Virus record (IMG/VR): IMGVR_UViG_2531839531_000008
DNA from: a virus
Lineage: Duplodnaviria > Heunggongvirae > Uroviricota > Caudoviricetes
DNA: 55,149 nucleotides
Direction: 5' to 3' (one strand)
Part shown: positions 1 through 55,149 of the stretch, one piece after another
Position numbering within the stretch: the first letter of the stretch is position 1
How the letters are laid out: each line of letters starts with the position of its first letter
Made by a program: the position numbers and the translations under genes
Notes under the pieces: generated by a model
Told to the model about the DNA's origin: nothing
What the model saw: only the letters and a program-made list of their open reading frames with translations
Databases searched by the model: none

Positions 1-468
1 ATGCCAGATCAAAAAGAAAGTGAGAACACCAAACTCACTTGTGAAGAACAAAAGGATAATGAACTGGTTTCTCGAGTAATCGAAAATCCAGAGGTCTTAA
101 ACAGGGTTTTGGATAGTCCGCAGGTGCGGGCTATTGTTTGCCAGCATTTTCAGGGGCCTGTTCCGCCACCTTCAATGCTTAAAAAGTATGATCAACTGGT
201 GCCTGGGCTTGCAAATCGACTTGTTGAGTTGACCGAAAAAGAGCAGGCTCATCGCCATAAAACAGTGGCTGATAGCATTGATATTGCCAGAGATGGTCAA
301 ACAAAGGCTTTTTGGTTGGCAATATTGATCATCTTAGCTGCCACTGTCTTTGGCGTCATGGGGGAGACAGTTCTTGCCGGAACTCTCGTTTCAATAGATC
401 TTGTTGCATTGGTTACGGCATTTATTGTTGGAAAACATTATTCTAAGCAGGAACCTGATCAAGATTAG
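1..468 (+). CDS. DUF2335-like small membrane protein; prophage-end cargo or host gene
   Basis: 155-aa ORF from ATG at nt 1; hydrophilic N-terminus, two hydrophobic helices at C-terminus; terminator follows. Confidence 0.45.
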   Translation: MPDQKESENTKLTCEEQKDNELVSRVIENPEVLNRVLDSPQVRAIVCQHFQGPVPPPSMLKKYDQLVPGLANRLVELTEKEQAHRHKTVADSIDIARDGQTKAFWLAILIILAATVFGVMGETVLAGTLVSIDLVALVTAFIVGKHYSKQEPDQD

Positions 469-474
469 TCTCTG

Positions 475-500
475 AACCCCGGTTGATGCCGGGGTTTTTA
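475..500 (+). terminator. intrinsic terminator after first ORF
   Basis: ccccgg-ttgatg-ccgggg hairpin followed by TTTTT. Confidence 0.55.
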
Positions 501-544
501 CACTAGCAAAGCAATATCAACATTTTTCAGCTGTATTTATTTCG

Positions 545-1663
545 TCAAACAACCAATTTAACCCATTCCTGACCACGAGTATCGTTATAACGATCGGTGG
601 TTGCCTGGACTTTATGTCCCAGTAATGTTTTTGTATCAATACCCTGCGCGCGGTACAGTCGTTCTGACAGGGAGCGTTGTTCATGAAATGTTGGCGGAGT
701 TTTTCCTGCTGGTGGAGTTATCCCAGCCAGATCCCGTGCTTTGGCAAAGTAGTCGCTCAGGTTGTCTTTACTCATCGGCTTTGGTTGTTTCTGGTGCCGA
801 CTATGGATTAGATATGGACTTAATATTCTGTCTCGGCACCCATCAATAACTTCTTTTAACGTTATCCCAATGGCATCACAGCGTAGTGTAAGCGGTAACG
901 CCAGACGCATTCCGGTTTTCCCTTGGGTGATATGCAGGTGTTCGTTCCATACATCTGAAAAACGCATGTGGCAAATGTCATCTCGGCGCTGACCAGTAAC
1001 AATCGCAAGAAGCATTGCGTTACGGATAAAGTGTTTTTCAGGCGTTGCGTTGTAAATTTTTTGCCAGTCTTCCAGGGTGAGCCTGGCTCTGGTTACTTTA
1101 GGGATCGGTTTACGGGTAGCCTCCGGAGGATTCCATCCAGGAGGAACTTCCCCTGCATGCTGTGCTTCTTTATAAATATCAACCCATAATCCACGATTTA
1201 CTCTCGCTGTGCTGACCATGTCTTTATCCAGCCACTCATCCAGTATTAATGCAAAGTCTCTTACTTCCAGTTCTTTCAATGGGTGGTTTCCCAGACGGGA
1301 AACCAGGTATGCAGCCATTCGGGCTTTTTCTTTGTGAGTTGTAGTTGCAATATCCCCATTTTTCAGTCGCGTGTCCTGTATTTTCAGATATCGATCAACC
1401 CATGCCTTTAATCTGATACCCCGACGTTTTGTTGCTGACGGACTTTCATCAATTTTGCGCATGAAATATTCAGCTTCTGCTGCAGCTATTCGCTGATTGG
1501 CTGTGGAAGCGATTTTTTCTGCTTTGCCTTTGTCTGTTCCGAGACCGTGAAATTTTCCAGTCACAGGGTTTTTATACTGGTAGTAAACCCTGCCAGTTCT
1601 GCGATCAAACTTTTCGTAAAGACCGGTTACGTCAGTGCTGTTTTTTCGTGGCCTCGGTGACAT
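545..1663 (-). CDS. int: tyrosine integrase, lambda Int family
   Basis: 372 aa; N-terminal arm-binding region and C-terminal catalytic region align by eye with lambda Int (HxxR...LLGH...Y); sits at the prophage end next to xis. Confidence 0.9.
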   Translation of the reverse strand: MSPRPRKNSTDVTGLYEKFDRRTGRVYYQYKNPVTGKFHGLGTDKGKAEKIASTANQRIAAAEAEYFMRKIDESPSATKRRGIRLKAWVDRYLKIQDTRLKNGDIATTTHKEKARMAAYLVSRLGNHPLKELEVRDFALILDEWLDKDMVSTARVNRGLWVDIYKEAQHAGEVPPGWNPPEATRKPIPKVTRARLTLEDWQKIYNATPEKHFIRNAMLLAIVTGQRRDDICHMRFSDVWNEHLHITQGKTGMRLALPLTLRCDAIGITLKEVIDGCRDRILSPYLIHSRHQKQPKPMSKDNLSDYFAKARDLAGITPPAGKTPPTFHEQRSLSERLYRAQGIDTKTLLGHKVQATTDRYNDTRGQEWVKLVV

Positions 1664-1910
1664 GAGTTAAAATCTCCTTCAGTGCATCATCATCGCCAGT
1701 ATGAATTTCCGGCGCAATTCCCGTTTCACCAGGTCCAACAAATACTGCCCGGCGATCTATCAGCCAACGCCCACGAATTTTTTGTGGTCTTGGAACGATG
1801 TATCCTAGTTTTCCGTATTTCACCAGGGTAGTGTTTGTTATTGGGAGACTGAACCGTTTTGGTTTCCACTCATCGAGCGTTATCAGGTACTGTTCGCTCA
1901 TGGCTATCAC
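1632..1910 (-). CDS. xis: excisionase-like protein
   Basis: 92-aa ORF immediately upstream of and overlapping int start, same strand; small basic protein. Confidence 0.55.
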   Translation of the reverse strand: MIAMSEQYLITLDEWKPKRFSLPITNTTLVKYGKLGYIVPRPQKIRGRWLIDRRAVFVGPGETGIAPEIHTGDDDALKEILTHVTEATKKQH

Positions 1911-1962
1911 TCCGGAACGCGCCAGTTGCAGAATACCAACGACAACTGGCGACGGTTGAACA

Positions 1963-4434
1963 TTAAAAATCAGCCTGATTCGGAATCAGTTTTTGCCAGA
2001 TAGCTGAAACGTATTTTGCCTGGTAACGGGCGTCATCAAGTGCATTATGGCGCTCACCTTCGAATGGAATAGCCGTTCTGGCATCGAAGTCTATGGCTTT
2101 CCCCAGCTCAACGATTGTGCGTACATCGCGATCGTTGTAGTAACGCCACGGGCAGGGGATCCCCTGCCGTTCGTATGAACGGCGCAAAATCGTGTTGTCG
2201 AAGTTGGCTCCATTTCCCCAAACCTGAACAAAAAATTCACCGGAGTTTTCGTCGATAAATTCCCGCAATTGTAACAGTGCATCATCTAACGGGATTTCAT
2301 CGGTCATAATGGCAGATTGCGCTTCGCGTGATTGCTTAAGCCACCATTTAATGGTGTCCCGATCAATGACTCCGCCAGCAGTTTCCAGATCGATAGTCTT
2401 ACTAAATTCCGGTCCCATATCTCCGGTTTGCGGATCGAAAAATATTGCACCTATTGAGATAATCGGGGCATCAGGATTTTTTCCCATGGTTTCAAGGTCG
2501 ATCATTAGATGGTCACACGTCCTACTGGCGGATGTGATTTCGTGATGACTGTTCACCTTAATTGAGTGATCTGCCGTCTCGCCAGTTTCATTATCGCTAT
2601 TGTGATGCTGATTGCCGCCAGTGTTCTTCTTGTTTGGATGTTCAGCGCCTTCCATTTCCTCCGGATCATCTTCCTGAACTTCAACCTGATACTCTTCATC
2701 GAATGTTTCCTGGTATGTTGCGTCGCCCATCACCGCGCCACAATCAGGGCAGTTGCCGCCGCCGGTCTGACCGCAGGCGGTGCAGATCTTTTCCGGTTCC
2801 TGTTGCACTACTGGTTCAGGTTGTTTCGTTTCTGGCTCGTTTTGTAACGCATTTGGGCTGTTTTGTTCCGCTTTCTGGCCGTTCTGTTCCGTTTCTTGCT
2901 GGTTCTGGTTCACAGTATCGCGGGTCTGGATCCCCTTAACCCATTTCGGATCATTCGGGTCGCTAATCCCTTCAATAAATTCACCACGTGATGCAGCAAG
3001 CAACTTATCGGCGTCAGGCTGGCTGATATTGGCTGCCTGCATAATTTTGTTTACTTCGTCAGCGGTAACTTTTACCGGTTCTGGCTGTGCGGTCGTGTCA
3101 GATGCACCAGTATTTTGTTGTGAACCTGAGTATGTACTGTTTTTGCGGGCGAAATATTCTTCTTTCGTGATTTCAGTAGCCCCGGCAGCCAGCGCCTTAT
3201 CCAGACCAGAAAGTTTGTTTGCGCGACCGTATTTTTCGCCATCCTTGTCGGTGAAGAGGAAGTAGAACGGCCCCTCACGCTCTACAGATGGTTCGACTTC
3301 CACTTTGCATTCGGTTTTTTCGTTGTCCGGAATTGCCGTTTCCACTGCATCAGTTTCTGGTACTGGCGACGAGAGAGTATCAGTTGCGCTCTGATTTGTT
3401 CCTTCATCTTCAAACACGCCCTTTGTAGTCAGGTATTCAGTAATGTATTTGTTCAGTGCCACAGGATCTTTGTGAATGTCGATCGGACGTTCACGGACAA
3501 GGCCAAAAATAGTCTGGCGGTCGTAGCGAAGGGCATCAGGCTGTTTGCGCATCGATGCCGAGATACGCTTCCAGTCTTCGCGGTCGTTGTCGATAACTTC
3601 ATTTTTTGCCCAGCGATGGATGCTGCCGTCAATGTTTCCGGCATCCACATCACCAGGCCAGAGAGCGTAGGCCAGTTCGTCATCCAGTGTTTTCCATGTC
3701 TGCTTGTATTCGCGATGAGTGGCAGCAATGACCGGGTTGATTTTTCCTGTTGAATTTTCAGTGTTCTGTTGATTGGCTCTGGCGCGGGCGAGATCAACAA
3801 CAGACGTGTATTTTCCGGTTTCCTTGCGCTCACCTTCGCGACGTTTTTTCCAGATGCGCATCTCTGCCTGAATTTCGGGCCATTTGGCACCAGGCTTACA
3901 TTTATGCTTAACCCACCCGATGGCATGCAGCTTAAGCTCCGGATACATGGCGTTAACTTCTGGCATTTTCATCAACGCTTCAACGATATGTCCGTCGAAT
4001 GCTGCCATGTCTTCCTGCAACAATTCCTGCGCGCTAATCACCATATCAACGGTGATGTTTTCACATGTGTCGAACTTAACCATGACAGCGTTCTGTACTT
4101 CAGGGGCCAGCTTGTCAAAAGTGACGTTCATCGGATCTGATTCAGTCTCAACCGGGACAAAGGAAGCTGACTCCTCATCCCAGCGGTTTTCCTGCATATA
4201 TTCAGCATCCCAGGAATCGAGGGCAGGGCGGGGTATACCGGGTTTATCCTCGCAAACAAGAAATTTATAAGCGCAGTCCTGAGCAGCCGGATAATGCTCC
4301 AGGAATTGCCAGGTAAATTTGGCACGGGCGCGGCGTTCGTCGCCAGCTTCAATGGCAGTGGCTACAGCGACTGCACCTTCTTCCTTTATTGCCTGTTCGT
4401 CCGGAATAGCGGCGCAAATAAAGACTTTACTCAT
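1963..4434 (-). CDS. RecE-like exodeoxyribonuclease VIII family protein with C-terminal DEDDh-type 3'-5' exonuclease domain and internal Cys4 zinc ribbon
   Basis: 823 aa; central segment KLLAASRGEFIEGISDPNDPKWVKGIQTRD matches RecE as recalled; CxxC...CxxC motif; C-terminal DLET...NALDDARY exonuclease motifs. Confidence 0.75.
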   Translation of the reverse strand: MSKVFICAAIPDEQAIKEEGAVAVATAIEAGDERRARAKFTWQFLEHYPAAQDCAYKFLVCEDKPGIPRPALDSWDAEYMQENRWDEESASFVPVETESDPMNVTFDKLAPEVQNAVMVKFDTCENITVDMVISAQELLQEDMAAFDGHIVEALMKMPEVNAMYPELKLHAIGWVKHKCKPGAKWPEIQAEMRIWKKRREGERKETGKYTSVVDLARARANQQNTENSTGKINPVIAATHREYKQTWKTLDDELAYALWPGDVDAGNIDGSIHRWAKNEVIDNDREDWKRISASMRKQPDALRYDRQTIFGLVRERPIDIHKDPVALNKYITEYLTTKGVFEDEGTNQSATDTLSSPVPETDAVETAIPDNEKTECKVEVEPSVEREGPFYFLFTDKDGEKYGRANKLSGLDKALAAGATEITKEEYFARKNSTYSGSQQNTGASDTTAQPEPVKVTADEVNKIMQAANISQPDADKLLAASRGEFIEGISDPNDPKWVKGIQTRDTVNQNQQETEQNGQKAEQNSPNALQNEPETKQPEPVVQQEPEKICTACGQTGGGNCPDCGAVMGDATYQETFDEEYQVEVQEDDPEEMEGAEHPNKKNTGGNQHHNSDNETGETADHSIKVNSHHEITSASRTCDHLMIDLETMGKNPDAPIISIGAIFFDPQTGDMGPEFSKTIDLETAGGVIDRDTIKWWLKQSREAQSAIMTDEIPLDDALLQLREFIDENSGEFFVQVWGNGANFDNTILRRSYERQGIPCPWRYYNDRDVRTIVELGKAIDFDARTAIPFEGERHNALDDARYQAKYVSAIWQKLIPNQADF

Positions 4435-4514
4435 GTTGTTTTAACCTCATTACAGATTTAAGGGTGAACAAATCCCTGCCATTGCTGGCATATAAAAATG
4501 AAACCGGATATTAA

Positions 4515-4718
4515 TTACGGTGCTGTTTTAAGTCCTGCCGGGATTTCGTTATTATCCATGTGAATAACTTTATCGACCGGATAACAGTTACCGGGAATTT
4601 TCTGTTCCGCTGCGGCAGCCATGCATTCTTTCATTGAACCGTAAATGTCAATAACCATGTCAACAGGCTCACCAGTATTAAGAAAAACAGTCAGAGTGAG
4701 GGCAATAGTAGTATTCAT
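4515..4718 (-). CDS. hypothetical small early-left protein
   Basis: 67 aa from internal Met; ATGA overlap with upstream gene suggests translational coupling. Confidence 0.4.
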   Translation of the reverse strand: MNTTIALTLTVFLNTGEPVDMVIDIYGSMKECMAAAAEQKIPGNCYPVDKVIHMDNNEIPAGLKTAP

Positions 4719-4903
4719 TGCCAGTATCCTTTTTGCATCGGGCGTAAACGTGCCAGCATTGAAAGAATGCATATTTTATTTAATAGCTCCCGTTCGTATT
4801 TTCTCTTATTAATGGCATCTTCAGTAAATACAGGGTTACTGATTCTGACACCAATTTCAAAACAACCTTCAGACGTATTGACGTTTGGTAATAACGTTTC
4901 CAT
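4715..4903 (-). CDS. hypothetical small early-left protein (kil/cIII-position)
   Basis: 62 aa from internal Met with GAGGA RBS; preceded by 19-bp inverted repeat arm. Confidence 0.45.
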   Translation of the reverse strand: METLLPNVNTSEGCFEIGVRISNPVFTEDAINKRKYERELLNKICILSMLARLRPMQKGYWQ

Positions 4904-5470
4904 TATCGCGTCCTCAACAATGAATTTTGTGATGCGGTGCCTGGTGCCTCCAGGTGACGTTAACCAGTTAATAATTAACGCCGGATACAGAGAACCCACC
5001 CATAAGAACCAATACGGAAGTCAACTGGTCTTTTTAACTGTTCCGCGTGCGCTGAGCCGCATTCACCGCATCACAAAATTCACTTTAAAAGGGGCGGGTA
5101 TCATGGGAAAAACAAAACGGATACCCGCCAAAAGGTAATCAACATGGGCTGTTGCAGCGGGGTTGTCACTCAGGCGTATGGTCAACCTGACAACCCGGTG
5201 GACATTTGCGAGGAACGGAGAACCCCCGCCATACTTACCGCCGCGCCATTTCGCGGAGTGCCACAACCGGAAGCGCACGGTCGACGAAAATTTAACGACA
5301 GGCTATCTATGAACCAACAACTTCGCCGTGCGCTTTCGCGTTATGCCCTGACTTTTCAGGGAGATATCCTTTCAGTAAACTGTCAGTGCCGGATGCTCAC
5401 CCGTGTCCGGCGCACGCACTCCACCTCACCCGTGGAGAACTCCTTAATTACTAACCCTCAGGAGGATGAA

Positions 5471-5746
5471 ATGGGGTTTGATGTCAATGAAACTCTTAAC
5501 TCTCTTATACGGAAAATTAATGATTTTGATAAAACACTACAGCATGCTGCGGCGCGTAGTGATATAACATTGTTAGCAATTTCATACCTTGCATCTGCCA
5601 TGAATAAAGATGAAACGGTACGAAAGAATCTCGTTGATTATATCGACTCGCTTCAGCCGGGCACTTTCAACCCTGAGAGCTTCAATCATGAGAAAGAGCA
5701 TGTTAAATCTGTAATTAATTCTCTTGTTTTGAATCAAAAGAATTGA
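5471..5746 (+). CDS. hypothetical protein, AT-rich
   Basis: 91 aa; AGGAGG RBS 8 nt upstream of ATG; 3' end overlaps convergent gene. Confidence 0.45.
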   Translation: MGFDVNETLNSLIRKINDFDKTLQHAAARSDITLLAISYLASAMNKDETVRKNLVDYIDSLQPGTFNPESFNHEKEHVKSVINSLVLNQKN

Positions 5747-6056
5747 TGCTTCTTGTTACGAAGCAATTTTCAAGGGGTTCTATCCGAATCCCTTTCTTTT
5801 CCATTAACAAGCCAAACCCCTTATTAATGATGTCCATTAATTCCAGGAAGTATTTTTTATGTAAATCCTGGTTATCAGAGAGTTGCTTCTCTTCGTACAG
5901 ACCGATAAAGGCACGACGCACGTTACCGGATATATTATCGATGGTTTCTTTTTCTACGGTACTCAGGTCAAGAGTCGCCAATTGAGAATGAACTATATTC
6001 GCTGCCATTTCCTGGAATGGCATTGGTAAATCTTTAAATTCCATCGTCAACCTCAT
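5715..6056 (-). CDS. hypothetical protein downstream of cI on same strand
   Basis: 113-aa ORF, AT-rich, convergent overlap with 5471-5746. Confidence 0.4.
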   Translation of the reverse strand: MRLTMEFKDLPMPFQEMAANIVHSQLATLDLSTVEKETIDNISGNVRRAFIGLYEEKQLSDNQDLHKKYFLELMDIINKGFGLLMEKKGIRIEPLENCFVTRSINSFDSKQEN

Positions 6057-6286
6057 CAGTCAGTATTTCTGGCTAACCAGCGACGCGCGCCAGCTTCGGT
6101 TTTAAACGTTTTGCTTTTGGTATACGTCATCGCCGTGAACGTGCCGTCTTGGTTTGGAAACACGCCGTATACCAGAGACTCGTTGTTGCCAAGATCGATA
6201 GTATCCATGTTGACCTCATTTCCCCTTAACGCCGGGGTAGCGGAACAAAAACCTGCTGCATAGTTAAAGTTGAACCCTGCCGTCAT
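6056..6286 (-). CDS. hypothetical small protein downstream of cI (possibly YdaF/YdaG-like)
   Basis: 76-aa ORF (50 aa from internal Met); position matches Rac ydaF/ydaG. Confidence 0.35.
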   Translation of the reverse strand: MTAGFNFNYAAGFCSATPALRGNEVNMDTIDLGNNESLVYGVFPNQDGTFTAMTYTKSKTFKTEAGARRWLARNTD

Positions 6287-6497
6287 GTTCTTACGCCTCG
6301 GGCTGGCTACTTAACCCCTGACCACTGCCTGGTAACTCGAAGTATTGCCCTGCATTCTGTAGGATGGGGTGAGGGAATGAATGAAGTTTAGAAAAACGAA
6401 CTTTTCAGGTCAATGTTTTTTTATCAAAACATTTTAAGCAGGCAGCTGTTAAGCCATCACCACGATGGCATACAGTTAATCAAATAGATGAGGTTGG

Positions 6498-7136
6498 TTA
6501 AATATCTTGTTGAATTTTAAAGCATACGCCCAATATGCAAGATAGATCATCCAGCATAATTGAAGGGTAGCGAGGATTCGTGGGGACTAAAAGAATATCC
6601 GGCCCTTCTATCTCCAGTTTACGAATGACAGGTGTTGTGGTCCCTTTGGGTAAGGCAAGGACAATATTTCCTGGTTGTACGGTTCGATCGGGATCAACAA
6701 AAACTGTTGAACCATTTGGGATGGAAACTCCCCCACCAGATGTTGACATACTGTCACTCTCTAGAACAACTGCAAAGGTATTGACCGGGATTTCTCCGAC
6801 AAGCTGCACACAAGAGGTTATTGAGGAATTTTTCATATAATCACTCCAGCTTGCTGCCTGCTGAAGTGATAGTAGCGGAACCGTTTTTATCGGCGGTAAA
6901 GATAGATCAAGCGAATCACCTGTATTTAACTCTCCTCCATTAAGAAGCCAATTTTCGTTTACTTTCAATATTTTTGCCAGTGAACTTATGTAACGCGAGG
7001 ACGGCGCTCCTCCACCGTTCATCCATTGACTTACGGAGCCTTTTGATGCGCCAGTGCCATTGACAAGGTCTTTGCCTTTCAGGTTTAGCGCATGCATACG
7101 TTGGGTTATGCGTTCAGATATAGTTTGCTTGCTCAT
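6498..7136 (-). CDS. cI: CI-type prophage repressor (XRE HTH + S24 LexA-like peptidase domain)
   Basis: 212 aa; N-terminal HTH (SQWMNGG), C-terminal S24 fold; divergent from cro-like gene. Confidence 0.85.
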   Translation of the reverse strand: MSKQTISERITQRMHALNLKGKDLVNGTGASKGSVSQWMNGGGAPSSRYISSLAKILKVNENWLLNGGELNTGDSLDLSLPPIKTVPLLSLQQAASWSDYMKNSSITSCVQLVGEIPVNTFAVVLESDSMSTSGGGVSIPNGSTVFVDPDRTVQPGNIVLALPKGTTTPVIRKLEIEGPDILLVPTNPRYPSIMLDDLSCILGVCFKIQQDI

Positions 7137-7227
7137 GTTTTGATTTTAAAACACAGATGGTTTTGTTTCTTGACTTTCTTTGGTTTTGATTATTAAACTT
7201 TTGACGTTCAGTTTTATGGAGCGACTC
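7137..7227. promoter_or_regulatory. immunity operator/promoter region between cI and cro
   Basis: two near-identical sites GTTTTGATT-TTAAAAC at about 7138-7153 and 7184-7198, a related half-site in between, TTGACT/TTGACG -35-like hexamers. Confidence 0.5.
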
Positions 7228-7458
7228 ATGAAAAAATCAGAAGTATTAGGCTATTTTGGCGGAGTTGTTAAAACAGCCGCAGCTCTAGGAACGTCAAAAA
7301 CCACAGTCAGCATGTGGGGGGAAGAGGTTCCGTGGAAATGGGCGTTGCTAATTCAGGCAGTCACTGCCGGGGCGCTCAAATATGAGTTACACATACCGAC
7401 GGTTGTCATTCCCGGTTCTGATCATAATCCGCCTTCTAACCAAGGGGGGGATTCATGA
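7228..7458 (+). CDS. cro: Cro-like HTH regulator (YdaS-position)
   Basis: 77 aa; GGAG RBS 6 nt upstream; divergent from cI; HTH-like segment TAAALGTSKTTVSMW. Confidence 0.6.
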   Translation: MKKSEVLGYFGGVVKTAAALGTSKTTVSMWGEEVPWKWALLIQAVTAGALKYELHIPTVVIPGSDHNPPSNQGGDS

Positions 7459-7880
7459 AAATCAAGCATGAACACATCCGCATGGCGATGAATGCCTGGG
7501 CGCATCCGGACGGCGAAAAAGTACCGGCTGCGAAAATTACCAAAGCGTATTTCGAGCTGGGAATGACGTTCCCGGAACTGTATGACGACAGCCATCCGGA
7601 AGCCCTGGCTCGCAATACCCAGAAAATTTTCCGCTGGGTAGAGAAAGACACCCCTGATGCAGTTGAAAAAATTCAGGCGTTGTTACCAGCGATCGAAAAG
7701 GCAATGCCACCTTTGCTGGTGGCCAGAATGCGCAGCCACAGTTCAGCTTATTTTCGGGAGCTGGTGGAGACGCGGGAGCGACTGGTGAGAGACGCTGATG
7801 ATTTTGTCGCAGTGGCAATCGCCGGTTTCAATCAGATGAACCGTGGTGGCCCGGCAGGAAATGCTGTGGCAGTACATTGA
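7455..7880 (+). CDS. YdaT-like protein (CII-analog position)
   Basis: 141 aa beginning MKIKHEHI as Rac YdaT is recalled to; ATGA coupling to cro-like gene. Confidence 0.55.
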   Translation: MKIKHEHIRMAMNAWAHPDGEKVPAAKITKAYFELGMTFPELYDDSHPEALARNTQKIFRWVEKDTPDAVEKIQALLPAIEKAMPPLLVARMRSHSSAYFRELVETRERLVRDADDFVAVAIAGFNQMNRGGPAGNAVAVH

Positions 7881-7951
7881 CTGACAATAGCCATATCGAA
7901 TCGCTTCCGGCAACTCGTGAGTAAAAAGATTCGGTATCAGAAGAGGTGAGT

Positions 7952-9022
7952 ATGGCTAACGCCTGGCTCAGATTATGGCATGACATGCCAAATGACCCTA
8001 AGTGGCGAACAATTGCCAGGGTGTCAGGGCAGCCAATTGCAACAGTGATGGCAGTGTATATCCACCTCCTGGTGAGCGCGTCACGAAATGTCACGCGAGG
8101 TCACATTGATGTCACGACAGAAGATTTGGCAAGTGCGCTCGACGTGACAGAAGAGGTAATTGATTCAATTTTGCAGACGATGCAGGGGCGGGTACTTGAT
8201 GGTGATTTAATCACTGGATGGGAAAAACGCCAGGTGCTGAAAGAGGACAACGGCAATATTTCGCAAACCGCAAAATCTCCGGCAGAGCGCAAGAGGGCGC
8301 AGCGAGAGAGGGAAAGAAAGCGGGAACAAAATGGCGATTGTCACGGCGAGTCACGAAATGTCACGCACATGTCACGACGAGTCACGACAGATAAAGATAC
8401 AGATAAAGATACAGATCAAGAAGATCAAAACACTATGGTCCATGGCGTAAAAAACGCCACGAACCAGGCAGGGGATGTTCAGACCGTCACTCCTGGCCAG
8501 CCCGCAGGCACGACACCGGAAGCCGATTCAGCGTATGCGCTGAAAGCCGATTCGGGCGCTGTGCAGCAGGTGATGACCGCAAGGCAGGAGCAATCACACC
8601 AACTTCAGCAGCCTGAAGCCGATTCCGCCATTCAGCGGGAAGCCGATCGGGTAGTCCCGGAAAACACCGGGCAGCCTGTGGGACGAGTGGATTATCCTGA
8701 TGTGTTCGAACAGATCTGGCGGGAATACCCGTTGCGTGCTGGGGCAAACCCGAAGAAATCCGCTTTCAGTGCCTGGAAGGCCAGATTACGCGAGGGGGTG
8801 TCACCAGAGGCCATGCTGGATGGCGTGAGGCGTTACGCAAGATACCTTGCGGCTACCGGGAAAACGGGAACGGAATTTGTTCAGCGAGCGACGACGTTTT
8901 TTGGACCGGACCGGAATTTTGAAAACCCCTGGCTGCTCCCGGTAAGCGGCACGAACAACCAGCGTTGTGTGAATCATATTTCTGAACCGGATACCGAAAT
9001 TCCACCGGGCTTCAGGGGGTAA
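7952..9022 (+). CDS. replication initiation protein (O-like) with internal origin iterons
   Basis: about 356 aa; two GTCACG iteron clusters and an AT-rich tract inside the coding sequence; position after cII analog. Confidence 0.65.
   Translation: MANAWLRLWHDMPNDPKWRTIARVSGQPIATVMAVYIHLLVSASRNVTRGHIDVTTEDLASALDVTEEVIDSILQTMQGRVLDGDLITGWEKRQVLKEDNGNISQTAKSPAERKRAQRERERKREQNGDCHGESRNVTHMSRRVTTDKDTDKDTDQEDQNTMVHGVKNATNQAGDVQTVTPGQPAGTTPEADSAYALKADSGAVQQVMTARQEQSHQLQQPEADSAIQREADRVVPENTGQPVGRVDYPDVFEQIWREYPLRAGANPKKSAFSAWKARLREGVSPEAMLDGVRRYARYLAATGKTGTEFVQRATTFFGPDRNFENPWLLPVSGTNNQRCVNHISEPDTEIPPGFRG
8080..8116. repeat. iteron cluster 1 inside O-like gene
   Basis: GTCACG/GTCACA copies at 8080, 8090, 8100, 8111 with 10-11 bp spacing. 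Confidence 0.6.
8340..8433. repeat. iteron cluster 2 plus AT-rich tract: probable prophage ori
   Basis: five GTCACG copies at 8340, 8350, 8360, 8371, 8381, then ATAAAGATACAG x2 AT-rich tract. Confidence 0.65.
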
Positions 9023-9062
9023 GTGTTGATTTCTGGTCATGAGGTAATTTTCAGGAGGACTT

Positions 9063-9485
9063 GTGGCAAAAGTTTTTACACAAGAAGAGCGAGAAAAAAT
9101 TAAAGGGCAGGTTGTTGAACTCGTACGCCAGAGTGGGCGTGAGACGTTACGGCAACTGCAAGTCAAGACAGGTGCGACAAGATATCTGATGAGCGTTCTC
9201 GCAAGAGAGCTGGTTGCCAGCGGCGATGTATACAACTCTGGTTACGGGTTATTCCCGTCTGAACAGGCGCGTAAGGACTGGCAAAATGCCCGTAAAAAGC
9301 TCTCAAGGGCAAAGCTGAAGAAACCATCTGCGGTTGATCCGGACCTTATCTGGTCATTACCTGACGGAGAAATACGTCGCTACGACAGGCGTCAGAACAT
9401 AATCTGTCGCGAGTGCCGGAAGAGTGAGGTTATGCAGCGAGTGCTGGCGTTTTATCAGGGTAATTTTCAGGAGGTGATGGCGTGA
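9063..9485 (+). CDS. hypothetical nin-region protein
   Basis: 140 aa, GTG start with AGGAGG RBS. Confidence 0.5.
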   Translation: MAKVFTQEEREKIKGQVVELVRQSGRETLRQLQVKTGATRYLMSVLARELVASGDVYNSGYGLFPSEQARKDWQNARKKLSRAKLKKPSAVDPDLIWSLPDGEIRRYDRRQNIICRECRKSEVMQRVLAFYQGNFQEVMA

Positions 9486-18654: not shown

Positions 18655-19254
18655 GTAAAACAAAACCCCGGCTGGGGGAACAGTCCGGGGTTTTTAGTTT
18701 TCACGTCAAAGGGGAAATTGTGATTAGTGAGTAGGGAGAAAATCCTCGTGGGAAAGTATAAAAGATTCTTTTTGAGGTTGTCCATTATGAAAGGTATTGA
18801 AATGGAAACTCCCGCGAGCCTTGATTTGACAAGGGCTGCGGCCTTTGCAATTCGCCTTGTGGCGGTCGCTGTTCTGATTTGGGCTGTGCGTTGGTGGTGA
18901 TATGGCGCGAAAACACTGGACACACAGAATGCCGCGAACGGCGGTGAAACGGGCACTGGTAGCGATACTGGTGCTTTTTTATTGGTGGGGTGCGTCAGCC
19001 TGGATAAGGCGCGCCAGCTTTTCGATACCGCGTCTCAGGTCTGTGAAATTGTCGACGGTGTTCGGCAGTGTCTGCAGAACTGATCGCCTGTAAGAGCAGA
19101 ATATTTTGCTGAAAAATGAAGGATGCGCCAGCGTCCGGTAAGCATGAAATTCTGTGTTTGTGGCTACTCAATAAAATAAATTCTTTCTGTCGCCGCGAAT
19201 ACTCAAATGTTGATCAGTGCCCGGTGCGGCGACGGGCTTCGATATCAGGAGACG

Positions 19255-19650
19255 ATGATGGAAAAAACAGAAAACAAACCGATTGTAATTGGTGCTGATG
19301 CTGCTCCGTTTAAGTTTGAGTTGTCTCAACTGGTGGAGATGCGTATCAGTGATGAATGGGGTGAGGTTAAAGCCCGTGCGCAGTATGCGGATGGCGAAAA
19401 CCAGTACTTGATCCACTACAAAGCAGCTGATGGTCGCGCCACGACGGAGTGGTTTGGTGAGTCAATGCTGGAAGCAACAGAAGATGATCGTCATCCGGGT
19501 TGTCCGGTATTTGCCGGTATGAAATTACCGGAAGGTGCAGTTGAACTGCAGCCGGGTGAGGTGTTCGTAATGACAGACATCATTGATGGTAAACCGCAGT
19601 ATTCGCGTATTGAAATGAATAGTAAGAGTGCTCGCCTGATTCGTGAGTAA
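19255..19650 (+). CDS. hypothetical protein between lysis cassette and cos
   Basis: 131 aa, AGGAG RBS. Confidence 0.4.
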   Translation: MMEKTENKPIVIGADAAPFKFELSQLVEMRISDEWGEVKARAQYADGENQYLIHYKAADGRATTEWFGESMLEATEDDRHPGCPVFAGMKLPEGAVELQPGEVFVMTDIIDGKPQYSRIEMNSKSARLIRE

Positions 19651-20036
19651 CAGGCATTACAGCAGCCCTTCACTCTAAGGGGTTGCTGTAATGTGAGAAA
19701 TAAAAAACCGGTCACAGGGAGCAGCTACACAGAAGCGGCCGGCGAAGACCGCCAATACCACCCATGCATTGATGCAACATACTAATGACAATAGCCGCTA
19801 TTGATGTAAATGCAATGTTATGCATCGACGAAAATAAAAAACCGGCAGGGGAAATCCATTGAAGATTTGCCGGTGGCAAAAGAGGGCCATGTTTTTAACC
19901 TTAGTCGCAGAGTTACGGAGTGCAACTACGAATGCTGCCGGTATATGGCTGAATGGCGTTTCAATGATGTACGTCATCTTATCTGTAAATGTTAATGACA
20001 AACGCTCTCATTTGTGCGGGTCCTTCCGGTGGGGTG

Positions 20037-20116
20037 GCCTGCCACGGGGCGGGAGCGTCGCGGAAAAAGGCTAGTTTTTGAAATTTTATTCGTCATCACC
20101 ACCACTGTAATAGATT
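20037..20116. other. cos region of prophage (cosN about 20066-20077 plus flanking cosB-like sequence)
   Basis: CCACG-GGGCGGGAGCGT-CGCGG resembles lambda cosN ACG-GGGCGGCGACCT-CGCGG as recalled; lies just upstream of terS. Confidence 0.6.
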
Positions 20117-20232
20117 GATATTACAGTGGTTTTATTTTTATGGTGTCGATTTTGATTGTTTTTTGTTCATCACTAACACCGTTTGCCTAAAGTTGTTCGC
20201 GAGATGCATGTTTAAAACATTCTGGAGCGGGT

Positions 20233-20727
20233 ATGGATCGAGAGTTAAAAAATCTGACGCTGAATATCAGTCAACTGGCGGCACTGTCAGGTGTACATCG
20301 CCAGACTGCTGCGGCAAGGCTGCAAAATCTACCCGTTGCAGGGGGGCATGAAAGCAACCTCAAGCTTTATCGGGTGGTTGATATTGTGTCGGCATTTCTG
20401 GCATTGCCACCGCCGGTTGCAGAAGGCGAAATGGACGCGCATGAGCGCAAAGCCTGGTATCAGTCTGAACGTGAGCGTCTTAAGTTCGAACAGGAAACGG
20501 CACAACTCATTCCGGCCAGTGATGTCAGACGGGAGTTTGCCATCTGGGCAAAAGCGGTCGTGCAGGTGCTGGAGACATTACCGGATATTCTGGAACGTGA
20601 CTGCGGTCTGCAGCCTGCCGCTGTGAGCCGTGTTCAGTCCATTATTGATGATCTGCGCGATCAGATAGCCCTGCGGGTGACTGAAGCAGGTGCGGATGAT
20701 GAGGAGGAATTACAGCAGGAGGAGTAA
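20233..20727 (+). CDS. terminase small subunit (Nu1/Noh-like)
   Basis: 164 aa, N-terminal wHTH-like, TAATG coupling to terL, immediately downstream of cos. Confidence 0.75.
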   Translation: MDRELKNLTLNISQLAALSGVHRQTAAARLQNLPVAGGHESNLKLYRVVDIVSAFLALPPPVAEGEMDAHERKAWYQSERERLKFEQETAQLIPASDVRREFAIWAKAVVQVLETLPDILERDCGLQPAAVSRVQSIIDDLRDQIALRVTEAGADDEEELQQEE

Positions 20728-21722
20728 TGCTGAATCAGGAAACCGCAAAGGCAGCACGAACCGATTCAGGTTATATCCTTCGCGCACCGAGACGAATGCG
20801 GGTTGCTGATGCCGTTGCTCAGTATATGCGGGTGCCCATGGGGGCAGGGAACTCAGTCCCGTGGGATCCGCTGGTGGCACCGTATGTTATTGAGCCGATG
20901 AACTGCCTGGCCTCGCGTGAATACGACGCAGTGATATTTGTTGGCCCGGCACGAACCGGCAAGACTATCGGCCTGATTGACGGCTGGGTGATTTACAACG
21001 TGATTTGCGATCCTGCTGATATGCTGATCATTCAGATGACGGAGGAAAAAGCCCGCGAACACTCCAAAAAACGACTCGCCAGAACGTTTCGCGTCAGCCC
21101 GGAAGTGGTCAGTCGCCTGAGTCCGAACAAAAATGACAACAACGTTTATGACAGAACATTCCTTGCTGGTAACTACCTGAAAATCGGCTGGCCGTCAGTC
21201 AATATCATGTCCTCATCAGATTATAAATGCGTCGCGCTGACGGATTATGACCGTTTTCCGGAAGATATTGATGGCGAGGGGGATGCTTTCTCTCTTGCCT
21301 CAAAACGTACCACCACATTTATGTCCAGCGGTATGACGCTGGTGGAGAGTTCCCCCGGCAGGGATGTGAAGGATGTGAAATGGCGACGGACTTCACCGCA
21401 TGAGGCTCCACCAACCACGGGGATCCTGTCGCTCTATAACCGTGGTGATCGCCGTCGCTGGTACTGGCCCTGTCCACACTGTGGTGAGTATTTTCAGCCC
21501 TGCGGCGATGTGGTTGCTGGTTTCCGTGATATTGCCGATCCCGTGCTGGCAAGTGAGGCGGCTTATATTCAGTGTCCTTCCTGTTCAGGACGGATTATGC
21601 CTGAACAAAAACGTGAGCTGAACGGACGTGGGGTCTGGTTGCGGGATGGTGAATCCATCAATGCGGATGGCAGTCGTTATGGTGATCCCCGACGCTCACG
21701 TATTGCGTCATTCTGGATGTAG
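20727..21722 (+). pseudogene. terminase large subunit (lambda gpA-like), N-terminal part, interrupted by satellite insertion
   Basis: 331 aa matching gpA N-terminal ATPase region incl. PCPHCGE motif; ends at TAG created at insertion junction. Confidence 0.8.
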
Positions 21723-21725
21723 GGT
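21713..21725. repeat. left direct repeat / att core of inserted satellite (CTGGATGTAGGGT)
   Basis: same 13-mer with one mismatch at 32312-32324. Confidence 0.6.
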
Positions 21726-21883
21726 ACATTTCTTACCTGTTTTTATGTTCTGGTGTCGTTTTATAGTCTTTTCAATGAGTTGTGATTTTTTGAGTTTCCT
21801 CTCTTTACTTGATAATGAGTTAGTTTATCGCTTGTTATCGACTTGAATGGACTACATGACGGACTAAAAAATGAGGGCGACAG

Positions 21884-23122
21884 ATGTCGGTAAAGCCATT
21901 AACCGTGACTGAAGTTAAGGGGATGAAACCACGTGAAAGGGACTATGCCGTTTATGATGGGTTCGGTTTATTGCTGAATGTGAGTAAAGCAGGTGGGAAA
22001 GTGTGGCGTTTCCGTTATAGCCATCCGATAACGAAGAAACGGCAGACATACACGATAGGGCGTTTTCCTGAATTCTCACTCGCGGAAGCACGGGAAGTAC
22101 GTGATGAACTTCGGCGAATGATTGCGCGTGGAGTTGATCCAGTGACAGAGAAGAAAAATCGTAAAATTGAGATGGCGCTAAAAAATCTACAGACATTTGA
22201 AGTCGTTGCTAATGCATGGTTCGCTTTTAAAAAAGGATCGGAGTTGAGGAAACCTACGTTGTATAATATCGAATATGAAGTATATAAGTATCTTGTTCCT
22301 TTCTTTGGTAAATACAGCATAGATAAAATTACAGCACCATTAGCAATTAAGACACTGGATGCCGTATCTGATAAAAACGCGCTGCAAAAAAAATTAATAT
22401 CAAGATTAAATGAAATCATGAATTACGCTGTAAATTGTGGCGCATTGAAAATAAATCCATTGCTTAAAATAAAGACAGCATTCACTGGAAAGAAAAATAA
22501 ATTATTAGCCGCGTTACCTATAGAAAGATTACCTGAATTTCTGAGCTGGTGGGATAGTGTGCCTCATAAGTATCAAATAGCTCACAATGCGCTTTTATTC
22601 CAGATATTGACAATGGTCAGGCCAGGTGAGGCGATTAAAGCAGAGTGGCCCGAGATTGATTTTGATTCTGGCTTGTGGATTATCCCCGCGCATAAAATGA
22701 AATGCCATCGTGAACATGTTGTGCCTCTCTCATCACAGGCTATTAGAATCCTAAGAACAATGCAGGAAATAAAAAGAGGGCGTTATATATTTTTTTCCTC
22801 CAGAACAAAAGATGCTCCTATGGGAAAGAATACTATCAATACCCCAATTGCTGCCAGCAAGTTCAAAGGGATTGTAACGTTACACGGTTTTCGTTCGATG
22901 TGGAGTACGCTTTTAAATGAGGAGGGTTTTAACCCTGATGTTATTGAGGCTGCATTAGCACATAAAAGTGGTGATAAAATAAGAGATATTTATAATAGAA
23001 CTACTTATTTAGAACAACGCAAAATTATGATGCAATGGGTAGGAGATTTTTTTGATGAGGCGAGAAAAGGGGTAATTAATAGATCCGGTGGTAAGAAAGG
23101 TTTGAGAATAGTAAATGGTTGA
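21884..23122 (+). CDS. int: P4-type tyrosine integrase (DUF4102 arm domain)
   Basis: 412 aa; N-terminus LT..E..G.KP...DY.V.DG.GL.L.V...G.K.WRFRY typical of P4 Int family; adjacent to left junction. Confidence 0.9.
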   Translation: MSVKPLTVTEVKGMKPRERDYAVYDGFGLLLNVSKAGGKVWRFRYSHPITKKRQTYTIGRFPEFSLAEAREVRDELRRMIARGVDPVTEKKNRKIEMALKNLQTFEVVANAWFAFKKGSELRKPTLYNIEYEVYKYLVPFFGKYSIDKITAPLAIKTLDAVSDKNALQKKLISRLNEIMNYAVNCGALKINPLLKIKTAFTGKKNKLLAALPIERLPEFLSWWDSVPHKYQIAHNALLFQILTMVRPGEAIKAEWPEIDFDSGLWIIPAHKMKCHREHVVPLSSQAIRILRTMQEIKRGRYIFFSSRTKDAPMGKNTINTPIAASKFKGIVTLHGFRSMWSTLLNEEGFNPDVIEAALAHKSGDKIRDIYNRTTYLEQRKIMMQWVGDFFDEARKGVINRSGGKKGLRIVNG

Positions 23123-23134
23123 GGAGTTCAGCAA

Positions 23135-23338
23135 ATGAATACCAATGAAGATATTTTATTTACTAAAGACGTAATGAAAATTTTGCGCTATGGGGCAATG
23201 AGCGCATTCATCAATTTCTGGAAAGATGAAAATAATGGTTTTCCTCAACCGTTCAGAATTGGGCGGCGGCATACCTGGCACCGCAGAGATGTAGAGGCAT
23301 GGTTAGATAAACAACGAGAACAGGCCAATCCCCACTAA
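23135..23338 (+). CDS. alpA: AlpA-family transcriptional regulator
   Basis: 67 aa small HTH protein directly after P4-type int. Confidence 0.65.
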   Translation: MNTNEDILFTKDVMKILRYGAMSAFINFWKDENNGFPQPFRIGRRHTWHRRDVEAWLDKQREQANPH

Positions 23339-23351
23339 TAATATCTTTCAT

Positions 23352-23378
23352 ACCCCGCACGCAATGCGGGGTTTTTTG
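23352..23378 (+). terminator. intrinsic terminator after alpA
   Basis: ccccgca-cgcaa-tgcgggg hairpin followed by TTTTTT. Confidence 0.6.
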
Positions 23379-23396
23379 TATGTGAGGTAAAAAACG

Positions 23397-23978
23397 ATGA
23401 ATAAAAATATTGCCGTGACGGGCAAGGGGTACGCTCGTTCAGTAAAAAAATTCTGCGATATTCGTGATCTTGTCGTTCTGCGCTTTGATGGCGTGGATGT
23501 TCGTGTGGTGTATCTGAACGGCGATCCGTGGTTTGTTGCAAAGGATGTTTGTGAAGCTCTGGAAATAAGCAACTCACGCGATGCTCTAAAAGCTCTGGAT
23601 GTGGATGAGAAGAATACCGTCGCTTTAAGCTACGGTATTCGCGGAAATCCAAATCATAGCGTCGTTTCTGAATCTGGTTTTTACAAGCTGATCGCCAGAA
23701 GTCGCAAAGCTGTTACTCCTGGCACGTTCGCCCATCGTTTCAGTAACTGGGTATTCAGGAATGTGATACCAGGTATCAGAAAAACGGGGGCTTATGGTAT
23801 CCCGTGGGGTGCATTACAGGATTTTTCCCGCCGTAAAGAGCAATATCAAATAAGTGCCAGCGAGAAGGGGAGGGAGCTACAGGCATGTAAGCGCAAAAAG
23901 CGTGAGCTGGAGGAAGAAGAAAAAAGGCTGATACGTGAATACCAGCCTGAGTTTTACTTTGGTGAGCGTATTCAGTAA
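23397..23978 (+). CDS. BRO-N domain protein (antirepressor-like)
   Basis: 193 aa; N-terminal BRO-N-like segment, lysine/glutamate-rich C-terminus. Confidence 0.6.
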   Translation: MNKNIAVTGKGYARSVKKFCDIRDLVVLRFDGVDVRVVYLNGDPWFVAKDVCEALEISNSRDALKALDVDEKNTVALSYGIRGNPNHSVVSESGFYKLIARSRKAVTPGTFAHRFSNWVFRNVIPGIRKTGAYGIPWGALQDFSRRKEQYQISASEKGRELQACKRKKRELEEEEKRLIREYQPEFYFGERIQ

Positions 23979-24370
23979 CCACACGCGGTGTTGATTATAC
24001 GGTACATCGTGTTGACCGGGAAGCTACCCACCAGCAAGGCAAAATCTTCTGCTAAAAAATGACATATGACCAGTCGTCCGGAAAGCATGAAATTTTACAA
24101 AAATGGAAAATGAAGATTTTTATTGTGCTGGTGGGTAAAAACAAAAAGCGCCCCGTTGCCGGAGCGCCCTTGCGAACAATTAACCTACTGCGCAAAAAAT
24201 GAATCAGTGCAGTGGGATTATATCAACCGTGTAGCGAAGCGCCACAATTGCCGGATAACAGGCAAAACAAAGGCCACCCGCTACGGTGGCCCCTCGACAC
24301 AAGCTACACGTTATCCCCAACGCATGAGCATTACCAACAATGCCACATTTGCGGCTGGTGGGCAATGTGA

Positions 24371-24559
24371 TCAGTCAGATTTGGTTCGTTCCAAGGTTTG
24401 CAACGAGAGTTTTTTCCTGCGCTCTTTAAGGAATTTCTCAAGAGCAAACGAACAAGGTGCGAATCTTTCTGATTCATGCTCTATCTTTCTGCGCCGTCTT
24501 TTCCGTGCCGGTGATAATGTTTTGGTCAATTCTTTATCGGTCATTGTGTTGTCCTGCAT
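24371..24559 (-). CDS. hypothetical small basic protein
   Basis: 62-aa ORF; terminator-like hairpin plus T-run on minus strand near 24270-24300. Confidence 0.35.
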   Translation of the reverse strand: MQDNTMTDKELTKTLSPARKRRRRKIEHESERFAPCSFALEKFLKERRKKLSLQTLERTKSD

Positions 24560-24601
24560 AGCAATGCGCCGTAATACCTTACACCACGGCGCTGGTGATG
24601 G

Positions 24602-24907
24602 TTATTCCTGCTCTTTGGCCTTGCGACGCTGGAGTTCTTCACGCGCGACGGTGATGAGTTGCCCGATCTCCTCGGCTGCTTTGACTCCGATTTTTTCCAC
24701 CTGCGCCAGTGCATCGAGCGAAGAAACCAGGGGATTTTCTCCGCTTCCTTCTGCCTGGCGGCGGGCGATCTCACCGCGAACGGCTGTAATCACGAAAGCG
24801 GCTATTGTTTCCCCTTCCGTTTTCGAATTTTCCATTTCCTCGATTACATCATGGGGGAAGCGGATATTTTTCATTTGCGATCTGCTGTTGATATTTCCTG
24901 TTGCCAT
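24602..24907 (-). CDS. hypothetical protein, candidate satellite regulator
   Basis: 101 aa; divergent from rightward operon; intergenic region 24908-25103 holds GTGTGTA/TGTACA repeat motifs. Confidence 0.45.
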   Translation of the reverse strand: MATGNINSRSQMKNIRFPHDVIEEMENSKTEGETIAAFVITAVRGEIARRQAEGSGENPLVSSLDALAQVEKIGVKAAEEIGQLITVAREELQRRKAKEQE

Positions 24908-25103
24908 CAGAATGTCCGGTTATTTTGAGGTGTGCATACATTACATCAAAAGGTGTGTAAATAAAACACTTGACACTGTAGCGCACTTAAATTTAATCTG
25001 TACACACACCAATGATTGTGGTGTATGTACAGCAAAGCCCCGCAGTGCTGGAACACATGCAGGGCTTCTAACCACCAACGATAGCGAAAGTATCGAGGTA
25101 GCT

Positions 25104-25310
25104 ATGAGAAATTATACCAGACACCCGCAAGGGCGGGACTCGTACAACCTGAATAAATACATCTGGCGTTTTATCGCCCTGAGCACGGCACAACCGCGCG
25201 TGATTACCATTGAGGCCACCAGCGAACAGGAAGCGCGTCAGCAATCTCCTGATGGCTGCGTGATGGTATTCGCTGCCCGTATTCGCCAGGGGGAAACCTA
25301 TGCACAATAA
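25104..25310 (+). CDS. hypothetical small protein
   Basis: 68 aa with GAGG RBS; first gene of rightward operon. Confidence 0.4.
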   Translation: MRNYTRHPQGRDSYNLNKYIWRFIALSTAQPRVITIEATSEQEARQQSPDGCVMVFAARIRQGETYAQ

Positions 25311-25536
25311 AACCACACCGGACGCAGCCGCCGAAGCCATCAAAACGCTGATGCACGCGCTGATTGATATTTCTGTTATCGCAGACAAGGCGCATAAGCA
25401 CGCCACCAGCGAAACAGAATATGCCGGGGCTTTCGTTCCTCACTCACTGGCTCTTATGCAATTTAGTGCTGATATGGCGCTGAATGAGGCAGGCAAAATT
25501 CTTACCGCAGATATTCAGGGGGTGCACCATGCATGA
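25300..25536 (+). CDS. hypothetical small protein
   Basis: 78-aa ORF overlapping neighbours by a few nt. Confidence 0.35.
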   Translation: MHNKTTPDAAAEAIKTLMHALIDISVIADKAHKHATSETEYAGAFVPHSLALMQFSADMALNEAGKILTADIQGVHHA

Positions 25537-25756
25537 TGACTGTTATCTTAAATCAATGAGCCATGCAGAAAACGCACTGACTAACAGTGAATGTTTGAGG
25601 CAAATATTTCTTATCTGGCTTGATGGTTTAAGTGATGCGCCGGAAGATGAGCGTGAATCTAATCTTGCTGGTGCGTTTATTTCATTACTCGATACGGTAA
25701 TCGTCGAATTAAATAAAGCGATCGAAATTCACGATAAAAAAATAAACGCGGAATAA
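25529..25756 (+). CDS. hypothetical small protein
   Basis: 75 aa from internal ATG. Confidence 0.35.
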   Translation: MHDDCYLKSMSHAENALTNSECLRQIFLIWLDGLSDAPEDERESNLAGAFISLLDTVIVELNKAIEIHDKKINAE

Positions 25757-25761
25757 AAACC

Positions 25762-26049
25762 ATGAAAAATAAAAATTCTGGCTTTACTGCCAGCGGCCCC
25801 GCTCGGCCTGAAATCCGCCCCGGCGATATTTTCCGGGATAACTATGGCGGCACGGTAACGATAAAAGGCGTGGCAGAACGGCGCATCACTTACCGCCGTG
25901 ATGGCTACGAATATGACTGCGTGATGCCTGTTTATCAGTTCCGGCGTGATTTCACGCTGGTGGGCCATCGTAAAGCCGTAAATCAGAAACGTGCAGCAAG
26001 TCATATCCGCAAAATTCGTGAAATGCTGGTCGCAGGGGGTAAAAAATGA
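25762..26049 (+). CDS. hypothetical small protein
   Basis: 95-aa ORF, ATGA-coupled to primase gene. Confidence 0.4.
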   Translation: MKNKNSGFTASGPARPEIRPGDIFRDNYGGTVTIKGVAERRITYRRDGYEYDCVMPVYQFRRDFTLVGHRKAVNQKRAASHIRKIREMLVAGGKK

Positions 26050-27860
26050 AACTGGCACCGAACGTAAAACAGCAGTCACGCGGCATAAAACACAAAGAAA
26101 CAGAAGTCATTATTTTTGCGGGTAGTGATGCCTGGTCACACGCAAAACAATGGCAGGAACATGACGCGCGTATGGCCGGAGATAATGAGCCTCCTGTGTG
26201 GCTTGGGGAGCAGCAGTTATCTGAACTGGATAAGCTGCAAATTGTGCCGGAAGGCAGAAAATCCGTGCGCATATTCAGGGCCGGATATCTTGCGCCAGTA
26301 ATGATAAAGGCGATTGGTCAGAAGCTGGCGGCGGCAGGCGTACAGGATGCAAATTTTTATCCTGAGGGTATGCACGGCCAGGAGGTGCAGAACTGGCGCG
26401 AATATCTGGCCCGTGAGCGCCAGAATCTTTCTGATGGTCTGGTGATTCAGCTTCCTGTTAAGAAAAAAACAGAAGACAGCGCCGCACCACTGGCGCTTAA
26501 CCAGATGGGAGCAAGCCAGCGCGGCGAAGTTCTCCTGGCACATTATGGCGGTGAACTGGCGATTCATGCCGACTCTGACACTGTTCACCATTACAACGGC
26601 GTTGTATGGGAGCCGATTCAGGATAAAGAGTTACAGCGTGCTATGGCGCAGATTTTCATTGATGCGGAGATCAGCTATTCGCAGAACGCCATTAAATCGG
26701 CGGTCGATACCATGAAGTTAAGTTTGCCTGTAATGGGGAATACAGCCCGTAACCTGATTGGATTCAGTAACGGGGTATTTGATACCAGAACAGGTAATTT
26801 TCGGGAGCATAACAAAAACGACTGGTTGTTAATTGCCAGTGAATTACCTTTCAGCCCACCAGCAGAGGGGGAAACGCTGGCAACACATGCGCCGAATTTC
26901 TGGAAGTGGTTACGCCGCTCGGTGGCAGAGAATGACCGCAAGACGGATCGCGTGCTGGCTGCATTATTCATGGTGCTGGCGAACCGGTACGACTGGCAGT
27001 TATTCATTGAGGTAACAGGTCCAGGGGGAAGTGGTAAAAGCGTGATGGCGGAGATTTGCACTATGCTGGCGGGTAAGGCCAACACAGTATCGGCAAGCAT
27101 GAAGGCGCTGGAAGATGCAAGGGAACGCGCGTTAGTGGTTGGCTTTTCGCTGATTATCATGCCGGATATGACCCGCTACGCTGGTGATGGCGCAGGAATT
27201 AAGGCCATTACAGGCGGTGACAAGGTGGCAATCGACCCGAAGCATAAAGCCCCCTACTCAACACGCATTCAGGCGGTCGTGCTGGCGGTGAACAATAACG
27301 CCATGTCATTCAGTGACCGCAGCGGGGGGATCTCACGTCGTCGGGTGATATTCAATTTTTCGGAGGTTGTACCGGAGAACGAGCGCGACCCCATGCTGGC
27401 AGAAAAAATAGAAGGAGAGCTGGCGGTTGTGATTCGCCATCTGCTTACTCGTTTTTCTGACCAGGACGAAGCTAAACGCCTGCTGTATGAGCAGCGGAAA
27501 TCAGAAGAAGCTCTGGTGATAAAACGCGAGGGCGATTCGCTGGTGGACTTCTGTGGCTATCTCATGTCGTCGGTAATGTGTGATGGTCTGTTAGTGGGTA
27601 ATGCCGAAATTATTCCGTTCAGTCCGCGCAGGTATCTTTATCACGCCTATCTGGCATATATGAGGGCACACGGATTCGGTAAACCTGTAACACTGACGCG
27701 CTTCGGTAAAGATATGCCGGGGGCAATGGCGGAATATGGCAGGGAGTATATAAAACGGAAAACGAAGCACGGTTTGCGTTCAAATGTGACACTGACAGAG
27801 GATTCAGAAGACTGGATGCCATCATGTGCATCGGTCACAAATGACGACAGCAAAAATTAA
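26046..27860 (+). CDS. satellite replication protein: primase/SF3-helicase family (P4 alpha C-terminal-like)
   Basis: 604 aa; Walker A GPGGSGKS; followed by iteron array. Confidence 0.8.
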   Translation: MKLAPNVKQQSRGIKHKETEVIIFAGSDAWSHAKQWQEHDARMAGDNEPPVWLGEQQLSELDKLQIVPEGRKSVRIFRAGYLAPVMIKAIGQKLAAAGVQDANFYPEGMHGQEVQNWREYLARERQNLSDGLVIQLPVKKKTEDSAAPLALNQMGASQRGEVLLAHYGGELAIHADSDTVHHYNGVVWEPIQDKELQRAMAQIFIDAEISYSQNAIKSAVDTMKLSLPVMGNTARNLIGFSNGVFDTRTGNFREHNKNDWLLIASELPFSPPAEGETLATHAPNFWKWLRRSVAENDRKTDRVLAALFMVLANRYDWQLFIEVTGPGGSGKSVMAEICTMLAGKANTVSASMKALEDARERALVVGFSLIIMPDMTRYAGDGAGIKAITGGDKVAIDPKHKAPYSTRIQAVVLAVNNNAMSFSDRSGGISRRRVIFNFSEVVPENERDPMLAEKIEGELAVVIRHLLTRFSDQDEAKRLLYEQRKSEEALVIKREGDSLVDFCGYLMSSVMCDGLLVGNAEIIPFSPRRYLYHAYLAYMRAHGFGKPVTLTRFGKDMPGAMAEYGREYIKRKTKHGLRSNVTLTEDSEDWMPSCASVTNDDSKN

Positions 27861-27872
27861 ACTTATGGAATA

Positions 27873-28103
27873 ACTGTTCACCACTGTTCACCCTGTTATA
27901 AATATCTTTTATATCAGTACATTATAGGGTGAACAGTTATTTGTGAACTGTTCACCAAACTATTCACTGTTCACCTTTTTGATTATTTATTGAGCTTTAA
28001 GGGTGAACAGTGGTGAACAGTTGGTGAATAGTTTTTGTGAAACTATTCACCCCTTAACATTATGAATAAAAAGGGAAAATCTCAAAAGGTGAACAGGTGA
28101 AGG
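27873..28103. repeat. iteron array, probable satellite replication origin
   Basis: about 12 copies of CTGTTCACC / GGTGAACAG in both orientations in AT-rich DNA right after primase gene. Confidence 0.65.
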
Positions 28104-28147
28104 GTTAAAATGCAAAAATTTTATTTTATTGCTGTGAGGTAAAGCCT

Positions 28148-28393
28148 GTGACAACGAAGCACGCAAAAAAACCACAATCTCACGCCCTTGATTTGACAGA
28201 ACACTGGCTGAGGGTGGCGATAAAAATCATCGACCGCAACGCGGGAGAAGGGTACGCAAAAGCACATCCCGAACTGGTAAGCGCACTCATGACCACGGCA
28301 GCGGCAAACTTTGCCACGCTGACAGAACGGGAGATTGCCGAAGCGGAACAGGTGACAACCATCAACGTTAAAACCGGAGAGCAGACAGCATGA
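28148..28393 (+). CDS. hypothetical protein
   Basis: 81 aa, GTG start with GAGG RBS. Confidence 0.4.
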   Translation: MTTKHAKKPQSHALDLTEHWLRVAIKIIDRNAGEGYAKAHPELVSALMTTAAANFATLTEREIAEAEQVTTINVKTGEQTA

Positions 28394-28812
28394 CAGCACA
28401 GATAGCAGCTTACGGGCGGCTGGTGGCTGACCCGCAGTTAAAGACCACCAGCAAAGGGACACAAATGGCGATGGCGAGTATGGCGGTTCCCCTGCCGTGC
28501 AGCCAGGCCGATGACGGAACGGCGACGATGTGGTTATCCGTCCTGGCGTTTGGCAGACAGGCCGATGCACTGGCAAAGCACCACAAAGGCGAACTGGTGA
28601 GCGTGGCGGGTAACATGCAGGTAAGCCAGTGGACAGGCCAGAACGGCGAAACGCGGCAGGGCTGGCAGGTTATCGCAGACAGCGTAATCAGTGCGCGAAC
28701 GGCGCGACCGGGCGGCAAAAAAGGCCAGCAGGGCCAGGCTACTGACGCGCTGAACAGAGCAAAACAACTGGCGGGGAATGATGATCCGTACGGGGATAAC
28801 ATACCGTTTTAA
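28390..28812 (+). CDS. SSB-like single-stranded DNA-binding protein
   Basis: 140 aa; Gly/Gln-rich linker and acidic tail ending DNIPF, cf. E. coli SSB tail DDDIPF. Confidence 0.55.
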   Translation: MTAQIAAYGRLVADPQLKTTSKGTQMAMASMAVPLPCSQADDGTATMWLSVLAFGRQADALAKHHKGELVSVAGNMQVSQWTGQNGETRQGWQVIADSVISARTARPGGKKGQQGQATDALNRAKQLAGNDDPYGDNIPF

Positions 28813-28827
28813 GCAACGAGTAACAGA

Positions 28828-28850
28828 AGCCGGAGCAATCCGGCTTTTTT
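28828..28850 (+). terminator. intrinsic terminator after SSB-like gene
   Basis: agccgg-agcaat-ccggct hairpin followed by TTTTTT. Confidence 0.6.
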
Positions 28851-28852
28851 AT

Positions 28853-28924
28853 GGGTCCTTCCTGTGGAGCGGCCTTGCCACGGGGCGGGAGCGGCGCGGA
28901 AAACGGCTGATTTTTGCATTTTCA
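28853..28924. other. satellite cos copy 1 (cosN about 28883-28894)
   Basis: about 85 percent identical by eye to prophage cos element; cosN GGGCGGGAGCGG. Confidence 0.55.
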
Positions 28925-29410
28925 AGGCGGCGGCAGCATGTGCGGTAATTTATTGATAATTAAAAGTTATTTCTCTTTTCACCTGTACAATATTTTTTTC
29001 TCCCTGTCATTAGACCAGTTTTCAATTAATTGAAATATATAAATAAATCTGATTTTCACCTGCCGGATGGAGTTGCCTACACCAATTCAGGCCAGATTTT
29101 TGCGTCAGAATCTGATTAATCTGTTTTTGTGATAGAAATTTGTTTATCTACCACTTATATAGATCAATAATGTGCATAGTTTAGGCAGACATAGGGGGCT
29201 TACTGTGAGTTGTATTAATAACCTGAACACAGGCGACATCAGAGGCGGATCCGTTCATCTGGATGCGCAAACTGTTATGCGCCTTAAGCAATACAGAATT
29301 GACCATGTGAAGAATCACCCTGAACAACCGTTACCAGGTGTGGCGCAGATTGTCAGACATGCCGTAAACGCCTGGCTTAATCAGAATGGTTTGGCATCGG
29401 GGAATAAGCA

Positions 29411-31327
29411 ATGAATCGCTGGTACACCATTAAAGCGGCGGATGTTCGCGGGACGGCGGAGATATCCATCTATGAGGAAATTGGTGGCTTTGGTATTACC
29501 GCGAAGCAGTTCACGGAAGATCTGAAAGTCCTTGGCGATGTTTCACATATCAATCTGAGGATCCATTCACCAGGTGGCGACGTGTTTGAAGGTATCGCCA
29601 TCTATAACCTGCTACGGAATCATCCGGCAGACATTACGGTTTATATAGATGGCGTGGCGGCTTCAATGGCTTCGGTCGTTGCAATGGCTGGCGATCGCGT
29701 TGTTATGCCGGAGAACGCCATGATGATGATCCATAAGCCGTGGGGTATCTCTGGCGGAAATGCTGGCGATATGCGTGATTATGCTGATTTGCTGGATAAG
29801 GTGGAAACCGTGTTAATCCCTGCTTATGCCAGAAAAACGGGCAAATCAGCACAGGAAATTGCCACCATGCTGGAAGATGAAACCTGGATGGACGGGAAAG
29901 AATGCCTTAAGCACGGTTTTGCTGATGAATTGTTGCCATCTGTCAGAGCAATGGCGCGAATTGAATCGAAACGTACAGGAGATTTTTTACATATGCCGGA
30001 AACCATTAAGGGAATGATTACCCCGCCGAAATCACAGGCAAAAAACACCATTACAGGCGACCAGGAGCGCATTAACGGCATTAAAGAAATTTTTAGCGTG
30101 TTCGGCAACCAGTACGACGGGATCAAAATGTCGTGCCTTGAAGATGCGTCCTGTACGCTGGAAATGGCCCGTGAACGCCTGCTTAAAGAAATGGGTAAGA
30201 ACCACACACCAACCAATAAAAATATTCCGTCTCATATCTATGCCGGAAACGGGAACATAACAGGCGATGCGATTCGCCAAGGGCTTTATTCCCGTCTTGG
30301 GTATGAGCGTCCTGAGCGGGGAAATCCTTACGCGATGATGAGCCTTTTTGAAATGGCCCAGGCATCACTAACTGATCGTGGTATCAGTGTTGGCGGTTTT
30401 TTAAATCGCTCGCAGGTCGTTAATGCAGCTTTCACACACAGCAGCAGCGATTTTTCTCATATTCTGGCTGGCGGTGCTGAAAAATCAGTGCTGAAAGGCT
30501 GGCAGGACAGCGGCGAAACGTTCCAGAAATGGACGCGTACCGGTTCGCTTTCAAACTTTCATGAAGCAAAACGCGTTGGCCTGAATGGCTTTTCAAAACT
30601 AGATAAAGTACCGGAAGGTGCGGAATATAAATACATCACCACCAGCGATAAAGGTGTACCTATTGCGCTGGCCACGTACGGGAATATTTTTTCCGTTACC
30701 CGTCAGGCCATTATCAACGATGACCTGACCCAGTTAACTACAATCCCCATGGCGATGGGACGCGCAGCCGCCAGAACAGTTGGCAATCTGGTTTATCTCC
30801 TGTTAACCAGCAATGGCAAGTTTACGGATGGTAAAGCGTTATTCCATGCCGATCATAAAAATCTTATTGCGAAGGATATGGACATGGTGGGGCTTGATGA
30901 AGCCCGTAAGCTGATGCGCCTCCAGGAAGACGCTAACGGCGATTCCCTGAATATTACCCCTGCTTTTGTTCTGGTCCCTGCCGCGCTGGAGTCTGCCGCA
31001 CATCGCGCCATTCTGTCATCGTCATCACTCTTTCCGGTTGGTAATGAGAGCACTCTCAATCAGAACCCGGGCATCATTAACGTGGTGAAAGATATGGCAG
31101 AAGTAATTGTTGAGCCACGTCTTGATAAGGCCAATAGCAAGGAATGGTATGTAGCCGCAGCTAAGGGGATGGACACGATAGAGGTCGCTTATCTTGACGG
31201 TATTGATACGCCATATCTTGAGGAGCAGGAGGGCTTTACTGTTGATGGTGTCGCATGGAAGGTGCGCATTGATGCAGGTGTCGCGGCCCTCGACTATCGC
31301 GGATTACTGAAATCGAGTGGAGCATGA
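29411..31327 (+). CDS. satellite prohead protease (ClpP/S49-like) fused to major capsid protein
   Basis: 638 aa; N-terminal protease region HSPGGDVFEG...AASMASV; C-terminal HK97-fold capsid-like region; paralog of prophage gene 35159-37117. Confidence 0.75.
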   Translation: MNRWYTIKAADVRGTAEISIYEEIGGFGITAKQFTEDLKVLGDVSHINLRIHSPGGDVFEGIAIYNLLRNHPADITVYIDGVAASMASVVAMAGDRVVMPENAMMMIHKPWGISGGNAGDMRDYADLLDKVETVLIPAYARKTGKSAQEIATMLEDETWMDGKECLKHGFADELLPSVRAMARIESKRTGDFLHMPETIKGMITPPKSQAKNTITGDQERINGIKEIFSVFGNQYDGIKMSCLEDASCTLEMARERLLKEMGKNHTPTNKNIPSHIYAGNGNITGDAIRQGLYSRLGYERPERGNPYAMMSLFEMAQASLTDRGISVGGFLNRSQVVNAAFTHSSSDFSHILAGGAEKSVLKGWQDSGETFQKWTRTGSLSNFHEAKRVGLNGFSKLDKVPEGAEYKYITTSDKGVPIALATYGNIFSVTRQAIINDDLTQLTTIPMAMGRAAARTVGNLVYLLLTSNGKFTDGKALFHADHKNLIAKDMDMVGLDEARKLMRLQEDANGDSLNITPAFVLVPAALESAAHRAILSSSSLFPVGNESTLNQNPGIINVVKDMAEVIVEPRLDKANSKEWYVAAAKGMDTIEVAYLDGIDTPYLEEQEGFTVDGVAWKVRIDAGVAALDYRGLLKSSGA

Positions 31328-31333
31328 CAACAA

Positions 31334-31356
31334 GGGCGGCGAAAGCCGCCTTTTTT
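31334..31356 (+). terminator. intrinsic terminator after satellite capsid gene
   Basis: gggcggc-gaaa-gccgcc hairpin followed by TTTTTT. Confidence 0.6.
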
Positions 31357-31358
31357 AC

Positions 31359-31433
31359 GGGTCCTCCCGGTGGGGTGGCCTGCCACGGGGCGGGAGCGGC
31401 GCGGAAAAAGGCTAGTTTTTGCATTTTCATTCA
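31359..31433. other. satellite cos copy 2 (cosN about 31388-31399)
   Basis: near-identical to prophage cos element; homology continues into terS homolog. Confidence 0.6.
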
Positions 31434-31583
31434 TCATCATCATCTTTTCAATGCATTGAATTTAAACGAATTTTATTTTTAGTATGTTAATTTTGCGTGT
31501 TTTTTGGTCAACATATAACGCACTTTATAACGCTTTTTGAAAAGGTGTTCGCAAGATGCATGTTTAAAACGTCAGGAGGGGAT

Positions 31584-32069
31584 ATGGATCGTGAGTTGAA
31601 AAATCTGATGCTGAACATTAACCAACTGGCGGCAATAGCAGGTATATGTCGTCAGACTGCGGCGGCAAGGCTGAAAAACATCCAGCCAGCCGGAGGACAT
31701 GACAAGCTGAAACTCTATCGGGTGACTGACATTCTGACCTGTTTTCTTGATCTTCCCGTTCCGGCATCACTGGAAGAAATGGAGCCACATGACCGCAAGG
31801 CTTGGTATCAGTCTGAACGTGAGCGCCTCAAGTTCGAACAGGAAACGGCGCAACTCATACCCGCCGATGATGTGCGAAAAGAGATGGCTATATGGGGGGA
31901 AATCGTAAGCGAGGAACTGGCAAAACTCCCCAATATTCTGGCACGTGATGCAGGGCTTAAACCGATGGCAGTAAACAGAGTGCAGTCAATTATTGACGAT
32001 TTGTGTAATCAGATTATCAGCCGGATGGTAAAAAATGACGCAGTGAATGAGGATGTAAAACAGGCATGA
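31584..32069 (+). CDS. satellite terminase small subunit homolog
   Basis: 161 aa, roughly 60 percent identical by eye to prophage TerS; AGGAGG RBS; preceded by cos copy. Confidence 0.7.
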   Translation: MDRELKNLMLNINQLAAIAGICRQTAAARLKNIQPAGGHDKLKLYRVTDILTCFLDLPVPASLEEMEPHDRKAWYQSERERLKFEQETAQLIPADDVRKEMAIWGEIVSEELAKLPNILARDAGLKPMAVNRVQSIIDDLCNQIISRMVKNDAVNEDVKQA

Positions 32070-32311
32070 TAATGACCGACGCCGTGATCCGCCGTGCCAC
32101 CGGAATCAGACTACCAGAAGGTAAACAGAAGGCCACGCAGTCGGGCAGCGTCATCGTGTTAATGCATGGCGGCGTATTCAGCTTTTAATTAATATTGCTG
32201 CCTTTTTCTTTTTTTTATCGCTTAGGCAGGTACTAAATCTTGGACTATGTGAATGGGGTTACAACTAAATAGTACCTTATAATCATTTGGTTACCTTTTA
32301 TTTACTTCTTC

Positions 32312-32324
32312 CTGGATGGAGGGT
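32312..32324. repeat. right direct repeat / att core of inserted satellite (CTGGATGGAGGGT)
   Basis: matches 21713-21725 with one mismatch; lies at resumption of terL reading frame. Confidence 0.6.
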
Positions 32325-33428
32325 CCGGCAGCTGCTTACCAGACACTCTCGCAACTCGTTTACAAACTGCTTACTGCAGAACAGGAATACGAGACAACCG
32401 GAAGTGAAGAAACACTCAGGGCGGTTATCAATACCGACTGGGGATTACCTTATCTTCCCCGCGCCAGCATGGAGCAACGAAAAAGTGAACTGCTTGAGCA
32501 GCGGGCAGAGCCAGTTCTTTCCCGCAGTGTGCCGGATGGCGTTAATTTCCTTGTGGCGACAGTGGATGTGCAGGCGGGACGTCATCGCCGTTTTGTGGTT
32601 CAGGTAACGGGCTATGGCAGCCGTGGCGAACGCTGGATTATTGATCGTTACAACATCACGCAGTCATTGCGCGGTGACAGCGACGGGGAGAGCCAGCGAA
32701 TTGATCCGGCCAGCTATCCGGAAGACTGGGATGTCCTGCTGACGGATGTTTTTCATAAAAGCTGGCCGCTGGCCTCCGATCCTTCTCAACAAATGCGACT
32801 GATGGCAATGGCGGTGGACTCCGGCGGTGAAGACGGGGTCACTGATAATGCCTATAAATTCTGGCGTCGTTGCCGTCGTGATGGCCTTGGTAAACGTATT
32901 TACCTGTTTAAGGGCGACAGCATCCGGCGCGCAAAACTGATCACCCGTACATTCCCTGATAACACCGGACGAACGGGCCGACGGGCGCAGGCCGCAGGTG
33001 ATGTGCCGCTCTGGCTTCTTCAGACGGATGCACTGAAAGACCGGGTGAATAACGCGTTATGGCGTGACTCGCCAGGTCCAGGCTATGTGCATTTCCCTGA
33101 CTGGCTGGGGAGCTGGTTTTACGACGAACTGACGTATGAAGAGCGGAGCAGTGACGGGAAATGGAGTAAGCCGGGTCGCGGTGCCAACGAAGCTTTTGAC
33201 CTGATGGTGTATGCCGAGGCTCTGGTCATTCTGCATGGATACGAAAAGATCCGCTGGCCGGATGCACCGGAGTGGGCGAGCCGGGAAACCTGGCTGGAGT
33301 GTGTCCAGGACAGTACTGAACCGTCATCCTCACCGGAACCGGTATCCACGCCTGTTAAAAAACAAAAACGGAAGAAAACAGTAACTGACGATGTTAACCC
33401 CTGGCTGACTTCCGGAGGATGGTTATGA
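32316..33428 (+). pseudogene. terminase large subunit (gpA-like), C-terminal part downstream of satellite insertion
   Basis: 370 aa matching gpA C-terminal nuclease region; joins in frame with 20727-21719. Confidence 0.8.
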
Positions 33429-33637
33429 ACCAGAATGATATCGAAGCCATGATTCAGCGTTATACGGAAGCTGAAATGGCGGTGCTGGACGGAAAATCCG
33501 TCACCTTTAATGGTCAGCAGATGACCATGGAAAACTTATCTGAGATCCGGCAGGGACGGCAGGAGTGGGAGCGCCGCCTTGCGGCTCTGATTACACGACG
33601 ACGGGGGCATCCCGGGTACCGGCTGGCGAGGTTCTGA
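33419..33637 (+). CDS. head-tail joining protein W-like
   Basis: 72 aa, resembles lambda gpW in size and position. Confidence 0.6.
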   Translation: MVMNQNDIEAMIQRYTEAEMAVLDGKSVTFNGQQMTMENLSEIRQGRQEWERRLAALITRRRGHPGYRLARF

Positions 33638-35145
33638 TGGCAATTCTTGATGATGTGATTGGCGTTTTTTCACCAGGATGGAAAGCGGCAAGGCTGCGTT
33701 CCCGTGCGGTGATCCAGGCTTATGAGGCCGTAAAAACGACGCGGACACACAAAGCCCGGCGGGAAAACCGAACTGCCGACCAGTTAAGCCAGTACGGGGC
33801 CGTGTCGTTACGTGAGCAGGCCCGTTACCTTGATAACAACCACGATCTGGTTATTGGTGTATTTGACAAGCTGGAAGAACGGGTGGTGGGGAAAAACGGA
33901 ATTATTGTCGAGCCACATCCGGTATTACGCAATGGAGCCATTGCCCGTGATCTGGCAGCGGAGATTCGCACCCGATGGAGTGAATGGTCTGTCAGTCCGG
34001 AAGTCACCGGGCAGTTTACCCGTCCGATGCTGGAACGTCTGATGCTGCGTACCTGGCTGCGCGATGGTGAGGTGTTTGCCCAGATGGTTTCCGGGCGCAT
34101 AAACAGCCTGACGCCTTCTGCCGGTGTTCATTTCTGGCTGGAGGCGCTCGAGCCGGACTTTATTCCCATGACCAGTGATGAGAGCAACAGGCTGAATCAG
34201 GGCGTGTTTGTTGATGACTGGGGGCGTCCCGAAAAATATCTGGTGTATAAAAGCCGTCCCGTATCCGGACGGCAGATGGAAACCAAAGAAGTGGATGCAG
34301 AGCGAATGCTGCATCTTAAATTTGTTCGCCGTCTGCACCAGATGCGCGGGACGTCTTTGTTGTCCGGTGTGTTGATCCGCCTCAGTGCCCTGAAAGAGTA
34401 TGAAGATTCTGAGCTGACTGCAGCAAGGATCGCCGCTGCTCTGGGGATGTACATCCGCAAAGGCGACGGACAGAGCTATGAACCGGATGGTAATGGCAGC
34501 AAGGATAAGGAACGCGAGCTTACCATTCAGCCAGGCATTATTTACGACGATCTGAAACCCGGCGAAGAAATCGGAATGGTGAAGTCGGATCGCCCCAATC
34601 CTAATCTTGAAACTTTTCGTAATGGTCAGTTGCGTGCAGTGGCGGCTGGCAGTCGTCTGAGTTTTTCCAGTACTGCGCGCAACTATAACGGCACTTACAG
34701 CGCCCAGCGTCAGGAGCTGGTTGAATCCACTGATGGCTACCTGATCCTGCAGGACTGGTTTATTGGTGCCGTCACCCGCCCGATGTACCGTGCCTGGCTG
34801 AAACAGGCTGTGGCATCCGGTGTTATCAGGCTACCCCGCGATCTTGACCGTTCTTCACTGTATACCGCGGTGTATTCCGGACCGGTGATGCCGTGGATTG
34901 ACCCTGTTAAGGAGGCTGAGGCCTGGAAAATCCAGATTCGTGGTGGAGCGGCGACAGAATCAGACTGGGTACGTGCTGGTGGTCGTAATCCGGATGATGT
35001 CAAACGTCGGCGCAAGGCCGAAATTGATGAAAACCGCAAGCTGGATCTGGTATTTGATACCGATCCGGCCAGTGATAAAGGAGGTAGCAGTGCCGCAACG
35101 AAACGACAGGAGCCGCAGCACACCAACAACCAGTCCGAAGAATAA
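33637..35145 (+). CDS. portal protein (lambda gpB-like)
   Basis: 502 aa from ATG overlapping W stop; position after terL/W. Confidence 0.8.
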   Translation: MAILDDVIGVFSPGWKAARLRSRAVIQAYEAVKTTRTHKARRENRTADQLSQYGAVSLREQARYLDNNHDLVIGVFDKLEERVVGKNGIIVEPHPVLRNGAIARDLAAEIRTRWSEWSVSPEVTGQFTRPMLERLMLRTWLRDGEVFAQMVSGRINSLTPSAGVHFWLEALEPDFIPMTSDESNRLNQGVFVDDWGRPEKYLVYKSRPVSGRQMETKEVDAERMLHLKFVRRLHQMRGTSLLSGVLIRLSALKEYEDSELTAARIAAALGMYIRKGDGQSYEPDGNGSKDKERELTIQPGIIYDDLKPGEEIGMVKSDRPNPNLETFRNGQLRAVAAGSRLSFSSTARNYNGTYSAQRQELVESTDGYLILQDWFIGAVTRPMYRAWLKQAVASGVIRLPRDLDRSSLYTAVYSGPVMPWIDPVKEAEAWKIQIRGGAATESDWVRAGGRNPDDVKRRRKAEIDENRKLDLVFDTDPASDKGGSSAATKRQEPQHTNNQSEE

Positions 35146-35158
35146 TTCCTGGTTCAGG

Positions 35159-37117
35159 ATGCAGGCAGGTCACCAGAGTGACGCGGATATTTATATTTAT
35201 GACGAGATTGGTTTCTGGGGTGTTACGGCGAAGCAGTTTATCAGTGATCTGAATGCACTGGGCGATATCACCCACATTAATCTCCATATCAATTCACCGG
35301 GTGGCGATGTCTTTGAAGGCATCGCCATTTTTAATGCACTGAAAACACATGGTGCGTCCATTACCGTTTATGTCGACGGAGTGGCGGCATCAATGGCGTC
35401 GGTCATTGCGATGGTGGGAAACCCGGTCATTATGCCGGAAAACACTTTCATGATGATTCATAAACCATTTGGCTTTACGGGCGGTGATGCGGAGGACATG
35501 CGCACCTATGCCGACCTGCTCGATAAAGTTGAGGCGGTTCTCTTACCCGCTTATGCACAGAAAACCGGGAAAACCACCGATGAAATTGCTGCCATGCTGG
35601 CGGATGAGACCTGGATGTCCGGAGCCGAATGTCTGGCTCATGGATTTGCTGACCAGGTGACGCCAGCCGTTAAGGCAATGGCATGTATTCAGTCAAAACG
35701 TACAGAGGAATTTAAAAAGATGCCGGAATCTATTCGAAACATGATTACTCCGCCACGCAACAGTGCTCCACGCGTACCGGATGATGAACCAGCAGCCCCC
35801 CGGACGCCAGTGCAGGCAGCAGCACCCGTGGTGGATGAAAACAGCATCCGTGCGCAGGTACTGGCAGAGCAAAAAGCGCGTGTAAACGGTATTAATGATC
35901 TGTTTGCCATGTTTGGCGGGCGTTATCAGGCGCTGCAGGCTCAGTGCCTTGCCGATCCTGAGTGTTCGCTGGAGCAGGCCCGCGAGAAGCTGTTGAACGA
36001 GATGGGGCGAGAGTCCACGCCATCCAATAAAAATACCCCGGCTCATATTTATGCCGGTAACGGTAATTTTGTGGGGGACGGGATCCGCCAGGCGCTGATG
36101 GCGCGTGCCGGATTTGAAAAAACCGAACGTGATAATGTCTACAACGGGATGACCCTGCGTGAATATGCCCGTATGTCACTGATTGAACGGGGTATTGGGG
36201 TTTCCAGTTATAACCCGATGCAGATGGTCGGTGCGGCGTTCACACACAGTACGTCTGACTTCGGTAATATTCTGCTGGATGTTGCGAACAAAGCCATTCT
36301 GCAGGGCTGGGAAGATGCCCCTGAAACCTATGAACAGTGGACGCGGAAAGGCCAGTTGTCTGATTTTAAAATTGCCCATCGTGTGGGTATGGGGGGCTTC
36401 AGTGCTCTGCGTCAGGTGCGTGAAGGGGCGGAATATAAATACGTCACCACCGGAGATAAACAGGCCACTATTGCACTGGCGACCTATGGCGAGCTGTTCA
36501 GTATCACCCGTCAGGCCATTATCAATGATGATCTGAATATGCTGACCGATGTCCCGATGAAGCTGGGCCGTGCGGCGAAATCCACTATTGCCGATCTGGT
36601 TTATGCCATTCTGACGTCTAACCCGAAAATCTCCACAGATAATGTAAGCCTGTTCGATAAAGCGAAACATGCAAACGTACTGGAGAGCGCTGCAATGGAC
36701 GTGGCATCGCTGGATAAAGCCCGCCAGTTGATGCGCGTTCAGAAAGAGGGGGAGCGTCATCTGAATATTCGTCCTGCGTTCGTACTGGTACCGACGGCGA
36801 TGGAATCTGTTGCTAACCAGGTCATTCGCTCCTCAAGTGTCAAGGGGGCTGACATTAACGCCGGTATTATTAACCCGGTGAAAGATTTTGCGACCGTTAT
36901 TGCAGAGCCTCGTCTTGATGATAACAGCCAGACCACCTTCTACCTGGCTGCGTCAAAAGGCTCCGATACGATTGAAGTGGCTTATCTCAACGGTGTGGAT
37001 ACGCCATATATTGATCAGATGGAGGGCTTCAGTGTGGATGGCGTGACAACGAAAGTGCGTATTGACGCCGGTGTCGCGCCAGTTGATCACCGCGGTCTGG
37101 TGAAATGTACGGCGTAA
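35159..37117 (+). CDS. prohead protease (ClpP/S49-like) fused to major capsid protein
   Basis: 652 aa; same architecture as satellite gene 29411-31327; after portal. Confidence 0.8.
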   Translation: MQAGHQSDADIYIYDEIGFWGVTAKQFISDLNALGDITHINLHINSPGGDVFEGIAIFNALKTHGASITVYVDGVAASMASVIAMVGNPVIMPENTFMMIHKPFGFTGGDAEDMRTYADLLDKVEAVLLPAYAQKTGKTTDEIAAMLADETWMSGAECLAHGFADQVTPAVKAMACIQSKRTEEFKKMPESIRNMITPPRNSAPRVPDDEPAAPRTPVQAAAPVVDENSIRAQVLAEQKARVNGINDLFAMFGGRYQALQAQCLADPECSLEQAREKLLNEMGRESTPSNKNTPAHIYAGNGNFVGDGIRQALMARAGFEKTERDNVYNGMTLREYARMSLIERGIGVSSYNPMQMVGAAFTHSTSDFGNILLDVANKAILQGWEDAPETYEQWTRKGQLSDFKIAHRVGMGGFSALRQVREGAEYKYVTTGDKQATIALATYGELFSITRQAIINDDLNMLTDVPMKLGRAAKSTIADLVYAILTSNPKISTDNVSLFDKAKHANVLESAAMDVASLDKARQLMRVQKEGERHLNIRPAFVLVPTAMESVANQVIRSSSVKGADINAGIINPVKDFATVIAEPRLDDNSQTTFYLAASKGSDTIEVAYLNGVDTPYIDQMEGFSVDGVTTKVRIDAGVAPVDHRGLVKCTA

Positions 37118-37203
37118 ACGTCGCAGACAACAACTCTGATGGCCCGTAAGGGCTTTTTTTGTACCTGAAATCAGCCCCTGAACGGGGCTGTGCGGAGACA
37201 GTT

Positions 37204-37527
37204 ATGGCAAAGAATTTTGTAGAAGAAGGAAAAGCGGTGGCGATTGTTGCCAGTGCAGCCATCAGCAGCGGAGATCTGGTGCAGGTGGGCGATGTTTTTG
37301 CGGTGGCGCTGACCGATATTCCACAGGGTGAAACAGGCGACGGCATGACCGAAGGTGTGTTTATGCTGCCTAAGCTGAAAACGGATGACATGAAAACGGG
37401 TAAGAAGGTTTATCTGAAGGCCGGAAAAGTTCAGCTGACTAACAGCGGCTCTGATCCGCTGGTCGGGGTTGTCTGGGCAGATGCCGGAACCAGTGCAGAA
37501 GAAGTGCCGGTAAAACTCAATGTCTGA
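37204..37527 (+). CDS. DUF2190-like head protein (decoration/FI position)
   Basis: 107 aa Gly/Ala/Val-rich beta-type protein after capsid gene. Confidence 0.45.
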   Translation: MAKNFVEEGKAVAIVASAAISSGDLVQVGDVFAVALTDIPQGETGDGMTEGVFMLPKLKTDDMKTGKKVYLKAGKVQLTNSGSDPLVGVVWADAGTSAEEVPVKLNV

Positions 37528-37795
37528 TCCCTTTTCCCGGCTGGCAGCGCGTATGGATGCTATCACGGTCAGAAAGATGGGAAAGACAGCCTCGATTAAT
37601 GATGTCGATATGACTGTGATCCCGGGAGAAACACTGGCAGAGCTGAATGCTCTGTCCGGACCTGCGGTCTCTCTGGTGGTGTTTTCTTCGGGATACCGCC
37701 CACGGCGCGGGGATCGCGTTGTTTATGACGGACAACAATGGACGGTCACACGGCATGAACGCTTTAACGGTAAGCCAATGATCTTTATTGAGTAA
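37520..37795 (+). CDS. head-tail connector FII-like
   Basis: 91 aa; RRGDRVVYDG motif resembles lambda FII RRGD region. Confidence 0.5.
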   Translation: MSDPFSRLAARMDAITVRKMGKTASINDVDMTVIPGETLAELNALSGPAVSLVVFSSGYRPRRGDRVVYDGQQWTVTRHERFNGKPMIFIE

Positions 37796-37806
37796 AGAGG
37801 TGTGGG

Positions 37807-38385
37807 ATGAAGGGGCTTGAGAATGCCATCCGCAATCTGAACAGCCTTGATACCCGTATGGTGCCACAGGCCAGCGCATGGGCGATAAACCGTGTGGCAC
37901 AGAAAGCGGTCTCGGTTACCACCCGGCAGGTTGCCGGGAATACCGTTGCGGGAGATAACCAGGTGAAAGGGATCCCCCTGAAACTGGTACGTCAGCGTGT
38001 CCGGGTGTTTAAAGCCAGTCCGTCAGGAAAAATGACGGCCAGGATCCGCGTTAACCGGGGCAATCTGCCTGCCATTAAGCTGGGGACAGCCCGGGTCAGA
38101 CTGGCCCGGCGTGGTGGAAAACTGCAGTACCGTGGCAGTGTGCTGAAGGTGGGTAAATATCTTTTCCGGGATGCGTTTATTCAGCAACTGGCGAATGGTC
38201 GCTGGCATGTGATGCGGCGTATTGATGGCAAAAATCGTTACCCCATTGATGTGGTGAAAATCCCGCTGTCCGGACAGCTGACACAGGCATTTGAAGATGC
38301 CCGCGACCGCATCATTGCTGCGGAAATGCCGAAACAGCTGGGGTATGCACTGAAACAACAACTGAGGTTATGGCTGACCCGATGA
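37807..38385 (+). CDS. minor tail protein Z-like
   Basis: 192 aa, same length and position as lambda gpZ. Confidence 0.65.
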   Translation: MKGLENAIRNLNSLDTRMVPQASAWAINRVAQKAVSVTTRQVAGNTVAGDNQVKGIPLKLVRQRVRVFKASPSGKMTARIRVNRGNLPAIKLGTARVRLARRGGKLQYRGSVLKVGKYLFRDAFIQQLANGRWHVMRRIDGKNRYPIDVVKIPLSGQLTQAFEDARDRIIAAEMPKQLGYALKQQLRLWLTR

Positions 38386-38783
38386 ACCGACATACACAAA
38401 TCCGCCAGGCCGTACTGGCACGCCTTCGGGAACAGTGTGGAGACAGCGCCACGTTTTTTGACGGGCTTCCGGCATTTATTGATGCGCAGGAACTGCCTGC
38501 CGTGGCGGTGTGGCTGAGTGATGCTCAGTACACCGGAAAAATGACGGATGAAGATGACTGGCAGGCTGTTCTGCATATTGCTGTCTTCATCCGGGCACAG
38601 GCACCGGATTCAGAGCTGGATATGTGGATGGAGAGCACCATTTTCCCGGCCCTGAATGATGTACCAGCACTTTCCGGACTCATCGACACCCTGATCCCTC
38701 TCGGTTTTAACTATCAACGTGATAATGAGATGGCCACCTGGGCGATGGCGGAAATCACGTACCAGATCACGTACACGAATTAA
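38382..38783 (+). CDS. minor tail protein U-like
   Basis: 133 aa aligning by eye with lambda gpU (ATFFDG...AVAV...TG); ATGA coupling. Confidence 0.7.
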   Translation: MNRHTQIRQAVLARLREQCGDSATFFDGLPAFIDAQELPAVAVWLSDAQYTGKMTDEDDWQAVLHIAVFIRAQAPDSELDMWMESTIFPALNDVPALSGLIDTLIPLGFNYQRDNEMATWAMAEITYQITYTN

Positions 38784-38794
38784 AGGAGGTGGCA

Positions 38795-39538
38795 ATGACC
38801 ACACCAAATCCACTGGCAAAAACGAAAGGTGCGGGAACGACGTTCTGGATGTACACCGGCAAGGGCGATGCGTTTGCGAACCCTTTATCGGACACTGACT
38901 GGCTGCGTCTTGCGATGGTGAAGGATCTGCAACCTGGCGAAATGACCGCTGATGCAGAAGATGACACTTATCTCGATGATGAAGATGCAGACTGGAAAAC
39001 GACAACCCAGGGGCAGAAATCCGTCGGTGATACTTCGGCGACGCTGGCCTGGCGTCCGGGTGACAGCGGGCAGAAAAAACTGGTTCAGTTGTTCGACTCC
39101 GGTGAAGTCTGCGCGTTTCGTATCAAATATCCCAACGGCACTGTTGATGTTTTCCGTGGCTGGCTGAGCTCACTGGGTAAAACCATTGCCTCAAAAGACG
39201 TGATGACCCGCACAGTGAAAATCAGCGGTGTGGGGCGTCCGTATCTGGCAGAGGAAGGCACTGAAACAGTGAGCGTTACCGGGCTGACGGTGGCACCGGC
39301 ATCTGCCAGTGTAAAAGTGGGAGCAACCACCACGCTGACCTTTACAGTAAAACCTGACGGAGCCAGTGACAAAGCGATCAGTGTGCATTCGACAGATCCA
39401 CAGACTGCCACGGTGACCCTGAACGGGCTTGTGGCCACGGTGAAAGGCGTGAAGCAGGGCAGTGTCAGCATTGTGGGCATGACTTCTGACGGCGATTTTG
39501 TGGCAGTGGCTGCGGTGGCTGTCAGCGCCGCAGGTTAA
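38795..39538 (+). CDS. major tail protein V with C-terminal Ig-like domain
   Basis: 247 aa; AAGGAGG RBS; C-terminal Big_2-like repeat. Confidence 0.8.
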   Translation: MTTPNPLAKTKGAGTTFWMYTGKGDAFANPLSDTDWLRLAMVKDLQPGEMTADAEDDTYLDDEDADWKTTTQGQKSVGDTSATLAWRPGDSGQKKLVQLFDSGEVCAFRIKYPNGTVDVFRGWLSSLGKTIASKDVMTRTVKISGVGRPYLAEEGTETVSVTGLTVAPASASVKVGATTTLTFTVKPDGASDKAISVHSTDPQTATVTLNGLVATVKGVKQGSVSIVGMTSDGDFVAVAAVAVSAAG

Positions 39539-39559
39539 CAGGACGATACTCATCATTTG

Positions 39560-39583
39560 CCCCGGTTATCCGGGGCTTTTTTG
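39560..39583 (+). terminator. hairpin plus T-run after V (attenuator-like)
   Basis: ccccgg-ttat-ccgggg followed by TTTTTT. Confidence 0.4.
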
Positions 39584-39595
39584 CAGGTGGAGAAC

Positions 39596-39985
39596 ATGAT
39601 GTTTCTGAAACAGGGCACGTTTAATTATGAAAAGCAGTCCGTGGTGCTCAGTGAGCTGTCCGGGCTGCAGAGAATTGAATATCTGGCGTTTGTTCAGCAG
39701 CGAACGGCAAAGTTTGATGCCGAAGAGGGAGAACTGCCGGAGGCTGAACGACAGATTGCTTTTCTGCGGATGGGGATGGATATCAATGCCTGGCTGGTTT
39801 CCCGCTCACTGTGGAATGCGGAACAGTCTCAGGATGTTGAGACGCTTTGCGCATCCGTTATTACAACATGGTCGTATGATGCCCTGGGAGCGGGGGCGGA
39901 GATGGTTCTGTCGCTGAGCGGTATGGGAGTCATTGAGAATGCCGGGGATTTGGAGCATGAGGTGCTGACGCCGGAAAAGTCCTGA
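39596..39985 (+). CDS. tail assembly chaperone G
   Basis: 129 aa upstream of tape measure. Confidence 0.65.
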   Translation: MMFLKQGTFNYEKQSVVLSELSGLQRIEYLAFVQQRTAKFDAEEGELPEAERQIAFLRMGMDINAWLVSRSLWNAEQSQDVETLCASVITTWSYDALGAGAEMVLSLSGMGVIENAGDLEHEVLTPEKS

Positions 39986-39993
39986 CGCGGGAA

Positions 39994-40323
39994 ATGCAGT
40001 TTGTCATGCGGCTTGCCCGGGAGTTCCGGCGGGCAGACTGGCGGCGGATGCTGTCGGAAATGTCGGCCACTGAGCTTGGTGAGTGGGGCGATTATTTCCG
40101 GATGCAGAGCTTCAGTGATGTGTGGATGGATGCGCAGTTTGCCTCGCTGAAGGCATTGATCGTGAGAATGGTGTCCGGCAGCAGTGATGCTGCGGTGGCT
40201 GATTTCAGCCTTTTACCGGAAGAGAACGGGATACCGGAGCGAACGGACGAAGAACTGATGCATCTTGGGGAAGGTATTTCCGGAGGTGTGCGTTATGGAC
40301 CAGATAGCCAACCTGGTCATTGA
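39994..40323 (+). CDS. tail assembly chaperone T-frame (probable G-T frameshift product)
   Basis: -1 frame ORF open from 39961 overlapping end of G and start of H; slippery site not confidently identified. Confidence 0.45.
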   Translation: MQFVMRLAREFRRADWRRMLSEMSATELGEWGDYFRMQSFSDVWMDAQFASLKALIVRMVSGSSDAAVADFSLLPEENGIPERTDEELMHLGEGISGGVRYGPDSQPGH

Positions 40324-43300
40324 TTTGGGGATTGATGCGGCAGAGTTTAAAAATGAAATTCCCCGTATCAAAAACCTTCTGAATGGTGCCGCCAGCGATG
40401 CAGAACGGTCTTCTGCCCGTATGCAGCGTTTTATGGAGCGTCAGACTCAGGCCGCCCGGCAGACAACGCAGGCGGCTTCTTCGGCTGCAACAGCCGCCTC
40501 CGTCCATGCGCAGACGGTGGAGAAGAACGCACAGGCTCATGAACGCATGGCCCGCGAGGTGGAGAAAACCTGCCAGCGCATGGAGGCGCTGGGCCAGAAA
40601 ATGCGCGAGGAACAGGCGCAGGCCATGGCTCTGGCGGAGGCTCAGGATAAAGCGGCTGCTGCGTTTTATCGTCAGATTGACAGTGTGAAACAGGCCAGTG
40701 CGGGGCTGCAGGAATTACAGCGTATTCAGCAGCAGATCCGACAGGCCAGAAACAGTGGCGGGATTGGTCAGCAGGATTATCTGGCGCTGATTTCTGAGGT
40801 TACGGCGAAAACCCGTGTTCTTACACAGGCTGAGGAAGAGGCTACCCGACAGAAAGTGGCGTTTATCCGTCAGCTTAAAGAGCAGGCAACCCGCCAGAAT
40901 CTTTCTTCTTCTGAGTTGCTTCGTGCTAAGGCTGCCCAGCTGGGGGTAAGCAGTGCTGCAGAAGTGTATATCCGCAAAATGGAGCAGGCAGGAAAAGCCA
41001 CGCATTCGCTGGGTCTGAAAAGTGCAGCGGCCCGCCAGGAGATAGGCGTTCTGATAGGTGAACTGGCTCGCGGCAATTTAGGTGCGCTGAGGGGATCCGG
41101 GATAACGCTGGCTAACCGTGCCGGATGGATAGACACACTGATGTCACCGAAAGGCATGATGCTGGGCGGGGTTATTGGCGGTATTGCCGCGGCCGTCTAT
41201 GGTCTGGGTAAAGCCTGGTATGACGGTCAGAAGGAGGGGGAAGAATTTAACCGCCAGTTGTCGCTGACGGGGCATTATGCCGGAGTCACTGCCGGGCAGC
41301 TGTGGACGCTTAGTCGTGCTATTTCCGGGAATGGTATCACGCAACATGCTGCAGCCGGTGCGCTGGCTCAGGTGGTGGGGAGTGGTGCATTTCGTGGAAA
41401 CGATATCGGTATGGTGGCGAGAGCTGCCGCACAGATGGAGCGATCGGTTGGCCAGTCGGTCAGCGATACCATAAATCAGTTTAAGCGGCTGAAGGATGAT
41501 CCTGTAAATGCCGCGAAGGCTCTGGACAATGAGCTGCATTTTCTTACTGCCACTCAGCTTGAGCAGATACGTGTCCTTGGGGATCAGGGACGGTCCAGTG
41601 ATGCTGCACGGATAGCCATGTCTGCACTGGCAGAGGAAACCGGTCGGCGTACTGCGGATATTGATAATAACCTCAATGCGCTTGGCAGTACGCTGAAGTA
41701 TCTGTCTGATTTGTGGAGTCGTTTCTGGGATGCGGCCATGAATATTGGTCGTGAAGACTCGCTGGATGAACAGATTGCCGCTTTACAGGAGAAAGTGTCG
41801 CGGGCGAAAAGACTCCCCTGGACGGCATCATCTTCTCAGGTTGAATACGATCAGCAGCGTCTTAACGATCTTCAGGAGAAAAAACGCCAGAAGGATTTGC
41901 AGGATGCAAAAGAGCAGGCAGAGCGGAATTATCAGGAGCAACAGAAACGACGTAATGCTGAAAATGCTGCACTGAACCGGATGAATGAAACGGAAGCAGC
42001 ACGACATCAGCGTGAAATTGCGCGTATTAATGCCATGCAGTACGCCGATCAGGCTGTCAGGGATGCAGCGATACAACGTGAAAATGAACGTTACGAGAAA
42101 GCCCTGGCATCCGGTAAGAAAAAAACACGCGAAACCCGTAATGATGAGGCCACCCGGTTATTGCTGCAGTACAGTCAGCAACAGGCACAGGTGGAAGGGC
42201 AGATTGCTGCTGCAAGACAGTCAGCAGGCATTGCCACTGAAAAGATGACAGAAGCGCATAAACAGCTTCTGGCTCTGCAGCAGCGCATCAGCGACCTGGA
42301 CGGGAAAAAACTGACGGCAGATGAAAAGAGTGTGCTGGCCCGTAAAGATGAACTGATTCAGGCACTGATGCTGCTGGATGTAAAACAGCAGGAGCTTCAG
42401 AAACAGACGGCACTCAACGAGCTGAAGAAAAAAACAATTCAGCTGACCAGTCAACTGGCTGAAGAAGAGCGCGCTCAGCGTCAGCAACATGACCTGGATA
42501 TCGCCACGGTGGGTATGGGTGATCAGCAGCGGCAGCGATATCAGGTACAACTGAGTCTTCGCCAGAAATACCAGCAACAGCTGGAGCAGTTGAGGCGGGA
42601 TAGTGAGCAGAAAGGGACATATAACACGGATGACTACAGAAAGGCCGAGCAGGCGCTGACGGAGAGCCTGAACCGACAACTGAATGAGAATCGCCGTTAC
42701 TGGCAACAGCTTGAAATTGCTCAGGGTGACTGGAAAAACGGAGTCCTGCGTGCACTCCAGAATGTCACTGAGAATGCGGATAACACAGCCGGGACAGTGG
42801 AACAGTTGTTCACGTCTGCGTTCAGTAGCATGAGTGACTGGCTGGCGACATTCTGTACTACAGGCAAACTCAATTTCAAATCCTTCACCTCTTCTGTGCT
42901 GTCAGATATGTCCAGAATCATGGCTCAGATAGCTTTAATGAAAGCGGTAAAAGGCATTGCTTCCGCGCTGCCTTTTGATTTTGTAGCCAATGCTGATGGC
43001 GGTGTTTATCAGTCGGCTGATTTGAGTCGCTACAGTGGCACGGCGGTTAACCGTCCGACGTTTTTTGCTTTTGCAAAAGGCGCGGGTGTGATGGGGGAAG
43101 CTGGACCTGAAGCCATTCTGCCACTGCGTCGTGGTGCTGACGGTAAGCTGGGGGTTGTGGCGGATATTGGTGGTTCAGGTATGGCGATGTTTGCCCCGCA
43201 GTACAACATCGAGATCAATAACGATGGCACGAACGGGCAGATAGGTCCGGCTGCCCTGAAGGTGGTTTATGACCTTGGGAAAAAAGCGGCAGCGGACTTT

Positions 43301-43351
43301 ATGCAACAGCAGGCCCGTGATGGTGGTCGGTTAAGTGGAGCATATCGGTAA
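40295..43351 (+). CDS. tail tape measure protein H
   Basis: 1018 aa, coiled-coil-rich (Q/A/E/R), GGAGG RBS. Confidence 0.85.
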   Translation: MDQIANLVIDLGIDAAEFKNEIPRIKNLLNGAASDAERSSARMQRFMERQTQAARQTTQAASSAATAASVHAQTVEKNAQAHERMAREVEKTCQRMEALGQKMREEQAQAMALAEAQDKAAAAFYRQIDSVKQASAGLQELQRIQQQIRQARNSGGIGQQDYLALISEVTAKTRVLTQAEEEATRQKVAFIRQLKEQATRQNLSSSELLRAKAAQLGVSSAAEVYIRKMEQAGKATHSLGLKSAAARQEIGVLIGELARGNLGALRGSGITLANRAGWIDTLMSPKGMMLGGVIGGIAAAVYGLGKAWYDGQKEGEEFNRQLSLTGHYAGVTAGQLWTLSRAISGNGITQHAAAGALAQVVGSGAFRGNDIGMVARAAAQMERSVGQSVSDTINQFKRLKDDPVNAAKALDNELHFLTATQLEQIRVLGDQGRSSDAARIAMSALAEETGRRTADIDNNLNALGSTLKYLSDLWSRFWDAAMNIGREDSLDEQIAALQEKVSRAKRLPWTASSSQVEYDQQRLNDLQEKKRQKDLQDAKEQAERNYQEQQKRRNAENAALNRMNETEAARHQREIARINAMQYADQAVRDAAIQRENERYEKALASGKKKTRETRNDEATRLLLQYSQQQAQVEGQIAAARQSAGIATEKMTEAHKQLLALQQRISDLDGKKLTADEKSVLARKDELIQALMLLDVKQQELQKQTALNELKKKTIQLTSQLAEEERAQRQQHDLDIATVGMGDQQRQRYQVQLSLRQKYQQQLEQLRRDSEQKGTYNTDDYRKAEQALTESLNRQLNENRRYWQQLEIAQGDWKNGVLRALQNVTENADNTAGTVEQLFTSAFSSMSDWLATFCTTGKLNFKSFTSSVLSDMSRIMAQIALMKAVKGIASALPFDFVANADGGVYQSADLSRYSGTAVNRPTFFAFAKGAGVMGEAGPEAILPLRRGADGKLGVVADIGGSGMAMFAPQYNIEINNDGTNGQIGPAALKVVYDLGKKAAADFMQQQARDGGRLSGAYR

Positions 43352-43680
43352 TGGAGACGTTTCACTGGAAAGTGCGCCCGGATATGAATGTGGTATCAGA
43401 GCCGAAAGTGGTGACAGTGAAGCTGGGCGATGGTTATGAACAGCGTCGTGCGGCGGGACTGAATAACCAGTTGTCGACTTACAGCGTGACGATACGTGTT
43501 CGTAAATGTGAACACCCATCTTTGAAAGCCTTTCTGGAACGGCACGGTGGCGTCCGCGCATTTCAGTGGATGCCACCTTATGACTGGAAGCCGATCACGG
43601 TGGTTTGTCGTAAATGGTCGGCAAGCGTGGGGGCGCTGTGGGTAACCATAACGGCAGATTTTGAACAGGTCGTGGCATAG
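43351..43680 (+). CDS. minor tail protein M
   Basis: 109 aa, lambda gpM size and position. Confidence 0.75.
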   Translation: METFHWKVRPDMNVVSEPKVVTVKLGDGYEQRRAAGLNNQLSTYSVTIRVRKCEHPSLKAFLERHGGVRAFQWMPPYDWKPITVVCRKWSASVGALWVTITADFEQVVA

Positions 43681-43689
43681 GAGGCCCTG

Positions 43690-44388
43690 ATGCAGGATAT
43701 TCCACAGGAAACACATCATGAGACGACACGCCTTACTCAGTCAGCCCAGGTGGTGCTCTGGGAAATCGATCTGACAGAGGTCGGTGGTGAACGTTATTTT
43801 TTCTGTAATGAGCAGAACGAAAAAGGTGAGCCGGTCACCTGGCAGGGGCGGCAGTATCAGGCATACCCCATTCAGGGGACGGGATTTGAACTGAACGGTA
43901 AGGGCAGTGCTGCCCGTCCGACACTGACGGTCTCTAACCTGCACGGCATGGTCACCGGGATGGCGGAAGACCTGCAGAGTCTGGTCGGCGGAACGGTGGT
44001 CAGGCGTAAGGTTTACGCCCGTTTTCTGGATGCGGTGAACTTCGTCAACGGAAACAGCGACGCCGATCCGGAGCAGGAGGTGATCAGCCGCTGGCGCATC
44101 GAGCAGTGTAGCGAACTGAGTGCGGTTAGTGCCTCCTTTGTGCTCTCCACACCGACGGAAACGGATGGTGCTGTTTTTCCGGGACGTATCATGCTGGCCA
44201 ACACCTGCACCTGGACCTATCGCGGTGATGAGTGCGGTTATCACGGTCCGGCTGTCGCTGATGAATATGACCAGCCGACGTCCGATATCACGAAGGATAA
44301 ATGCAGCAAATGCCTGAGTGGTTGTAAGTTTCGCAATAACGTCGGCAACTTTGGCGGCTTCCTTTCCATTAACAAACTTTCGCAGTAA
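43690..44388 (+). CDS. minor tail protein L
   Basis: 232 aa with conserved Cys cluster near C-terminus. Confidence 0.75.
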   Translation: MQDIPQETHHETTRLTQSAQVVLWEIDLTEVGGERYFFCNEQNEKGEPVTWQGRQYQAYPIQGTGFELNGKGSAARPTLTVSNLHGMVTGMAEDLQSLVGGTVVRRKVYARFLDAVNFVNGNSDADPEQEVISRWRIEQCSELSAVSASFVLSTPTETDGAVFPGRIMLANTCTWTYRGDECGYHGPAVADEYDQPTSDITKDKCSKCLSGCKFRNNVGNFGGFLSINKLSQ

Positions 44389-44392
44389 TCCC

Positions 44393-45136
44393 ATGACACA
44401 GACAGAATCAGCGATTCTGGCGCACGCCCGGCGATGTGCGCCAGCGGAATCGTGCGGCTTCGTGGTGAGAACGCCGGAGGGGGAAAGATATTTTCCCTGC
44501 GTGAATATCTCCGGTGAGCCGGAGGCGTATTTCCGGATGTCGCCGGAGGACTGGCTGCGGGCAGAGATGCAGGGTGAGATTGTGGCGCTGGTCCACAGCC
44601 ACCCCGGTGGTCTGCCCTGGCTGAGTGAGGCTGACAGGCGGCTGCAGGTGCAGAGCGATTTGCCTTGGTGGCTGGTCTGCCGGGGTGAGATTCATAAATT
44701 CCGCAGTGTGCCGCATCTTACCGGGCGGCGCTTTGAGCACGGGGTGACGGACTGTTACACGCTGTTCCGGGATGCTTATCATCTGGCGGGGATTGAGATG
44801 CCGGATTTTCATCGCGGGGATGACTGGTGGCGTCACGGTCAGAATCTCTATCTGGATAATCTGGAGGCCACAGGGCTGTATCAGGTGCCGTTGTCAGCGG
44901 CGCAGCCGGGCGATGTGCTGCTGTGCTGTTTTGGTTCATCGGTGCCGAATCATGCCGCCATTTACTGTGGTGACGGCGAGCTGCTGCACCATATTCCTGA
45001 ACAACTGAGCAAACGAGAGAGGTATACCGACAAATGGCAGCGACGCACACACTCCCTCTGGCGTCACCGGGCATGGCACGCATCTGCCTTTACGGGGATT
45101 TGCAACGATTTGGCCGCCGCATCGACCTTCGTGTGA
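44393..45136 (+). CDS. tail assembly protein K (MPN/JAB + NlpC/P60 domains)
   Basis: 247 aa; HSHP metal motif and Cys/His peptidase segment. Confidence 0.7.
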   Translation: MTQTESAILAHARRCAPAESCGFVVRTPEGERYFPCVNISGEPEAYFRMSPEDWLRAEMQGEIVALVHSHPGGLPWLSEADRRLQVQSDLPWWLVCRGEIHKFRSVPHLTGRRFEHGVTDCYTLFRDAYHLAGIEMPDFHRGDDWWRHGQNLYLDNLEATGLYQVPLSAAQPGDVLLCCFGSSVPNHAAIYCGDGELLHHIPEQLSKRERYTDKWQRRTHSLWRHRAWHASAFTGICNDLAAASTFV

Positions 45137-45675
45137 AAACGGGGGCCGAAGCCATCCGGGCGCTGGCCACACAGCTCCCGGCGTTTAGTCAGAAACTGAA
45201 TGACGGCTGGTATCAGGTACGGATTGCCGGGCGTGATGCAGGCGAAACCGAATTATCATCCTGTCTTAATGAGCCGCTGGCAAATGGTGCAGTGATCCAC
45301 ATCGTACCGCGTCTTGCGGGAGCAAAAAGTGGCGGTGTGTTTCAGGCGGTGCTGGGTGCGGCGCTGATTGCTACGGCAATCTGGATGCCGGGGATCAGTA
45401 TCGCTTTTAGTGACATCCTCTTTTCAATGGGCGCGGCGATGACGCTTGGAGGTGTTGCACAGATGTTGGCACCGAAAGCCAGTACCGCAACAACGACCAG
45501 CACGGATAACGGTAAGCAGAACACGTATTTCTCGTCACTGGATAACATGGTTGCCCAGGGCAATGTTCTGCCTGTTCTGTACGGTGAAATGCGCGTGGGG
45601 TCGCGGGTGGTCTCTCAGGAGATCAGCACGGCAGACGAAGGGGATGGTGGTCAGGTTGTGGTGATTGGCCGCTGA
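45034..45675 (+). CDS. tail assembly protein I (start uncertain)
   Basis: 213-aa ORF, hydrophobic Gly/Ala-rich middle as in lambda gpI. Confidence 0.6.
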   Translation: MAATHTLPLASPGMARICLYGDLQRFGRRIDLRVKTGAEAIRALATQLPAFSQKLNDGWYQVRIAGRDAGETELSSCLNEPLANGAVIHIVPRLAGAKSGGVFQAVLGAALIATAIWMPGISIAFSDILFSMGAAMTLGGVAQMLAPKASTATTTSTDNGKQNTYFSSLDNMVAQGNVLPVLYGEMRVGSRVVSQEISTADEGDGGQVVVIGR

Positions 45676-45735
45676 TGCAAAATGTTTTATGTGAAACCGC
45701 CTCCGGGCGGTTTTGTCGTTTATGGAGCGTGACGA

Positions 45736-48700
45736 ATGGGTAAAGGCAGCAGTAAGGGGCATACCCCGCGCGAAGCGAAGGACAACCTGAAATCCACGCA
45801 GTTGCTGAGTGTGATTGATGCCATCAGTGAAGGGCCGATTGAAGGTCCGGTGGATGGATTAAAAAGCGTGCTGCTGAACAGTACGCCGGTGCTGGACACT
45901 GAGGGGAATACCAACATCTCCGGTGTCACGGTGGTGTTCCGGGCAGGTGAGCAGGAGCAGACTCCGCCGGAGGGATTTGAATCCTCCGGCTCCGAGACGG
46001 TGCTGGGTACGGAAGTGAAATACGACACGCCGATCACCCGGACCATCACGTCTGCAAATATCGACCGTCTGCGCTTTACCTTCGGTGTGCAGGCACTGGT
46101 GGAAACCACCTCAAAGGGGGACAGGAATCCGTCGGAAGTCCGCCTGCTGGTTCAGATACAACGTAACGGTGGCTGGGTGACAGAAAAAGACATCACCATT
46201 AAGGGCAAAACCACGTCGCAGTATCTGGCCTCAGTGGTGGTGGATAACCTGCCGCCGCGCCCGTTTAATATCCGGATGCGCAGGATGACGCCGGACAGCA
46301 CCACAGACCAGCTGCAGAACAAAACGCTCTGGTCGTCATACACCGAAATTATCGATGTGAAACAGTGCTACCCGAACACGGCACTGGTCGGCGTGCAGGT
46401 GGACTCGGAGCAGTTCGGCAGCCAGCAGGTGAGCCGTAATTATCATCTGCGCGGGCGTATTCTGCAGGTGCCGTCGAATTATAACCCGCAGACGCGGCAA
46501 TACAGCGGTATCTGGGATGGAACGTTTAAACCGGCATACAGCAACAACATGGCCTGGTGTCTGTGGGATATGCTGACCCACCCGCGCTACGGCATGGGGA
46601 AACGTCTTGGTGCGGCAGATGTGGATAAATGGGCGCTGTATGTTATCGGCCACTACTGCGACCAGTCGGTGCCGGACGGCTTTGGCAGCACGGAGCCGCG
46701 CATCACCTGTAATGCCTGGCTGACCACACAGCGCAAGGCGTGGGATGTGCTCAGCGATTTCTGCTCGGCGATGCGCTGTATGCCGGTATGGAACGGGCAG
46801 ACGCTGACGTTCGTGCAGGACCGGCCATCGGATAAGGTGTGGACCTATAACCGCAGTAATGTGGTGATGCCGGATGATGGCGCGCCGTTCCGCTACAGCT
46901 TCAGCGCCCTGAAGGACCGCCATAATGCCGTTGAGGTGAACTGGATTGACCCGAATAACGGCTGGGAGACGGCGACAGAGCTTGTGGAGGACACGCAGGC
47001 CATTGCCCGTTACGGTCGTAATGTCACGAAGATGGATGCCTTTGGCTGTACCAGCCGGGGGCAGGCACACCGCGCCGGGCTGTGGCTGATTAAAACGGAA
47101 CTGCTGGAAACGCAGACCGTGGATTTCAGCGTGGGTGCTGAAGGGCTTCGCCATGTACCGGGCGATGTCATTGAAATCTGCGATGATGACTATGCCGGTA
47201 TCAGCACCGGCGGGCGCGTGCTGGCGGTGAACAGCCGGACCCGGACGCTGACGCTCGACCGTGAAATCACGCTGCCATCCTCCGGCACCACGCTGATAAG
47301 CCTGGTTGACGGAAGTGGCAATCCGGCCAGCGTGGAGGTTCAGTCCGTCACCGACGGACTTAAGGTGAAAGTGAACCGGGTTCCTGACGGCGTTGCCGGA
47401 TACAGCGTGTGGGGGCTGAAGCTGCCGACGCTGCGCCAGCGCCTGTTCCGCTGCGTGAGTATCCGTGAGAACGACGACGGCACGTATGCCATCACCGCCG
47501 TGCAGCATGTACCGGAAAAAGAAGCCATCGTGGATAACGGGGCGCACTTTGACGGCGACCAGAGCGGCACGGTGAATGGTGTCACGCCGCCAGCAGTGCA
47601 GCACCTGACTGCCGAAGTCACCGCAGACAGCGGGGAGTATCAGGTACTGGCCCGCTGGGATACGCCGAAGGTGGTGAAGGGCGTGAGCTTCCTGCTCCGT
47701 CTGACCGTAACAGCGGATGACGGCAGTGAGCGGCTGGTCAGCACGGCCCGGACGACGGAAACCACATACCGCTTCACGCAACTGGCGCTGGGGCGGTACA
47801 CGCTGACAGTCCGGGCGGTAAATGCGTGGGGACAGCAGGGCGATCCGGCATCGGTATCTTTCCGGATTGCCGCACCGGTAGCACCGTCGCGGATTGAGCT
47901 GACGCCGGGCTATTTTCAGATAACCGCCACGCCGCATCTTGCGGTTTATGATCCGACGGTACAGTTTGAGTTCTGGTTCTCGGAAAAGCGGATTACCGAT
48001 ATCAGGCAGGTTGAAACCAGCGCGCGTTATCTTGGTACGGGGCTGTACTGGATAGCTGCCAGTATCAATATCAAACCGGGCCATAATTATTATTTTTACG
48101 TTCGCAGTGTGAACACCGTTGGCAAATCGGCATTCGTGGAGGCTGTTGGTCAGCCGAGTGATGACGCATCCGGCTATCTGGATTTTTTCAAAGGCGAGAT
48201 AGGGAAAACCCATCTGGCTCAGGAGCTGTGGACGCAGATTGATAACGGTCAGCTTGCGCCTGACCTGGCTGAAATCAGGACATCCATTACGGATGTCAGC
48301 AATGAAATCACACAGACCGTCAATAAGAAACTGGAAGACCAGAGTGCAGCGATCCAGCAGATACAGAAGGTTCAGGTTGATACAAATAATAATCTGAACA
48401 GCATGTGGGCTGTGAAGCTGCAGCAGATGCAGGACGGACGCCTTTATATTGCGGGTATCGGTGCCGGTATTGAGAACACCCCCGACGGCATGCAGAGTCA
48501 GGTGCTGCTGGCGGCAGACAGGATTGCGATGATTAATCCTGCAAATGGCAACACAAAACCGATGTTTGTTGGTCAGGGTGATCAGATATTCATGAACGAC
48601 GTGTTCCTGAAACGCCTGACGGCCCCCACCATTACCAGCGGCGGTAATCCTCCGGCATTTTCCCTGACACCGGACGGGCGGCTGACGGCGAAAAATGCCG

Positions 48701-49215
48701 ATATCAGCGGTAACGTGAATGCGAACTCCGGGACGCTCAACAACGTCACGATTAACGAGAACTGTCGGGTTCTGGGAAAATTGTCCGCCAACCAGATTGA
48801 AGGCGATCTCGTTAAAACAGTGGGCAAAGCTTTCCCCCGGGACTCCCGTGCACCGGAACGGTGGCCATCAGGGACCATCACCGTCAGGGTTTATGACGAT
48901 CAGCCGTTTGACCGGCAGATTGTTATTCCGGCGGTGGCATTCAGCGGCGCTAAACATGAGCGGGAGAATAACGATATTTATTCGTCATGCCGCCTGATAG
49001 TACGGAAAAACGGTGCTGAAATTTATAACCGTACCGCGCTGGATAATACGCTGATTTACAGTGGTGTTATTGATATGCCAGCTGGTCGCGGCCACATGAC
49101 GCTGGAGTTTTCGGTGTCAGCATGGCTGGTAAATAACTGGTATCCCACAGCAAGTATCAGCGATTTGCTGGTTGTGGTGATGAAGAAAGCCACCGCAGGC
49201 ATCAGTATCAGCTGA
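45736..49215 (+). CDS. host specificity/central tail fibre protein J
   Basis: 1159 aa, lambda gpJ size and position. Confidence 0.85.
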
Positions 49216-49282
49216 ATTTTATAACCCATATACGGGCGCCAGAAATGGCGCCTTTTTTATTGCAGAAAAGCGAGAGGTAATT

Positions 49283-49882
49283 ATGCGTAAAGTTTGTGCA
49301 GCCATTTTGTCCGCAGCCATCTGTCTGGCCGTATCCGGTGCACCTGCATGGGCGTCTGAGCAGCAGGCCACACTGAGCGCAGGGTATCTTCATGCCCGTA
49401 CGAACGCTCCCGGCAGCGATAATCTGAACGGGATTAACGTGAAATACCGTTATGAGTTTACGGATACGCTGGGGCTGGTGACGTCATTCAGCTATGCAGG
49501 AGACAAGAATCGCCAGCTGACCCGTTACAGCGATACCCGCTGGCATGAAGATTCCGTGCGTAACCGCTGGTTCAGCGTGATGGCGGGGCCGTCTGTGCGC
49601 GTGAATGAATGGTTCAGCGCGTATGCGATGGCGGGTATGGCTTACAGCCGTGTTTCGACTTTCTCCGGGGATTATCTCCGCGTAACTGACAACAAGGGGA
49701 AAACGCACGATGTGCTGACCGGAAGTGATGACGGTCGCCACAGCAACACGTCTCTGGCGTGGGGGGCTGGCGTGCAGTTTAACCCGACCGAATCCGTGGC
49801 CATTGATGTCGCTTATGAAGGCTCCGGCAGTGGTTACTGGCGCACTGACGGTTTCATCGTGGGTGTCGGTTATAAATTCTGA
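49283..49882 (+). CDS. lom: Lom/Ail/PagC-family outer membrane beta-barrel protein
   Basis: 199 aa with signal peptide, ends in aromatic residue (GYKF). Confidence 0.8.
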   Translation: MRKVCAAILSAAICLAVSGAPAWASEQQATLSAGYLHARTNAPGSDNLNGINVKYRYEFTDTLGLVTSFSYAGDKNRQLTRYSDTRWHEDSVRNRWFSVMAGPSVRVNEWFSAYAMAGMAYSRVSTFSGDYLRVTDNKGKTHDVLTGSDDGRHSNTSLAWGAGVQFNPTESVAIDVAYEGSGSGYWRTDGFIVGVGYKF

Positions 49883-49908
49883 TTAGCCAGGTAACACAGT
49901 GTTATGAC

Positions 49909-49936
49909 AGCCCGCCGGTTCAGGCGGGCTTTTTTG
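49909..49936 (+). terminator. intrinsic terminator after lom
   Basis: agcccgcc-ggttca-ggcgggct followed by TTTTTT. Confidence 0.65.
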
Positions 49937-49940
49937 TGGG

Positions 49941-52900
49941 GTGAATATGGCAGTAAAGATTTCAGGTGTACTGAAAGACGGCACAGGAAAACCGGTACAG
50001 AACTGCACAATCCAGCTGAAAGCAAAACGTAACAGCACCACGGTGGTGGTGAACACGCTGGCCTCAGAAAATCCGGATGAAGCCGGGCGTTACAGCATGG
50101 ACGTTGAGTACGGTCAGTACAGCGTTATTCTGTTGGTGGAAGGATTCCCGCCGTCACATGCCGGGACCATCACCGTGTATGAAGATTCCCGACCCGGTAC
50201 GCTGAATGATTTTCTCGGTGCCATGACGGAGGATGATGCCCGTCCGGAGGCACTGCGCCGTTTTGAGCTGATGGTGGAAGAGGTGGCGCGTAACGCGTCC
50301 GCGGTGGCACAGAACACGGCAGCCGCGAAGAAGTCAGCCAGCGATGCCGGCACATCAGCCCGTGAGGCGGCAACCCATGCGACTGATGCTGCAGGCTCAG
50401 CACGTGCAGCCAGCACATCAGCCGGGCAGGCCGCGACGTCGGCTCAGTCAGCGTCTTCCAGCGCAGGAACGGCATCAACAAAGGCTACTGAAGCATCAAA
50501 AAGTGCTGCCGCTGCAGAGTCCTCAAAAAGCGCGGCGGCTACCAGTGCCGGTGCGGCGAAAACGTCAGAAACGAATGCCGCAGCGTCACAACAATCAGCA
50601 GCCACTTCTGCATCCACCGCGACCACGAAAGCGTCAGAAGCTGCCACCTCAGCCCGGGATGCGGCGGCCTCAAAAGAGGCAGCGAAATCATCAGAAACGA
50701 ACGCATCCTCGAGCGCCAGTAGTGCCGCTTCCTCGGCAACGGCGGCAGGAAATTCCGCGAAGGCGGCAAAAACGTCCGAGGCGAACGCCAGGTCTTCTGA
50801 GACGGCTGCGGGACAGAGCGCCTCAGCTGCGGCAGGCTCAAAAACAGCGGCTGCGTCGTCTGCCAGTACCGCGTCAACAAGTGCCGGGCAGGCCTCAGCC
50901 AGTGCCACCGCCGCCGGAAAATCGGCAGAAAGTGCCGCATCGTCTGCTTCAACAGCCACAACGAAGGCTGGCGAAGCCACTGAACAGGCCAGCGCAGCAG
51001 CGAGGTCAGCTTCCGCAGCGAAGACATCCGAAACGAACGCGAAAGCGTCGGAAACCAGCGCAGAATCCTCAAAAACGGCTGCCGCATCGTCCGCCAGTTC
51101 GGCGGCGTCATCGGCATCATCTGCGTCTGCTTCAAAAGATGAGGCGACCAGACAGGCGTCAGCAGCGAGGGGCAGCGCCACGACGGCATCCACGAAAGCA
51201 ACAGAGGCGGCAGGCAGTGCGACGGCAGCATCTCAGAGCAAAACTGCTGCTGAATCCGCTGCGACCCGTGCGGAAGCTGCTGCTGATCGTGCTGAAGAGA
51301 TTGCCGGTGCAGTTGCGATGGAAGACGCAAGCCTTACAACTAAAGGTGTTGTGAAACTTAGCAGTGCTGTTGATAGCACCAGTGAATCGCTGGCCGCAAC
51401 GCCAAAAGCAGTTAAAGCAGCCAATGACAATGCGAATAGCAGGGTGCCATCTAACCGAAAAGTTAACGGTAAAGCACTGACTGCGGATATCACTTTAACC
51501 GCCGCGCATGTGGCTGCTTTTGCCAGAAGGGCAACGGATACGTATGCCGATGCGGATGGTGGCGTTCCCTGGAATGCCGAATCAGGCGCTTACAATGTCA
51601 CCCGCTCTGGCGACAGCTATATTCTGGTTAACTTCTATACCGGAGTCGGAAGTTGCCGGACCCTGCAGATGAAGGCGCATTACAGAAATGGTGGTCTGTT
51701 CTACCGTTCTTCAAGAGACGGTTATGGTTTTGAAAGTGGTTGGGAGCAGGTTTACACGACTGGATTTAGACCTCAGCCGGCTGATATAAACGCACCAACC
51801 GCTGCCGCCGGATGGTTAAATAGTGGTAACGGAACAGCATTTACGACTGCTCAGTTTATAACGTGGCTAAATAATCAGGGTGCATTTTCAAACAAATATT
51901 GGATTGCACGGTGCTCATGGGCTTACGCCAACAATAATTATATAGACGACACTGGTTGCGGTAGGATCGATCTATCTGGTTCCGTGATTGAGGTGTTTAG
52001 TAATAAGGCAACAAGCAATTACACTATTCGTGTTACAACGACAACAACATCGGGTCATGGTGGTGTTAATAATGCGGAATTTATTTATGTGTACAATGGA
52101 AGTGGTTATGCACCAGGCTGGCGTCGTTCTTATAACACCAGAAACAAACCAACAGCTTCTGATGTAGGAGCATTACCGCTTTCAGGTGGCACATTATCTG
52201 GGGGGGTAACGTCTTCTGGTGAGATCGTTTCAAAATATGCAAATGGTTTCCGCATTGCTTACGGTAACTATGGGTTCTTTATCCGTAATGACGGCGGCAG
52301 CACATATTTCATGCTAACAGCATCAGGAGATACGTTAGGTTCATGGAACAGTTTGCGACCGATTACAATTAATAATACCAGCGGTGTTGTGTCCATTGGT
52401 AATGGACTAAATGTTACTGGTGGCGTTAATGGTAGTTTGAACGGTAATGCTTCAACAGCTACGAAGTTGCAAACAGCGAGAAACATCAATGGTGTTAAGT
52501 TTGATGGCTCAGGCGATATCAACATTAATACATTGGTATCTCGTGGCCGAGTTACGGCGTTAAGCGGCTCTACTCAAGGCACTGCTGGCATTCAAATGTA
52601 CGAGGCGTACAACAATAGCTACCCGACCATGTATGGCAACGTATTGCACATGAAAGGTGCGAGTGCTGCTGGTGAGGGCGAGTTGCTTATTGGCTGGAGT
52701 GGTACGAGCGGTGCACATGCGCCAGTTTTCATTCGCTCACGAAGAGATAACACAGATGCGGCATGGTCGCCGTGGGCGCAGCTTTACACCTCGGCTCATC
52801 CTCCTGCAGAGTTTTATCCAGTCGGTGCACCAATCCCGTGGCCATCAGATACCGTTCCGTTTGGTTATGCCCTGATGCATGGGCAGACTTTTGACAAATC

Positions 52901-53519
52901 TGCATACCCGAAACTTGCAGCCGCTTATCCGTCAGGCGTGATCCCTGATATGCGTGGCTGGACGATTAAGGGCAAACCTGCCAGTGGTCGAGCCGTATTA
53001 TCTCAGGAACAGGACGGCATTAAATCGCACACCCACAGCGCCAGCGCATCCAGTACGGATTTGGGGACGAAAACCACATCGTCGTTTGATTACGGCACTA
53101 AATCCACGAATAACACCGGGGCGCATACGCACAGTCTGAGTGGCTCTACGGGGTCTGCCGGTGTTCATACTCATGGTAATGGTATTCGTTGGCCAGGAGG
53201 CGGCGGTTCTGCGTTAGCATTTTATGATGGCGGTGGGTTCACTTATGTCCAGAATTCACAGTATCAAGTAAGCCCGGAGACTTCTTCCTATAGATCGTAT
53301 TATCAACGTATTCAGACACAGTCAGCAGGTGCTCATACCCACTCGCTGTCTGGTACTGCAGCAAGTTCTGGCGCACATGCACATACTGTAGGTATTGGTG
53401 CGCATACGCACTCCGTTGCGATTGGTTCACATGGACACACCATCACCGTTAACGCTGCGGGTAACGCGGAAAACACCGTCAAAAACATCGCATTTAACTA
53501 TATTGTGAGGCTTGCATAA
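49941..53519 (+). CDS. stf: side tail fibre protein Stf with Ala/Ser/Thr-rich tandem repeats and GxHxH repeats
   Basis: 1192 aa; long low-complexity repeat tract 50280-51300; C-terminal GAHTHS repeats. Confidence 0.8.
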
Positions 53520-54103
53520 TGGCATTCAGAATGAGTGAACAAGCACGGACCATAAAAATTTATAATCTGCTGGCCGGAACTAATGAATTTATTGGTGAAG
53601 GTGACGCATATATTCCGCCTCATACAGGTCTGCCAGCAAACAGTACCGATATTGCACCACCAGATATTCCTGCTGGCTTTGTGGCTGTTTTCAACAGTGA
53701 TGAGGCATCGTGGCATCTCGTTGAAGACCATCGGGGTAAAACGGTTTATGACGTAGCTTCCGGCGACGCGTTATTTATTTCTGAACTCGGCTTGTTACCG
53801 GAAAATGTTACCTGGTTATCGCCGGAAGGGGAGTTTCAGAAGTGGAACGGCACAGCCTGGGTGAAGGATACGGAAGCAGAAAAACTGTTCCAGATCCGGG
53901 AGGCGGAAGAAACAAAAAACAACCTGATGCAGGTAGCCAGTGAGCATATTGCGCCGCTTCAGGATGCTGCAGATCTGGAAATTGCAACGGAGGAAGAAAC
54001 CTCATTGCTGGAAGCCTGGAAGAAGTATCGGGTGTTGCTGAACCGTGTTGATACATCAACTGCACCTGATATTGAGTGGCCTACGAACCCTGTCAGGGAG
54101 TAA
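53519..54103 (+). CDS. tfa: tail fibre assembly protein Tfa
   Basis: 194 aa, ATGA-coupled to stf. Confidence 0.75.
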
Positions 54104-54116
54104 TCATTGGGGTTAT

Positions 54117-54166
54117 GCCGCAGCACGTCTTAAGCAAAAACGTGCTGCGGTTGGATGCTATTTTTT
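54117..54166. terminator. bidirectional terminator between tfa and convergent methyltransferase gene
   Basis: 10-bp perfect stem ccgcagcacg/cgtgctgcgg, T-run on plus strand, A-run before stem. Confidence 0.6.
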
Positions 54167-54826
54167 CCCTGAAGCGGAAAACATTACTACAGTACCTTGA
54201 ACCTTGGTTTTAACATTCTCGAAATGCTCTGAGAGTATATGTGTTAAGCCTTCTTCGGAATCTTTTGTGTTTGAAAAGATGCCTTTCTGATTGTAAATGC
54301 GCATCAGTTTTTGACCGAAGCTATTGTGCACAACTCCATCGCCAAGAATTGTGGCTCCGTATAGAGTTCCATCGTCAGTTAAGGCCTGCGCCGCATTGCG
54401 TATTACACAGCTTTTTGTAGATATATTTCCAGGCAGGCAGTGAAGAAGGTAAAACATGGAAATGGAATCAAATTGACCATGTAACGCCGCGGGATAAGGT
54501 TCAAAAACATCATGGCTAATTTTATGTTTAATTTTTGATTCCCCAGCCCTTGTAGATGCCGCGTTCAGGCTAGCTTCGTTCAAATCCATTAAAGATATCA
54601 GACTACTCTCAGGTACGTGAGTAAGGTAAAACCCAGTTCCAACACCAATATCCAGATGGTTGTTACCTAAATGTTCCAGAAAGTGTGGAAGAAGGTGTTC
54701 CTTTGTAGGACATCCCCATGCAAGCCGATTTGATACTCCCAAAACCCACCAGTCATAAAGCTTTAGGGTAAGTGGTGTGTAAATTTTAGCCCCATCATCT
54801 GTGTTTTTTTTCATTGATTTCACCAT
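54158..54826 (-). CDS. class I SAM-dependent methyltransferase, moron (resembles e14 YmfD as recalled)
   Basis: 222 aa; motif I DIGVGTGF; AT-rich; convergent to tail fibre genes. Confidence 0.6.
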   Translation of the reverse strand: MVKSMKKNTDDGAKIYTPLTLKLYDWWVLGVSNRLAWGCPTKEHLLPHFLEHLGNNHLDIGVGTGFYLTHVPESSLISLMDLNEASLNAASTRAGESKIKHKISHDVFEPYPAALHGQFDSISMFYLLHCLPGNISTKSCVIRNAAQALTDDGTLYGATILGDGVVHNSFGQKLMRIYNQKGIFSNTKDSEEGLTHILSEHFENVKTKVQGTVVMFSASGKK

Positions 54827-54882
54827 GTTATAGTTTTATTTGTGAATTAAATCAATTATGGCGATGAATTACAAGGGGTTAA

Positions 54883-55149
54883 ATGCTGCCGCAGCATAGC
54901 GATATTGAAATAGCCTGGTATGCTTCGATACAGCAGGAGCCGAATGGCTGGAAGACCGTCACCACACAGTTCTACATCCAGGAATTCAGTGAGTATATTG
55001 CGCCACTGCAGGATGCTGTAGATCTGGAAATCGCAACGGAGGAAGAAAGATCGTTGCTGGAGGCATGGAATAAATATCGGGTATTGTTGAATCGTGTTGA
55101 TACATCAACTGCACCTGATATTGAGTGGCCGACTTCACCTGCAGAGTAA
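54883..55149 (+). CDS. short Tfa-like protein sharing only the C-terminal 45 aa with tfa
   Basis: 88-aa ORF ending in TAA at window edge; C-terminus [43 protein letters not shown] shared with 53519-54103. Confidence 0.5.

Follow-up and report, generated by a model that had tools for sequence, protein, structure and literature searches.

The perfect inverted repeat upstream of a prophage dicB gene is the closing helix of a conserved spacer RNA and a likely RNase III processing site

A perfect 19-bp inverted repeat and a neighboring 10-bp hairpin, found upstream of a small gene in a 55,149-nt stretch of viral DNA (hereafter the window), are RNA structures of a prophage dicF-dicB cell-division-inhibitor operon. 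We consider it highly probable that both act in the minus-strand transcript, the 10-bp hairpin as the terminator of a small RNA (sRNA) and the 19-bp repeat as the closing helix of a structured spacer that is cut by RNase III. The repeat structure is a real finding and one that is largely already explained: the perfect repeat lies in the prophage dicF-dicB spacer, and work on how RNase III and RNase E process that locus in K-12 goes back to 1990, so that the apparent mystery is removed and the window locus is a new allelic case of a known arrangement.

Both repeats had been reported in an initial annotation of the region, and both are exact. TGAATTTTGTGATGCGGTG at 4921–4939 is complementary to 5064–5082 at 19/19 positions, with 124 nt separating the arms, and GGCGGGTATC at 5093–5102 is complementary to GATACCCGCC at 5120–5129 at 10/10 positions, with a loop of 17 nt. 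Across the whole 55,149-nt window there are five inverted repeats of at least 15 nt whose arms lie no more than 400 nt apart, and the pair at 4921–4939 and 5064–5082 is the sole perfect one of at least 19 nt within that distance. A back-of-envelope chance expectation for a 19-nt repeat is ~1e-4 (55,000 × 400 × 4^-19), and the 19-bp repeat is far beyond chance. The arm that had been placed next to a ribosome-binding site is indeed close to one, with 7 nt separating it from the GAGGA (4914–4910) of the open reading frame at 4715–4903(−). A covariance-model scan of the 55-kb window found no second copy of the spacer element.

The minus strand at positions 4880–5458 is alignable with phage Tritos and with the K-12 Qin prophage, where the match begins immediately past ydfC and reaches the dicB start; mean column identity is 92%, and both repeat arms are kept in K-12 Qin and Tritos (same alignment, 4880–5480(−)). 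The alignment with K-12 Qin identifies the 560-bp noncoding stretch as the ydfC-dicF-dicB spacer and the minus strand as the transcribed one. Judged by this homology, 4904–5470 corresponds to the Qin ydfC-dicF-dicB spacer within a dicBF-type early-left operon, and the earlier description of the region as early-left was correct, as the operon runs leftward from the cI/LexA-like repressor. The dicF gene of K-12 (b1574) and DicF of Tritos are annotated exactly where the 10-bp hairpin aligns, and between ydfC and dicB the K-12 annotation contains the dicF ncRNA only, which makes the earlier view that 4904–5470 has no convincing open reading frame essentially right; the connection to dicB, dicF and RNase III had not been recognised. 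By megablast, DNA similar to 4700–5500 is present in 58 phage records and, at 11,304 places, in 4,735 complete E. coli genomes out of 5,426; the annotations on these matches are dicB, ydfD and, in phage Tritos, ‘DicF antisense sRNA’. Mechanical open reading frames do occur within 4904–5470, and the RefSeq annotation of a 99.9% identical genome has a plus-strand hypothetical protein that corresponds to 5309–5746, overlapping the conserved noncoding part.

Table 1. Features of the dicF-dicB-type locus in the window, with the evidence for each.
Feature	Positions	Strand	Evidence
YdfD-type DUF1482 protein, next open reading frame after dicB	4515–4718	−	
dicB, 62 aa, cell-division inhibitor	4715–4903	−	Pfam PF05358, E 1.1e-37; Shine-Dalgarno GAGGA 4910–4914
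Whole structured spacer RNA, ~165 nt; P1 closes a multi-branch core (P2, variable P3 region, P4, P5)	4919–5084	−	
3′ arm of P1, 5′-CACCGCAUCACAAAAUUCA-3′, 7 nt before the dicB Shine-Dalgarno	4921–4939	−	inverted repeat, fold, covariation
P5 hairpin CCUGG-AGGCA-CCAGG	4940–4954	−	CCGGG/CCCGG in canonical STnc100; compensatory U-A to G-C swap
P4 hairpin GGCGUUAAUUA-UUAAC-UGGUUAACGUC; compensatory changes in 3 pairs (alignment pairs 138/158, 139/157, 142/154)	4956–4982	−	
P2 hairpin GCGGCUCAGCGCACGC, near-invariant in the leader subfamily	5045–5060	−	fold, alignment
5′ arm of P1, RNA 5′-UGAAUUUUGUGAUGCGGUG-3′	5064–5082	−	inverted repeat, fold, covariation
Terminator hairpin (10-bp stem, 17-nt loop) and CCUUUU tail	5087–5129	−	fold, dicF/kilS alignment, shared junction
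Conserved noncoding spacer homologous to the Qin ydfC-dicF region	5130–5458	−	alignment, 92% mean column identity
Upstream 13-bp helix, 5338–5326 with 5280–5268	5268–5338	−	homologous to K-12 RNase III site
DUF1391 (YdfA-type) gene	6056–6286	−	
cI/LexA-like repressor	6498–7136	−	

In the minus-strand RNA, two further pairs, G·U at 5083/4920 and A-U at 5084/4919, lengthen the 19 bp of the repeat to 21 bp, and the resulting helix, P1, closes the multi-branch core listed in Table 1. Folding of both strands, a check that the initial annotation had proposed, gave −70.3 kcal/mol (z −6.2) for the 174-nt minus-strand segment and −80.4 kcal/mol (z −4.75) for the plus strand, and our structure model (R1) favors the minus strand, with 175 bits vs 31.7 on the plus strand. 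A search in relatives had been proposed as well, and the helix proved to be kept in K-12 Qin and Tritos, and the spacer in Rac, Stx and P1-like phages as well. A motif scan of viral and genomic collections yielded 27 distinct leader-type sequences, and base pairs were counted first with MAFFT as the aligner and again with 29 distinct copies in a covariance-model alignment, because the Rac-type bulge had led MAFFT to mis-register the 3′ arm of two genera. In the covariance-model alignment of the 29 copies, 96.3% of cells pair (95–96% across both alignments; 93.9% for P1 alone on the 29 copies), and changes on both sides were observed in 15 of 45 pairs, with 9 of 21 pairs within P1 changing in this compensatory way between genera. 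The covariation score of 0.170 compares with 0.088 in shuffles, none of 500 reaching 0.170, and slid partners score no more than 0.04. The MAFFT alignment agrees independently with these covariation counts.

The non-Watson-Crick cells identify the strand, as G·U outnumbers A·C by 160 cells to 18, an excess that makes sense only for minus-strand RNA and would be meaningless in duplex DNA. Arm positions 15/16, for example, are U·G and G·U in K-12, C-G and G·U in Tritos, and C-G and G-C in the window. The Klebsiella copy (L187) has a wholly different outer helix, with at least 7 positions changed per arm, yet its arms are complementary, and the Scandinavium copy has a 22-bp version of the helix. 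P1 is thus conserved as a helix rather than as a sequence, on minus-strand RNA, and the covariation, the G·U excess and the strand scores together exclude a pair of DNA operators and a plus-strand RNA. The relation of the locus to that of K-12, the P1 helix with its covariation and strand, and the terminator geometry described below were all computed here.

On the minus strand, the 10-bp hairpin reads UUUUGGCGGGUAUC-(17 nt)-GAUACCCGCCCCUUUUAAAG and is followed by a U-tract (−17.2 kcal/mol, z −4.0), whereas in the plus-strand direction AAAAGG, and no U-tract, comes after it. The restriction of the U-tract to the minus strand marks the hairpin as an intrinsic terminator for leftward transcription. 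Among the several roles that the initial annotation had offered for the region, the terminator therefore stood, with CCUUUU after the hairpin on the minus strand only, and the sRNA locus stood in kind, the hairpin occupying the dicF position of a dicBF operon; a DNA operator, a nut-like site and a ralA-like antisense RNA did not, as we discuss below. The window terminator has 4 U only and a 17-nt loop. All lambdoid copies collected share the arrangement UUGGCGG...CCGCCC-U(4-6)-AAAG-helix, and the body of the sRNA between these constant parts varies, with DicF-type, KilS-type, window-type and other bodies represented. The 5′ end of the window sRNA probably lies near 5135–5142.

The expectation that RNase III cuts within P1 comes from K-12, where the RNase III dependence and a 72-nt species have been described in the literature. 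DicF has two 3′ ends, one at its terminator (53 nt) and an RNase III-dependent one that arises on full-length dicBF RNA (72 nt; PMC5069750, PMC9438474, both reviewing Faubladier 1990). Counted from the annotated dicF 5′ end, 72 nt falls on position 10 of the 19-nt 5′ arm, by arithmetic from these secondary accounts and the annotated 53-nt coordinates, and since the 5′ arm spans DicF lengths of 63–81 nt, this placement tolerates an error of ~9 nt either way. By homology with the K-12 72-nt 3′ end, an RNase III cut is predicted near 5073 on the minus strand, and the usual 2-nt stagger would put the partner cut near 4929/4928. Cleavage within the window helix is in this way a prediction drawn from the K-12 literature and the arithmetic. 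The helix has two features in common with the dicBF processing helix, namely an orthologous position and about two turns of uninterrupted, selected double-stranded RNA.

RNase III has been mapped at the 5′ end of a 190-nt precursor, upstream of dicF, in a study that discusses no downstream site (PMC10448788, Ragunathan 2023). The 5′ end of this K-12 precursor maps to ~5273 in the window, in the 3′ arm of the upstream 13-bp helix, and with two conserved helices flanking it, the sRNA appears to be bracketed by two RNase III helices. A faint independent hint is found in K-12 RNA-seq, in which position 1649470 within the spacer was covered by 26 reads in an rnc mutant and by none in either wild-type replicate (PMC5371410, Table S1); this rnc signal consists of 26 reads only, lies in the core and not in an arm, and was labelled ‘known’ by its authors without detail. 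The paper on OxyS and kilR makes no mention of the kilR leader.

We propose that the 10-bp hairpin and its CCUUUU tail would act as a Rho-independent terminator of an sRNA at the position of DicF (Qin) or KilS (Rac), that read-through of this presumably leaky terminator would allow the long perfect duplex to form, and that RNase III would then cut it near the middle. The cut would separate the sRNA from the dicB mRNA and leave the sRNA with a ~19-nt 3′ tail, like the 72-nt DicF of K-12. If the usual staggered double cut occurs, the dicB mRNA would keep a ~25-nt unstructured leader and the ~144-nt core would be excised, which may affect dicB translation or mRNA stability in either direction. 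The long helix would thereby offer a simple handle on the uncoupling of toxic division inhibitors from the sRNA in read-through transcripts. The CCUU of the terminator tail can pair with the GAGG of the dicB Shine-Dalgarno as a 4-bp extension of the helix, to which we give little weight, as it is not kept in the kilR copies.

The lambda N-leader and cIII and the intercistronic R sites of T7 provide examples of RNase III sites in early polycistronic transcripts where a long duplex closely precedes a ribosome-binding site, and cleavage at such phage-leader sites separates functional RNAs and can alter downstream translation or stability. The window duplex has no sequence relationship to the lambda and T7 sites and differs from them in that it encloses a 125-nt conserved multi-hairpin core, rather than forming a simple bulged hairpin.

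The closest described relative is the dicF-dicB region of K-12 Qin (Faubladier 1990; Balasubramanian 2016; Ragunathan 2023), which has the same order of elements: a conserved spacer that contains the upstream RNase III helix, an sRNA with its GGCGG...CCGCC terminator, AAAG, the long helix, dicB and ydfD. Each window arm is 18/19 identical to its K-12 counterpart and the core is >90% identical, but the window helix is perfect whereas the K-12 helix contains two wobble pairs, the variable core differs by a 14-nt insertion, the sRNA body differs through loss of UUUCUGGUGACG and another loop, and the genes upstream are a DUF1391 gene and an unknown gene in the window and ydfABC in K-12. The Rac kilS-kilR leader and the kil leaders of Stx phages (POCJ13, 75/02) have the same junction and spacer directly before another small cell-division inhibitor. 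KilS is an Hfq-associated sRNA (b4833) in the kilR 5′ UTR of Rac (PMC8175672), reported to have its own promoter, and it ends at CCGCCCUUUUU, 3 nt before the helix. These leaders differ from the window in having a bulged A and U·G pairs in the helix, two compensatory swaps in P4, and kilR as the downstream gene.

The same spacer precedes kilR (Rac), kil (Stx phages), tciA/terB (the P1-like phages P7 and D6), a Rha-family gene and a gene for a 94-aa protein. In the alignment of leader copies, 17–41 nt separate the spacer from the start codon, and measured from the inner CACC of the 3′ arm, where the core motif ends, the distance to the start codon is 32–44 nt in all but one copy, across five different genes. 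Helices of 20–22 pairs are found in the operon-embedded leader copies that an sRNA terminator precedes, and also in three leader copies from outside E. coli (L136, L141 and L187). The closing helix is 9–11 bp in P1-like phages, and 6–11 bp over P1-like and canonical STnc100 copies together. The spacers before dicB, kilR, kil and tciA are one conserved RNA with good covariation.

At gathering thresholds, Rfam finds nothing at the locus, and the window contains no canonical STnc100. A permissive Rfam search matched the spacer to STnc100 (RF02076) at 34.1 bits (threshold 47, E 2.5e-5, model positions 21–154 of 206), and leader copies score 32.5–47.8 bits on this model, one of them reaching the threshold, compared with 131.4 for a canonical copy; being just below the threshold, the spacer RNA goes unannotated. 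Alignment to the Rfam STnc100 consensus covers the closing helix and three hairpins, and the motifs GGUGAAU and UCACCNGGAGGCACNNGRCACC together with P1, P4 and P5 recur in >150 distinct canonical copies of STnc100 type from Enterobacterales. The likeness to STnc100, an abundant prophage sRNA family related to PasD, comprises an xxGGUG/CACCxx closing helix, a GGUGAAU junction, a hairpin before UCACC, and CCNGG-AGGCA-CCNGG followed by CACC. Canonical STnc100 has a median of 7 contiguous bp in its closing helix, as against 21 bp in the window, and, in those copies that were inspected, a terminator hairpin downstream of the element; it lies in the late region, for instance downstream of stx2B, and many copies appear to have −10-like boxes just upstream, judged by eye from the flanks. 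The window copy, in contrast, is embedded in an operon, with an sRNA terminator before it, the dicB Shine-Dalgarno after it and no following terminator. It thus shares the architecture and junction motifs of STnc100 but not its score threshold or its organisation as a stand-alone gene, and on these sequence grounds we regard the window spacer as an ortholog of the K-12 dicF-dicB spacer and a distant, sub-threshold relative of STnc100. The papers on STnc100 that we searched contain no mention of dicB or dicF in the sense of kinship; the kinship of the dicB and kilR leaders with STnc100 is to that extent unreported and, with the sRNA allele described below, makes up the residual novelty of the locus.

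The conserved core also occurs with a short closing helix, so RNase III cleavage cannot be the function of the core itself. We considered that the ~144-nt STnc100-like core may be functional in its own right, either as an Hfq-type trans-acting sRNA like STnc100 and PasD or as a cis-acting leader that governs how the toxic gene after it is translated or how stable its mRNA is, with the helix as its excision handle. This possibility is compatible with the terminator and processing-helix explanation and would extend it, and we hold it tentatively. It draws on the motifs and helices in common with canonical STnc100, on the one leader copy that reaches the STnc100 threshold, on the near-constant spacing of the same core before five different genes, and on a mid-helix staggered cut that would leave a 9-bp helix, matching the canonical 6–10 bp and the 9–11 bp of P1-like phages. 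Canonical STnc100 RNAs are abundant in EHEC, and one has been seen on a northern blot (PMC5331693). Weighing against it, STnc100 itself has no known function, the window copy stays below the Rfam threshold (34.1 vs 47 bits), and the 26 rnc-mutant reads within the core were matched by 0 in wild-type K-12, which speaks against a stable product under those conditions, in which, however, the operon is repressed and such libraries may lose small RNAs. It is possible, though we would not favor it, that the spacer is an operon-embedded STnc100/PasD-like RNA in which 12 extra bp let RNase III excise a ~144-nt RNA with a 9-bp closing helix, so that one read-through transcript would give an sRNA, a structured RNA and a leaderless-like toxin mRNA, the whole serving as a portable module before toxic ‘moron’ genes (dicB, kil, tciA/terB and the Rha-family gene) in lambdoid and P1-like phages.

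The remaining readings conflict with the minus-strand RNA evidence. A perfect 19-bp repeat whose arms lie ~12 helical turns apart and adjoin a gene start could serve as inverted DNA operators for a regulator that loops the intervening 125 bp, but we think this highly improbable, as the arms change by complementary substitutions, to the point that the Klebsiella copy pairs despite 7 or more changed positions in each arm, G·U cells far outnumber A·C cells, the immunity region with its repressor is 1.4 kb away, and the homologous K-12 sequence is a transcribed, processed spacer. Perfect terminal inverted repeats, a small size and the 11,304 places in 4,735 E. coli genomes would also fit a 162-bp MITE or its remnant; however, the window has a single copy, every copy examined occupies the same syntenic slot, from an sRNA terminator or tRNAs to a gene start with constrained spacing, the flanks show no target-site duplication (AAAG on one side, TTGT on the other), and the internal hairpins co-vary like RNA, all of which makes a mobile element extremely unlikely. 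An antisense, plus-strand sRNA of the ralA kind or a nut/put antitermination signal would be in keeping with the stable plus-strand fold (−80.4 kcal/mol, z −4.75), which any inverted repeat must produce, and with the place of the element in an early operon where antitermination operates. Both are nonetheless very unlikely given that the structure model favors the minus strand (175 vs 31.7 bits), that wobble pairs form on the minus strand only, and that the short hairpin is followed by AAAAGG on the plus strand. A promoter scan marked no plus-strand site ahead of the repeat, its single nearby hit on that strand (4878–4906, 9/12 consensus) lying in the dicB start region and the counts being not above those of shuffles. 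As for antitermination, the element lacks boxA and boxB and lies downstream of the sRNA terminator that would have to be overcome, and its canonical relatives are themselves followed by a working terminator.

The sRNA encoded at the DicF position of the window has diverged from K-12 dicF, as a 9-nt deletion removes UUUCUGGUGACG in the 5′ segment and the loop/3′ segment ACUCCGUGACUGCUCUG of DicF is replaced by CCGUUUUGUUUUUCCCAUGAUAC. DicF uses its 3′ part to pair with ftsZ and pykA, and its 5′ part to pair with xylR (PMC5069750). By sequence comparison, the window sRNA is a divergent allele without the known DicF pairing regions for ftsZ/pykA and xylR. The Rfam DicF model (RF00039, gathering threshold 48 bits) has no match in 4400–5900 even at E ≤ 10, owing to the deletion of UUUCUGGUGACG and the different loop; the same model gives 76.7 bits for K-12 dicF and 39.1 for the Rac KilS region. 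The allele thus retains the syntenic slot of DicF and the GGCGG...CCGCC terminator with its U-tract, and departs from DicF in covariance score and pairing regions. Duplex energies against ftsZ are a crude test that does not separate even authentic DicF from shuffles. The records listed carry no annotated feature under the window sRNA allele. Among the 5,426 complete E. coli genomes, the number that carry it ranges from 153 by megablast to 206 by blastn, such that ~3–4% of them have a DicF-position allele without the ftsZ and xylR pairing regions, and counts of ‘dicF copies’ in pathogens would miss this window-type sRNA.

In addition to the long helix downstream of it, the sRNA at the DicF position of the window prophage has a second helix upstream, and the RNase III-dependent 5′ end of the 190-nt K-12 DicF maps to about position 5273, inside the 3′ arm of this 13-bp helix. 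Because the K-12 end falls there, the window sRNA appears, by analogy, to be bracketed by two RNase III helices. Among 5,426 complete E. coli genomes, 153–206 carry the allele itself, which no annotation covers among the matches listed. At least four or five alleles occupy this slot, namely the DicF type, the KilS type, the window type and hybrids, and the terminator frame is the sole part that they have in common. KilS, the sRNA upstream of kilR in prophage Rac of K-12, looks from its sequence like a DicF paralog in the same slot, since its 3′ half matches the Rfam DicF model, at a sub-threshold score (39.1 bits, E = 4.8e-5).

Features of the window and, in the last line, of the K-12 Rac locus (L007)
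Feature	Position	Strand	Remarks
13-bp helix	5268-5280 with 5326-5338	minus	conserved
DicF-position sRNA allele	5085-5165	minus	
145-aa hypothetical protein	5309-5746	plus	RefSeq call in a 99.9% identical genome
16-nt inverted repeat	4621-4636 with 4757-4772		94% complementary, 120 nt apart
Inverted repeat, copies of ACTGTTCACC	27859-27894 with 28000-28035		36-nt arms, 83% complementary, 105 nt apart
ACTGTTCACC copies, same cluster	27883-27937		
sok antitoxin RNA	12384-12558	plus	Rfam, above threshold, 108.7 bits
Three consecutive tRNAs	16883-17129	plus	Rfam, above threshold
IS009	53862-54060	plus	Rfam, above threshold, 225 bits
kilS	L007 2411-2466	minus	

On the opposite strand, the first ~50 codons of the hypothetical protein gene run over the conserved noncoding spacer. 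An alternative start at 5471, which is preceded by AGGAGG and would give a 91-aa product with no Pfam match, looks more plausible than the RefSeq start. Lying as it does with the early genes on one side and dicB on the other, this ORF is placed like sieB of Rac. The 16-nt inverted repeat has one arm within the ydfD-like gene and the other within dicB, and could be an mRNA structure across the junction of the two genes. The ACTGTTCACC cluster, which holds both inverted and direct copies, has the look of iterons or operator repeats.

The prophage sRNA family STnc100 is spread far more widely across Enterobacterales than its Salmonella name implies. On viral and genomic contigs (loci L015, L071, L163 and others), two or three canonical STnc100-type elements lie within ~1 kb of one another in some prophages, and likewise on Pantoea and Klebsiella plasmids. 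At locus L008 a canonical STnc100 directly adjoins a tRNA cluster, whereas none follows the tRNA cluster of the window. Many canonical copies appear, as read by eye from their flanks, to have a −10-like box 7–9 nt before the closing helix.

Follow-up and report, generated by a model that had tools for sequence, protein, structure and literature searches.

A probable replication origin with two iteron arrays inside the initiator gene of a lambdoid prophage

The sequence analysed (the window) is a stretch of 55,149 nt from a tailed virus, IMG/VR record IMGVR_UViG_2531839531_000008. It carries an open reading frame for a 356 aa protein, over which the chromosome of E. coli NCCP 13717 is identical to the window. 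The genes on its left side specify a divergently transcribed CI-like repressor, a Cro-like protein and a CII/YdaT-like protein, while those on its right side specify DUF977, DUF4406 and DUF4752 proteins and an antiterminator Q (Table 1). The reading frame occupies the replication slot of a lambdoid prophage. Its product matches the PHROG family phrog_3729, 'replication initiation protein' (E = 2.8e-256), and relatives are named 'phage replisome organizer' in RefSeq; a Pfam search with the whole protein returned no family at E ≤ 0.01. Because of its position and PHROG family, the gene is taken to be the replication initiator, which agrees with the sequence-only reading, where it had been called a replication gene. 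Of 5426 complete E. coli genomes, 2535 carry this gene, either whole or as one of its halves.

Table 1. Genes and sequence features in and around the initiator gene of the prophage (window coordinates).
Feature	Position (nt)	Strand	Remarks
CI-like repressor gene	6498–7136	-	divergent
Cro-like gene	7180–7458		
CII/YdaT-like gene	7455–7880		
Replication initiator gene, 356 aa	7952–9022	+	ORF; phrog_3729; AF2 model
N-terminal winged-helix domain, aa 1–98	7952–8245	+	presumed iteron-binding; AF2 model
Iteron array 1	8080–8116	+	GTCACG at 8080, 8090, 8111; GTCACA variant at 8100–8105
Single inverted iteron copy	8143–8148	-	CGTGAC on + strand
Iteron array 2	8340–8386	+	five GTCACG: 8340, 8350, 8360, 8371, 8381
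A-rich, purine-skewed tract	8387–8429	+	presumed DNA-unwinding element; (ACAGATAAAGAT)x2.9 then CAAGAAGATCAAA
Mosaic junction, N-module (domain, iterons, most of tract)/C-module	8410–8426	.	comparison with L002, L001
Inverted repeat, 13-nt arms, 5-nt loop	8436–8466	.	directly after A-rich tract
C-terminal module, helical domain and tail ...EPDTEIPPGFRG	8552–9022	+	presumed helicase/loader recruitment interface
DUF977, DUF4406, DUF4752 genes, then antiterminator Q			downstream of initiator

The AlphaFold model of the initiator has a confidently predicted winged helix at residues 1–98, made up of a helix (29–45), a loop (46–55), two further helices (56–63 and 67–77) and a hairpin (78–88). A basic helix (110–127) is followed by a disordered stretch at about residues 136–224, with pLDDT below 50 for residues 136–165, and by a helical C-terminal domain (223–316). 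In a structure comparison, the N-terminal winged helix found DnaD-NTD as its best match, with the RepA NTD also among the matches; a Foldseek search of the PDB returned no significant match. The Pfam profile Phage_rep_org_N scored 15.9 bits (E = 0.013), which is below its gathering cutoff of 23.3, with an alignment spanning positions 1–119 of the 121 in the profile. On the modelled structure, the N-terminal domain is a predicted winged helix of the DnaD-NTD/replisome-organizer-like type.

The C-terminal module is 90% identical to the C-terminal half of the initiator of an O157 prophage (L001), the N-terminal domain of which is unrelated. It matches phrog_1701, 'DnaD-like helicase loader', and its terminal tail resembles the C-terminus of DnaT and also matches YdaU of the Rac prophage. 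Relatives in E. coli match the query gene at either positions 1–464 or positions 482–1075. Across the family, the N-terminal domains are joined to DnaT-like, YdaU-like or other C-terminal domains, and genes for DnaC-like, lambda-P-like or DnaB proteins then follow. From these comparisons, the C-terminal half is a swappable module, with a recombination junction inside the A-rich tract.

Two arrays of the hexamer GTCACG lie within the initiator gene, at spacings of 10/10/11 bp (array 1) and 10/10/11/10 bp (array 2). Their starts are 260 bp apart, with array 1 placed ~230 bp upstream of array 2. The sequence-only reading had listed four GTCACG copies in the upstream cluster and five, 10–11 bp apart, in the downstream cluster. 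All five copies of the latter were located and are exact; the upstream array and its position also stand, but only three of its copies are exact, the one at 8100 being GTCACA. Array 1 encodes residues 43–55 (SASRNVTRGHIDVT), at the end of helix 29–45 and in the following loop, and the single inverted copy encodes the D-V-T turn of the helix-turn-helix (residues 64–66). Array 2 encodes residues 130–146, part of the disordered linker between the domains, and the A-rich tract behind it also codes for this linker. Over the whole window GTCACG occurs 24 times, against 23.75 copies expected, so the hexamer is not enriched overall and its clustering is the non-random part. Nine of the 24 copies fall in nt 8080–8386, and the eight on the same strand within 312 bp compare with an expected 0.04 (Poisson 1.5e-16). 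Clusters in 200 Markov-1 simulations reached three copies at most, and at no other place does the window have three or more GTCAC in 60 bp.

Array 2 is directly adjoined on its 3' side by the A-rich tract, while array 1 has no such neighbour. Tandem Repeats Finder reported a repeat at nt 8387–8421 with a period of 12, 2.9 copies, 95% matches and the unit ACAGATAAAGAT, which bears out the AT-rich tract and tandem repeat noticed earlier behind the downstream cluster. The GC content is 0.325 over nt 8380–8439 and the AT skew is about 0.5. The 40-mer at nt 8390–8429 has a duplex stability of -44.7 kcal/mol (compared to -58.8 ± 3.8), which is the minimum of the gene and puts it among the lowest 1% for the window. 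GATC sites occur in the tract at 8414 and 8423. In almost every family member a AGATAAAGATAAAGA-like motif comes after the last iteron, and codon choice at this place is strongly biased. In the 45 nt after the last iteron, GAT:GAC counts across the family are 86:12 versus 274:306 in the rest of the gene (Fisher p = 9e-15), and AAA:AAG counts are 84:18 versus 202:229 (Fisher p = 3e-11). The preference for codons ending in A or T persists in genes with 60–68% GC. Phased direct repeats beside an easily melted AT-rich element, as found in iteron-type theta origins, are present at this locus.

The inverted repeat that follows the tract folds as DNA with -8.7 kcal/mol (z = -2.85), and it is kept in relatives with the same C-module, namely L001 (z = -3.06) and L003 (z = -5.13). 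With other C-modules, folds after the tract were not significant (L002, z = -1.5; Rac, z = -0.05), and the claim of a palindrome is accordingly confined to the C-module type found in the window. Other signals were also considered for the region. A role as promoter was rejected, as the scan performed at chance (3 promoter-like sites versus 2.1 expected), and so was a role as terminator, the one strong 'terminator' being the ori-type inverted repeat itself (nt 8436–8466), on the non-coding (-) strand.

Searching the protein collection with the N-terminal 160 residues gave 815 relatives, ranging from Enterobacteriaceae to Pseudomonas, Bordetella and Chromobacterium. Phage records with this N-terminal domain number 25, and none of them is a classical model phage. 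Scanning one genome per species gave a set of 47 loci. In 25 of these loci, from other genera and with roughly 52–99% amino acid identity and a local GC content of 41–67%, GTCAC is found at matching offsets within the gene: about 129/139/149/160 on the + strand, 193 on the - strand, and 3–5 copies at about 387–430. The hosts sharing these offsets include Shigella, E. albertii, Aquitalea, Rahnella, Serratia, Bordetella, Pseudomonas, Acidovorax, Chromobacterium and Castellaniella, among others. The sequence-only reading had raised the case of orthologous genes that lack the iterons; what was found instead is that 25 loci share the offsets and that synonymous sites within the repeats are nearly invariant (see below).

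Array 1 keeps its offsets of 129/139/149/160 in most GTCACG-class loci from other genera, and array 2 has 3–5 copies in the orthologues, the last of which always adjoins the A-rich tract. About 20 of the 26 loci in the GTCACG class have the inverted copy, as GTGAC at offset 193, and its per-base conservation is 0.68–0.95. Some variation is seen. A 21-bp insertion at array 1, equal to two iterons or seven codons, is present in loci L002 and L007; the bacteria carrying it are E. albertii and E. coli EC6868. Close relatives differ in array 1 copy number by 21-bp steps (4 versus 6 copies). Array 1 is not evident in L032, L034 and L042, and hence is not indispensable. The distance separating the arrays is mostly 211–247 bp, with a single locus at 319 bp. 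With gaps of 211–319 bp and a varying phase, strict helical phasing of one array relative to the other was not supported, and a model of rigid looping is weakened for the same reason. Both the variable gap and phase and the absence of array 1 from a few members speak against a rigidly required architecture.

Repeats within a gene may simply reflect the protein that it encodes, and here the repeats could be a by-product of V-T, S-R and C-H peptide motifs, functionless as DNA. Residues S44, V47, T48, R49, G50, H51, V144, T145 and others are indeed invariant in protein alignments. Against this, the copies of the GTCACG arrays start in codon positions 3, 1, 2, 1 (array 1) and 2, 3, 1, 3, 1 (array 2), as the period of 10–11 nt causes the one hexamer to be read in all three frames, as S-R, V-T or x-H-x. 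Synonymous recoding of codons 1–160, in trials that drew on local codon usage, gave 1.55 ± 1.13 copies of GTCAC with a maximum of 7 in 5000 trials, whereas 9 are observed. To score third positions, 19 non-redundant orthologues (Gamma- and Betaproteobacteria; median nucleotide identity 66%) were aligned by codon, and the frequency of the majority base was taken at conserved, degenerate amino acids. In the GTCACG orthologues the score at synonymous third positions is 0.98 in array 1 and 0.92 in array 2, compared to 0.55 elsewhere (p = 8.5e-6 and 0.0025), so that third positions are frozen only inside the hexamers. A second class of orthologues, with the hexamer CGAACG, shows the same pattern (0.97 and 0.90 in the arrays, 0.60 elsewhere). 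Conservation centres on GTCAC, with G as the next base at about 85% of sites; the positions on either side are degenerate, and the site can be written (T)GTCAC(G).

Two further observations bear on a purely coding origin of the repeats. The hexamer changes together in both arrays of relatives, as described below, and one initiator with an unrelated N-terminal domain has an array on the other strand. An O157:H7 prophage (L001) and the Shigella Stx phage 75/02 (L003), the latter being of the Eru4 type (PMC8951638), combine an unrelated N-terminal domain with the same C-terminal half. Both have AGGGGCTT in two arrays, at offsets of about 186–207 and 441–464, and in 75/02 array 2 lies on the opposite strand. 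This inversion excludes the coding explanation, which is regarded as already refuted and was left with practically no credence. Judged by the alignments, both arrays carry the signature of DNA-level selection overriding codon choice, and the A-rich tract and the inverted repeat are counted among the elements under this selection.

Distant relatives that do not have GTCACG carry GTAACG, CGAACG or GCAACG in its place, always in both arrays and at the same gene positions. CGAACG(C) was found in nine loci and one metagenomic phage, GTAACG in L026, L028, L037 and L041, and GCAACG in the Ralstonia phage Hennie (38% identity). The exchange is clearest between the close relatives L028 (GTAACG) and L030 (GTCACG), which differ by C/A at about ten equivalent sites spread over the two arrays and the inverted copies; the site in L028 that is equivalent to the inverted copy reads CGTTAC. 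GTAACG never occurs in codon phase 3, where its TAA would be a stop codon, and at such positions L026 and L028 have GTCACG. The coding frame and the DNA sites are thus directly seen to constrain each other. The sequence-only reading had remarked that a second, upstream cluster departs from the canonical single array. Since it is conserved, and since its hexamer changes together with that of array 2, the upstream cluster is considered to be a real second array.

The concerted change also bears on which protein binds the arrays. A protein other than the initiator (Cro, the CII/YdaT-like protein, the DUF977 protein or a host factor) might bind them for the purpose of regulation or of recombination and module exchange. 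The helix in the usual recognition position of the N-terminal domain (residues 67–77, EEVIDSILQTM) is acidic and hydrophobic rather than basic, which was counted against this domain reading the hexamers, as was the fact that DnaD-NTD does not itself bind DNA (PMC7145576), and the A-rich tract is common to initiators with unrelated N-terminal domains and coincides with the recombination junction. However, the hexamer type tracks the subfamily of the N-terminal domain across hosts as far apart as Enterobacteriaceae and Ralstonia, independently of the genes and C-modules beside it, and a host factor would leave four different hexamers unexplained. The combination of iterons, an easily melted AT-rich tract and a palindrome is, moreover, the classical anatomy of an origin. 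Binding by another protein is accordingly viewed as very improbable.

The layout closely resembles that of the lambda origin, as the sequence-only reading had proposed when it compared the locus to the ori within gene O. The proposed origin of the prophage and that of lambda both occupy the linker-coding stretch of a two-domain initiator gene, and in both the initiator sites come first, an A-rich tract with strand asymmetry second and an inverted repeat last (the lambda ori palindrome folds with z = -3.5). In lambda the N-terminal half sets origin specificity, as it would here, and in both systems the C-terminal half is exchangeable, with hybrid junctions in the AT-rich tract; the lambda record has misc_recomb sites in ori at the place equivalent to nt 8410–8426. 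The gene order is similar as well, with the initiator placed after cro/cII and before a ren-like gene. The two systems differ in that lambda has a single annotated array of four 18-bp iterons about 20–24 bp apart (39034–39118), whereas the prophage has 6-bp cores 10–11 bp apart in two arrays, the first of them inside the region coding for the DNA-binding domain. The prophage also has no P-type loader gene after the initiator, although its relative L002 has a 'replication protein P' gene. The proteins themselves are not related. Pfam Phage_rep_O gave no match, either with the whole protein (E ≤ 0.01) or with the separate domains (E ≤ 5), and BLASTP against lambda O found only a low-complexity match in the linker (E = 0.04). 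Membership of the lambda O family was rejected on these grounds, and the earlier description of the gene as 'O-like' holds by analogy of layout but not by homology.

The N-terminal domain points to a different group of initiators, comprising DnaD-NTD-like, RepA_N and replisome-organizer proteins (Phage_rep_org_N, SPP1 G38P type), from which the prophage initiator differs in belonging to a proteobacterial family and in having two arrays. The NTD of RepA_N proteins is their iteron-binding part, and the CTD is specific to the host (PMC7145576). The RepA_N iterons are longer and semi-palindromic and lie around a poly-A tract (PMC7145576), which differs from the 6-bp cores of the prophage. SPP1 G38P binds oriL (PMC5615212), and repeats are found in the middle part of SPP1 gene 38. 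Homology to G38P was nevertheless rejected, as hhalign returned a probability of 0.2% and no similarity was found.

Another arrangement is seen at the ydaU gene of Rac, a prophage with a reportedly active origin, oriJ (PMC3945230). The ydaU region is a candidate for the site of oriJ. As in the window, the initiator follows YdaS/YdaT-like genes, the protein ends in the tail IPPGFRG, and the gene includes a nearly identical A-rich tract, ATAAAGATACAGATAAAGAT, with GATC sites. The differences are an unrelated N-terminal domain (DUF1376), a TGTTCAAAC-like repeat in one main cluster, and a DnaC-like gene, ydaV, that follows.

Considering all of these features, nt 8080–8466 are interpreted as the replication origin of the prophage, located inside its own initiator gene and provided with a conserved auxiliary second iteron array. 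This reading draws on the lambda-ori-like anatomy, in which iterons, an easily melted tract and an inverted repeat are set in the linker-coding part of a modular initiator with two domains, and it is assigned a probability of about 0.75. Within it, array 2 and the tract would form the core of the origin, with array 1 as an auxiliary block of initiator sites. The N-terminal DnaD-NTD-like domain would bind the hexamers as a phased array on the same face of the DNA, and an oligomer assembled on array 2 would destabilise the adjoining (ACAGATAAAGAT)n tract. The exchangeable C-module may then bring in the replicative helicase. As no loader gene follows the initiator, recruitment would here proceed via the host DnaB/DnaC, while relatives would use a DnaC-like or lambda-P-like partner. 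Array 1 would supply a second block of bound initiator, which may cooperate with the first by looping or wrapping about 300 bp, or may tune initiation. Cooperation of this kind would be comparable to that of the two DnaA sub-complexes of oriC, and activation by array 1 could also take the form of a second helicase-loading sub-complex.

Replicons with two arrays include plasmids P1 and F (incC and incA), P4 (ori and crr) and oriC with its left and right DnaA sub-complexes. As in the prophage, two separated blocks of one initiator site are present and only one block lies beside the unwinding element; the prophage differs in that both blocks are within the coding sequence of the initiator itself and only about 230 bp apart. 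In the P1 and F plasmids, the two arrays of one iteron serve origin and control, respectively. By this precedent, array 2 and the A-rich tract might be the whole origin and array 1 a negative or autoregulatory element, which either titrates or 'handcuffs' the initiator like the incA-type iterons, or acts as a transcription roadblock in the initiator gene. Such a role would fit the lack of an A-rich tract beside array 1, the members of the family without it, the unconserved phase between the arrays, and the difference of 4 versus 6 copies among close relatives, as expected of a tuning element. On the other hand, limiting copy number would be of little gain in a lytic burst, the synonymous conservation of array 1 is equal to or above that of array 2, and array 1 also occurs in virulent-looking or unrelated contexts, such as the Ralstonia phage Hennie. 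A control element is given well under even odds, and for array 1 an activating role is somewhat more likely than a purely negative one.

If the origin interpretation is followed, the location of array 1 raises a further possibility. It overlaps the codons of the loop and the strand that connect helix 1 to helix 2 (residues 43–55). These residues and the turn under the inverted copy (64–66) are the segments of the N-terminal domain that differ between hexamer classes, reading SRNVTRGHxDVT, SNATERGRTQNV and SKNETRGNATVT. Should residues within 43–55 or 64–66 read the hexamer, then reader and site would be encoded by the same nucleotides. This idea is speculative and rather improbable. If true, a change of iteron would automatically change its reader, giving one mutational path to new origin specificities (incompatibility groups), a path constrained by the reading frame, as seen in the absence of GTAACG from codon phase 3.

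An origin located inside an initiator gene is textbook knowledge. What is new is the initiator family, the 6-bp iterons spaced by one helical turn, and the conserved second array in the region coding for the DNA-binding domain, together with the existence of four classes of hexamer, exchanged in both arrays at once. A literature search found no description of iterons or of an origin in this initiator family, and the Eru papers that classify the replication regions of Stx phages do not mention origins or iterons.

Related modules occur in Shiga-toxin phages, such as the Eru4-type Shigella phage 75/02, and locating the origin and the determinants of its specificity gives a handle on prophage induction and replication, and hence on toxin gene dosage. 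The location of the origin also bears on replication incompatibility between phages and on phage-derived replicons. Four hexamer classes on a single scaffold form a natural series from which the recognition code of DnaD-NTD-like initiators could be worked out, and the same series would allow the role of a second iteron array in a phage origin to be probed.

In four loci whose initiators are relatives of the window's in the N-terminal domain (L026, L028, L037 and L041), the GTCACG iteron is replaced by GTAACG, at gene offsets 139–224 and 368–455. The GTAACG copies occupy codon phases 1 and 2 only, and are absent from phase 3 because a TAA stop would arise there; at the phase-3 positions of L026 and L028, GTCACG is retained instead. 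This pattern is a visible compromise between the predicted binding site and the coding frame. Copy number also varies, as a 21-bp insertion raises array 1 from four to six copies in two further N-domain relatives, L002 (nt 2630–2690) and L007. The insertion comprises two iterons, equal to seven codons (TCHGVSL), and iteron number therefore shifts in frame-preserving pairs. In the records of the Pseudomonas phages phita81A, 5399, 5371 and Marin (H50 and H52–H54), the annotation divides the N-domain-homologous region between two hypothetical proteins, and gene callers may have split the initiator near the repeat/linker region.

Repeats and tracts are also found in initiators with other N-domains. 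Those of the O157:H7 prophage (L001) and Shigella Stx phage 75/02 (L003, Eru4 type) have N-domains unrelated to that of the window, and each has a distinct repeat, AGGGGCTT, in two arrays, after which comes a tract of GAACAG repeats; array 2 is inverted in 75/02. The ydaU gene of the E. coli K-12 Rac prophage (L004, nt 2010–2140) has TGTTCAAAC-like repeats, some inverted, then a ATAAAGATACAGATAAAGATC tract nearly matching that of the window, and then CCCCCGGGGG. Judged from sequence, these repeats and tract are a plausible candidate for oriJ, the origin already known in Rac. In its distal part, the window's A-rich tract includes GATC (Dam) sites, and GATC is also present at the tract end in Rac and several enterobacterial relatives; control by methylation or SeqA is conceivable.

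Coordinates of features in the window and in related initiators
Feature	Source	Position (nt)	Details
GATC sites	window	8414–8417, 8423–8426	two sites
Initiator C-terminal tail	window	8954–9019	aa 335–356, ...RCVNHISEPDTEIPPGFRG
Genes next after initiator	window	9022–10689	DUF977, DUF4406, DUF4752, Q
Low-GC cassette downstream of Q	window	10695–12104	two genes, − strand
AGGGGCTT arrays, O157:H7 prophage	L001	2166–2200, 2422–2455	
AGGGGCTT arrays, phage 75/02	L003	2079–2105, 2334–2355	

The cassette beyond the antiterminator gene Q is transcribed convergently with it. Its products are a DUF6731 protein (304 aa) and a membrane protein (159 aa) that PADLOC matches weakly to RexB (E = 0.0014). The cassette may represent a RexAB-like exclusion module.

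No helicase-loader gene was found among the genes at 9022–10689 of the window, a layout common to the phage records Tritos, Evi and vB_EcoS-640R1. The relatives sharing the window's C-half (L001 and L003) carry a DnaC-like ATPase gene and DUF1627 inserted ahead of DUF977, and a lambda-P-like gene is present in L002. The initiator tail, RCVNHISEPDTEIPPGFRG, also occurs in Rac YdaU, the O157 prophage initiator and several distant N-domain relatives, and matches the very C-terminal end of DnaT, a primosomal protein of E. coli (NCBIfam, E = 0.0014; PDB 6aep, 2ru8 and 9zbt). The tail may be a short motif that recruits some host replication protein.

What the first reader, a model, noticed from the sequence alone, without database searches (positions are those of the whole stretch)
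21713..32324. A 10.6 kb P4/PICI-like satellite is integrated inside the prophage terminase large subunit gene
ORF 20727-21722 reads as the N-terminal about 330 aa of a lambda gpA-type TerL and stops at a TAG at 21720-21722. ORF 32316-33428 reads as the C-terminal part of the same family. Joined, ...RIASFWM + EGPAAAYQ... gives one uninterrupted TerL of plausible length. Between them sit a P4-type integrase directly inside the left junction, alpA, a BRO-N gene, a primase-helicase with iteron origin, and packaging genes. The junctions carry a 13-bp direct repeat with one mismatch (CTGGATGTAGGGT at 21713-21725, CTGGATGGAGGGT at 32312-32324), as expected for attL/attR. This would make helper packaging depend on precise excision of the satellite. 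I am not aware of a described satellite that targets a terminase gene.
Basis: partly seen in the sequence, partly recalled or inferred. Interest (0 to 1): 0.92.

Follow-up and report, generated by a model that had tools for sequence, protein, structure and literature searches.

The report
Phage satellite embedded in helper terminase gene
A 10.6 kb phage satellite sits precisely inside the large terminase gene of an E. coli lambdoid prophage; this "helper-embedded" arrangement was described in 2023, but this element uses an unreported site and a different integrase lineage that also targets phage late genes.

Summary
Window 20727-21722 and 32316-33428 are the two halves of one gpA-type terL. 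Joined at the 7-bp core they differ by 3 of 2103 nt, with no indel, from an intact terL in E. coli 120899. The 10,599-bp insert is a Gram-negative PICI-type satellite. It carries int, an alpA-like gene, Bro-N, a D5 primase with about 11 iterons, SSB, a ClpP-protease/capsid fusion, a TerS homologue and two lambda-type cos sites.

The novelty claim fails. Tommasini, Mageeney and Williams (2023, PMC10111431) described "helper-embedded PICIs" at 14 prophage late-gene sites, including two in TerL cognates.

Two things are not in that paper. The first is the site, the ATPase/nuclease junction of gpA-type TerL. The second is the integrase, which is only 25% identical (83 bits) to their founder integrase against their 400-bit cut-off.

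Each of 11 relatives sampled at 44-75% identity, from Salmonella, Rahnella, Klebsiella, Lelliottia, Raoultella, Providencia, Pantoea and E. coli, also lies just downstream of a phage late gene. On a neighbour-joining tree they group together, next to tmRNA/tRNA-targeting integrases.

Excision, restoration of terL and packaging are inferred, not shown. Verdict: a real feature of a known kind, with a new site and a probable second late-gene-targeting integrase clade. Interest is moderate.

The parts
545..1663 (-). Helper prophage integrase. It marks the left end of the roughly 44 kb lambdoid helper at the potC/potB locus.
   Evidence: ORF list. Corresponds to the annotated integrase of the related prophage in strain 602354, L005.
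20018..20063 (+). Helper cos site (cosQ GGGTCCT plus cosN). The predicted left cohesive end starts at 20047 (GGGCGGGAGCGT).
   Evidence: Aligns with lambda cosQ/cosN. The deposited phage cdtI genome begins at the homologous base.
20233..20727 (+). Helper small terminase subunit (DUF1441 family).
   Evidence: Pfam DUF1441, E 2.7e-41. The island's 66%-identical homologue matches phrog_141 'terminase small subunit'.
20727..21722 (+). terL 5' fragment (ATPase domain, 331 aa), ending ...RIASFWM followed by TAG.
   Evidence: Pfam GpA_ATPase, E 1.5e-72. Collinear with intact TerL.
21713..21725 (+). attL core CTGGATG|TAGGGT. The 7-bp identity block is followed by an attP-derived T that creates the stop codon.
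   Evidence: The same core is found in E. coli, Salmonella and Rahnella relatives.
21849..21866 (+). Doubled GGACTA-N6-GGACTA motif in the P' arm, +133 to +150 from the core centre. Candidate arm-type or AlpA binding site.
   Evidence: A GGACTA-containing motif lies just upstream of int in 11 of 12 sampled clade members, doubled in about half of them. Its position parallels the published HE-PICI doubled motif at +132.
21884..23122 (+). Satellite tyrosine integrase (412 aa), P4/CP4-57-like with an arm-binding domain.
   Evidence: Pfam Arm-DNA-bind_3, Phage_int_M and Phage_integrase. NCBIfam PRK09692, below its cut-off. 25% identity and 83 bits to the 11capE integrase.
23135..23338 (+). AlpA-like HTH gene (67 aa), putative excisionase/activator.
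   Evidence: HTH_17 at E 0.004, below the Pfam cut-off. phrog_66 'excisionase and transcriptional regulator', E 9e-7. Its position directly after int matches the PICI layout.
23352..23372 (+). First terminator-like hairpin on the + strand after the junction. None lies between the terL-N stop codon and int-alpA.
23397..23978 (+). Bro-N / anti-repressor-like protein (Bro zone).
   Evidence: Pfam Bro-N, E 1.8e-18. phrog_2593 'anti-repressor', E 4e-83.
24602..24907 (-). YlcI/YnfO family gene, divergently oriented. It replaces the spurious 395-aa + strand ORF.
   Evidence: NCBIfam YlcI_YnfO_N, E 8e-18; phrog_6522, E 1e-48. The same gene is annotated in the relatives L001, L002 and L004.
25762..26049 (+). 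DUF4222 protein, upstream of the primase gene as in other PICIs.
   Evidence: Pfam DUF4222, E 1e-25.
26046..27860 (+). D5-type primase/helicase (604 aa), 84% identical to the primase of the published HE-PICI 11capE.
   Evidence: Pfam D5_N, DUF5906 and Pox_D5. BLASTP comparison.
27869..28097 (.). Iteron origin: about 11 copies of GGTGAACAGT / ACTGTTCACC in both orientations.
28390..28812 (+). Single-strand DNA-binding protein.
   Evidence: Pfam SSB, E 4e-16.
28853..29076 (+). Satellite cos site 1 (cosQ + cosN + left-end region). The predicted end is at 28883. 91% identical to the left end of phage cdtI and 60% to the resident helper's left end.
29411..31327 (+). ClpP-like prohead protease / major capsid protein fusion (638 aa), 56% identical to the helper's homologue at 34898-37117.
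   Evidence: Pfam CLP_protease and Phage_capsid_4. BLASTP comparison.
31359..31480 (+). Satellite cos site 2 (cosQ + cosN + cosB-like region), directly upstream of the satellite terS. The predicted end is at 31388.
31584..32069 (+). Satellite TerS homologue (DUF1441), 66% identical to the helper TerS. The likely true start is the Met at 31584.
   Evidence: Pfam DUF1441. phrog_141 'terminase small subunit', E 6e-58. BLASTP comparison. The 486-nt annotation in L001 supports the shorter start.
32242..32261 (+). GGACTA...GGGTTA motif in the P arm, -73 to -54 from the core centre.
   Evidence: Read from the sequence. Co-oriented with the P' arm motif.
32312..32324 (+). attR core CTGGATG|GAGGGT.
32316..33428 (+). 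terL 3' fragment (nuclease domain, 370 aa).
   Evidence: Pfam GpA_nuclease, E 5.5e-82, profile positions 6-294. Collinear with intact TerL.

Best explanation
Window 21720-32318 is a helper-embedded PICI-type phage satellite. Its own P4/CP4-57-like tyrosine integrase inserted it by recombination at a 7-bp core ((C/T)TGGATG). The target lies at the boundary between the ATPase and nuclease domains of the gpA-type terL of a complete lambdoid prophage at potC/potB.

Shown here:
- The insertion is precise.
- Intact target alleles exist in other genomes.
- The same integrase sits at the same site in several divergent terL alleles, in several prophage loci and in three genera.
- The satellite has no terL, portal, tail or lysis genes, so it cannot make virions alone.

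Inferred, by analogy with the experimentally studied HE-PICI 11capE:
- After SOS induction the composite excises and replicates.
- Q-antiterminated late transcription from the helper runs through terS and the terL 5' fragment into int and alpA. No terminator intervenes.
- Int plus the AlpA-like factor then excise the satellite and restore terL. Helper packaging is therefore delayed and depends on satellite excision.
- The satellite replicates from its primase/iteron origin. It is packaged by helper TerL, directed to the satellite's cos sites by the satellite's own TerS homologue, possibly into capsids built or re-sized by its protease-capsid fusion.
For: - Split gene and healing.
- Related prophage with an empty site.
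- Independent occurrences of the junction: the attL junction spans at least 80% of the query in 34 complete E. coli genomes, and all 60 listed hits show a terL fragment next to int.
- Frequency: the int/left end is present in 90 of 5426 complete E. coli genomes, including O157:H7, O121, O111, O145 and O45 strains.
- Different prophage loci: L001, L002 and L004.
- Viral contigs: 35 of 35 IMG/VR loci with an integrase at least 75% identical carry the terL junction, across five different terL flank peptides.
- Mobility: the island's left end is 94-99% identical between genomes whose whole 601-nt attL query (half terL flank, half island) is only about 83% identical.
- Other genera at the same core: Salmonella and Rahnella.
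- PICI organisation and replication module.
- Packaging module and cos sites.
- No + strand terminator before int-alpA.
- Published precedent and induction data for HE-PICIs: PMC10111431.
Against: - No experiment bears on this element. Excision, terL restoration, helper dependence and packaging are all inferred.
- Tommasini et al. could not recover virions even for their own model element.
- The AlpA assignment is weak (HTH_17 below the Pfam cut-off).
- Two co-oriented cos sites only 2.5 kb apart are hard to reconcile with simple cos-to-cos packaging of a 10.6 kb unit.
- No record in the phage collection contains the island.
Confidence: 0.85

Rival explanations
1. The insertion is a fossil. 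A once-mobile island inactivated the prophage and both are now decaying cargo, so there is no functional coupling between excision and packaging.
For: Tommasini et al. note that many HE-PICI helpers look truncated, and they failed to obtain virions. Some relatives carry broken integrases or IS insertions, for example IMT16316, M159-1 and MB06233.
Against: In this window the integrase is full length, with the R...HxxR...H...Y residues visible in the alignment. The two terL halves carry no frameshift and differ by only 3 nt from an intact allele. The helper has the full gene complement of the related intact prophage. The element occurs in many distinct terL alleles, which requires recent mobility.
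Confidence: 0.08
2. The element mainly acts as a lock that keeps the prophage from producing virions, a regulated-gene-integrity switch that benefits the host or the island. On this view it is not a satellite that is itself packaged.
For: The insertion abolishes full-length TerL. The attP-derived T places a TAG directly after the crossover in nearly all copies. Regulated gene integrity is the framing used in PMC10111431.
Against: The island carries two lambda-type cos sites, a TerS homologue and a capsid/protease gene. These only make sense if its DNA is packaged. The two views are not exclusive.
Confidence: 0.05
3. The split terL is an assembly artefact or chimera, or the interruption is an intron, intein or homing-endonuclease type of insertion.
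For: Terminase genes commonly host inteins and homing elements (general knowledge). The raw reads of this window cannot be inspected.
Against: The same junctions recur in dozens of independently finished genomes and in 35 IMG/VR contigs. The insert is 10.6 kb, encodes an integrase, is bounded by a recombination core, and ends the reading frame with a stop codon rather than an in-frame fusion.
Confidence: 0.01

Closest known systems
Helper-embedded PICIs (HE-PICIs), founder Eco567.11capE in E. coli NRG857c (Tommasini, Mageeney and Williams 2023, PMC10111431)
   Same: - A 10-16 kb PICI with the four zones integration / Bro / replication / late.
[quoted passage not shown]
- No replacement sequence in attP, so the late gene is disrupted until excision.
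- Carries a homologue of a helper head gene and a cos region.
- The primase is 84% identical to that of 11capE.
   Different: - The integrase is only 25% identical (83 bits) to the 11capE integrase, far below that study's 400-bit criterion.
- The published doubled TGTATTGC attP motif is absent. A doubled GGACTA motif takes its place.
- The target is a gpA-family TerL, which is not among the 14 published sites.
- It carries its own TerS homologue, which 11capE lacks, and two cos sites.
HE-PICIs at A:Terminase_1:132 and A:Terminase_1:246 (same paper)
   Same: These are satellites embedded in the helper's large terminase gene. The idea of a satellite inside terL is therefore already published.
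   Different: They target a different TerL family (Pfam Terminase_1, not GpA_ATPase/GpA_nuclease), use different cores (aatatcacga, ttaccaa) and belong to the other integrase clade.
Chromosomal Gram-negative PICIs such as EcCICFT073
   Same: They share the int-alpA-(Bro)-pri-ori layout and cos-based exploitation of lambdoid helpers, and many carry a capsid gene.
   Different: They integrate in chromosomal genes such as phoQ and interact with the helper only in trans. According to PMC10111431, EcCICFT073 lacks terS.
P4/CP4-57-type integrases that target tmRNA and tRNA genes
   Same: These are the nearest outgroup of the window's integrase (33-42% identity), with the same domain architecture.
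   Different: They insert at the 3' ends of tmRNA or tRNA genes and preserve the target. The window's clade inserts inside phage late genes and disrupts them.
Regulated gene integrity / active lysogeny (elements that split a gene and restore it on excision)
   Same: The target gene is broken by integration and is predicted to be restored by precise excision.
   Different: Here the interrupted gene belongs to another mobile element, the helper phage, and the benefit goes to the satellite.

Membership tests
HE-PICI (Tommasini et al. 2023) | [quoted passage not shown] | tested here: met
   The island lies inside terL of a complete lambdoid prophage, and its main genes are on the same strand as terL.
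HE-PICI (Tommasini et al. 2023) | Four-zone GN-PICI organisation: int/alpA, Bro, replication (primase, ori, SSB), late | tested here: met
   The AlpA assignment is weak.
HE-PICI (Tommasini et al. 2023) | attP carries no replacement sequence, so the target late gene is disrupted | tested here: met
   The terL 5' fragment ends at a TAG created at the junction, and the nuclease domain is separated from it by 10.6 kb.
HE-PICI (Tommasini et al. 2023) | Integrase belongs to the 11capE clade (the survey criterion was at least 400 bits to the 11capE integrase) | tested here: not met
   83 bits and 25% identity. All 15 other integrases compared (38-95% identical to the window's) score 50-90 bits. On the neighbour-joining tree the 11capE integrase is a long outgroup branch.
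HE-PICI (Tommasini et al. 2023) | Doubled tgTGTATTGCantgTGTATTGCa motif at -81 and +132 of the attP centre | tested here: not met
   No match with up to 3 mismatches in the whole window. An analogous doubled GGACTA motif lies at +133, with GGACTA...GGGTTA at -73.
HE-PICI (Tommasini et al. 2023) | Uses one of the 14 published late-gene sites | tested here: not met
   The text 'GpA' does not occur in the supplementary lists. The TerL sites listed there are A_Terminase_1_132 and A_Terminase_1_246. The stored spreadsheet was truncated, but its HE-PICI rows come first.
HE-PICI (Tommasini et al. 2023) | On induction: composite excision, then replication, then satellite excision that restores the late gene | not testable with these tools
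   This needs an induction experiment with att-site qPCR or sequencing.
Gram-negative PICI | 10-20 kb, int at one end followed by alpA, a pri gene with a downstream ori, and few or no virion genes | tested here: met
   The island is 10.6 kb. Genes are as, and the iterons lie downstream of the primase gene. The criteria are as summarised in PMC10111431.
Gram-negative PICI | Induced, replicated and packaged only in the presence of a helper phage | not testable with these tools
   Inferred from the absence of terL, portal, tail and lysis genes in the island.
P4-like satellite | Psu, Delta and Sid capsid-size/transactivation genes, and a P2-type helper | tested here: not met
   No island ORF matched such families in Pfam, PHROGs or NCBIfam. 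The helper is lambdoid. Only the integrase type and the primase are P4-like.
Capsid-forming PICI (cf-PICI) | Own terL, portal and head-tail connector genes in addition to capsid and terS | tested here: not met
   Only a protease-capsid fusion and a TerS homologue are present. No terL or portal ORF lies in 21720-32318.
Intein / homing endonuclease / group I intron in terL | In-frame or self-splicing insertion that leaves a translatable terL | tested here: not met
   There is a stop codon at the junction. The 10.6 kb multigene insert carries an integrase and is bounded by att cores.

The most novel reading that the evidence does not exclude
The window's element represents a second integrase clade with a general tropism for prophage late genes. 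This clade is phylogenetically separate from the published HE-PICI clade and sister to tmRNA/tRNA-Ser-targeting P4/CP4-57-like integrases.

Its members occur across Enterobacterales. They target at least a dozen sites: gpA-type terL at about aa 195 and aa 331-334, Terminase_1-type terL, a portal gene, prohead protease genes, a major capsid gene, Mu-F-like head morphogenesis, head closure, tail genes and a baseplate wedge gene.

If so, helper embedding evolved at least twice, or an integrase module was swapped onto the same PICI backbone.

A second possible point is the dual cos design. One cos is cdtI-type and the other is linked to the satellite's own terS. This may let one satellite be packaged by helpers with two terminase specificities.
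Probability: 0.6. Interest if true: 0.6.

Novelty: new variant of a known kind. Interest (0 to 1): 0.45.

Why it matters
First, annotation. Prophages with a split terL are routinely called defective. This includes many prophages in O157:H7, O121, O111, O145 and O45 strains. They may instead be intact helpers that carry an excisable satellite.

Second, the published account holds that a single integrase clade is responsible for helper embedding. The evidence here points to a second, unrelated clade with the same habit. That would make late-gene embedding a recurrent strategy rather than a one-off, and would give a natural comparison for asking what creates the tropism.

Third, the element gives a clean genetic design for testing cis-coupling between satellite excision and helper packaging. 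The gene it interrupts is the packaging motor itself, and the satellite brings its own TerS and cos sites.

Tried and rejected
- **Published attP motif.** TGTATTGCANTGTGTATTGC gave no match in the window.
- **Immunity RNAs.** An Rfam scan of 19000-34000 for P4-like RNAs (C4/isrK) returned only two chance miRNA-model hits over the iterons.
- **The 395-aa ORF at 24123-25310.** Rejected as a gene: it has no family hit and an odd composition, and the opposite strand carries a YlcI/YnfO gene.
- **Species-representative genomes.** The scan with the integrase found no close relative. It returned only 30-42% identical integrases; 32 of the 37 lie next to a tmRNA or tRNA gene and none is near terL. This was useful as an outgroup but not for family size.
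- **Phage-record collection.** No record holds the island or the composite. The hits were only short matches to the primase, terS and cos regions.
- **Fuzzy-regex cos search.** It timed out and was replaced by exact and degenerate patterns.
- **TTTATCGCTT repeat.** I first took this repeat, at -101 and +108 of attP, for the arm site. The GGACTA motif is better supported because it is conserved across the clade.
- **Other literature.** Searches for other reports of satellites in terminase genes, or of a second HE-PICI clade, found only the Tommasini paper and papers that cite it.

Full report
**The observation**

The ORF at 20727-21722 encodes 331 aa that match Pfam GpA_ATPase (E 1.5e-72). It ends ...RIASFWM followed by TAG at 21720-21722. 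The ORF at 32316-33428 encodes 370 aa that match GpA_nuclease from profile position 6 onward (E 5.5e-82). The junctions carry CTGGATGTAGGGT (21713-21725) and CTGGATGGAGGGT (32312-32324).

Joining 20727-21719 to 32319-33428 gives a 2103-nt, 700-aa reading frame. It differs from an annotated intact terL of identical length in E. coli 120899 at only 3 nt and 1 aa, with no indel. A 322-nt query across the healed junction is contiguous over at least 80% of its length in 1335 of 5426 complete E. coli genomes.

A related helper-type prophage with a 699-aa terL sits between potC and potB in strain 602354. Its left arm is 81% covered at 96.9% identity and its right arm 94% covered at 97.5%. That TerL is 88% identical to the joined protein, without gaps. 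The split is therefore a precise insertion, and empty sites exist.

**Surroundings**

The window is essentially one composite. The helper integrase (545-1663, minus strand), xis and exo lie at the left. Next come early and lysis regions with three tRNA genes, a cos site, terS (DUF1441, 20233-20727) and the split terL. Portal, protease-capsid fusion and tail genes run to the right end. The helper is about 44 kb and the composite about 54.6 kb.

**The insert (21720-32318, 10,599 bp)**

Its G+C content is lower than that of the flanks. In order it contains:

- a 412-aa tyrosine integrase with Arm-DNA-bind_3, Phage_int_M and Phage_integrase domains (21884-23122)
- a 67-aa HTH gene with weak AlpA/excisionase similarity (23135-23338)
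- a Bro-N anti-repressor-like gene
- a divergent YlcI/YnfO gene (24602-24907, minus strand)
- several small PHROG-only ORFs and a DUF4222 gene
- a D5-type primase/helicase (26046-27860)
- about 11 GGTGAACAGT iterons (27869-28097)
- an SSB gene
- a ClpP-protease/major-capsid fusion (29411-31327), 56% identical to the helper's
- a DUF1441 TerS homologue (31584-32069), 66% identical to the helper's

These assignments rest. The 395-aa ORF at 24123-25310 listed mechanically is not a gene. The island has no terL, portal, tail or lysis gene, so it cannot form particles alone. This is the Gram-negative PICI layout. No island ORF matched a Psu, Sid or Delta family, so it is not P4-like, and it lacks the terL and portal genes of capsid-forming PICIs.

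**Is it mobile, and is the site specific?**

The integrase with the island's left end occurs in 90 of 5426 complete E. coli genomes. All 60 listed attL hits show a terL fragment next to int. The attL junction spans at least 80% of the query in 34 genomes.

Carriers include O157:H7, O121:H19, O111, O145:H28 and O45:H2 strains. The helpers sit at different chromosomal loci: potC/potB here, the ybcK/emrE region in O157:H7 strain 3-5-1, and others.

In IMG/VR, 35 of 35 loci with an integrase at least 75% identical have the terL 5' fragment directly upstream. These fragments fall into five different TerL flank peptides. The core [CT]TGGATGTAGGGT is found in 33 loci, and two have G in place of the T.

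The island's left end is 94-99% identical between genomes whose whole 601-nt attL query, half terL flank and half island, is only about 83% identical. This indicates repeated integration rather than vertical descent. The same core and the same ...SFWM stop occur in Salmonella (integrase 75% identical) and Rahnella (68%).

Across examples the identity block is the 7 bp (C/T)TGGATG. The next base is T in attL, derived from attP and creating TAG. It is G in attR and in attB.

**What is already known**

Tommasini, Mageeney and Williams (NAR Genomics and Bioinformatics 2023, PMC10111431; preprint July 2022) described helper-embedded PICIs. They mapped 491 elements to 14 sites in cognates of lambda late genes, including two in TerL cognates, A:Terminase_1:132 and A:Terminase_1:246. 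For the founder 11capE they showed experimentally that the composite excises, replicates, and then the satellite excises. They also proposed cis-regulation by helper late transcription reading into the satellite.

The window's element shares this architecture. Its primase is 84% identical to that of 11capE.

**What is not in that paper**

Their survey was seeded with the 11capE integrase at a cut-off of 400 bits. The window's integrase is 25% identical (83 bits) to it. Their diagnostic doubled TGTATTGC attP motif is absent. No GpA site appears in their lists, and their reference PICIs sit at chromosomal sites such as phoQ.

I therefore asked where relatives of the window's integrase sit. A protein search gave a graded series from 95% down to about 40% identity across Enterobacterales. 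All 11 relatives examined at 44-75% identity lie 96-170 nt downstream of, and co-oriented with, a phage late gene or gene fragment:

| Host | Identity to the window's integrase | Late gene directly upstream |
|---|---|---|
| Salmonella | 75% | gpA-type terL, same core as here |
| Rahnella | 68% | gpA-type terL, same core as here |
| Salmonella | 62% | S78 protease |
| Lelliottia | 60% | gpA-type terL at about aa 195 |
| E. coli | 58% | tail-region gene downstream of FII |
| Klebsiella quasipneumoniae | 55% | gpA-type terL at aa 334 (Nu1-type terS) |
| Raoultella | 51% | truncated major capsid gene |
| E. coli | 49% | Terminase_1-type terL at about aa 95 |
| E. coli | 49% | Pa193_gp24-type head maturation protease |
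| Pantoea | 45% | portal gene |
| Providencia | 44% | tail gene downstream of the tape-measure gene |

IMG/VR loci at 48-55% identity add head-closure, Mu-F-like head-morphogenesis and baseplate-wedge targets.

All 15 other integrases compared, at 38-95% identity to the window's, score only 50-90 bits against the 11capE integrase. Below about 42% identity the relatives sit next to tmRNA or tRNA genes. In a neighbour-joining tree the 12 late-gene integrases form one group. That group is sister to the tmRNA/tRNA-Ser group, and the 11capE integrase is a long outgroup branch. The tree has no support values and the sampling is modest, so I treat a second late-gene-targeting clade as probable rather than proven.

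A GGACTA-containing motif lies just upstream of int in 11 of the 12 sampled members, and it is doubled in about half of them. In the window the doubled GGACTA-N6-GGACTA lies at 21849-21866, which is +133 from the core centre. GGACTA...GGGTTA lies at -73 in the other arm. This mirrors the geometry of the published doubled motif at +132 with a different sequence.

**Packaging signals**

A roughly 75-nt G+C-rich element occurs three times in the window and nowhere else. It aligns with lambda cosQ (GGGTCCT) and cosN (ACG|GGGCGG......|CGCGG). The deposited genome of phage cdtI starts exactly at the homologous base.

The helper cos is at 20018-20063. The island has two cos sites, at 28853-28899 and 31359-31404, and this pair is conserved in the related islands L001 and L002.

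The 200 nt to the right of island cos1 are 91% identical to the cdtI left end but only 60% identical to the resident helper's. Island cos2 continues into the satellite's own terS and is 71% identical to the helper's left end. The cdtI terL also contains the attB sequence.

I infer that the satellite carries two cos/cosB specificities. How two cos sites 2.5 kb apart are handled during packaging is unexplained.

**Mechanism, and what is inferred**

Shown:
- precise insertion at a recombination core
- intact alleles elsewhere
- a recurrent, site-specific association of this integrase with terL
- a PICI gene set with replication and packaging modules but no virion machinery

Inferred:
- helper late transcription reads into int-alpA, since no + strand terminator lies before 23352
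- Int and the AlpA-like factor excise the satellite late and restore terL
- the satellite's TerS directs helper TerL to the satellite's cos sites
- the capsid fusion alters or supplies heads

At 54.6 kb, about 124% of the helper's length, the composite is unlikely to be packaged whole. This assumes lambda-like size limits, as the authors of PMC10111431 also argue.

**Rivals**

A dead insertion in a decaying prophage is possible in some genomes, where integrases are broken or carry IS elements. It is unlikely here, given the intact integrase, the undamaged terL halves and a complete helper.

A pure lock function is not exclusive with satellite behaviour, and it is disfavoured as the sole role by the cos, terS and capsid genes.

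Misassembly, intron or intein explanations are excluded by the recurrence of the junctions and by the nature of the insert.

**Verdict**

This is a real and well-defined feature of a known kind, the helper-embedded PICI. The site, at the domain boundary of gpA-type terL, is not in the published list. The integrase belongs to a different lineage that appears to share the late-gene tropism. Interest is moderate (0.45) and novelty is a new variant of a known kind.

Noticed in passing
window 28853-29076 and 31359-31480 (helper cos at 20018-20063): The satellite carries two co-oriented lambda-type cosQ+cosN sites 2.5 kb apart. The flank of cos1 is 91% identical to the left end of phage cdtI. cos2 is tied to the satellite's own terS and resembles the resident helper more closely (71%). 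This may provide two packaging specificities. How cos-to-cos packaging copes with two sites is unexplained. The pair is conserved in L001 and L002.
   Followed up: partly
window 21849-21866 and 32242-32261; loci L046-L058 just upstream of int: A GGACTA-containing motif lies just upstream of int in 11 of 12 sampled clade members and is doubled (GGACTA-N6-GGACTA) in about half. In the window it sits at +133 from the attP centre, with GGACTA...GGGTTA at -73. This is the same geometry as the published HE-PICI doubled motif at +132, but a different sequence.
   Followed up: partly
IMG/VR loci L086 and L095 (attL); L082: Two attL copies have G instead of T after CTGGATG. The terL fragment then reads on for about 20 codons (...SFWMEGTFLTC...) instead of stopping at TAG. 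L082 shows a 1-nt difference in the core. The position next to the 7-bp block therefore varies, which bears on where strand exchange occurs.
   Followed up: no
window 24123-25310 (+) versus 24602-24907 and 24371-24559 (-): The longest ORF in the Bro zone (395 aa, TTG start) is spurious. GC and AT skew flip in this stretch, and the real genes are a minus-strand YlcI/YnfO gene and a small phrog_21027 ORF.
   Followed up: yes
L060 (LR881103.1, 'Escherichia phage vB_KppS-Ant', 16.5 kb, induced prophage): This record is deposited as a phage. It has an integrase, a primase (78% nt identity to the island's), terS, terL, a capsid gene, a portal gene and connector genes, but few tail genes. It looks like a capsid-forming PICI-type satellite rather than a phage.
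   Followed up: no
L004 (E. coli O157:H7 strain 3-5-1) and other STEC genomes: Related islands split the terL of lambdoid prophages in many O157:H7, O121, O111, O145 and O45 genomes. RefSeq annotates both terL halves as pseudogenes, so these prophages would be scored as defective.
   Followed up: partly
window 16883-17132: The helper prophage carries three tRNA genes (Met-CAT by ARAGORN, annotated as tRNA-Ile in the relatives; Arg-TCG; Arg-TCT) downstream of its DNA methyltransferase. This is the usual position in lambdoid prophages of pathogenic E. coli.
   Followed up: no
L048/L049, L051, L055, L058 (relatives of the island in other late-gene sites): Relatives with a different integrase-site pairing carry different replication proteins (an AAA_25 RepA-type helicase or a DUF927 primase instead of D5) and different captured head genes (Phage_cap_E, Peptidase_S78). 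This points to module shuffling between integration, replication and late zones.
   Followed up: no

What the first reader, a model, noticed from the sequence alone, without database searches (positions are those of the whole stretch)
24371..25103. Divergent control region of the satellite with repeated TGTACA/GTGTGTA motifs
The minus-strand genes 24602-24907 and 24371-24559 diverge from the rightward replication operon starting at 25104. The 196-bp intergenic region contains several TGTACA-containing repeats (ggtgtgtaaata, ctgtacacacacc, gtgtatgtacagc) that look like operator sites. This is where the island's master repressor and its helper-sensing switch would be expected.
Basis: inference. 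Interest (0 to 1): 0.4.

Follow-up and report, generated by a model that had tools for sequence, protein, structure and literature searches.

The report
Phage satellite repressor–operator control switch
This stretch of a phage-parasitising island (a satellite sitting inside its helper prophage) holds a small DNA-binding protein gene facing the island's replication genes, with several copies of its probable binding site laid over the promoter between them; it looks like an on/off switch that the published descriptions of these islands found here do not mention.

Summary
The island is a Gram-negative PICI embedded in its helper's terL gene.

The 101-aa protein is a YlcI/YnfO-family protein. Its N-terminal domain is probably ribbon-helix-helix.

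Across 166 related loci (77 unique intergenic regions), each variant of its predicted DNA-reading strand goes with its own motif:
- The motif is repeated 3–5 times, about 22 bp apart, around a conserved rightward promoter.
- Foreign motifs never occur.
- Sites persist where spacers have drifted.
- AlpA, the Icd-like gene, the replication protein and the protein's own C-terminal half are all shuffled against motif type.

I conclude that this is an immunity-type repressor–operator module controlling the Icd-like→primase operon. It occupies the slot where satellite P4 keeps its CI-RNA immunity. No binding or repression has been shown.

- a covarying leader hairpin;
- a conserved 62-aa partner gene;
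- a + strand frame kept open through the whole region, antisense to the repressor gene, resembling P4's nested eta/kil genes.

"Master repressor with helper sensing" remains untested. The papers I could search call these islands unidirectionally transcribed and their repressor "unclear".

The parts
24602..24907 (-). Gene for a 101-aa YlcI/YnfO-family protein, the candidate repressor. N-terminal RHH-like domain at about aa 9-55; the variable predicted beta-strand is M-K-N-I-R-F-P (aa 12-18). Long C-terminal helix at aa 59-100.
24371..24559 (-). Gene for a small Arg-rich protein (RKRRRRK...ERFAPCSFALEKFLKE), co-directional with and 42 nt downstream of the YlcI-like gene. The likely true start is the second Met, at 24544, preceded by AGGA.
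   Evidence: Conserved at protein level in about 100 of 166 loci of all operator types, with whole-codon indels. A 62%-identical homolog follows the short 59-aa YlcI in L174/L175. phrog_21027 E=2e-13, function unknown.
24929..24940 (+). Operator-like site 1, GGTGTGCATACA.
   Evidence: The homologous position (intergenic offset about 21) carries the type-specific motif in five of the six types tabulated.
24952..24963 (+). Operator-like site 2, GGTGTGTAAATA. This is the weakest copy.
   Evidence: family D1. Offset about 44 carries a site in five of the six types tabulated.
24970..24997 (+). Candidate rightward promoter P_R: -35 TTGACA at 24970-24975, 16-nt spacer, -10 TTTAAT at 24992-24997. The operator site that other types place in the spacer is degenerate here (CTGTAGCGCAC).
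   Evidence: TTGAC is conserved in most island types; the MTTIRVP type has TTGCAA and the E. coli QLNARFP type TTGAAA. The scanner calls the homologous promoter in L004 (TTGACG-17-TAACAT) and L006 (TTGACG-17-TAAAGT). The scanner does NOT call it in the window, because position 2 of the -10 is T.
24998..25032 (.). Operator-like sites 4 and 5, which form the 14-nt inverted repeat CTGTACACACACCA / TGGTGTATGTACAG. They lie immediately after the -10 box, so they cover the expected transcription start.
   Evidence: I2. 0 of 400 shuffles give such an inverted repeat. Both arms change together in the sister subtype (TGTATATACACC / GGTGTATATACA). Retained in the 64%-identical L165.
25035..25067 (+). 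Conserved hairpin in the leader of the rightward transcript, followed by the near-invariant TCTAACCACC at 25067-25076.
   Evidence: Of 12 pairs, 7 change on both sides. 26 cells carry double changes (0 of 500 shuffles reach this). Covariation score is 0.225 against 0.046 or less for slid controls. Present also in islands whose divergent gene is a short YlcI or a SWIM zinc-finger protein.
25104..25310 (+). Icd-like (P4 Kil-like) 68-aa gene, first gene of the rightward operon. RBS GAGG at 25095-25098.
   Evidence: NCBIfam NF033153 E=1e-19. The same domain sits at the C-terminus of P4's eta/kil frame, E=8e-21.
24114..25310 (+). Open + strand frame of about 398 codons, in frame with the Icd-like gene. 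It runs through the promoter and operator DNA and antisense to both minus-strand genes, with third codon positions coinciding. It is in the same frame as the Bro-N ORF 23397-23978.
   Evidence: This frame is open antisense to the YlcI CDS in 75 of 77 unique loci and across the intergenic region in 65 of 77; the other two frames manage 0-1 of 77 across the intergenic region. The chance of the CDS-antisense part staying open, given the protein, is 0.10-0.26. It is annotated as one long 'Icd-like' CDS in L001, L008, L174 and Pmp7.
24269..24294 (-). Terminator-like hairpin (GGGGCCACC...GGTGGCCTTTGTTTT) 77 nt downstream of the 62-aa gene. Probable end of the leftward operon.
   Evidence: A second minus-strand hairpin plus T-run lies at 24195-24141.
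23135..23338 (+). alpA (67 aa), the activator gene known from related islands. An intrinsic terminator follows at about 23345-23375, then a Bro-N/antirepressor-like gene at 23397-23978.
   Evidence: AlpA's role comes from PMC6092414 and PMC11773190.

Best explanation
The region is the immunity (repressor-operator) module of a Gram-negative phage-inducible chromosomal island.

Proposed mechanism:
1. The 101-aa YlcI/YnfO-family protein binds as an oligomer, through an N-terminal ribbon-helix-helix domain, to an array of 12-bp sites spaced about two helical turns apart across the 196-bp gap.
2. In this island, sites 4 and 5 sit on the transcription start of a conserved rightward promoter. Occupancy should therefore shut off the Icd-like -> small ORFs -> DUF4222 -> primase operon and keep the island quiescent.
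3. Sites 1 and 2 lie next to the repressor gene's own start, so they probably autoregulate it.
4. The module fills the slot between alpA and the Icd-like gene where satellite P4 keeps its CI-RNA immunity system.
5. Release most likely comes from upstream. AlpA-dependent transcription, or helper late transcription since the island sits in terL, could read through the region on the + strand. It would be translated as the long open frame, would run antisense to the repressor gene, and would bypass the repressed promoter, as P4's late promoter does. Alternatively, the Bro-N antirepressor-like protein next to alpA could act on the repressor.

Shown here: anatomy, family membership, probable fold, conservation, and covariation of sites with the protein's N-terminal type.

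Inferred: binding, repression, autoregulation and the release route.
For: (1) Architecture. The order int-alpA-(bro)-[YlcI-like on the opposite strand]-gap-Icd-like-DUF4222-primase/helicase recurs in E. coli, Klebsiella, Enterobacter, Yersinia and Serratia-like contigs. The gap is about 190-196 bp where it was measured.

(2) Association of protein type and motif, over 166 loci and 77 unique intergenic regions.
- The protein's strand types MKNIRFP, LTTVRVP, SLTARIP, QLNARFP, MTTIRVP and QISIRIP each go with one repeated motif: GGTGTr, TGTrTTTC, TGTAAG, GGTATTC, GTATmTCAC and TGTGATT.
- Each intergenic region has 2.8-4.9 copies of its own motif and 0 copies of foreign motifs, apart from the shared GGTGTG prefix.
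- Sites sit at offsets of about 21, 45, 67, 90 and 112.

(3) Sites persist where spacers drift. L165 (64% protein identity) and L170 (57%) keep the sites. Both arms of the window's inverted repeat change together between subtypes.

(4) Everything else is shuffled against motif type:
- Icd-like N-terminal types and YlcI C-terminal types;
- 20 AlpA alleles;
- replication proteins. L006 has an AAA_25 helicase and L002 a D5 primase, yet they share a motif. L001 has a RepA helicase and the window a D5 primase, yet their control regions are 98.8% identical.

(5) Position of the sites. In most types they bracket the -10 of a conserved promoter that the scanner calls independently in L004 and L006. 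In the window they cover the predicted transcription start.

(7) The slot is swappable. A 59-aa YlcI (RHH domain only) has its own palindromic operator GTGTTyAACAC in three copies around the same promoter. A SWIM zinc-finger gene with a different inverted repeat occupies the slot in L176.

(8) P4 shares the backbone vis/alpA ... Icd-like ... primase. Between vis and kil it has isrK/seqA-like and C4/CI RNAs. None of these RNAs is found in this island or in six relatives.
Against: - There is no binding or expression data.
- The protein's N-terminal codons lie only 30-50 bp from site 1. Linkage alone would therefore give some association. The argument rests on the concerted change of 3-5 internal copies.
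- In this window, the site inside the promoter spacer is degenerate. The -10 lacks the canonical A at position 2, and the scanner does not call the promoter.
- No convincing leftward promoter is predicted.
- Yersinia L008/L009 have a different inverted repeat (CGATTCAC/GTGAATCG) around the rightward -10 than at sites 1 and 2.
- Published work finds that AlpA overexpression alone induces EcCICFT073. It describes these islands as unidirectionally transcribed (PMC6092414), so a repressor may be dispensable or secondary.
- I did not establish whether EcCICFT073 itself carries this module.
Confidence: 0.62

Rival explanations
1. The two minus-strand genes form a type II toxin-antitoxin or addiction module: an RHH antitoxin followed by a small basic toxin. 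On this view the repeats are only its autoregulatory operator and have nothing to do with control of island replication.
Against: The 62-aa partner matches no toxin or defence family. It is absent from about 40% of loci that keep the YlcI gene and the sites. Half of the sites lie on the rightward promoter, not next to the RHH gene. The slot is fixed relative to alpA and the Icd-like gene, and other regulator types can fill it.
Confidence: 0.1
2. The conspicuous inverted repeat 24998-25032 acts as an RNA hairpin at the 5' end of the rightward transcript, for stability, attenuation or processing. It would then not be a protein-binding DNA site, and the other 'copies' would be incidental.
For: The repeat folds as a 14-bp stem with a 7-nt loop. 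Other types have a small hairpin at the same place, CACCTTG...CAAGGTG. A second leader hairpin is a genuine structured element. Concerted changes in the two arms fit an RNA stem as well as a symmetric operator.
Against: With the -10 at 24992-24997, transcription should start inside the left arm, so the full stem would not be transcribed. Sites 1-3 lie upstream of the promoter and share the same motif. In LTTVRVP, MTTIRVP and QISIRIP islands the copies are about 22 bp apart in mixed orientations that cannot all pair.
Confidence: 0.1
3. The repeats are binding sites for another island protein: iterons for the replication initiator, or activator sites for AlpA.
For: Regularly spaced short repeats are typical of iterons. 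AlpA is a known DNA-binding activator of downstream genes in related islands (PMC6092414).
Against: Islands with different replication proteins share a motif, and the window and L001 share the region while differing in replication protein. The 20 AlpA alleles are shuffled against motif type; for example one allele occurs with five motif types. Published PICI origins lie downstream of pri (PMC6092414, PMC10111431).
Confidence: 0.05
4. The real gene here is the long + strand ORF, a Bro-network/Eta-like protein ending in the Icd-like domain. The minus-strand 101-aa and 62-aa ORFs would be shadow ORFs.
For: The + frame is open in 63 of 77 unique loci. PGAP and other callers annotate it as one CDS in several genomes and omit the YlcI-like ORF there. 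The HE-PICI paper treats such ORFs as Bro-network genes (PMC10111431).
Against: The YlcI/YnfO N-domain is an independent curated family with free-standing members. The 101-aa length, an invariant residue set and a confident helical model are conserved from 53% to 98% identity. The long ORF has no domain outside its Icd-like end. It is broken in Klebsiella L006/L007 and in L010, where the YlcI gene is intact. Both strands may in fact be used.
Confidence: 0.08

Closest known systems
Immunity region of satellite phage P4 (PLE/PLL, seqA-cI-seqC, nested eta/kil genes)
   Same: The backbone order is the same: vis/alpA, then the immunity determinant, then an Icd-like (Kil) gene, small ORFs and the primase. 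The Icd-like gene is the 3' end of a longer in-frame ORF that starts upstream of the early promoter, and the promoter lies inside that ORF (P4 description in PMC10111431 section 20).
   Different: P4's immunity factor is a C4-family RNA, with seqA/isrK-like targets on the same strand. Here no such RNA is found. Instead a protein gene lies on the opposite strand with a DNA operator array. Pairwise similarity between the two Icd-like proteins is undetectable by BLAST; only the family profile links them.
Ribbon-helix-helix repressors with multi-site operators (P22 Arc/Mnt, CopG, PutA-RHH, NikR, RHH antitoxins)
   Same: A small N-terminal strand-helix-helix domain. These are the best structural matches. 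Short, partly palindromic sites overlap promoter elements. A divergent-promoter arrangement like that of P22 immI is recalled from my own knowledge.
   Different: Sequence similarity is below family thresholds. There is an extra 40-residue C-terminal helix. There are four to five sites about 22 bp apart spanning some 110 bp. Binding has not been shown.
Stl/Rpr master repressors of Gram-positive PICIs (SaPIs)
   Same: A repressor gene transcribed divergently from the excision/replication operon of a phage satellite, with the control region between them (PMC6092414 introduction).
   Different: The protein family is unrelated. Here int and alpA are not co-transcribed with the repressor. No helper-protein antirepressor is known. 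In Gram-negative PICIs the established trigger is the activator AlpA.
E. coli K-12 YlcI (DLP12) and YnfO (Qin) prophage proteins
   Same: They share the N-terminal domain family NF041551.
   Different: The K-12 proteins are shorter. From my own knowledge they lie near the terminase genes of defective lambdoid prophages. They have no assigned function (they appear only in lists in the papers found). No operator context is known for them.
Helper-embedded PICIs (HE-PICIs), site A:Terminase_1 (Tommasini et al. 2023)
   Same: The island is about 10.6 kb, co-oriented with and inserted in the helper's terminase large-subunit gene. It shows the four zones Integration, Bro, Replication and Late (PMC10111431).
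   Different: That paper describes Bro-zone proteins and immunity RNAs and calls the genes unidirectional. It does not mention the YlcI/YnfO gene, an antisense gene or operators.

Membership tests
YlcI/YnfO family (NCBIfam NF041551) | Match to the N-terminal domain model above its curated cutoff of 30 bits. | tested here: met
   64.2 bits, E=8e-18, aa 9-50 covering model positions 1-42 of 42. Sources name the homologs YlcI/YnfO family protein.
Ribbon-helix-helix (Arc/MetJ/CopG) DNA-binding superfamily | Strand-helix-helix fold of about 45 residues. | tested here: inconclusive
Ribbon-helix-helix (Arc/MetJ/CopG) DNA-binding superfamily | Dimerisation into a two-stranded antiparallel sheet that is inserted into the major groove, with sequence-specific DNA binding. 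| not testable with these tools
   Only single-chain prediction is available. The indirect support is the one-to-one covariation of strand residues 11-17 with the repeated motif.
Gram-negative PICI (EcCICFT073-like) | Gene order int - alpA - ... - primase/rep - ... - capsid/terS homologs, size about 10-15 kb, no tail or lysis genes. | tested here: met
   int 21884-23122, alpA 23135-23338, primase 26046-27860, SSB 28390-28812, protease-capsid 29411-31327, TerS-like 31497-32069. The layout matches annotated E. coli islands.
Gram-negative PICI (EcCICFT073-like) | Induction, replication and packaging that depend on a helper phage; AlpA required. | not testable with these tools
   This is an experimental property (PMC6092414).
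Helper-embedded PICI (HE-PICI) | [quoted passage not shown] | tested here: met
   The N-terminal part of terL is 20727-21722 and the C-terminal part 32316-33428. The junction reads ...SFWM|EGPAAAY... The flanking imperfect repeat is CTGGATG(T/G)AGGGT.
P4/P1-type RNA immunity (C4/CI antisense RNA) | A C4-family RNA and its seqA/a1b1/isrK-like targets upstream of the Icd-like gene. | tested here: not met
   No C4, isrK or c4-a1b1 hit at gathering threshold, or at E of 10 or less in 23000-26100. The same scan finds all three in P4.
P4/P1-type RNA immunity (C4/CI antisense RNA) | The Icd-like/Kil gene is nested in frame at the end of a longer ORF that begins upstream of the early promoter. | tested here: met
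   The frame is open from 24114 to 25310 and contains the ATG at 25104. The phage_ICD_like domain is C-terminal in P4's frame too.
Type II toxin-antitoxin module | A recognisable toxin partner encoded next to the antitoxin. | tested here: not met
   The 62-aa protein has no Pfam, NCBIfam or PADLOC match. It is missing from about 40% of loci.

The most novel reading that the evidence does not exclude
The YlcI/YnfO-like protein is the long-sought repressor of Gram-negative PICIs, and the switch is a both-strand coding device.
- In the quiescent state the repressor, made from the minus strand, sits on an operator array and silences the Icd-like/primase promoter.
- On helper induction, AlpA-dependent or helper-late transcription reads through on the plus strand.
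- That transcript is kept Rho-resistant by translation of a long frame that evolution holds open across the promoter DNA and antisense to the repressor gene.
- It silences the repressor gene by convergent transcription, and expresses the replication operon regardless of the operators.
This would be a protein-based counterpart of P4's RNA immunity, built on the same backbone.
Probability: 0.25. Interest if true: 0.75.

Novelty: new variant of a known kind. Interest (0 to 1): 0.6.

Why it matters
Gram-negative PICIs are common. DNA similar to this control region is found in 1709 of 5426 complete E. coli genomes. These islands move virulence and defence genes.

Their induction is currently explained only by the activator AlpA. 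[quoted passage not shown] A 2026 survey still lists YlcI/YnfO as an accessory 'prophage-associated protein' (PMC13612085).

What a conserved, divergently transcribed DNA-binding protein with type-specific operator arrays on the replication promoter would offer:
- a concrete, directly testable candidate for the missing negative control;
- a possible basis for immunity or incompatibility types among co-resident islands;
- a first functional assignment for the YlcI/YnfO family;
- a route to engineering PICI-based delivery vehicles with orthogonal switches, since at least seven operator specificities are defined here;
- an unusually clean natural case for studying antisense-overlapping reading frames, because the + strand frame stays open through the region.

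Tried and rejected
- P4/P1-type immunity RNAs were sought and not found. This covers Rfam at gathering threshold on the whole window, at E of 10 or less on 23000-26100, and six related loci. The only weak hit, SymR-like on the minus strand at 25031-25103 (E=0.074, 25 bits against a cutoff of 61), was set aside as chance.
- The scan of genome contigs with the single protein gave only one locus. The alignment-based scans of IMG/VR and metagenomes were what worked.
- tblastn of the 101-aa and 68-aa proteins against the phage collection gave one hit each. The 'transcriptional repressor' label under the Pmp7 hit belongs to the opposite-strand long ORF. That label, like the PHROG label for the Icd-like family, probably traces back to the old protein annotation of P4 cI. 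It is not evidence of function.
- The profile search of PDB sequences gave only a marginal helix-hairpin-helix-like match of the C-terminal half to Hef (E=0.013). The AF2 model shows one long helix there, so I do not claim an HhH domain.
- A helper-encoded YlcI/YnfO paralog, as a possible anti-repressor, was sought in all six frames of the window. None was found.
- A terminator after alpA, as a possible AlpA antitermination target, is present in the window but not in L004 or L006. It is not a general feature.
- AlpA, the Icd-like protein, the replication protein and the YlcI C-terminal half were each tested as the specificity partner of the repeats and rejected.
- The defence-system library gave no hit.
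Full report

The coordinates hold. ORFs lie on the minus strand at 24602-24907 (101 aa) and 24371-24559 (62 aa). An ATG at 25104 opens a 68-aa ORF that heads a co-directional gene string ending in a D5/P4-type primase at 26046-27860. The gap 24908-25103 is 196 bp, and the three quoted strings are at 24952, 24998 and 25021.

The repeat finder gives a 14-nt inverted repeat at 24998-25011 / 25019-25032 (93% complementary, 7-nt gap). It also gives a direct repeat AGGTGTG... at 24928 and 24951. Together these make four 12-mers resembling GGTGTGyrTACA, at 24929(+), 24952(+), 24999(-) and 25020(+).

On its own, the window gives only moderate statistics. A three-member family occurs in 1.5-3% of shuffles, while the 13/14 inverted repeat occurs in 0 of 400. 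Window-wide the motif is no more frequent than chance, but three of its four hits lie within 103 bp here.

**2. What is the element?**

The surrounding genes are:
- a tyrosine integrase (21884-23122);
- alpA (23135-23338);
- a Bro-N/antirepressor-like gene (23397-23978);
- the two minus-strand genes;
- an Icd-like gene, small ORFs, DUF4222, primase and SSB;
- a protease-capsid fusion;
- a TerS-like gene.

Annotated E. coli genomes show the same layout in islands of about 10 kb. This is the Gram-negative PICI organisation of Fillol-Salom et al. (PMC6092414).

Here the island interrupts a prophage terminase large-subunit gene. The N-terminal part is 20727-21722 and the C-terminal part 32316-33428. 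The junction reads ...SFWM|EGPAAAY..., and the flanking repeat is CTGGATG(T/G)AGGGT. It is therefore a helper-embedded PICI of the kind described by Tommasini et al. (PMC10111431; mentions sites in A:Terminase_1).

**3. The 101-aa protein**

It matches the YlcI/YnfO N-terminal domain model: NF041551, 64 bits, E=8e-18. Homologs of almost constant length (about 101 aa) occur across Enterobacterales at 53-98% identity.

The AF2 model (pLDDT 81) has an extended N-terminus, helices 19-28 and 35-55, and one long helix 59-100. This is the ribbon-helix-helix order of elements followed by a possible oligomerisation helix.

- Foldseek's best hits are Arc, CdbA, CopG, NikA and MatP, but with E above 1.
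- The RHH antitoxin family PSK_trans_fac matches 20 of 28 homologs below threshold.

I rate the RHH assignment as probable, not proven.

**4. Comparative test of the repeats**

I collected 166 loci encoding relatives, from genomes, IMG/VR and metagenomes. They give 77 unique intergenic regions. Three things are constant:
- a -35 box, TTGAC(A/G) in most types;
- a -10-like TAAAGT, TAACAT, TAAATT or TATAAT about 17 nt further on;
- a hairpin plus TCTAACCAC in the leader.

What varies is a short motif repeated 3-5 times. It varies in step with residues 11-17 of the protein, the predicted DNA-reading strand:

| Strand type | Motif |
|---|---|
| MKNIRFP (the window) | GGTGTr..TACA |
| LTTVRVP | TGTrTTTC |
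| SLTARIP | TGTAAG |
| QLNARFP | GGTATTC |
| MTTIRVP | GTATmTCAC |
| QISIRIP | TGTGATT |

Each intergenic region carries 2.8-4.9 copies of its own motif and none of the others, apart from the shared GGTGTG prefix. Sites sit at offsets near 21, 45, 67, 90 and 112, so they are about 22 bp apart.

The most divergent members of a type keep the sites while the spacers are rewritten: L165 at 64% and L170 at 57% protein identity. Within the window's own type, both arms of the inverted repeat change together: TGTACACACACC/GGTGTATGTACA against TGTATATACACC/GGTGTATATACA.

In most types, two sites bracket the -10 of the rightward promoter, which the scanner calls independently in L004 and L006. In the window's type the spacer site is degenerate, and sites 4 and 5 cover the expected start instead. 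The window's own -10 (TTTAAT) fails the scanner's rule.

**5. Who reads the sites?**

The protein's N-terminal codons and the sites are adjacent, so linkage is a confound. Even so, every other candidate is shuffled against motif type:
- Icd-like N-terminal types and the YlcI C-terminal half;
- 20 AlpA alleles, one of which is found with five motif types;
- the replication protein. L006 has an AAA_25 helicase and L002 a D5 primase, yet they share a motif. L001 has a RepA helicase and the window a D5 primase, yet their control regions are 98.8% identical.

The co-inherited unit is therefore the N-terminal domain plus about 120 bp of sites. That is the signature of an immunity module.

Other regulators can fill the slot:
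- In L174/L175, a 59-aa YlcI that is essentially the RHH domain alone. Its own palindromic operator GTGTTyAACAC occurs three times around the same promoter.
- In L176, a SWIM zinc-finger gene with a different inverted repeat.

**6. Relation to P4**

P4's old 'cI' CDS (8168-8584), which is the eta/kil frame, carries the phage_ICD_like domain at its C-terminus (E=8e-21). The window's 68-aa protein carries the same domain (E=1e-19). Pairwise BLAST sees nothing between them.

Between vis (the alpA homolog) and kil, P4 has isrK/seqA-like elements and the C4-family CI RNA. The window island and six relatives have none of these.

So the backbone is the same and the immunity determinant differs: RNA in P4, and a divergently encoded protein with DNA operators here.

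**7.

(a) *An open + strand frame.* The frame is open from 24114 to 25310. It is in frame with the Icd-like ATG, it runs through the promoter and operator DNA, and it is antisense to both minus-strand genes with third codon positions coinciding.
- Across the 77 unique loci it is open over the YlcI CDS in 75 and over the intergenic region in 65. The other two frames manage 0-1 across the intergenic region.
- Given the protein sequence, the CDS part would stay open only 10-26% of the time under E. coli codon usage.
- Gene callers annotate it as one long 'Icd-like' CDS in several genomes, and there they omit the YlcI gene.
- It has no domain beyond the Icd-like end, and it is broken in Klebsiella L006/L007 and in L010.
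- As summarised in PMC10111431 (section 20), P4's eta is such a frame. It is translated only from the upstream late promoter, and its translation prevents premature termination.

(b) *A structured leader element.* The leader hairpin 25035-25067 has 12 pairs, 7 of which change on both sides. No shuffle out of 500 reaches the observed counts, and slid controls are far lower. Its function is unknown.

(c) *A conserved partner gene.* The 62-aa ORF encodes a conserved Arg-rich protein. It is present in about 60% of loci of all types, including downstream of the short YlcI. It is a facultative partner and not a toxin of any recognised family.

**8. Mechanism proposed**

*Shown:* anatomy, family membership, probable fold, conservation and covariation.

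*Inferred:* the YlcI-like protein oligomerises through its C-terminal helix. It binds the site array on one face of the DNA and occludes the start of the rightward promoter, keeping the Icd-like/primase operon off. Through sites 1 and 2 it limits its own synthesis.

Release is the least certain step. Three options fit the anatomy:
- read-through from PalpA, or from the helper's late operon given the terL location, which would bypass the operators and run antisense to the repressor gene;
- the Bro-N antirepressor-like protein encoded next to alpA;
- a helper protein that binds the conserved C-terminal half.

No helper paralog of YlcI is present in the window.

**9. Comparison with the literature**

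[quoted passage not shown] AlpA is the activator needed for induction.
- PMC11773190 confirms AlpA's role in another island.
- PMC10111431 describes the Bro zone and its immunity RNAs but contains no match for 'YlcI' or 'antisense'.
- A 2026 survey lists YlcI/YnfO in cf-PICIs as a 'prophage-associated protein'.
- Searches for YlcI/YnfO, and for RHH repressors in PICIs, found nothing functional.

The library lacks most subscription papers, so prior description elsewhere cannot be excluded.

**10. Verdict**

Operators and a DNA-binding regulator: yes. Master repressor and helper sensor: untested.
- The kind of system, a small repressor with an operator array at divergent promoters, is ordinary.
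- Three things together make it a new variant worth an experiment: its presence in a satellite family thought to lack one; its replacement of P4's RNA immunity on a shared backbone; and the reading frame kept open on the opposite strand.

Noticed in passing
window 20727-21722 and 32316-33428; junctions near 21709-21721 and 32301-32313: The whole island (about 10.6 kb) is inserted in, and co-oriented with, the helper prophage's terminase large-subunit gene. The junction reads ...SFWM|EGPAAAY..., and the imperfect direct repeat is CTGGATG(T/G)AGGGT. This is a helper-embedded PICI.
   Followed up: partly
window 24114-25310 (+): The + strand frame is kept open through the promoter and operator DNA and antisense to two genes. 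It is conserved in 63 of 77 unique related loci. It is in the same frame as the Bro-N ORF 23397-23978, from which it is separated by stop codons, including those at 23976 and 24111.
   Followed up: partly
window 25035-25076 (+): Leader hairpin with strong covariation, followed by the near-invariant TCTAACCACC. It belongs to no Rfam family. It is kept even in islands with a different divergent regulator.
   Followed up: partly
window 23345-23375 (+): Canonical intrinsic terminator (CCCCGCA-CGCAA-TGCGGGG-TTTTTT) directly after alpA and before the Bro-N gene. It is absent from L004 and L006. It could make downstream expression depend on antitermination, for example by helper late transcription.
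   Followed up: partly
window 29411-31327 vs 34898-37117; 31497-32069 vs 20233-20727: The island carries its own copies of the helper's ClpP-protease/major-capsid fusion and of its small terminase. By eye they are clearly related to the prophage versions flanking it.
   Followed up: no
L173 (P4) 8168-8584; PHROGs 6196/1743; L172 (Pmp7) 4435-5109: The database label 'transcriptional repressor' for Icd-like proteins probably traces back to the obsolete protein annotation of P4 cI. In Pasteurella 'phage' Pmp7, a 10.7-kb record that looks like a satellite, the label sits on the long ORF while the antisense YlcI-like ORF is not annotated.
   Followed up: partly
L176 1859-2215 (-) and 2435-2477: In one E. 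coli island a SWIM zinc-finger protein gene occupies the regulator slot. It comes with a different inverted repeat (GTGACCACCTA / TAGGTGGCCAC) and the same leader hairpin.
   Followed up: no
L008 5844-5914 (-): The Rfam 'int-alpA RNA' (RF02996, 56.9 bits) lies between int and alpA in the Yersinia island. It is not found in the window's island.
   Followed up: no
window 12384-12558, 16883-17129, 53862-54060: Outside the island there are a sok antitoxin RNA (108.7 bits), three tRNA genes in a row within the prophage, and an IS009 RNA element.
   Followed up: no
window 24602-24907 (-), aa 45-86: The C-terminal half gives a marginal match to the helix-hairpin-helix motif of Hef (L..VE.IG.KAAEEI; E=0.013). 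The AF2 model shows a single long helix there instead.
   Followed up: partly

Follow-up and report, generated by a model that had tools for sequence, protein, structure and literature searches.

A mirrored array of P4-type repeats downstream of pri-rep as the probable replication origin of a PICI integrated in a prophage terminase gene

In Gram-negative PICIs, the replication origin was described as part of a pri-rep-ori module, in which it lies immediately 3′ of pri-rep and is composed of two iteron sets flanking AT-rich DNA (PMC6092414). For EcCICFT073, a temperature-sensitive plasmid was replicated with pri-rep and the downstream region, but no longer after either of them had been deleted (PMC6092414). 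The Rep proteins of the SaPIs are self-loading helicases whose winged-helix domain binds iterons directly downstream of rep, with an AT-rich centre (PMC9371898).

In the GenBank record of satellite phage P4, the octamer TGTTCACC is labelled "ori type 1 repeat" and is present in the ori (9310-9413) as well as in crr, which the record describes as "cis required region for replication" and places directly past the alpha gene. The P4 ori core consists of three repeats, one inverted repeat, an AT-rich segment and two repeats, with spacings of 10, 11, 22, 43 and 10. The alpha protein reportedly binds the type 1 repeats, and P4 replication requires both ori and crr.

The window analyzed here (the whole stretch of viral DNA, 55,149 nucleotides) contains an island of 10.6 kb (21720-32318). 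Its genes are arranged in the order P4-type integrase, alpA-like, Bro-N, DUF4222, pri-rep, the putative ori, 81-aa gene, SSB, ClpP-capsid and DUF1441 terS (Table 1). The island carries the five-component PICI set (PMC10085698) with a uniform direction of transcription, its size falls into the range of about 10-15 kb expected for such islands, and helper cos-like segments are present. An identification as a P4-like satellite was rejected, as the P4 genes sid, delta and psu are missing, in contrast to the alpA-like, capsid and terS genes and the helper cos that mark the island as a PICI. A cf-PICI, which the capsid gene and the relative vB_KppS-Ant had suggested, was rejected as well, since portal, terL and head-tail connector genes are all missing from the island itself. 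One feature of PICIs is a chromosomal att site that is never occupied by prophages; here the island lies within a prophage terL gene, which concerns the island and not the origin.

The intergenic stretch between the 604-aa ORF and the 81-aa ORF comprises 287 bp (27861-28147). For this region, the original prediction had proposed a dense bidirectional array at 27873-28103, which could be confirmed to within a base: the array spans 27874 to 28103 and contains eight exact copies of CTGTTCACC/GGTGAACAG, two copies with one mismatch and two weaker ones. The core octamer of these repeats is TGTTCACC, found in eight exact and four degenerate copies in both orientations. With a count of 10 to 12 copies, the earlier figure of about a dozen is fair. 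The location in AT-rich noncoding DNA directly past a stop codon held too. The array begins 14 bp after the stop codon of the 604-aa gene, which ends at 27860, the next gene starts at 28148, and among the E. coli records listed no gene annotation covers the homologous segment. The array has an A+T content of 66%, whereas the upstream gene has 49% and the window 50%; in the three spacers of the array, it reaches 75-81%.

Only three exact copies were found outside the array in the whole window. With up to one mismatch allowed, 10 matches were observed in 228 bp, compared to approximately 0.05 expected from a total of 12.6 such matches across the whole window (Poisson P ~4e-20). Three loose matches were counted in the second-densest 250 bp of the window, and a scan of both the island and the whole window gave no second TGTTCACC cluster equivalent to crr.

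Table 1. Coordinates of the repeats, spacers, genes and attachment sites in and around the array (positions of the window)
Feature	Position	Strand	Remarks
Exact CTGTTCACC copies	starts 27874, 27884, 27948, 27967	+	
Exact copies read as GGTGAACAG	starts 27928, 28002, 28012, 28088	-	
One-mismatch CTATTCACC copies	28023 (-), 28043 (+)	-/+	
Two-mismatch copy	27960-27968	+	
Terminal partial copy GGTGAAGG	28096-28103	-	full repeat in aligned relatives
Left unit of putative origin	27874-27975		2 repeats, AT-rich spacer, 1 inverted, 3 repeats
Right unit of putative origin	28002-28103		3 repeats, 1 inverted, AT-rich spacer 28052-28087, 2 repeats
AT-rich spacer S1	27893-27927		80% A+T; candidate unwinding site
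Central AT-rich spacer S2	27976-28001		26 bp, 81% A+T; candidate unwinding site
Pri-Rep gene	26046-27860	+	604 aa
Coding region of winged-helix origin-binding domain	27531-27821	+	aa 496-592 of Pri-Rep
int	21884-23122		P4-type integrase
alpA-like regulator gene	23135-23338		
Small conserved gene	28148-28393	+	81 aa, PHROG 1231; after the origin in related islands
SSB gene	28390-28812	+	Pfam SSB, E 4e-16; same place in relatives
ClpP-capsid fusion gene	29411-31327		
terS-like gene	31497-32069		DUF1441
attL	21710-21723		
attR	32306-32321		

The repeats are grouped into two mirrored units, which are separated by the spacer S2. In the left unit, the octamers start at 27875 and 27885 (forward), 27928 (reverse) and 27949, 27961 and 27968 (forward), resulting in spacings of 10, 43, 21, 12 and 7. 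In the right unit, they start at 28002, 28012 and 28023 (reverse), 28044 (forward) and 28088 and 28096 (reverse), with spacings of 10, 11, 21, 44 and 8. S2 is also the centre of a 36-nt inverted repeat (I1). According to a nearest-neighbour stability scan, the least stable 25-mer of the region is located inside S1 (27896-27920), followed by the centre.

Both units correspond to the ori of P4. The right unit aligns locally to the P4 ori on the plus strand, and the left unit aligns over its full length to the P4 ori core in reverse complement, S1 corresponding to the 35-bp AT-rich segment that separates the iteron sets in P4. The octamer is identical, the 3-1-2 order is the same, and the spacings of 21 and 44 or 43 bp are similar to the 22 and 43 bp of P4. 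Using the array as a blastn query, the left half was also found to match a genuine P4-like satellite of another E. coli at the place of its ori (L007 2501-2607), between sid and a vis-like gene. By its repeat order and spacing, the array is therefore composed of two P4-type ori cores in a head-to-head arrangement, with 26 bp of AT-rich DNA between them. Further features common to P4 and the island are an SF3 helicase, a winged-helix domain, the lack of DnaA boxes and repeats located directly after the initiator gene. The earlier description as a P4-like rep-ori module agrees with these results, given the identical octamer, the collinearity of both halves with the P4 ori core and the alpha-type binding domain described below.

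The main difference is that P4 possesses two separate cis elements, the ori approximately 4.5 kb away and crr after alpha, whereas the island has a single mirrored locus; in addition, no P4 type 2 repeats were seen in the island. The P4 mechanism is therefore not transferable unchanged. If two cis elements are required as in P4, both would have to lie within this single locus. The two head-to-head cores would plausibly combine at one short site the roles of the P4 ori and the distant crr, the second unit being the putative equivalent of crr.

As the cluster directly downstream of alpha in P4 is crr and not ori, the array might instead be a crr-like accessory or copy-control site, which titrates or handcuffs Pri-Rep while replication starts elsewhere in the island. 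A part of the right unit (28044-28101) indeed aligns with a P4 crr unit as well. This explanation was nevertheless considered unlikely, because the array is the only TGTTCACC cluster in the island, with no more than three loose matches in any other 250-bp stretch, and because both halves fit the full 3-1-2 pattern of the P4 ori core and not the crr pattern. Furthermore, the homologous region of EcCICFT073 together with pri-rep sufficed for plasmid replication (PMC6092414).

The EcCICFT073 origin could be located in CFT073 (L009 10000-10240) and is built from the repeats CTGTCTACC/GGTAGACAG. Its pattern is two forward repeats, AT-rich DNA, one reverse and three forward repeats, a spacer, a reverse set, one forward repeat, a spacer and two reverse repeats. 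The position 3′ of pri-rep, the mirrored 2-1-3/3-1-2 layout and the AT-rich spacers are thus common to both islands, as are a small gene and SSB downstream, a DUF4222 gene upstream and the unidirectional orientation of the genes from int. The original assignment to a PICI rep-ori module is supported by this match in layout and location to an experimentally validated origin (PMC6092414). The repeat sequence itself differs, being TGTTCACC in the window island and TGTCTACC in EcCICFT073. Differences were also found in the packaging genes (ClpP-capsid fusion and DUF1441 terS compared to capsid-like protein, decoration protein and PerC in EcCICFT073) and in the integration inside a prophage terL gene, unlike EcCICFT073.

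The protein encoded upstream of the array, Pri-Rep, consists of an N-terminal Toprim-like domain (aa 1-135), D5_N, an SF3 helicase and a C-terminal origin-binding domain, with the Pfam domains D5_N, DUF5906 and Pox_D5. The Walker A motif GPGGSGKS is intact and the homologues are 584-608 aa in length, so that the ORF is full length. Residues 137-594 are 49.5% identical to P4 alpha. Residues 496-592 match PDB entry 1KA8 with a phmmer E-value of 3.4e-24, the solved structure of the winged-helix domain by which P4 alpha binds its origin (Yeo et al., 2002, cited in PMC2777425). This domain is 47% identical to that of P4 and 34% identical to that of EcCICFT073, and the helicase shows 50% identity to alpha compared to 45% to EcCICFT073; both are thus nearer to P4 alpha. 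In contrast, the first 135 residues are ~97% identical to those of EcCICFT073. Judged from these identities, Pri-Rep is a mosaic of a PICI-type N-terminal domain and a P4-alpha-like helicase and binding domain.

The earlier designation of the gene product as a primase-helicase could only be retained in part. The helicase is well founded (SF3, with the identity to alpha given above), but the label "primase" was not accepted, since it is based on a fold resemblance only and the sequence-family searches were empty. For the N-terminal 150 aa, no primase family was found in Pfam (E up to 10), NCBIfam or the PDB sequences, and the fold search gave a Toprim-like resemblance with a modest Z among generic Rossmann-like matches. 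The N-terminal 312 residues of P4 alpha form a DnaG-type primase (PMC2777425). This primase/zinc-finger region lacks a counterpart in Pri-Rep, and the domain of 135 residues in its place has no cysteine and no zinc finger. Without zinc finger and sequence-family match, self-priming by Pri-Rep is doubtful.

The N-terminal domain (26046-26450) appears to be a swappable module, given its high identity to EcCICFT073 next to 34-45% for the rest of the protein. In database fragments, this Toprim-like domain is also fused to helicases of the RepA/AAA_25 type. The residues E20 and D28 are invariant in the domain, and D46 is nearly so. Upstream, the DUF4222 gene (25762-26049) overlaps the start of pri-rep by four bases, which was also found in EcCICFT073 and in the tRNA-Pro island of E. 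coli M7424. It occupies the position of the P4 gene cnr (ORF106, DUF5375), a copy-number regulator upstream of alpha, but belongs to a different family.

The binding domains that are paired with TGTTCACC arrays are 47-92% identical to that of the window. In a comparison that rests on a handful of alleles, the repeat sequence and the binding domain co-vary at the sequence level while position and layout stay fixed, which is the prediction for an initiator-origin pair.

The array could also be mainly a transcriptional operator for Pri-Rep or another regulator, with a secondary or absent origin role. Possible targets would be read-through from pri-rep or the genes further downstream, which encode the 81-aa protein, SSB, capsid and terS. 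Autoregulation is frequent among the initiators of iteron replicons, and with co-oriented flanking genes and no terminator a bound protein could act as a roadblock. The scan of 27600-28500 revealed neither a sigma-70-like promoter on the plus strand nor a terminator, and a single weak promoter-like site on the minus strand only. The missing promoter, the identity of the repeat to the P4 origin repeat and the matching origin-binding domain of the adjacent protein make a pure operator array very unlikely. The spacing and the AT-rich spacers are origin-like, and the co-variation of repeat and domain extends to EcCICFT073, whose array is a proven origin. Some autoregulatory side effect of the array may exist.

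In addition, no DnaA box, IHF consensus or GATC site was found within 27800-28200. Together with the missing plus-strand promoter and terminator, this is consistent with a DnaA-independent origin across which the unidirectional transcription of the island continues.

Among 5,426 complete E. coli genomes, the array was found in 671 (about one in eight). The segment is present at an identity of at least 90% in approximately 590 genomes, and the layout recurs after the homologous gene in vB_KppS-Ant, an induced element of 16.5 kb, and in three other E. coli islands. The repeat cores contain 78% invariant columns compared to 44% in the rest (Fisher p 1e-7), three of the four relatives being mutually close and not independent. 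Although the island lies inside a prophage gene and many elements of E. coli prophage regions are defective, it is highly improbable that the array is merely the non-functional remnant of a decayed island caught within a prophage, given the full-length Pri-Rep ORF with its intact Walker A motif, eight perfect repeats out of twelve, the wide conservation of the segment and the open integrase, alpA-like, SSB, capsid and terS genes.

The region 27700-28400, comprising the end of pri-rep, the array, the 81-aa gene and the start of SSB, is 99.7% identical to that of an island in E. coli M7424 (L001 8577-18231). That island adjoins tRNA-Pro and has another packaging module (capsid-like protein, decoration protein and a different terS). 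A nearly identical replication module in such a different island indicates that the rep-ori block is exchanged between islands.

In more distant relatives, the arrangement is partly retained. In Serratia phage Scapp, a third repeat forms a bidirectional array after an alpha-like gene with 38% identity. In Pasteurella phage Pmp7 (primase 34% identical), no array was found downstream of the gene, only a terminator-like hairpin; an origin directly after the gene is therefore not universal in the wider family.

The SaPIs share the SF3 helicase with a C-terminal winged-helix domain, and the helicase core of Pri-Rep matches that of the SaPI5 protein PriRep5 (7OLA, E 1e-10). They also contain short iterons next to the 3′ end of rep, six to twelve in number, with an AT-rich centre and opposite orientations around it. 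In contrast, the SaPI iterons have a length of 5-6 nt and are unrelated in sequence to TGTTCACC, the binding domains have no sequence similarity, and the host lineage and regulation (Stl repressor, divergent transcription) are different.

With the iteron plasmids (R6K, pPS10, RK2, F), the locus shares a repeat array beside a region of AT-rich DNA for unwinding, as well as an adjacent initiator gene. The plasmid iterons are direct repeats of 17-22 bp, used with initiators of the Rep_3/TrfA type, usually DnaA boxes and the host DnaB/DnaC, whereas the array has repeats of 8-9 bp in both orientations, a D5/SF3 helicase as initiator and no DnaA box. An assignment to the Rep_3/TrfA iteron-plasmid class was therefore rejected on repeat length, orientation, initiator type and DnaA boxes.

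Taken together, the array is very probably the replication origin of the 10.6-kb PICI. Although unannotated so far, it is typical of the Gram-negative PICI origins, a known class that is itself P4-like. By homology, the island may also replicate autonomously. With the repeat, the spacing and the binding domain all in common, the link to P4 is, as far as the sequences are concerned, tighter than stated in the PICI literature found. The TGTTCACC repeat is absent from the supplementary material of the 2018 PICI paper (PMC6092414), and a full-text literature search pairing the octamer with "iteron" retrieved no paper within the searchable texts.

For such an origin, the following course of replication initiation can be proposed. 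After island induction, the C-terminal winged-helix domain of Pri-Rep would bind the TGTTCACC repeats. Since the repeats within a set are about one helical turn apart and the sets face each other, two helicase hexamers could assemble around the spacers of 75-81% A+T. An AT-rich spacer would then melt, the three spacers being the candidate sites. The SF3 helicase would load itself without DnaA, DnaB or DnaC, and the single strands would be coated by the SSB of the island. Primers could be provided by the Toprim-like N-terminal domain or by the host DnaG, and the host DNA polymerase III would copy the excised circle in both directions.

With respect to the integration site, the terL gene of the lambdoid prophage (gpA family) is split into 20727-21722 and 32316-33428. 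In silico removal of the island resulted in a terL ORF of 701 aa without internal stop, and the restored junction is 100% identical to intact E. coli terL genes (1,464 genomes, at least 80% cover). The occupied junction was found in 16 of the 5,426 complete genomes. The integrated island should disable the packaging enzyme of its prophage, and the prophage that carries the island may be its helper.

A segment of approximately 80 nt in the prophage (20020-20085), located about 150-200 bp upstream of the small-terminase gene, is probably the cos region. The island contains two similar segments with the same orientation, one at 28843-28924 (after SSB) and one at 31348-31429 (just before the terS-like gene). 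These island copies have 78% identity to each other over 82 nt and an exact 26-mer in common, from which the helper copy deviates by one base. Two cos-like sites at a distance of 2.5 kb are unusual for one small element. The island also duplicates prophage genes, namely ClpP/capsid (29411-31327 compared to 34898-37117) and DUF1441 terS (31497-32069 compared to 20233-20727). Based on this similarity, the capsid and terS copies of the island look like hijacking tools derived from this helper type. Furthermore, three tRNA genes (Met, Arg-TCG and Arg-TCT) were found at 16883-17132 in the late-gene regulatory region of the prophage. Stx-converting and related lambdoid phages also carry tRNA genes at such a place.

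The analysis assigns a function to an unannotated segment of 230 bp, which roughly one complete E. coli genome in eight contains, and marks the most likely start of satellite copying. It adds to the known class the exact repeat and spacing of P4, a PICI origin interpretable as the P4 ori core duplicated in mirror image, and a mosaic initiator. Its sequence relationships suggest a transfer of replication modules among satellite families, and also that different satellites sharing a cell might interfere with each other through origin recognition. The pairing of TGTTCACC and TGTCTACC with their binding domains represents a specificity pair for origin swaps and for compatible satellite-based vectors.

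The exact P4 octamer and a binding domain that is nearer to P4 alpha than to other PICI alleles make mutual origin recognition possible. We therefore propose, tentatively, that P4-like satellites and TGTTCACC PICIs recognise each other's origins and, as a related and equally tentative idea, that the double core is a fusion of ori and crr. Such a fusion would explain why one locus is found in the PICI and two in P4. If mutual recognition is true, each satellite could fire, titrate or block the replication of the other in a shared cell, so that two satellite families regarded as independent would cross-activate each other or be incompatible.

What the first reader, a model, noticed from the sequence alone, without database searches (positions are those of the whole stretch)
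28853..31433. The cos site is present three times: once in the prophage and twice in direct orientation in the satellite
The element at 20037-20116 upstream of prophage terS contains CCACG-GGGCGGGAGCGT-CGCGG, close to lambda cosN as I recall it (ACG-GGGCGGCGACCT-CGCGG). Nearly the same 75-80 bp recurs at 28853-28924 and 31359-31433, both with cosN GGGCGGGAGCGG. Each island copy follows an intrinsic terminator. The two island copies bracket only a small ORF and the capsid gene, about 2.5 kb apart. Two cos sites in one small replicon is unusual and bears on how the satellite, or the prophage with the satellite in place, is cut and packaged.
Basis: partly seen in the sequence, partly recalled or inferred. 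Interest (0 to 1): 0.75.

Follow-up and report, generated by a model that had tools for sequence, protein, structure and literature searches.

The report
Satellite carries two different cos sites
A small phage satellite sitting inside a prophage's terminase gene carries two real DNA-packaging (cos) sites that share a cutting site but have different recognition halves. One matches a different phage lineage and the other comes with the satellite's own small terminase, so the satellite can probably be packaged by more than one kind of helper phage.

Summary
There are three co-oriented lambda-type cos sites with cosN at 20047, 28883 and 31388. Each has cosQ (GGGTCCT) 29-30 nt upstream of an ACG|GGGCGGGAGCG(T/G)|CGCGG cosN. 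The motif occurs 3 times against 0.01 expected. Two phage records (Tritos, cdtI) start exactly at this cosN.

The interpretation needs correcting in two ways.

- **The copies are not equivalent.** Only about 75-95 bp (cosQ, cosN and about 30 bp) is shared. Copy A (prophage) and copy C carry related cosB regions followed by DUF1441 terS genes (65% aa identity). Copy B carries the complete cosB of a different lambdoid lineage (Tritos/cdtI: 91.6% over 227 bp, ending at that phage's terS start codon) but has no terS.
- **Two cos sites in a satellite is not unprecedented.** EcCICFT073 has cos1 and cos2. Here the pair recurs in at least 13 related satellites, always B upstream and C downstream.

The satellite is a 10.6-kb helper-embedded PICI splitting the prophage terL. 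Among phages, cosB type and TerS type are tightly linked.

Best reading (inferred): the satellite has dual packaging specificity, with one borrowed phage cos and one private cos plus its own TerS. EcCICFT073 cos2 likewise matches the cos of PhiR12 phages.

Verdict: a new variant of a known kind, of moderate interest.

The parts
20018..20232 (+). cos A of the resident lambdoid (mEp460/phi458-like) prophage. cosQ 20018-20024, cosN 20047-20058 (GGGCGGGAGCGT), cosB up to the terS start. R-like direct repeats at 20076-20108 and 20150-20182 flank a 12-bp inverted repeat/IHF-like site at 20101-20130.
   Evidence: (99% to phi458, mEp460)
20233..20727 (+). Prophage terS (TerS_A, DUF1441 family, 164 aa)
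20727..21722 (+). 5' part of prophage terL (gpA ATPase domain, 331 codons), cut off by the satellite insertion
21711..21725 (+). attL core (CTGGATGTAGGGT region) of the satellite inside terL
21711..32325 (+). Helper-embedded PICI satellite, 10,600 bp. It carries int 21884-23122, an alpA-like gene 23135-23338, Bro-N 23397-23978, primase 26046-27860, ori iterons 27859-28107, SSB 28390-28812, cos B, the capsid cassette, cos C and terS_C.
   Evidence: class described in PMC10111431
28829..28850 (+). Intrinsic terminator (GCCGGA-GCAA-TCCGGC + T6) abutting cosQ of copy B. Nearly the same hairpin precedes cos1 of EcCICFT073.
28853..29079 (+). cos B. cosQ 28853-28859, cosN 28883-28894 (GGGCGGGAGCGG), then a complete Tritos/cdtI-type cosB (TTTTCACCTG repeats at 28976 and 29053, IHF-like site about 28948-28960). 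No terS follows.
   Evidence: (91.6% over 227 bp to joined Tritos ends)
29172..31327 (+). Cassette between the two satellite cos sites: an 80-aa ORF (phrog_4934, unknown function) and a 638-aa ClpP-protease/major-capsid fusion. The fusion is about 56-57% identical to every phage homologue found.
31335..31356 (+). Intrinsic terminator (GGCGGC-GAAA-GCCGCC + T6) abutting cosQ of copy C
31359..31583 (+). cos C. cosQ 31359-31365, cosN 31388-31399 (GGGCGGGAGCGG), and a cosB related to the prophage type (about 70% identity). R-like repeats at 31417-31440 and 31491-31514 have the same 74-bp spacing as in A.
31584..32069 (+). Satellite terS (TerS_C, DUF1441, 161 aa). It is 65% identical to TerS_A and 96-98% identical to the TerS of related satellites in the IMG/VR loci compared. 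The region after residue 100 and the C-terminal tail diverge from the helper TerS.
32311..32325 (+). attR core (CTGGATGGAGGGT)
32316..33428 (+). 3' part of prophage terL (gpA nuclease domain, 370 codons). Joined to the 5' part at the att core it gives one intact 700-aa TerL, 87.6% identical to Tritos TerL.

Best explanation
**Shown by sequence.**
- The window holds a mEp460-like lambdoid prophage of about 44 kb. Its terL (gpA family) is split by a 10.6-kb helper-embedded PICI.
- All three repeats are lambda-type cos sites sharing cosQ, cosN and about 30 bp to the right of cosN. By lambda analogy these are the parts TerL uses for cutting and for terminating packaging.
- The copies differ in cosB, the TerS-recognition half needed to start packaging.
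- cos A is the prophage's own site and is served by TerS_A.
- cos C is the satellite's private site: a related but diverged cosB followed immediately by the satellite's own terS.
- cos B is a full copy of the cos of a second lambdoid lineage (Tritos/cdtI type). Its homology stops at the point where that phage's terS would begin.

**Inferred mechanism.**
- The satellite has two packaging entry points of different specificity.
- With a helper like the resident prophage, satellite TerS_C would recruit the helper's TerL to cos C. This is a SaPI-like 'own TerS' strategy applied to a cos system.
- With a Tritos/cdtI-type helper, the helper's own TerS would recognise cos B directly. This is a P4/SaPIbov5-like 'carry the helper's cos' strategy.
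- Because cosQ and cosN are common to both, either site can also act as a terminator for a terminase that started at the other.
- Packaging runs rightward from cosN, as in lambda. C to B is 8,095 bp and B to C is 2,505 bp.
- In full-size heads of about 44-46 kb, concatemer cuts at 39.9, 42.4 or 44.9 kb all fall within a lambda-like permitted length range.
- Nothing can be packaged by the resident prophage until the satellite excises and restores terL.
For: **These are cos sites.**
- cosQ and cosN are conserved with lambda at the same spacing.
- The motif occurs 3 times against 0.01 expected.
- The Tritos and cdtI phage records start or end exactly at ACG|GGGCGGGAGCGT.

**B carries the cosB of a second phage type.**
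- Window 28853-29079 is 91.6% identical over 227 bp to the joined ends of Tritos. The homology stops at the Tritos terS ATG.

**There are distinct specificity groups.**
- Tritos TerS is only 42% identical to TerS_A, with a different N-terminal domain. TerL is 87.6% identical. This resembles the lambda vs phage 21 situation.
- Across the cos sites found in 120 IMG/VR stretches and the earlier loci, cosB type and TerS type co-vary in phage context. Among sites with room downstream to type a TerS, 56 of 58 A-type cosB sites have an A-type TerS of at least 85% identity, and 21 of 22 B-type cosB sites have a Tritos-type TerS.
- In satellite context, 15 of 16 B-type cosB sites lack a terS, and 15 of 15 C-type sites are followed by TerS_C.

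**The arrangement is conserved.**
- 13 dual-cos satellites all have B upstream and C downstream, 2.5 kb apart (3.3 kb in two). They use different integrases and integration sites, for example the chromosomal cspD-clpS site in L007.
- Satellite B-cosB copies differ by 3.6% with no indels. The adjacent non-coding DNA differs by 5.7% with 9% gaps.
- About 9 near-fixed differences separate the satellite B copies from the phage copies, so this is an old, maintained lineage rather than a fresh capture.

**The pattern generalises.**
- EcCICFT073 cos1 sits upstream of rppA. Its unexplained cos2 is 93.3% identical over 179 bp to the cos lying between Rz and Nu1 of the PhiR12 phages.

**Published function.**
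- Both EcCICFT073 cos sites are functional in transfer assays (PMC6092414; PMC6739421).
Against: - No experiment here shows cutting at any of the three sites. The phage record starts may follow convention rather than mapped ends, and I could not find how the Tritos ends were determined.
- Some relatives lack copy B (A20, L024, L031) or lack the whole B-C cassette (L125), so B is dispensable for persistence.
- In EcCICFT073, deleting cos2 raised transfer by lambda and phi80. A second cos can therefore be costly with a non-cognate helper.
- cosB B is only modestly more conserved than its neighbours.
- I could not test whether genomes carrying the satellite are enriched for Tritos-type prophages.
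- It is untested whether TerS_C binds the resident TerL. The region after residue 100 and the C-terminal tail differ from TerS_A.
Confidence: 0.6

Rival explanations
1. Copy B is a functionless scar of late-gene capture or of recombination at cos. The capsid cassette entered, or two PICIs fused, by recombination at a shared cos, leaving a spare cos that is merely tolerated.
For: - PICI late zones are dynamic and capture helper late genes (PMC10111431).
- B has no terS.
- Relatives without B exist, and so does a cassette-less derivative with one hybrid cos (L125).
- Deleting cos2 of EcCICFT073 does not reduce transfer.
Against: - B is retained with intact cosQ, a cosN intact in all but one copy (one substitution in L100), and an indel-free cosB of about 190 bp in the 13 dual-cos satellites, which use different integrases and integration sites.
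- It carries near-fixed satellite-specific substitutions, which implies long vertical maintenance.
- The capsid gene is only about 57% identical to any phage capsid while cosB B is about 91% identical to the phage version. The two were therefore not captured together recently.
- The homology ends precisely at the phage terS start codon.
Confidence: 0.2
2. Copy B works mainly as a terminator or length-setting site. Packaging always starts at cos C with TerS_C and ends at B or C. This gives extra permissible cut points in concatemers, or 8.1-kb capsid-less genomes for small heads.
For: - In lambda, termination needs cosQ and cosN but not cosB (PMC9026076). B and C share exactly those parts.
- C-to-B lengths such as 3 x 10.6 + 8.1 = 39.9 kb fit a head of about 44.5 kb (coordinates; phage sizes).
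- L125 has the structure expected of a C-to-B product: SSB, terminator, a hybrid cos with the B left half and the C right half, then terS_C.
- The left halves of B and C are identical or nearly so within 5 of 13 elements, while the right halves keep position-specific bases.
Against: - A pure terminator would not need about 190 bp of another phage's cosB kept free of indels.
- L125 and the shared left halves are equally explained by ordinary recombination or gene conversion between 94-bp direct repeats.
- Within-element similarity is only weakly above between-element similarity overall (3.2 vs 4.3 edits).
Confidence: 0.15
3. The repeats are not packaging sites at all. They would be chance or regulatory repeats, for example terminator-associated elements.
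For: Both satellite copies abut intrinsic terminators. No ends were mapped here.
Against: - The motif is present 3 times against 0.01 expected.
- cosQ and cosN are collinear with lambda.
- The position between the lysis genes and terS is the canonical one.
- Phage records start at this base.
- The prophage copy has no terminator.
- Homologous sites in EcCICFT073 are experimentally functional cos sites.
Confidence: 0.02

Closest known systems
EcCICFT073 (E. coli PICI) with cos1, cos2 and RppA (Fillol-Salom 2018, 2019; PMC6092414, PMC6739421)
   Same: - Same overall PICI layout: int, alpA, Icd-like, DUF4222, primase, SSB, small ORF, capsid, cos, specificity gene, small ORF, attR.
- Two cos sites share cosQ and cosN with the helper phages but have other cosB sequences.
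- A near-identical terminator hairpin abuts the cos.
- One cos lies directly upstream of the gene that sets packaging specificity.
   Different: - There the specificity gene is rppA. Here it is a full terS homologue (DUF1441).
- The cosN type differs: GGGCGGCGACCT there, GGGCGGGAGCG(G/T) here.
- There the two sites are inverted and 0.8 kb apart, flanking rppA. Here they are direct and 2.5 kb apart, flanking the capsid gene.
- EcCICFT073 is chromosomal, not embedded in its helper.
Helper-embedded PICIs (HE-PICI, e.g. 11capE in prophage 50icd; Tommasini, Mageeney and Williams 2023, PMC10111431)
   Same: [quoted passage not shown]
- It has the same four zones: integration, Bro, replication and late.
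- The interrupted late gene is restored only on excision.
- The satellite carries its own homologue of helper late genes.
   Different: - 11capE lacks terS, and a single shared cos-like region of 258 bp is reported for it.
- The att core found here in a gpA-type terL (CTGGATGGAGGGT) did not turn up in that paper's stored att alignments. The catalogued A-gene sites I saw are in Terminase_1-type TerL.
Lambda vs phage 21 packaging specificity (cosB/Nu1 pairs with common cosQ/cosN)
   Same: Phages with closely related TerL and the same cosN/cosQ fall into groups with different TerS N-terminal domains and matching cosB. Termination does not depend on cosB (PMC9026076).
   Different: - Here the TerS belongs to the DUF1441 family, not Nu1.
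- The R-sequence architecture differs.
- Both specificities sit on a single satellite genome.
SaPI strategies: SaPI1-type own TerS; SaPIbov5 (helper cos plus capsid homologue Ccm); SaPIbov4 (two putative cos sites)
   Same: A satellite-encoded TerS homologue, carriage of a helper-type cos, and a satellite-encoded capsid-protein homologue are all known satellite devices (PMC6092414; PMC5052747 and PMC8569155 abstracts).
   Different: - Those are Gram-positive systems with unrelated sequences.
- The SaPI TerS acts on pac sites.
- The papers I could search do not describe the own-TerS and borrowed-cos strategies combined in one element.
Capsid-forming PICIs (cf-PICI)
   Same: The satellite encodes its own terS and its own protease/major capsid protein.
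   Different: cf-PICIs encode the whole capsid and packaging set: terS, terL, portal, protease, capsid and connectors (abstract). This element has no terL, portal or connector genes.

Membership tests
Lambda-type cos site | cosN: a 12-bp staggered-nick site with conserved flanks (ACG | 12 nt | CGCGG) | tested here: met
   The flanks are identical to lambda in all three copies, and 7-8 of the 12 core bases are identical. The Tritos and cdtI records begin at the first G of the core.
Lambda-type cos site | cosQ (GGGTCCT) about 30 bp upstream of cosN | tested here: met
   GGGTCCT is present 29-30 nt upstream in A, B and C, against 30 nt in lambda. That this heptamer (lambda 48473-48479) is cosQ rests on my recollection of Wieczorek and Feiss 2001. 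The papers read here confirm only that cosQ lies upstream of cosN and is needed for termination.
Lambda-type cos site | cosB: TerS-binding repeats and an IHF site between cosN and terS | tested here: inconclusive
   - A and C have R-like direct repeats 74 bp apart flanking an IHF-consensus-like site (my reading).
- B equals the phage Tritos/cdtI cosB.
- Protein binding was not tested.
Lambda-type cos site | Lies immediately upstream of terS and a gpA-family terL | tested here: met
   - A: terS then terL.
- C: terS only.
- B: no terS, although the homologous phage site has one.
Lambda-type cos site | Cleaved by terminase to give the cohesive ends of virion DNA | not testable with these tools
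   This needs end mapping of virion DNA or in vitro cleavage.
PICI / helper-embedded PICI | Small (10-20 kb) unidirectional element with int, alpA, a Bro zone, primase plus ori, and a late zone | tested here: met
   - The element is 10,600 bp.
- int, Bro-N, D5-type primase and SSB were identified.
- Iterons lie 3' of the primase.
- Relatives are annotated the same way.
PICI / helper-embedded PICI | [quoted passage not shown] | tested here: met
   - terL is split at 21722 and 32316.
- The shared core is CTGGATG(T/G)AGGGT.
- The in-silico join gives one 700-aa ORF, 87.6% identical to Tritos TerL.
- The same arrangement occurs in E. coli A20, SCU-125, EC42405 and O121 strains.
PICI / helper-embedded PICI | Induced, excised, replicated and transferred by a helper phage | not testable with these tools
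   No experiment was possible.
Rpp-type cos PICI (EcCICFT073 family) | An rpp gene directly downstream of the required cos site | tested here: not met
   The gene after cos C is a DUF1441 TerS with no PDB match to RppC. The EcCICFT073 gene at the same position does match RppC at E = 5e-31.
Capsid-forming PICI | Encodes terL, portal and head-tail connectors as well as capsid and terS | tested here: not met
   Only terS and the protease/capsid fusion are present.

The most novel reading that the evidence does not exclude
E. coli PICIs may generally carry a two-key packaging module. One key is a private cos served by the satellite's own specificity protein (TerS or Rpp). The other is a second, complete cos copied from another lambdoid lineage. 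Together they would let one satellite be mobilised by helper phages of at least two packaging-specificity groups. This would also explain the so far unexplained cos2 of the model PICI EcCICFT073. Exchange at the shared cosN could additionally drive gain and loss of the capsid cassette and shuffling of cos halves.
Probability: 0.4. Interest if true: 0.65.

Novelty: new variant of a known kind. Interest (0 to 1): 0.5.

Why it matters
- Which phages can act as helpers sets how far satellites, and the virulence or defence genes they carry, can spread.
- If the two cos sites are keys to two different terminase specificities, helper range could be read directly from satellite sequence by matching each cosB to phage cosB/TerS types.
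- The role of the second cos in the model PICI EcCICFT073 has been unclear since 2018. This reading gives it a concrete hypothesis that can be tested with existing phages (Tritos, cdtI, PhiR12, mEp460).
- The data also show a cos-type satellite that uses its own TerS. In addition, the embedded satellite places three co-oriented cos sites on one molecule while holding the helper's terL hostage.

Tried and rejected
- **Small ORF as an Rpp.** No PDB match to RppC or to anything else.
- **Small ORF as a leftover of a portal C-terminus** (which would suggest that deletion of terS through portal from a captured phage late region left cos B). No similarity at protein or DNA level.
- **Rfam scan of 19000-33500** for C4/isrK-type immunity RNAs or anything else at the repeats. 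Nothing at gathering score.
- **Consensus terminator scan.** It did not list the two + strand terminators, so I folded them directly.
- **Concerted evolution test.** Five of 13 elements have identical or nearly identical left halves in B and C. Overall, though, within-element distance is only slightly below between-element distance. Gene conversion explains this as well as cos-mediated joining, so I do not count it as evidence of cutting.
- **The 12th cosN base (T in A, G in B and C) as a helper/satellite discriminator.** Rejected, because it is polymorphic in both contexts.
- **How the Tritos ends were determined.** Not stated in the papers held.
- **This terL att site in the HE-PICI paper's supplements.** Not found, although one file was truncated.
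- **First guesses at the CFT073 coordinates** hit a prophage and chromosomal genes before EcCICFT073 was found.
- **Co-occurrence of the satellite with Tritos-type prophages** could not be computed, because hit lists are capped.
Full report
**1. The observation**

Reading the three places and aligning them confirms a shared block on the + strand. A self-BLAST of the window gives these pairs:
- B 28831-28924 vs C 31337-31429: 86% over 94 bp.
- A 20018-20086 vs B 28853-28922: 86% over 70 bp.
- A 20011-20666 vs C 31352-32014: 73.6% over 671 aligned columns.

The pattern GGGTCCT-N18-26-GGGCGG occurs exactly three times in 55 kb, against 0.01 expected from shuffles. The cosN cores are GGGCGGGAGCGT (A, 20047-20058) and GGGCGGGAGCGG (B, 28883-28894; C, 31388-31399). 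Folding confirms a strong hairpin plus U6 directly before B and C and none before A.

**2. They are lambda-type cos sites**

I joined the right and left ends of lambda and aligned them with the three copies. The alignment shows:
- the heptamer GGGTCCT, which I recall as cosQ (lambda 48473-48479), 29-30 nt before cosN, against 30 nt in lambda;
- identical flanks, ACG | 12 nt | CGCGG;
- 7-8 of the 12 core bases identical.

Copy A lies between the lysis genes and terS-terL, which is the canonical place. The cos A/terS region is 98-99% identical to phages phi458, vB_EcoS-569R4 and mEp460.

Two phage records carry the same cosN at their ends. Tritos (OV696610, linear) starts at GGGCGGGAGCGT and ends at ...CCACG. 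cdtI (AB285204) starts at the same base. This supports the lambda-like nick position. I could not establish whether those ends were mapped experimentally. For related phages with fused protease-coat genes, the cos has so far only been inferred (PMC12315714).

**3. Context: a satellite inside terL**

- The ORF after terS_A is only the ATPase half of a gpA-type TerL (331 codons, stop at 21722). The nuclease half resumes at 32316.
- In between lie int, an alpA-like gene, Bro-N, a D5-type primase, SSB, a small ORF, a ClpP-protease/major-capsid fusion and a second DUF1441 terS. About 11 iterons sit just after the primase.
- The junctions share the core CTGGATG(T/G)AGGGT. Joining them in silico gives one 700-aa TerL.
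- The element is 10,600 bp and is a helper-embedded PICI, a class described by Tommasini, Mageeney and Williams (PMC10111431).
- The same composite occurs in E. coli A20, SCU-125, EC42405 and O121 strains.
- The rest of the window is a lambdoid prophage (integrase, RecE-like exonuclease, CI-type repressor, tail genes). Without the satellite it is about 44 kb, similar to mEp460 (44,510 bp) and phi458 (44,850 bp).

**4. The three cos sites are not equivalent**

- Downstream of about +42 from cosN, A and C stay alignable (about 70%) up to their terS start codons. B diverges completely.
- The B-specific sequence is not anonymous. Window 28853-29079 is 91.6% identical over 227 bp to the joined ends of phage Tritos, and equally close to cdtI. 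The homology ends at the ATG of that phage's terS.
- Tritos TerS is DUF1441 too, but only 42% identical to TerS_A, with a different N-terminal (DNA-binding) part. TerS_C is 65% identical to TerS_A.
- The TerL proteins are 87.6% identical, which fits the shared cosN and cosQ.
- Each cosB type has its own repeat architecture. A and C have R-like repeats 74 bp apart around an IHF-like site. B has TTTTCACCTG twice, 77 bp apart (and direct reading).

**5. Population evidence**

The linkage table also includes the window and earlier loci, and counts only sites with at least 750 bp downstream:

| Context | cosB type | TerS that follows | Count |
|---|---|---|---|
| Phage | A-type | A-type TerS (at least 85% identical) | 56 of 58 |
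| Phage | B-type | Tritos-type TerS | 21 of 22 |
| Satellite (terminator upstream) | B-type | none | 15 of 16 |
| Satellite (terminator upstream) | C-type | TerS_C | 15 of 15 |

- Thirteen elements, including the window, carry both sites, always B upstream and C downstream, 2.5 kb apart (3.3 kb in two).
- Several of these have integrases only about 21% identical to the one here, and one sits at the chromosomal cspD-clpS site. The module is therefore older than its present location.
- At least 80% of the SSB-to-terS module is present in 152 of 5,426 complete E. coli genomes.
- Among satellites the B cosB differs by 3.6% with no indels. The next 95 bp of non-coding DNA differs by 5.7% with 9% gaps. 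About nine near-fixed substitutions separate satellite copies from phage copies.
- The capsid gene is only 56-57% identical to any phage homologue.
- Variants exist. A20, L024 and L031 lack B. L125 lacks the small ORF and capsid gene and has a single hybrid cos, with the B-type left context and the C-type cosB, in front of terS_C. L080 is a phage with the window's C-type cosB and a chimeric TerS.

**6. Comparison with the known two-cos PICI**

- EcCICFT073 was reported to have two functional cos sites. cos1 is required for transfer, and deleting cos2 raises it. Rpp redirects the helper TerS to the cos1 cosB.
- I located the element in CFT073. Its two sites are inverted, at L006 27529 (+) and 28339 (-), flanking a gene that matches RppC at E = 5e-31.
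- The gene order is otherwise the same as here, and a near-identical terminator hairpin abuts cos1.
- cos2 is 93.3% identical over 179 bp to the cos of the PhiR12 phages, which lies between Rz and Nu1. The match covers cosQ, cosN and about 115 bp of cosB.
- So in both PICI types one cos is private and sits next to the specificity gene (rpp or terS). The other is a near-complete copy of some phage lineage's cos.

**7. Mechanism**

Established for lambda: initiation needs cosN plus cosB bound by TerS, and termination needs cosQ plus cosN (PMC9026076).

The following is inferred, not shown.
- cos C with TerS_C gives packaging by helpers whose TerL accepts TerS_C, such as the resident prophage.
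- cos B gives packaging by Tritos/cdtI-type helpers through their own TerS.
- Either site can terminate a run started at the other.
- Distances in the excised circle are 8,095 bp from C to B and 2,505 bp from B to C.
- Possible concatemer products are 42.4 kb (4 units), 39.9 kb (3 units plus C-to-B) and 44.9 kb (4 units plus B-to-C). All are 89-101% of a 44.5-46.4 kb helper genome.
- From memory of lambda work (Feiss and Siegele 1979), a downstream cos is cut poorly when little DNA has been packaged. That would limit premature cutting at the nearby site.
- In the integrated composite, cos A, B and C lie 8.8 and 2.5 kb apart on one molecule. No TerL can be made from that molecule until the satellite excises.

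**8. Rivals**

- B could be a tolerated scar of late-gene capture.
- B could be chiefly a terminator or length-setting site.
- The deletion variant L125 and the shared left halves fit cos-to-cos joining. They fit plain recombination between 94-bp direct repeats equally well.
- The chance or non-cos reading is excluded for practical purposes.

**9. Verdict**

- The feature is real and conserved.
- The element belongs to known classes (PICI, HE-PICI), and multiple cos sites have precedent.
- What I did not find described in the papers searched is the pairing of a borrowed phage cos with a private cos plus own terS in direct orientation around the capsid gene, and the match of EcCICFT073 cos2 to a phage cos.
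- I rate it a new variant of a known kind, with moderate interest.

Noticed in passing
L006 28100-28345 (minus strand; E. coli CFT073, EcCICFT073 cos2): The unexplained second cos of the model PICI EcCICFT073 is 93.3% identical over 179 bp (cosQ, cosN and about 115 bp of cosB) to the cos lying between Rz and Nu1 in phages PhiR12_1 to PhiR12_5. Its cosB carries three CCGGACAT-like repeats.
   Followed up: partly
window 21711-21725 and 32311-32325: The att core CTGGATGGAGGGT, in the FWMEG codons of a gpA-type terL, was not found in the att alignments held for the HE-PICI survey paper. The A-gene sites I saw there are in Terminase_1-type TerL. This may be an uncatalogued HE-PICI integration site.
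   Followed up: partly
window 27859-28107: There are about 11 copies of the iteron GGTGAACAGT in both orientations immediately after the satellite primase gene. This is presumably the satellite replication origin.
   Followed up: no
L125 (IMGVR_UViG contig, 7341 bp held), cos at about 6375: A natural relative has SSB, a terminator, one hybrid cos (B-type left context, C-type cosB) and terS_C, and lacks the small ORF and capsid gene. This is the product expected from deletion between the two cos sites.
   Followed up: partly
L080 (IMG/VR phage contig), cos at 402 on the reverse strand: This phage has a cosB 98.7% identical to the window's satellite copy C, and a chimeric TerS (90% identical to TerS_A, 73% to TerS_C). 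It points to exchange of cosB/terS segments between phages and satellites.
   Followed up: partly
window 29411-31327 vs 35000-37117: The satellite protease/capsid fusion is only 56-57% identical to all phage homologues found. It is about 28 codons shorter than the helper's in the linker between the protease and capsid parts, which could bear on head size.
   Followed up: no
window 31584-32069 (TerS_C residues about 100-161): Satellite TerS proteins share a distinct region after residue 100 and a non-acidic C-terminal tail. The helper and Tritos TerS share an acidic tail. In lambda Nu1 this end binds TerL.
   Followed up: no
window 53927-54084 and 54976-55133: A 158-bp direct repeat (87% identity) lies near the tail-fibre end of the prophage.
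   Followed up: no
window 20101-20130: A perfect 12-bp inverted repeat (ACCACTGTAATA / TATTACAGTGGT) is centred on an IHF-consensus-like sequence inside the prophage cosB. Copy C has the palindrome TTCAATGCATTGAA at the equivalent place.
   Followed up: no
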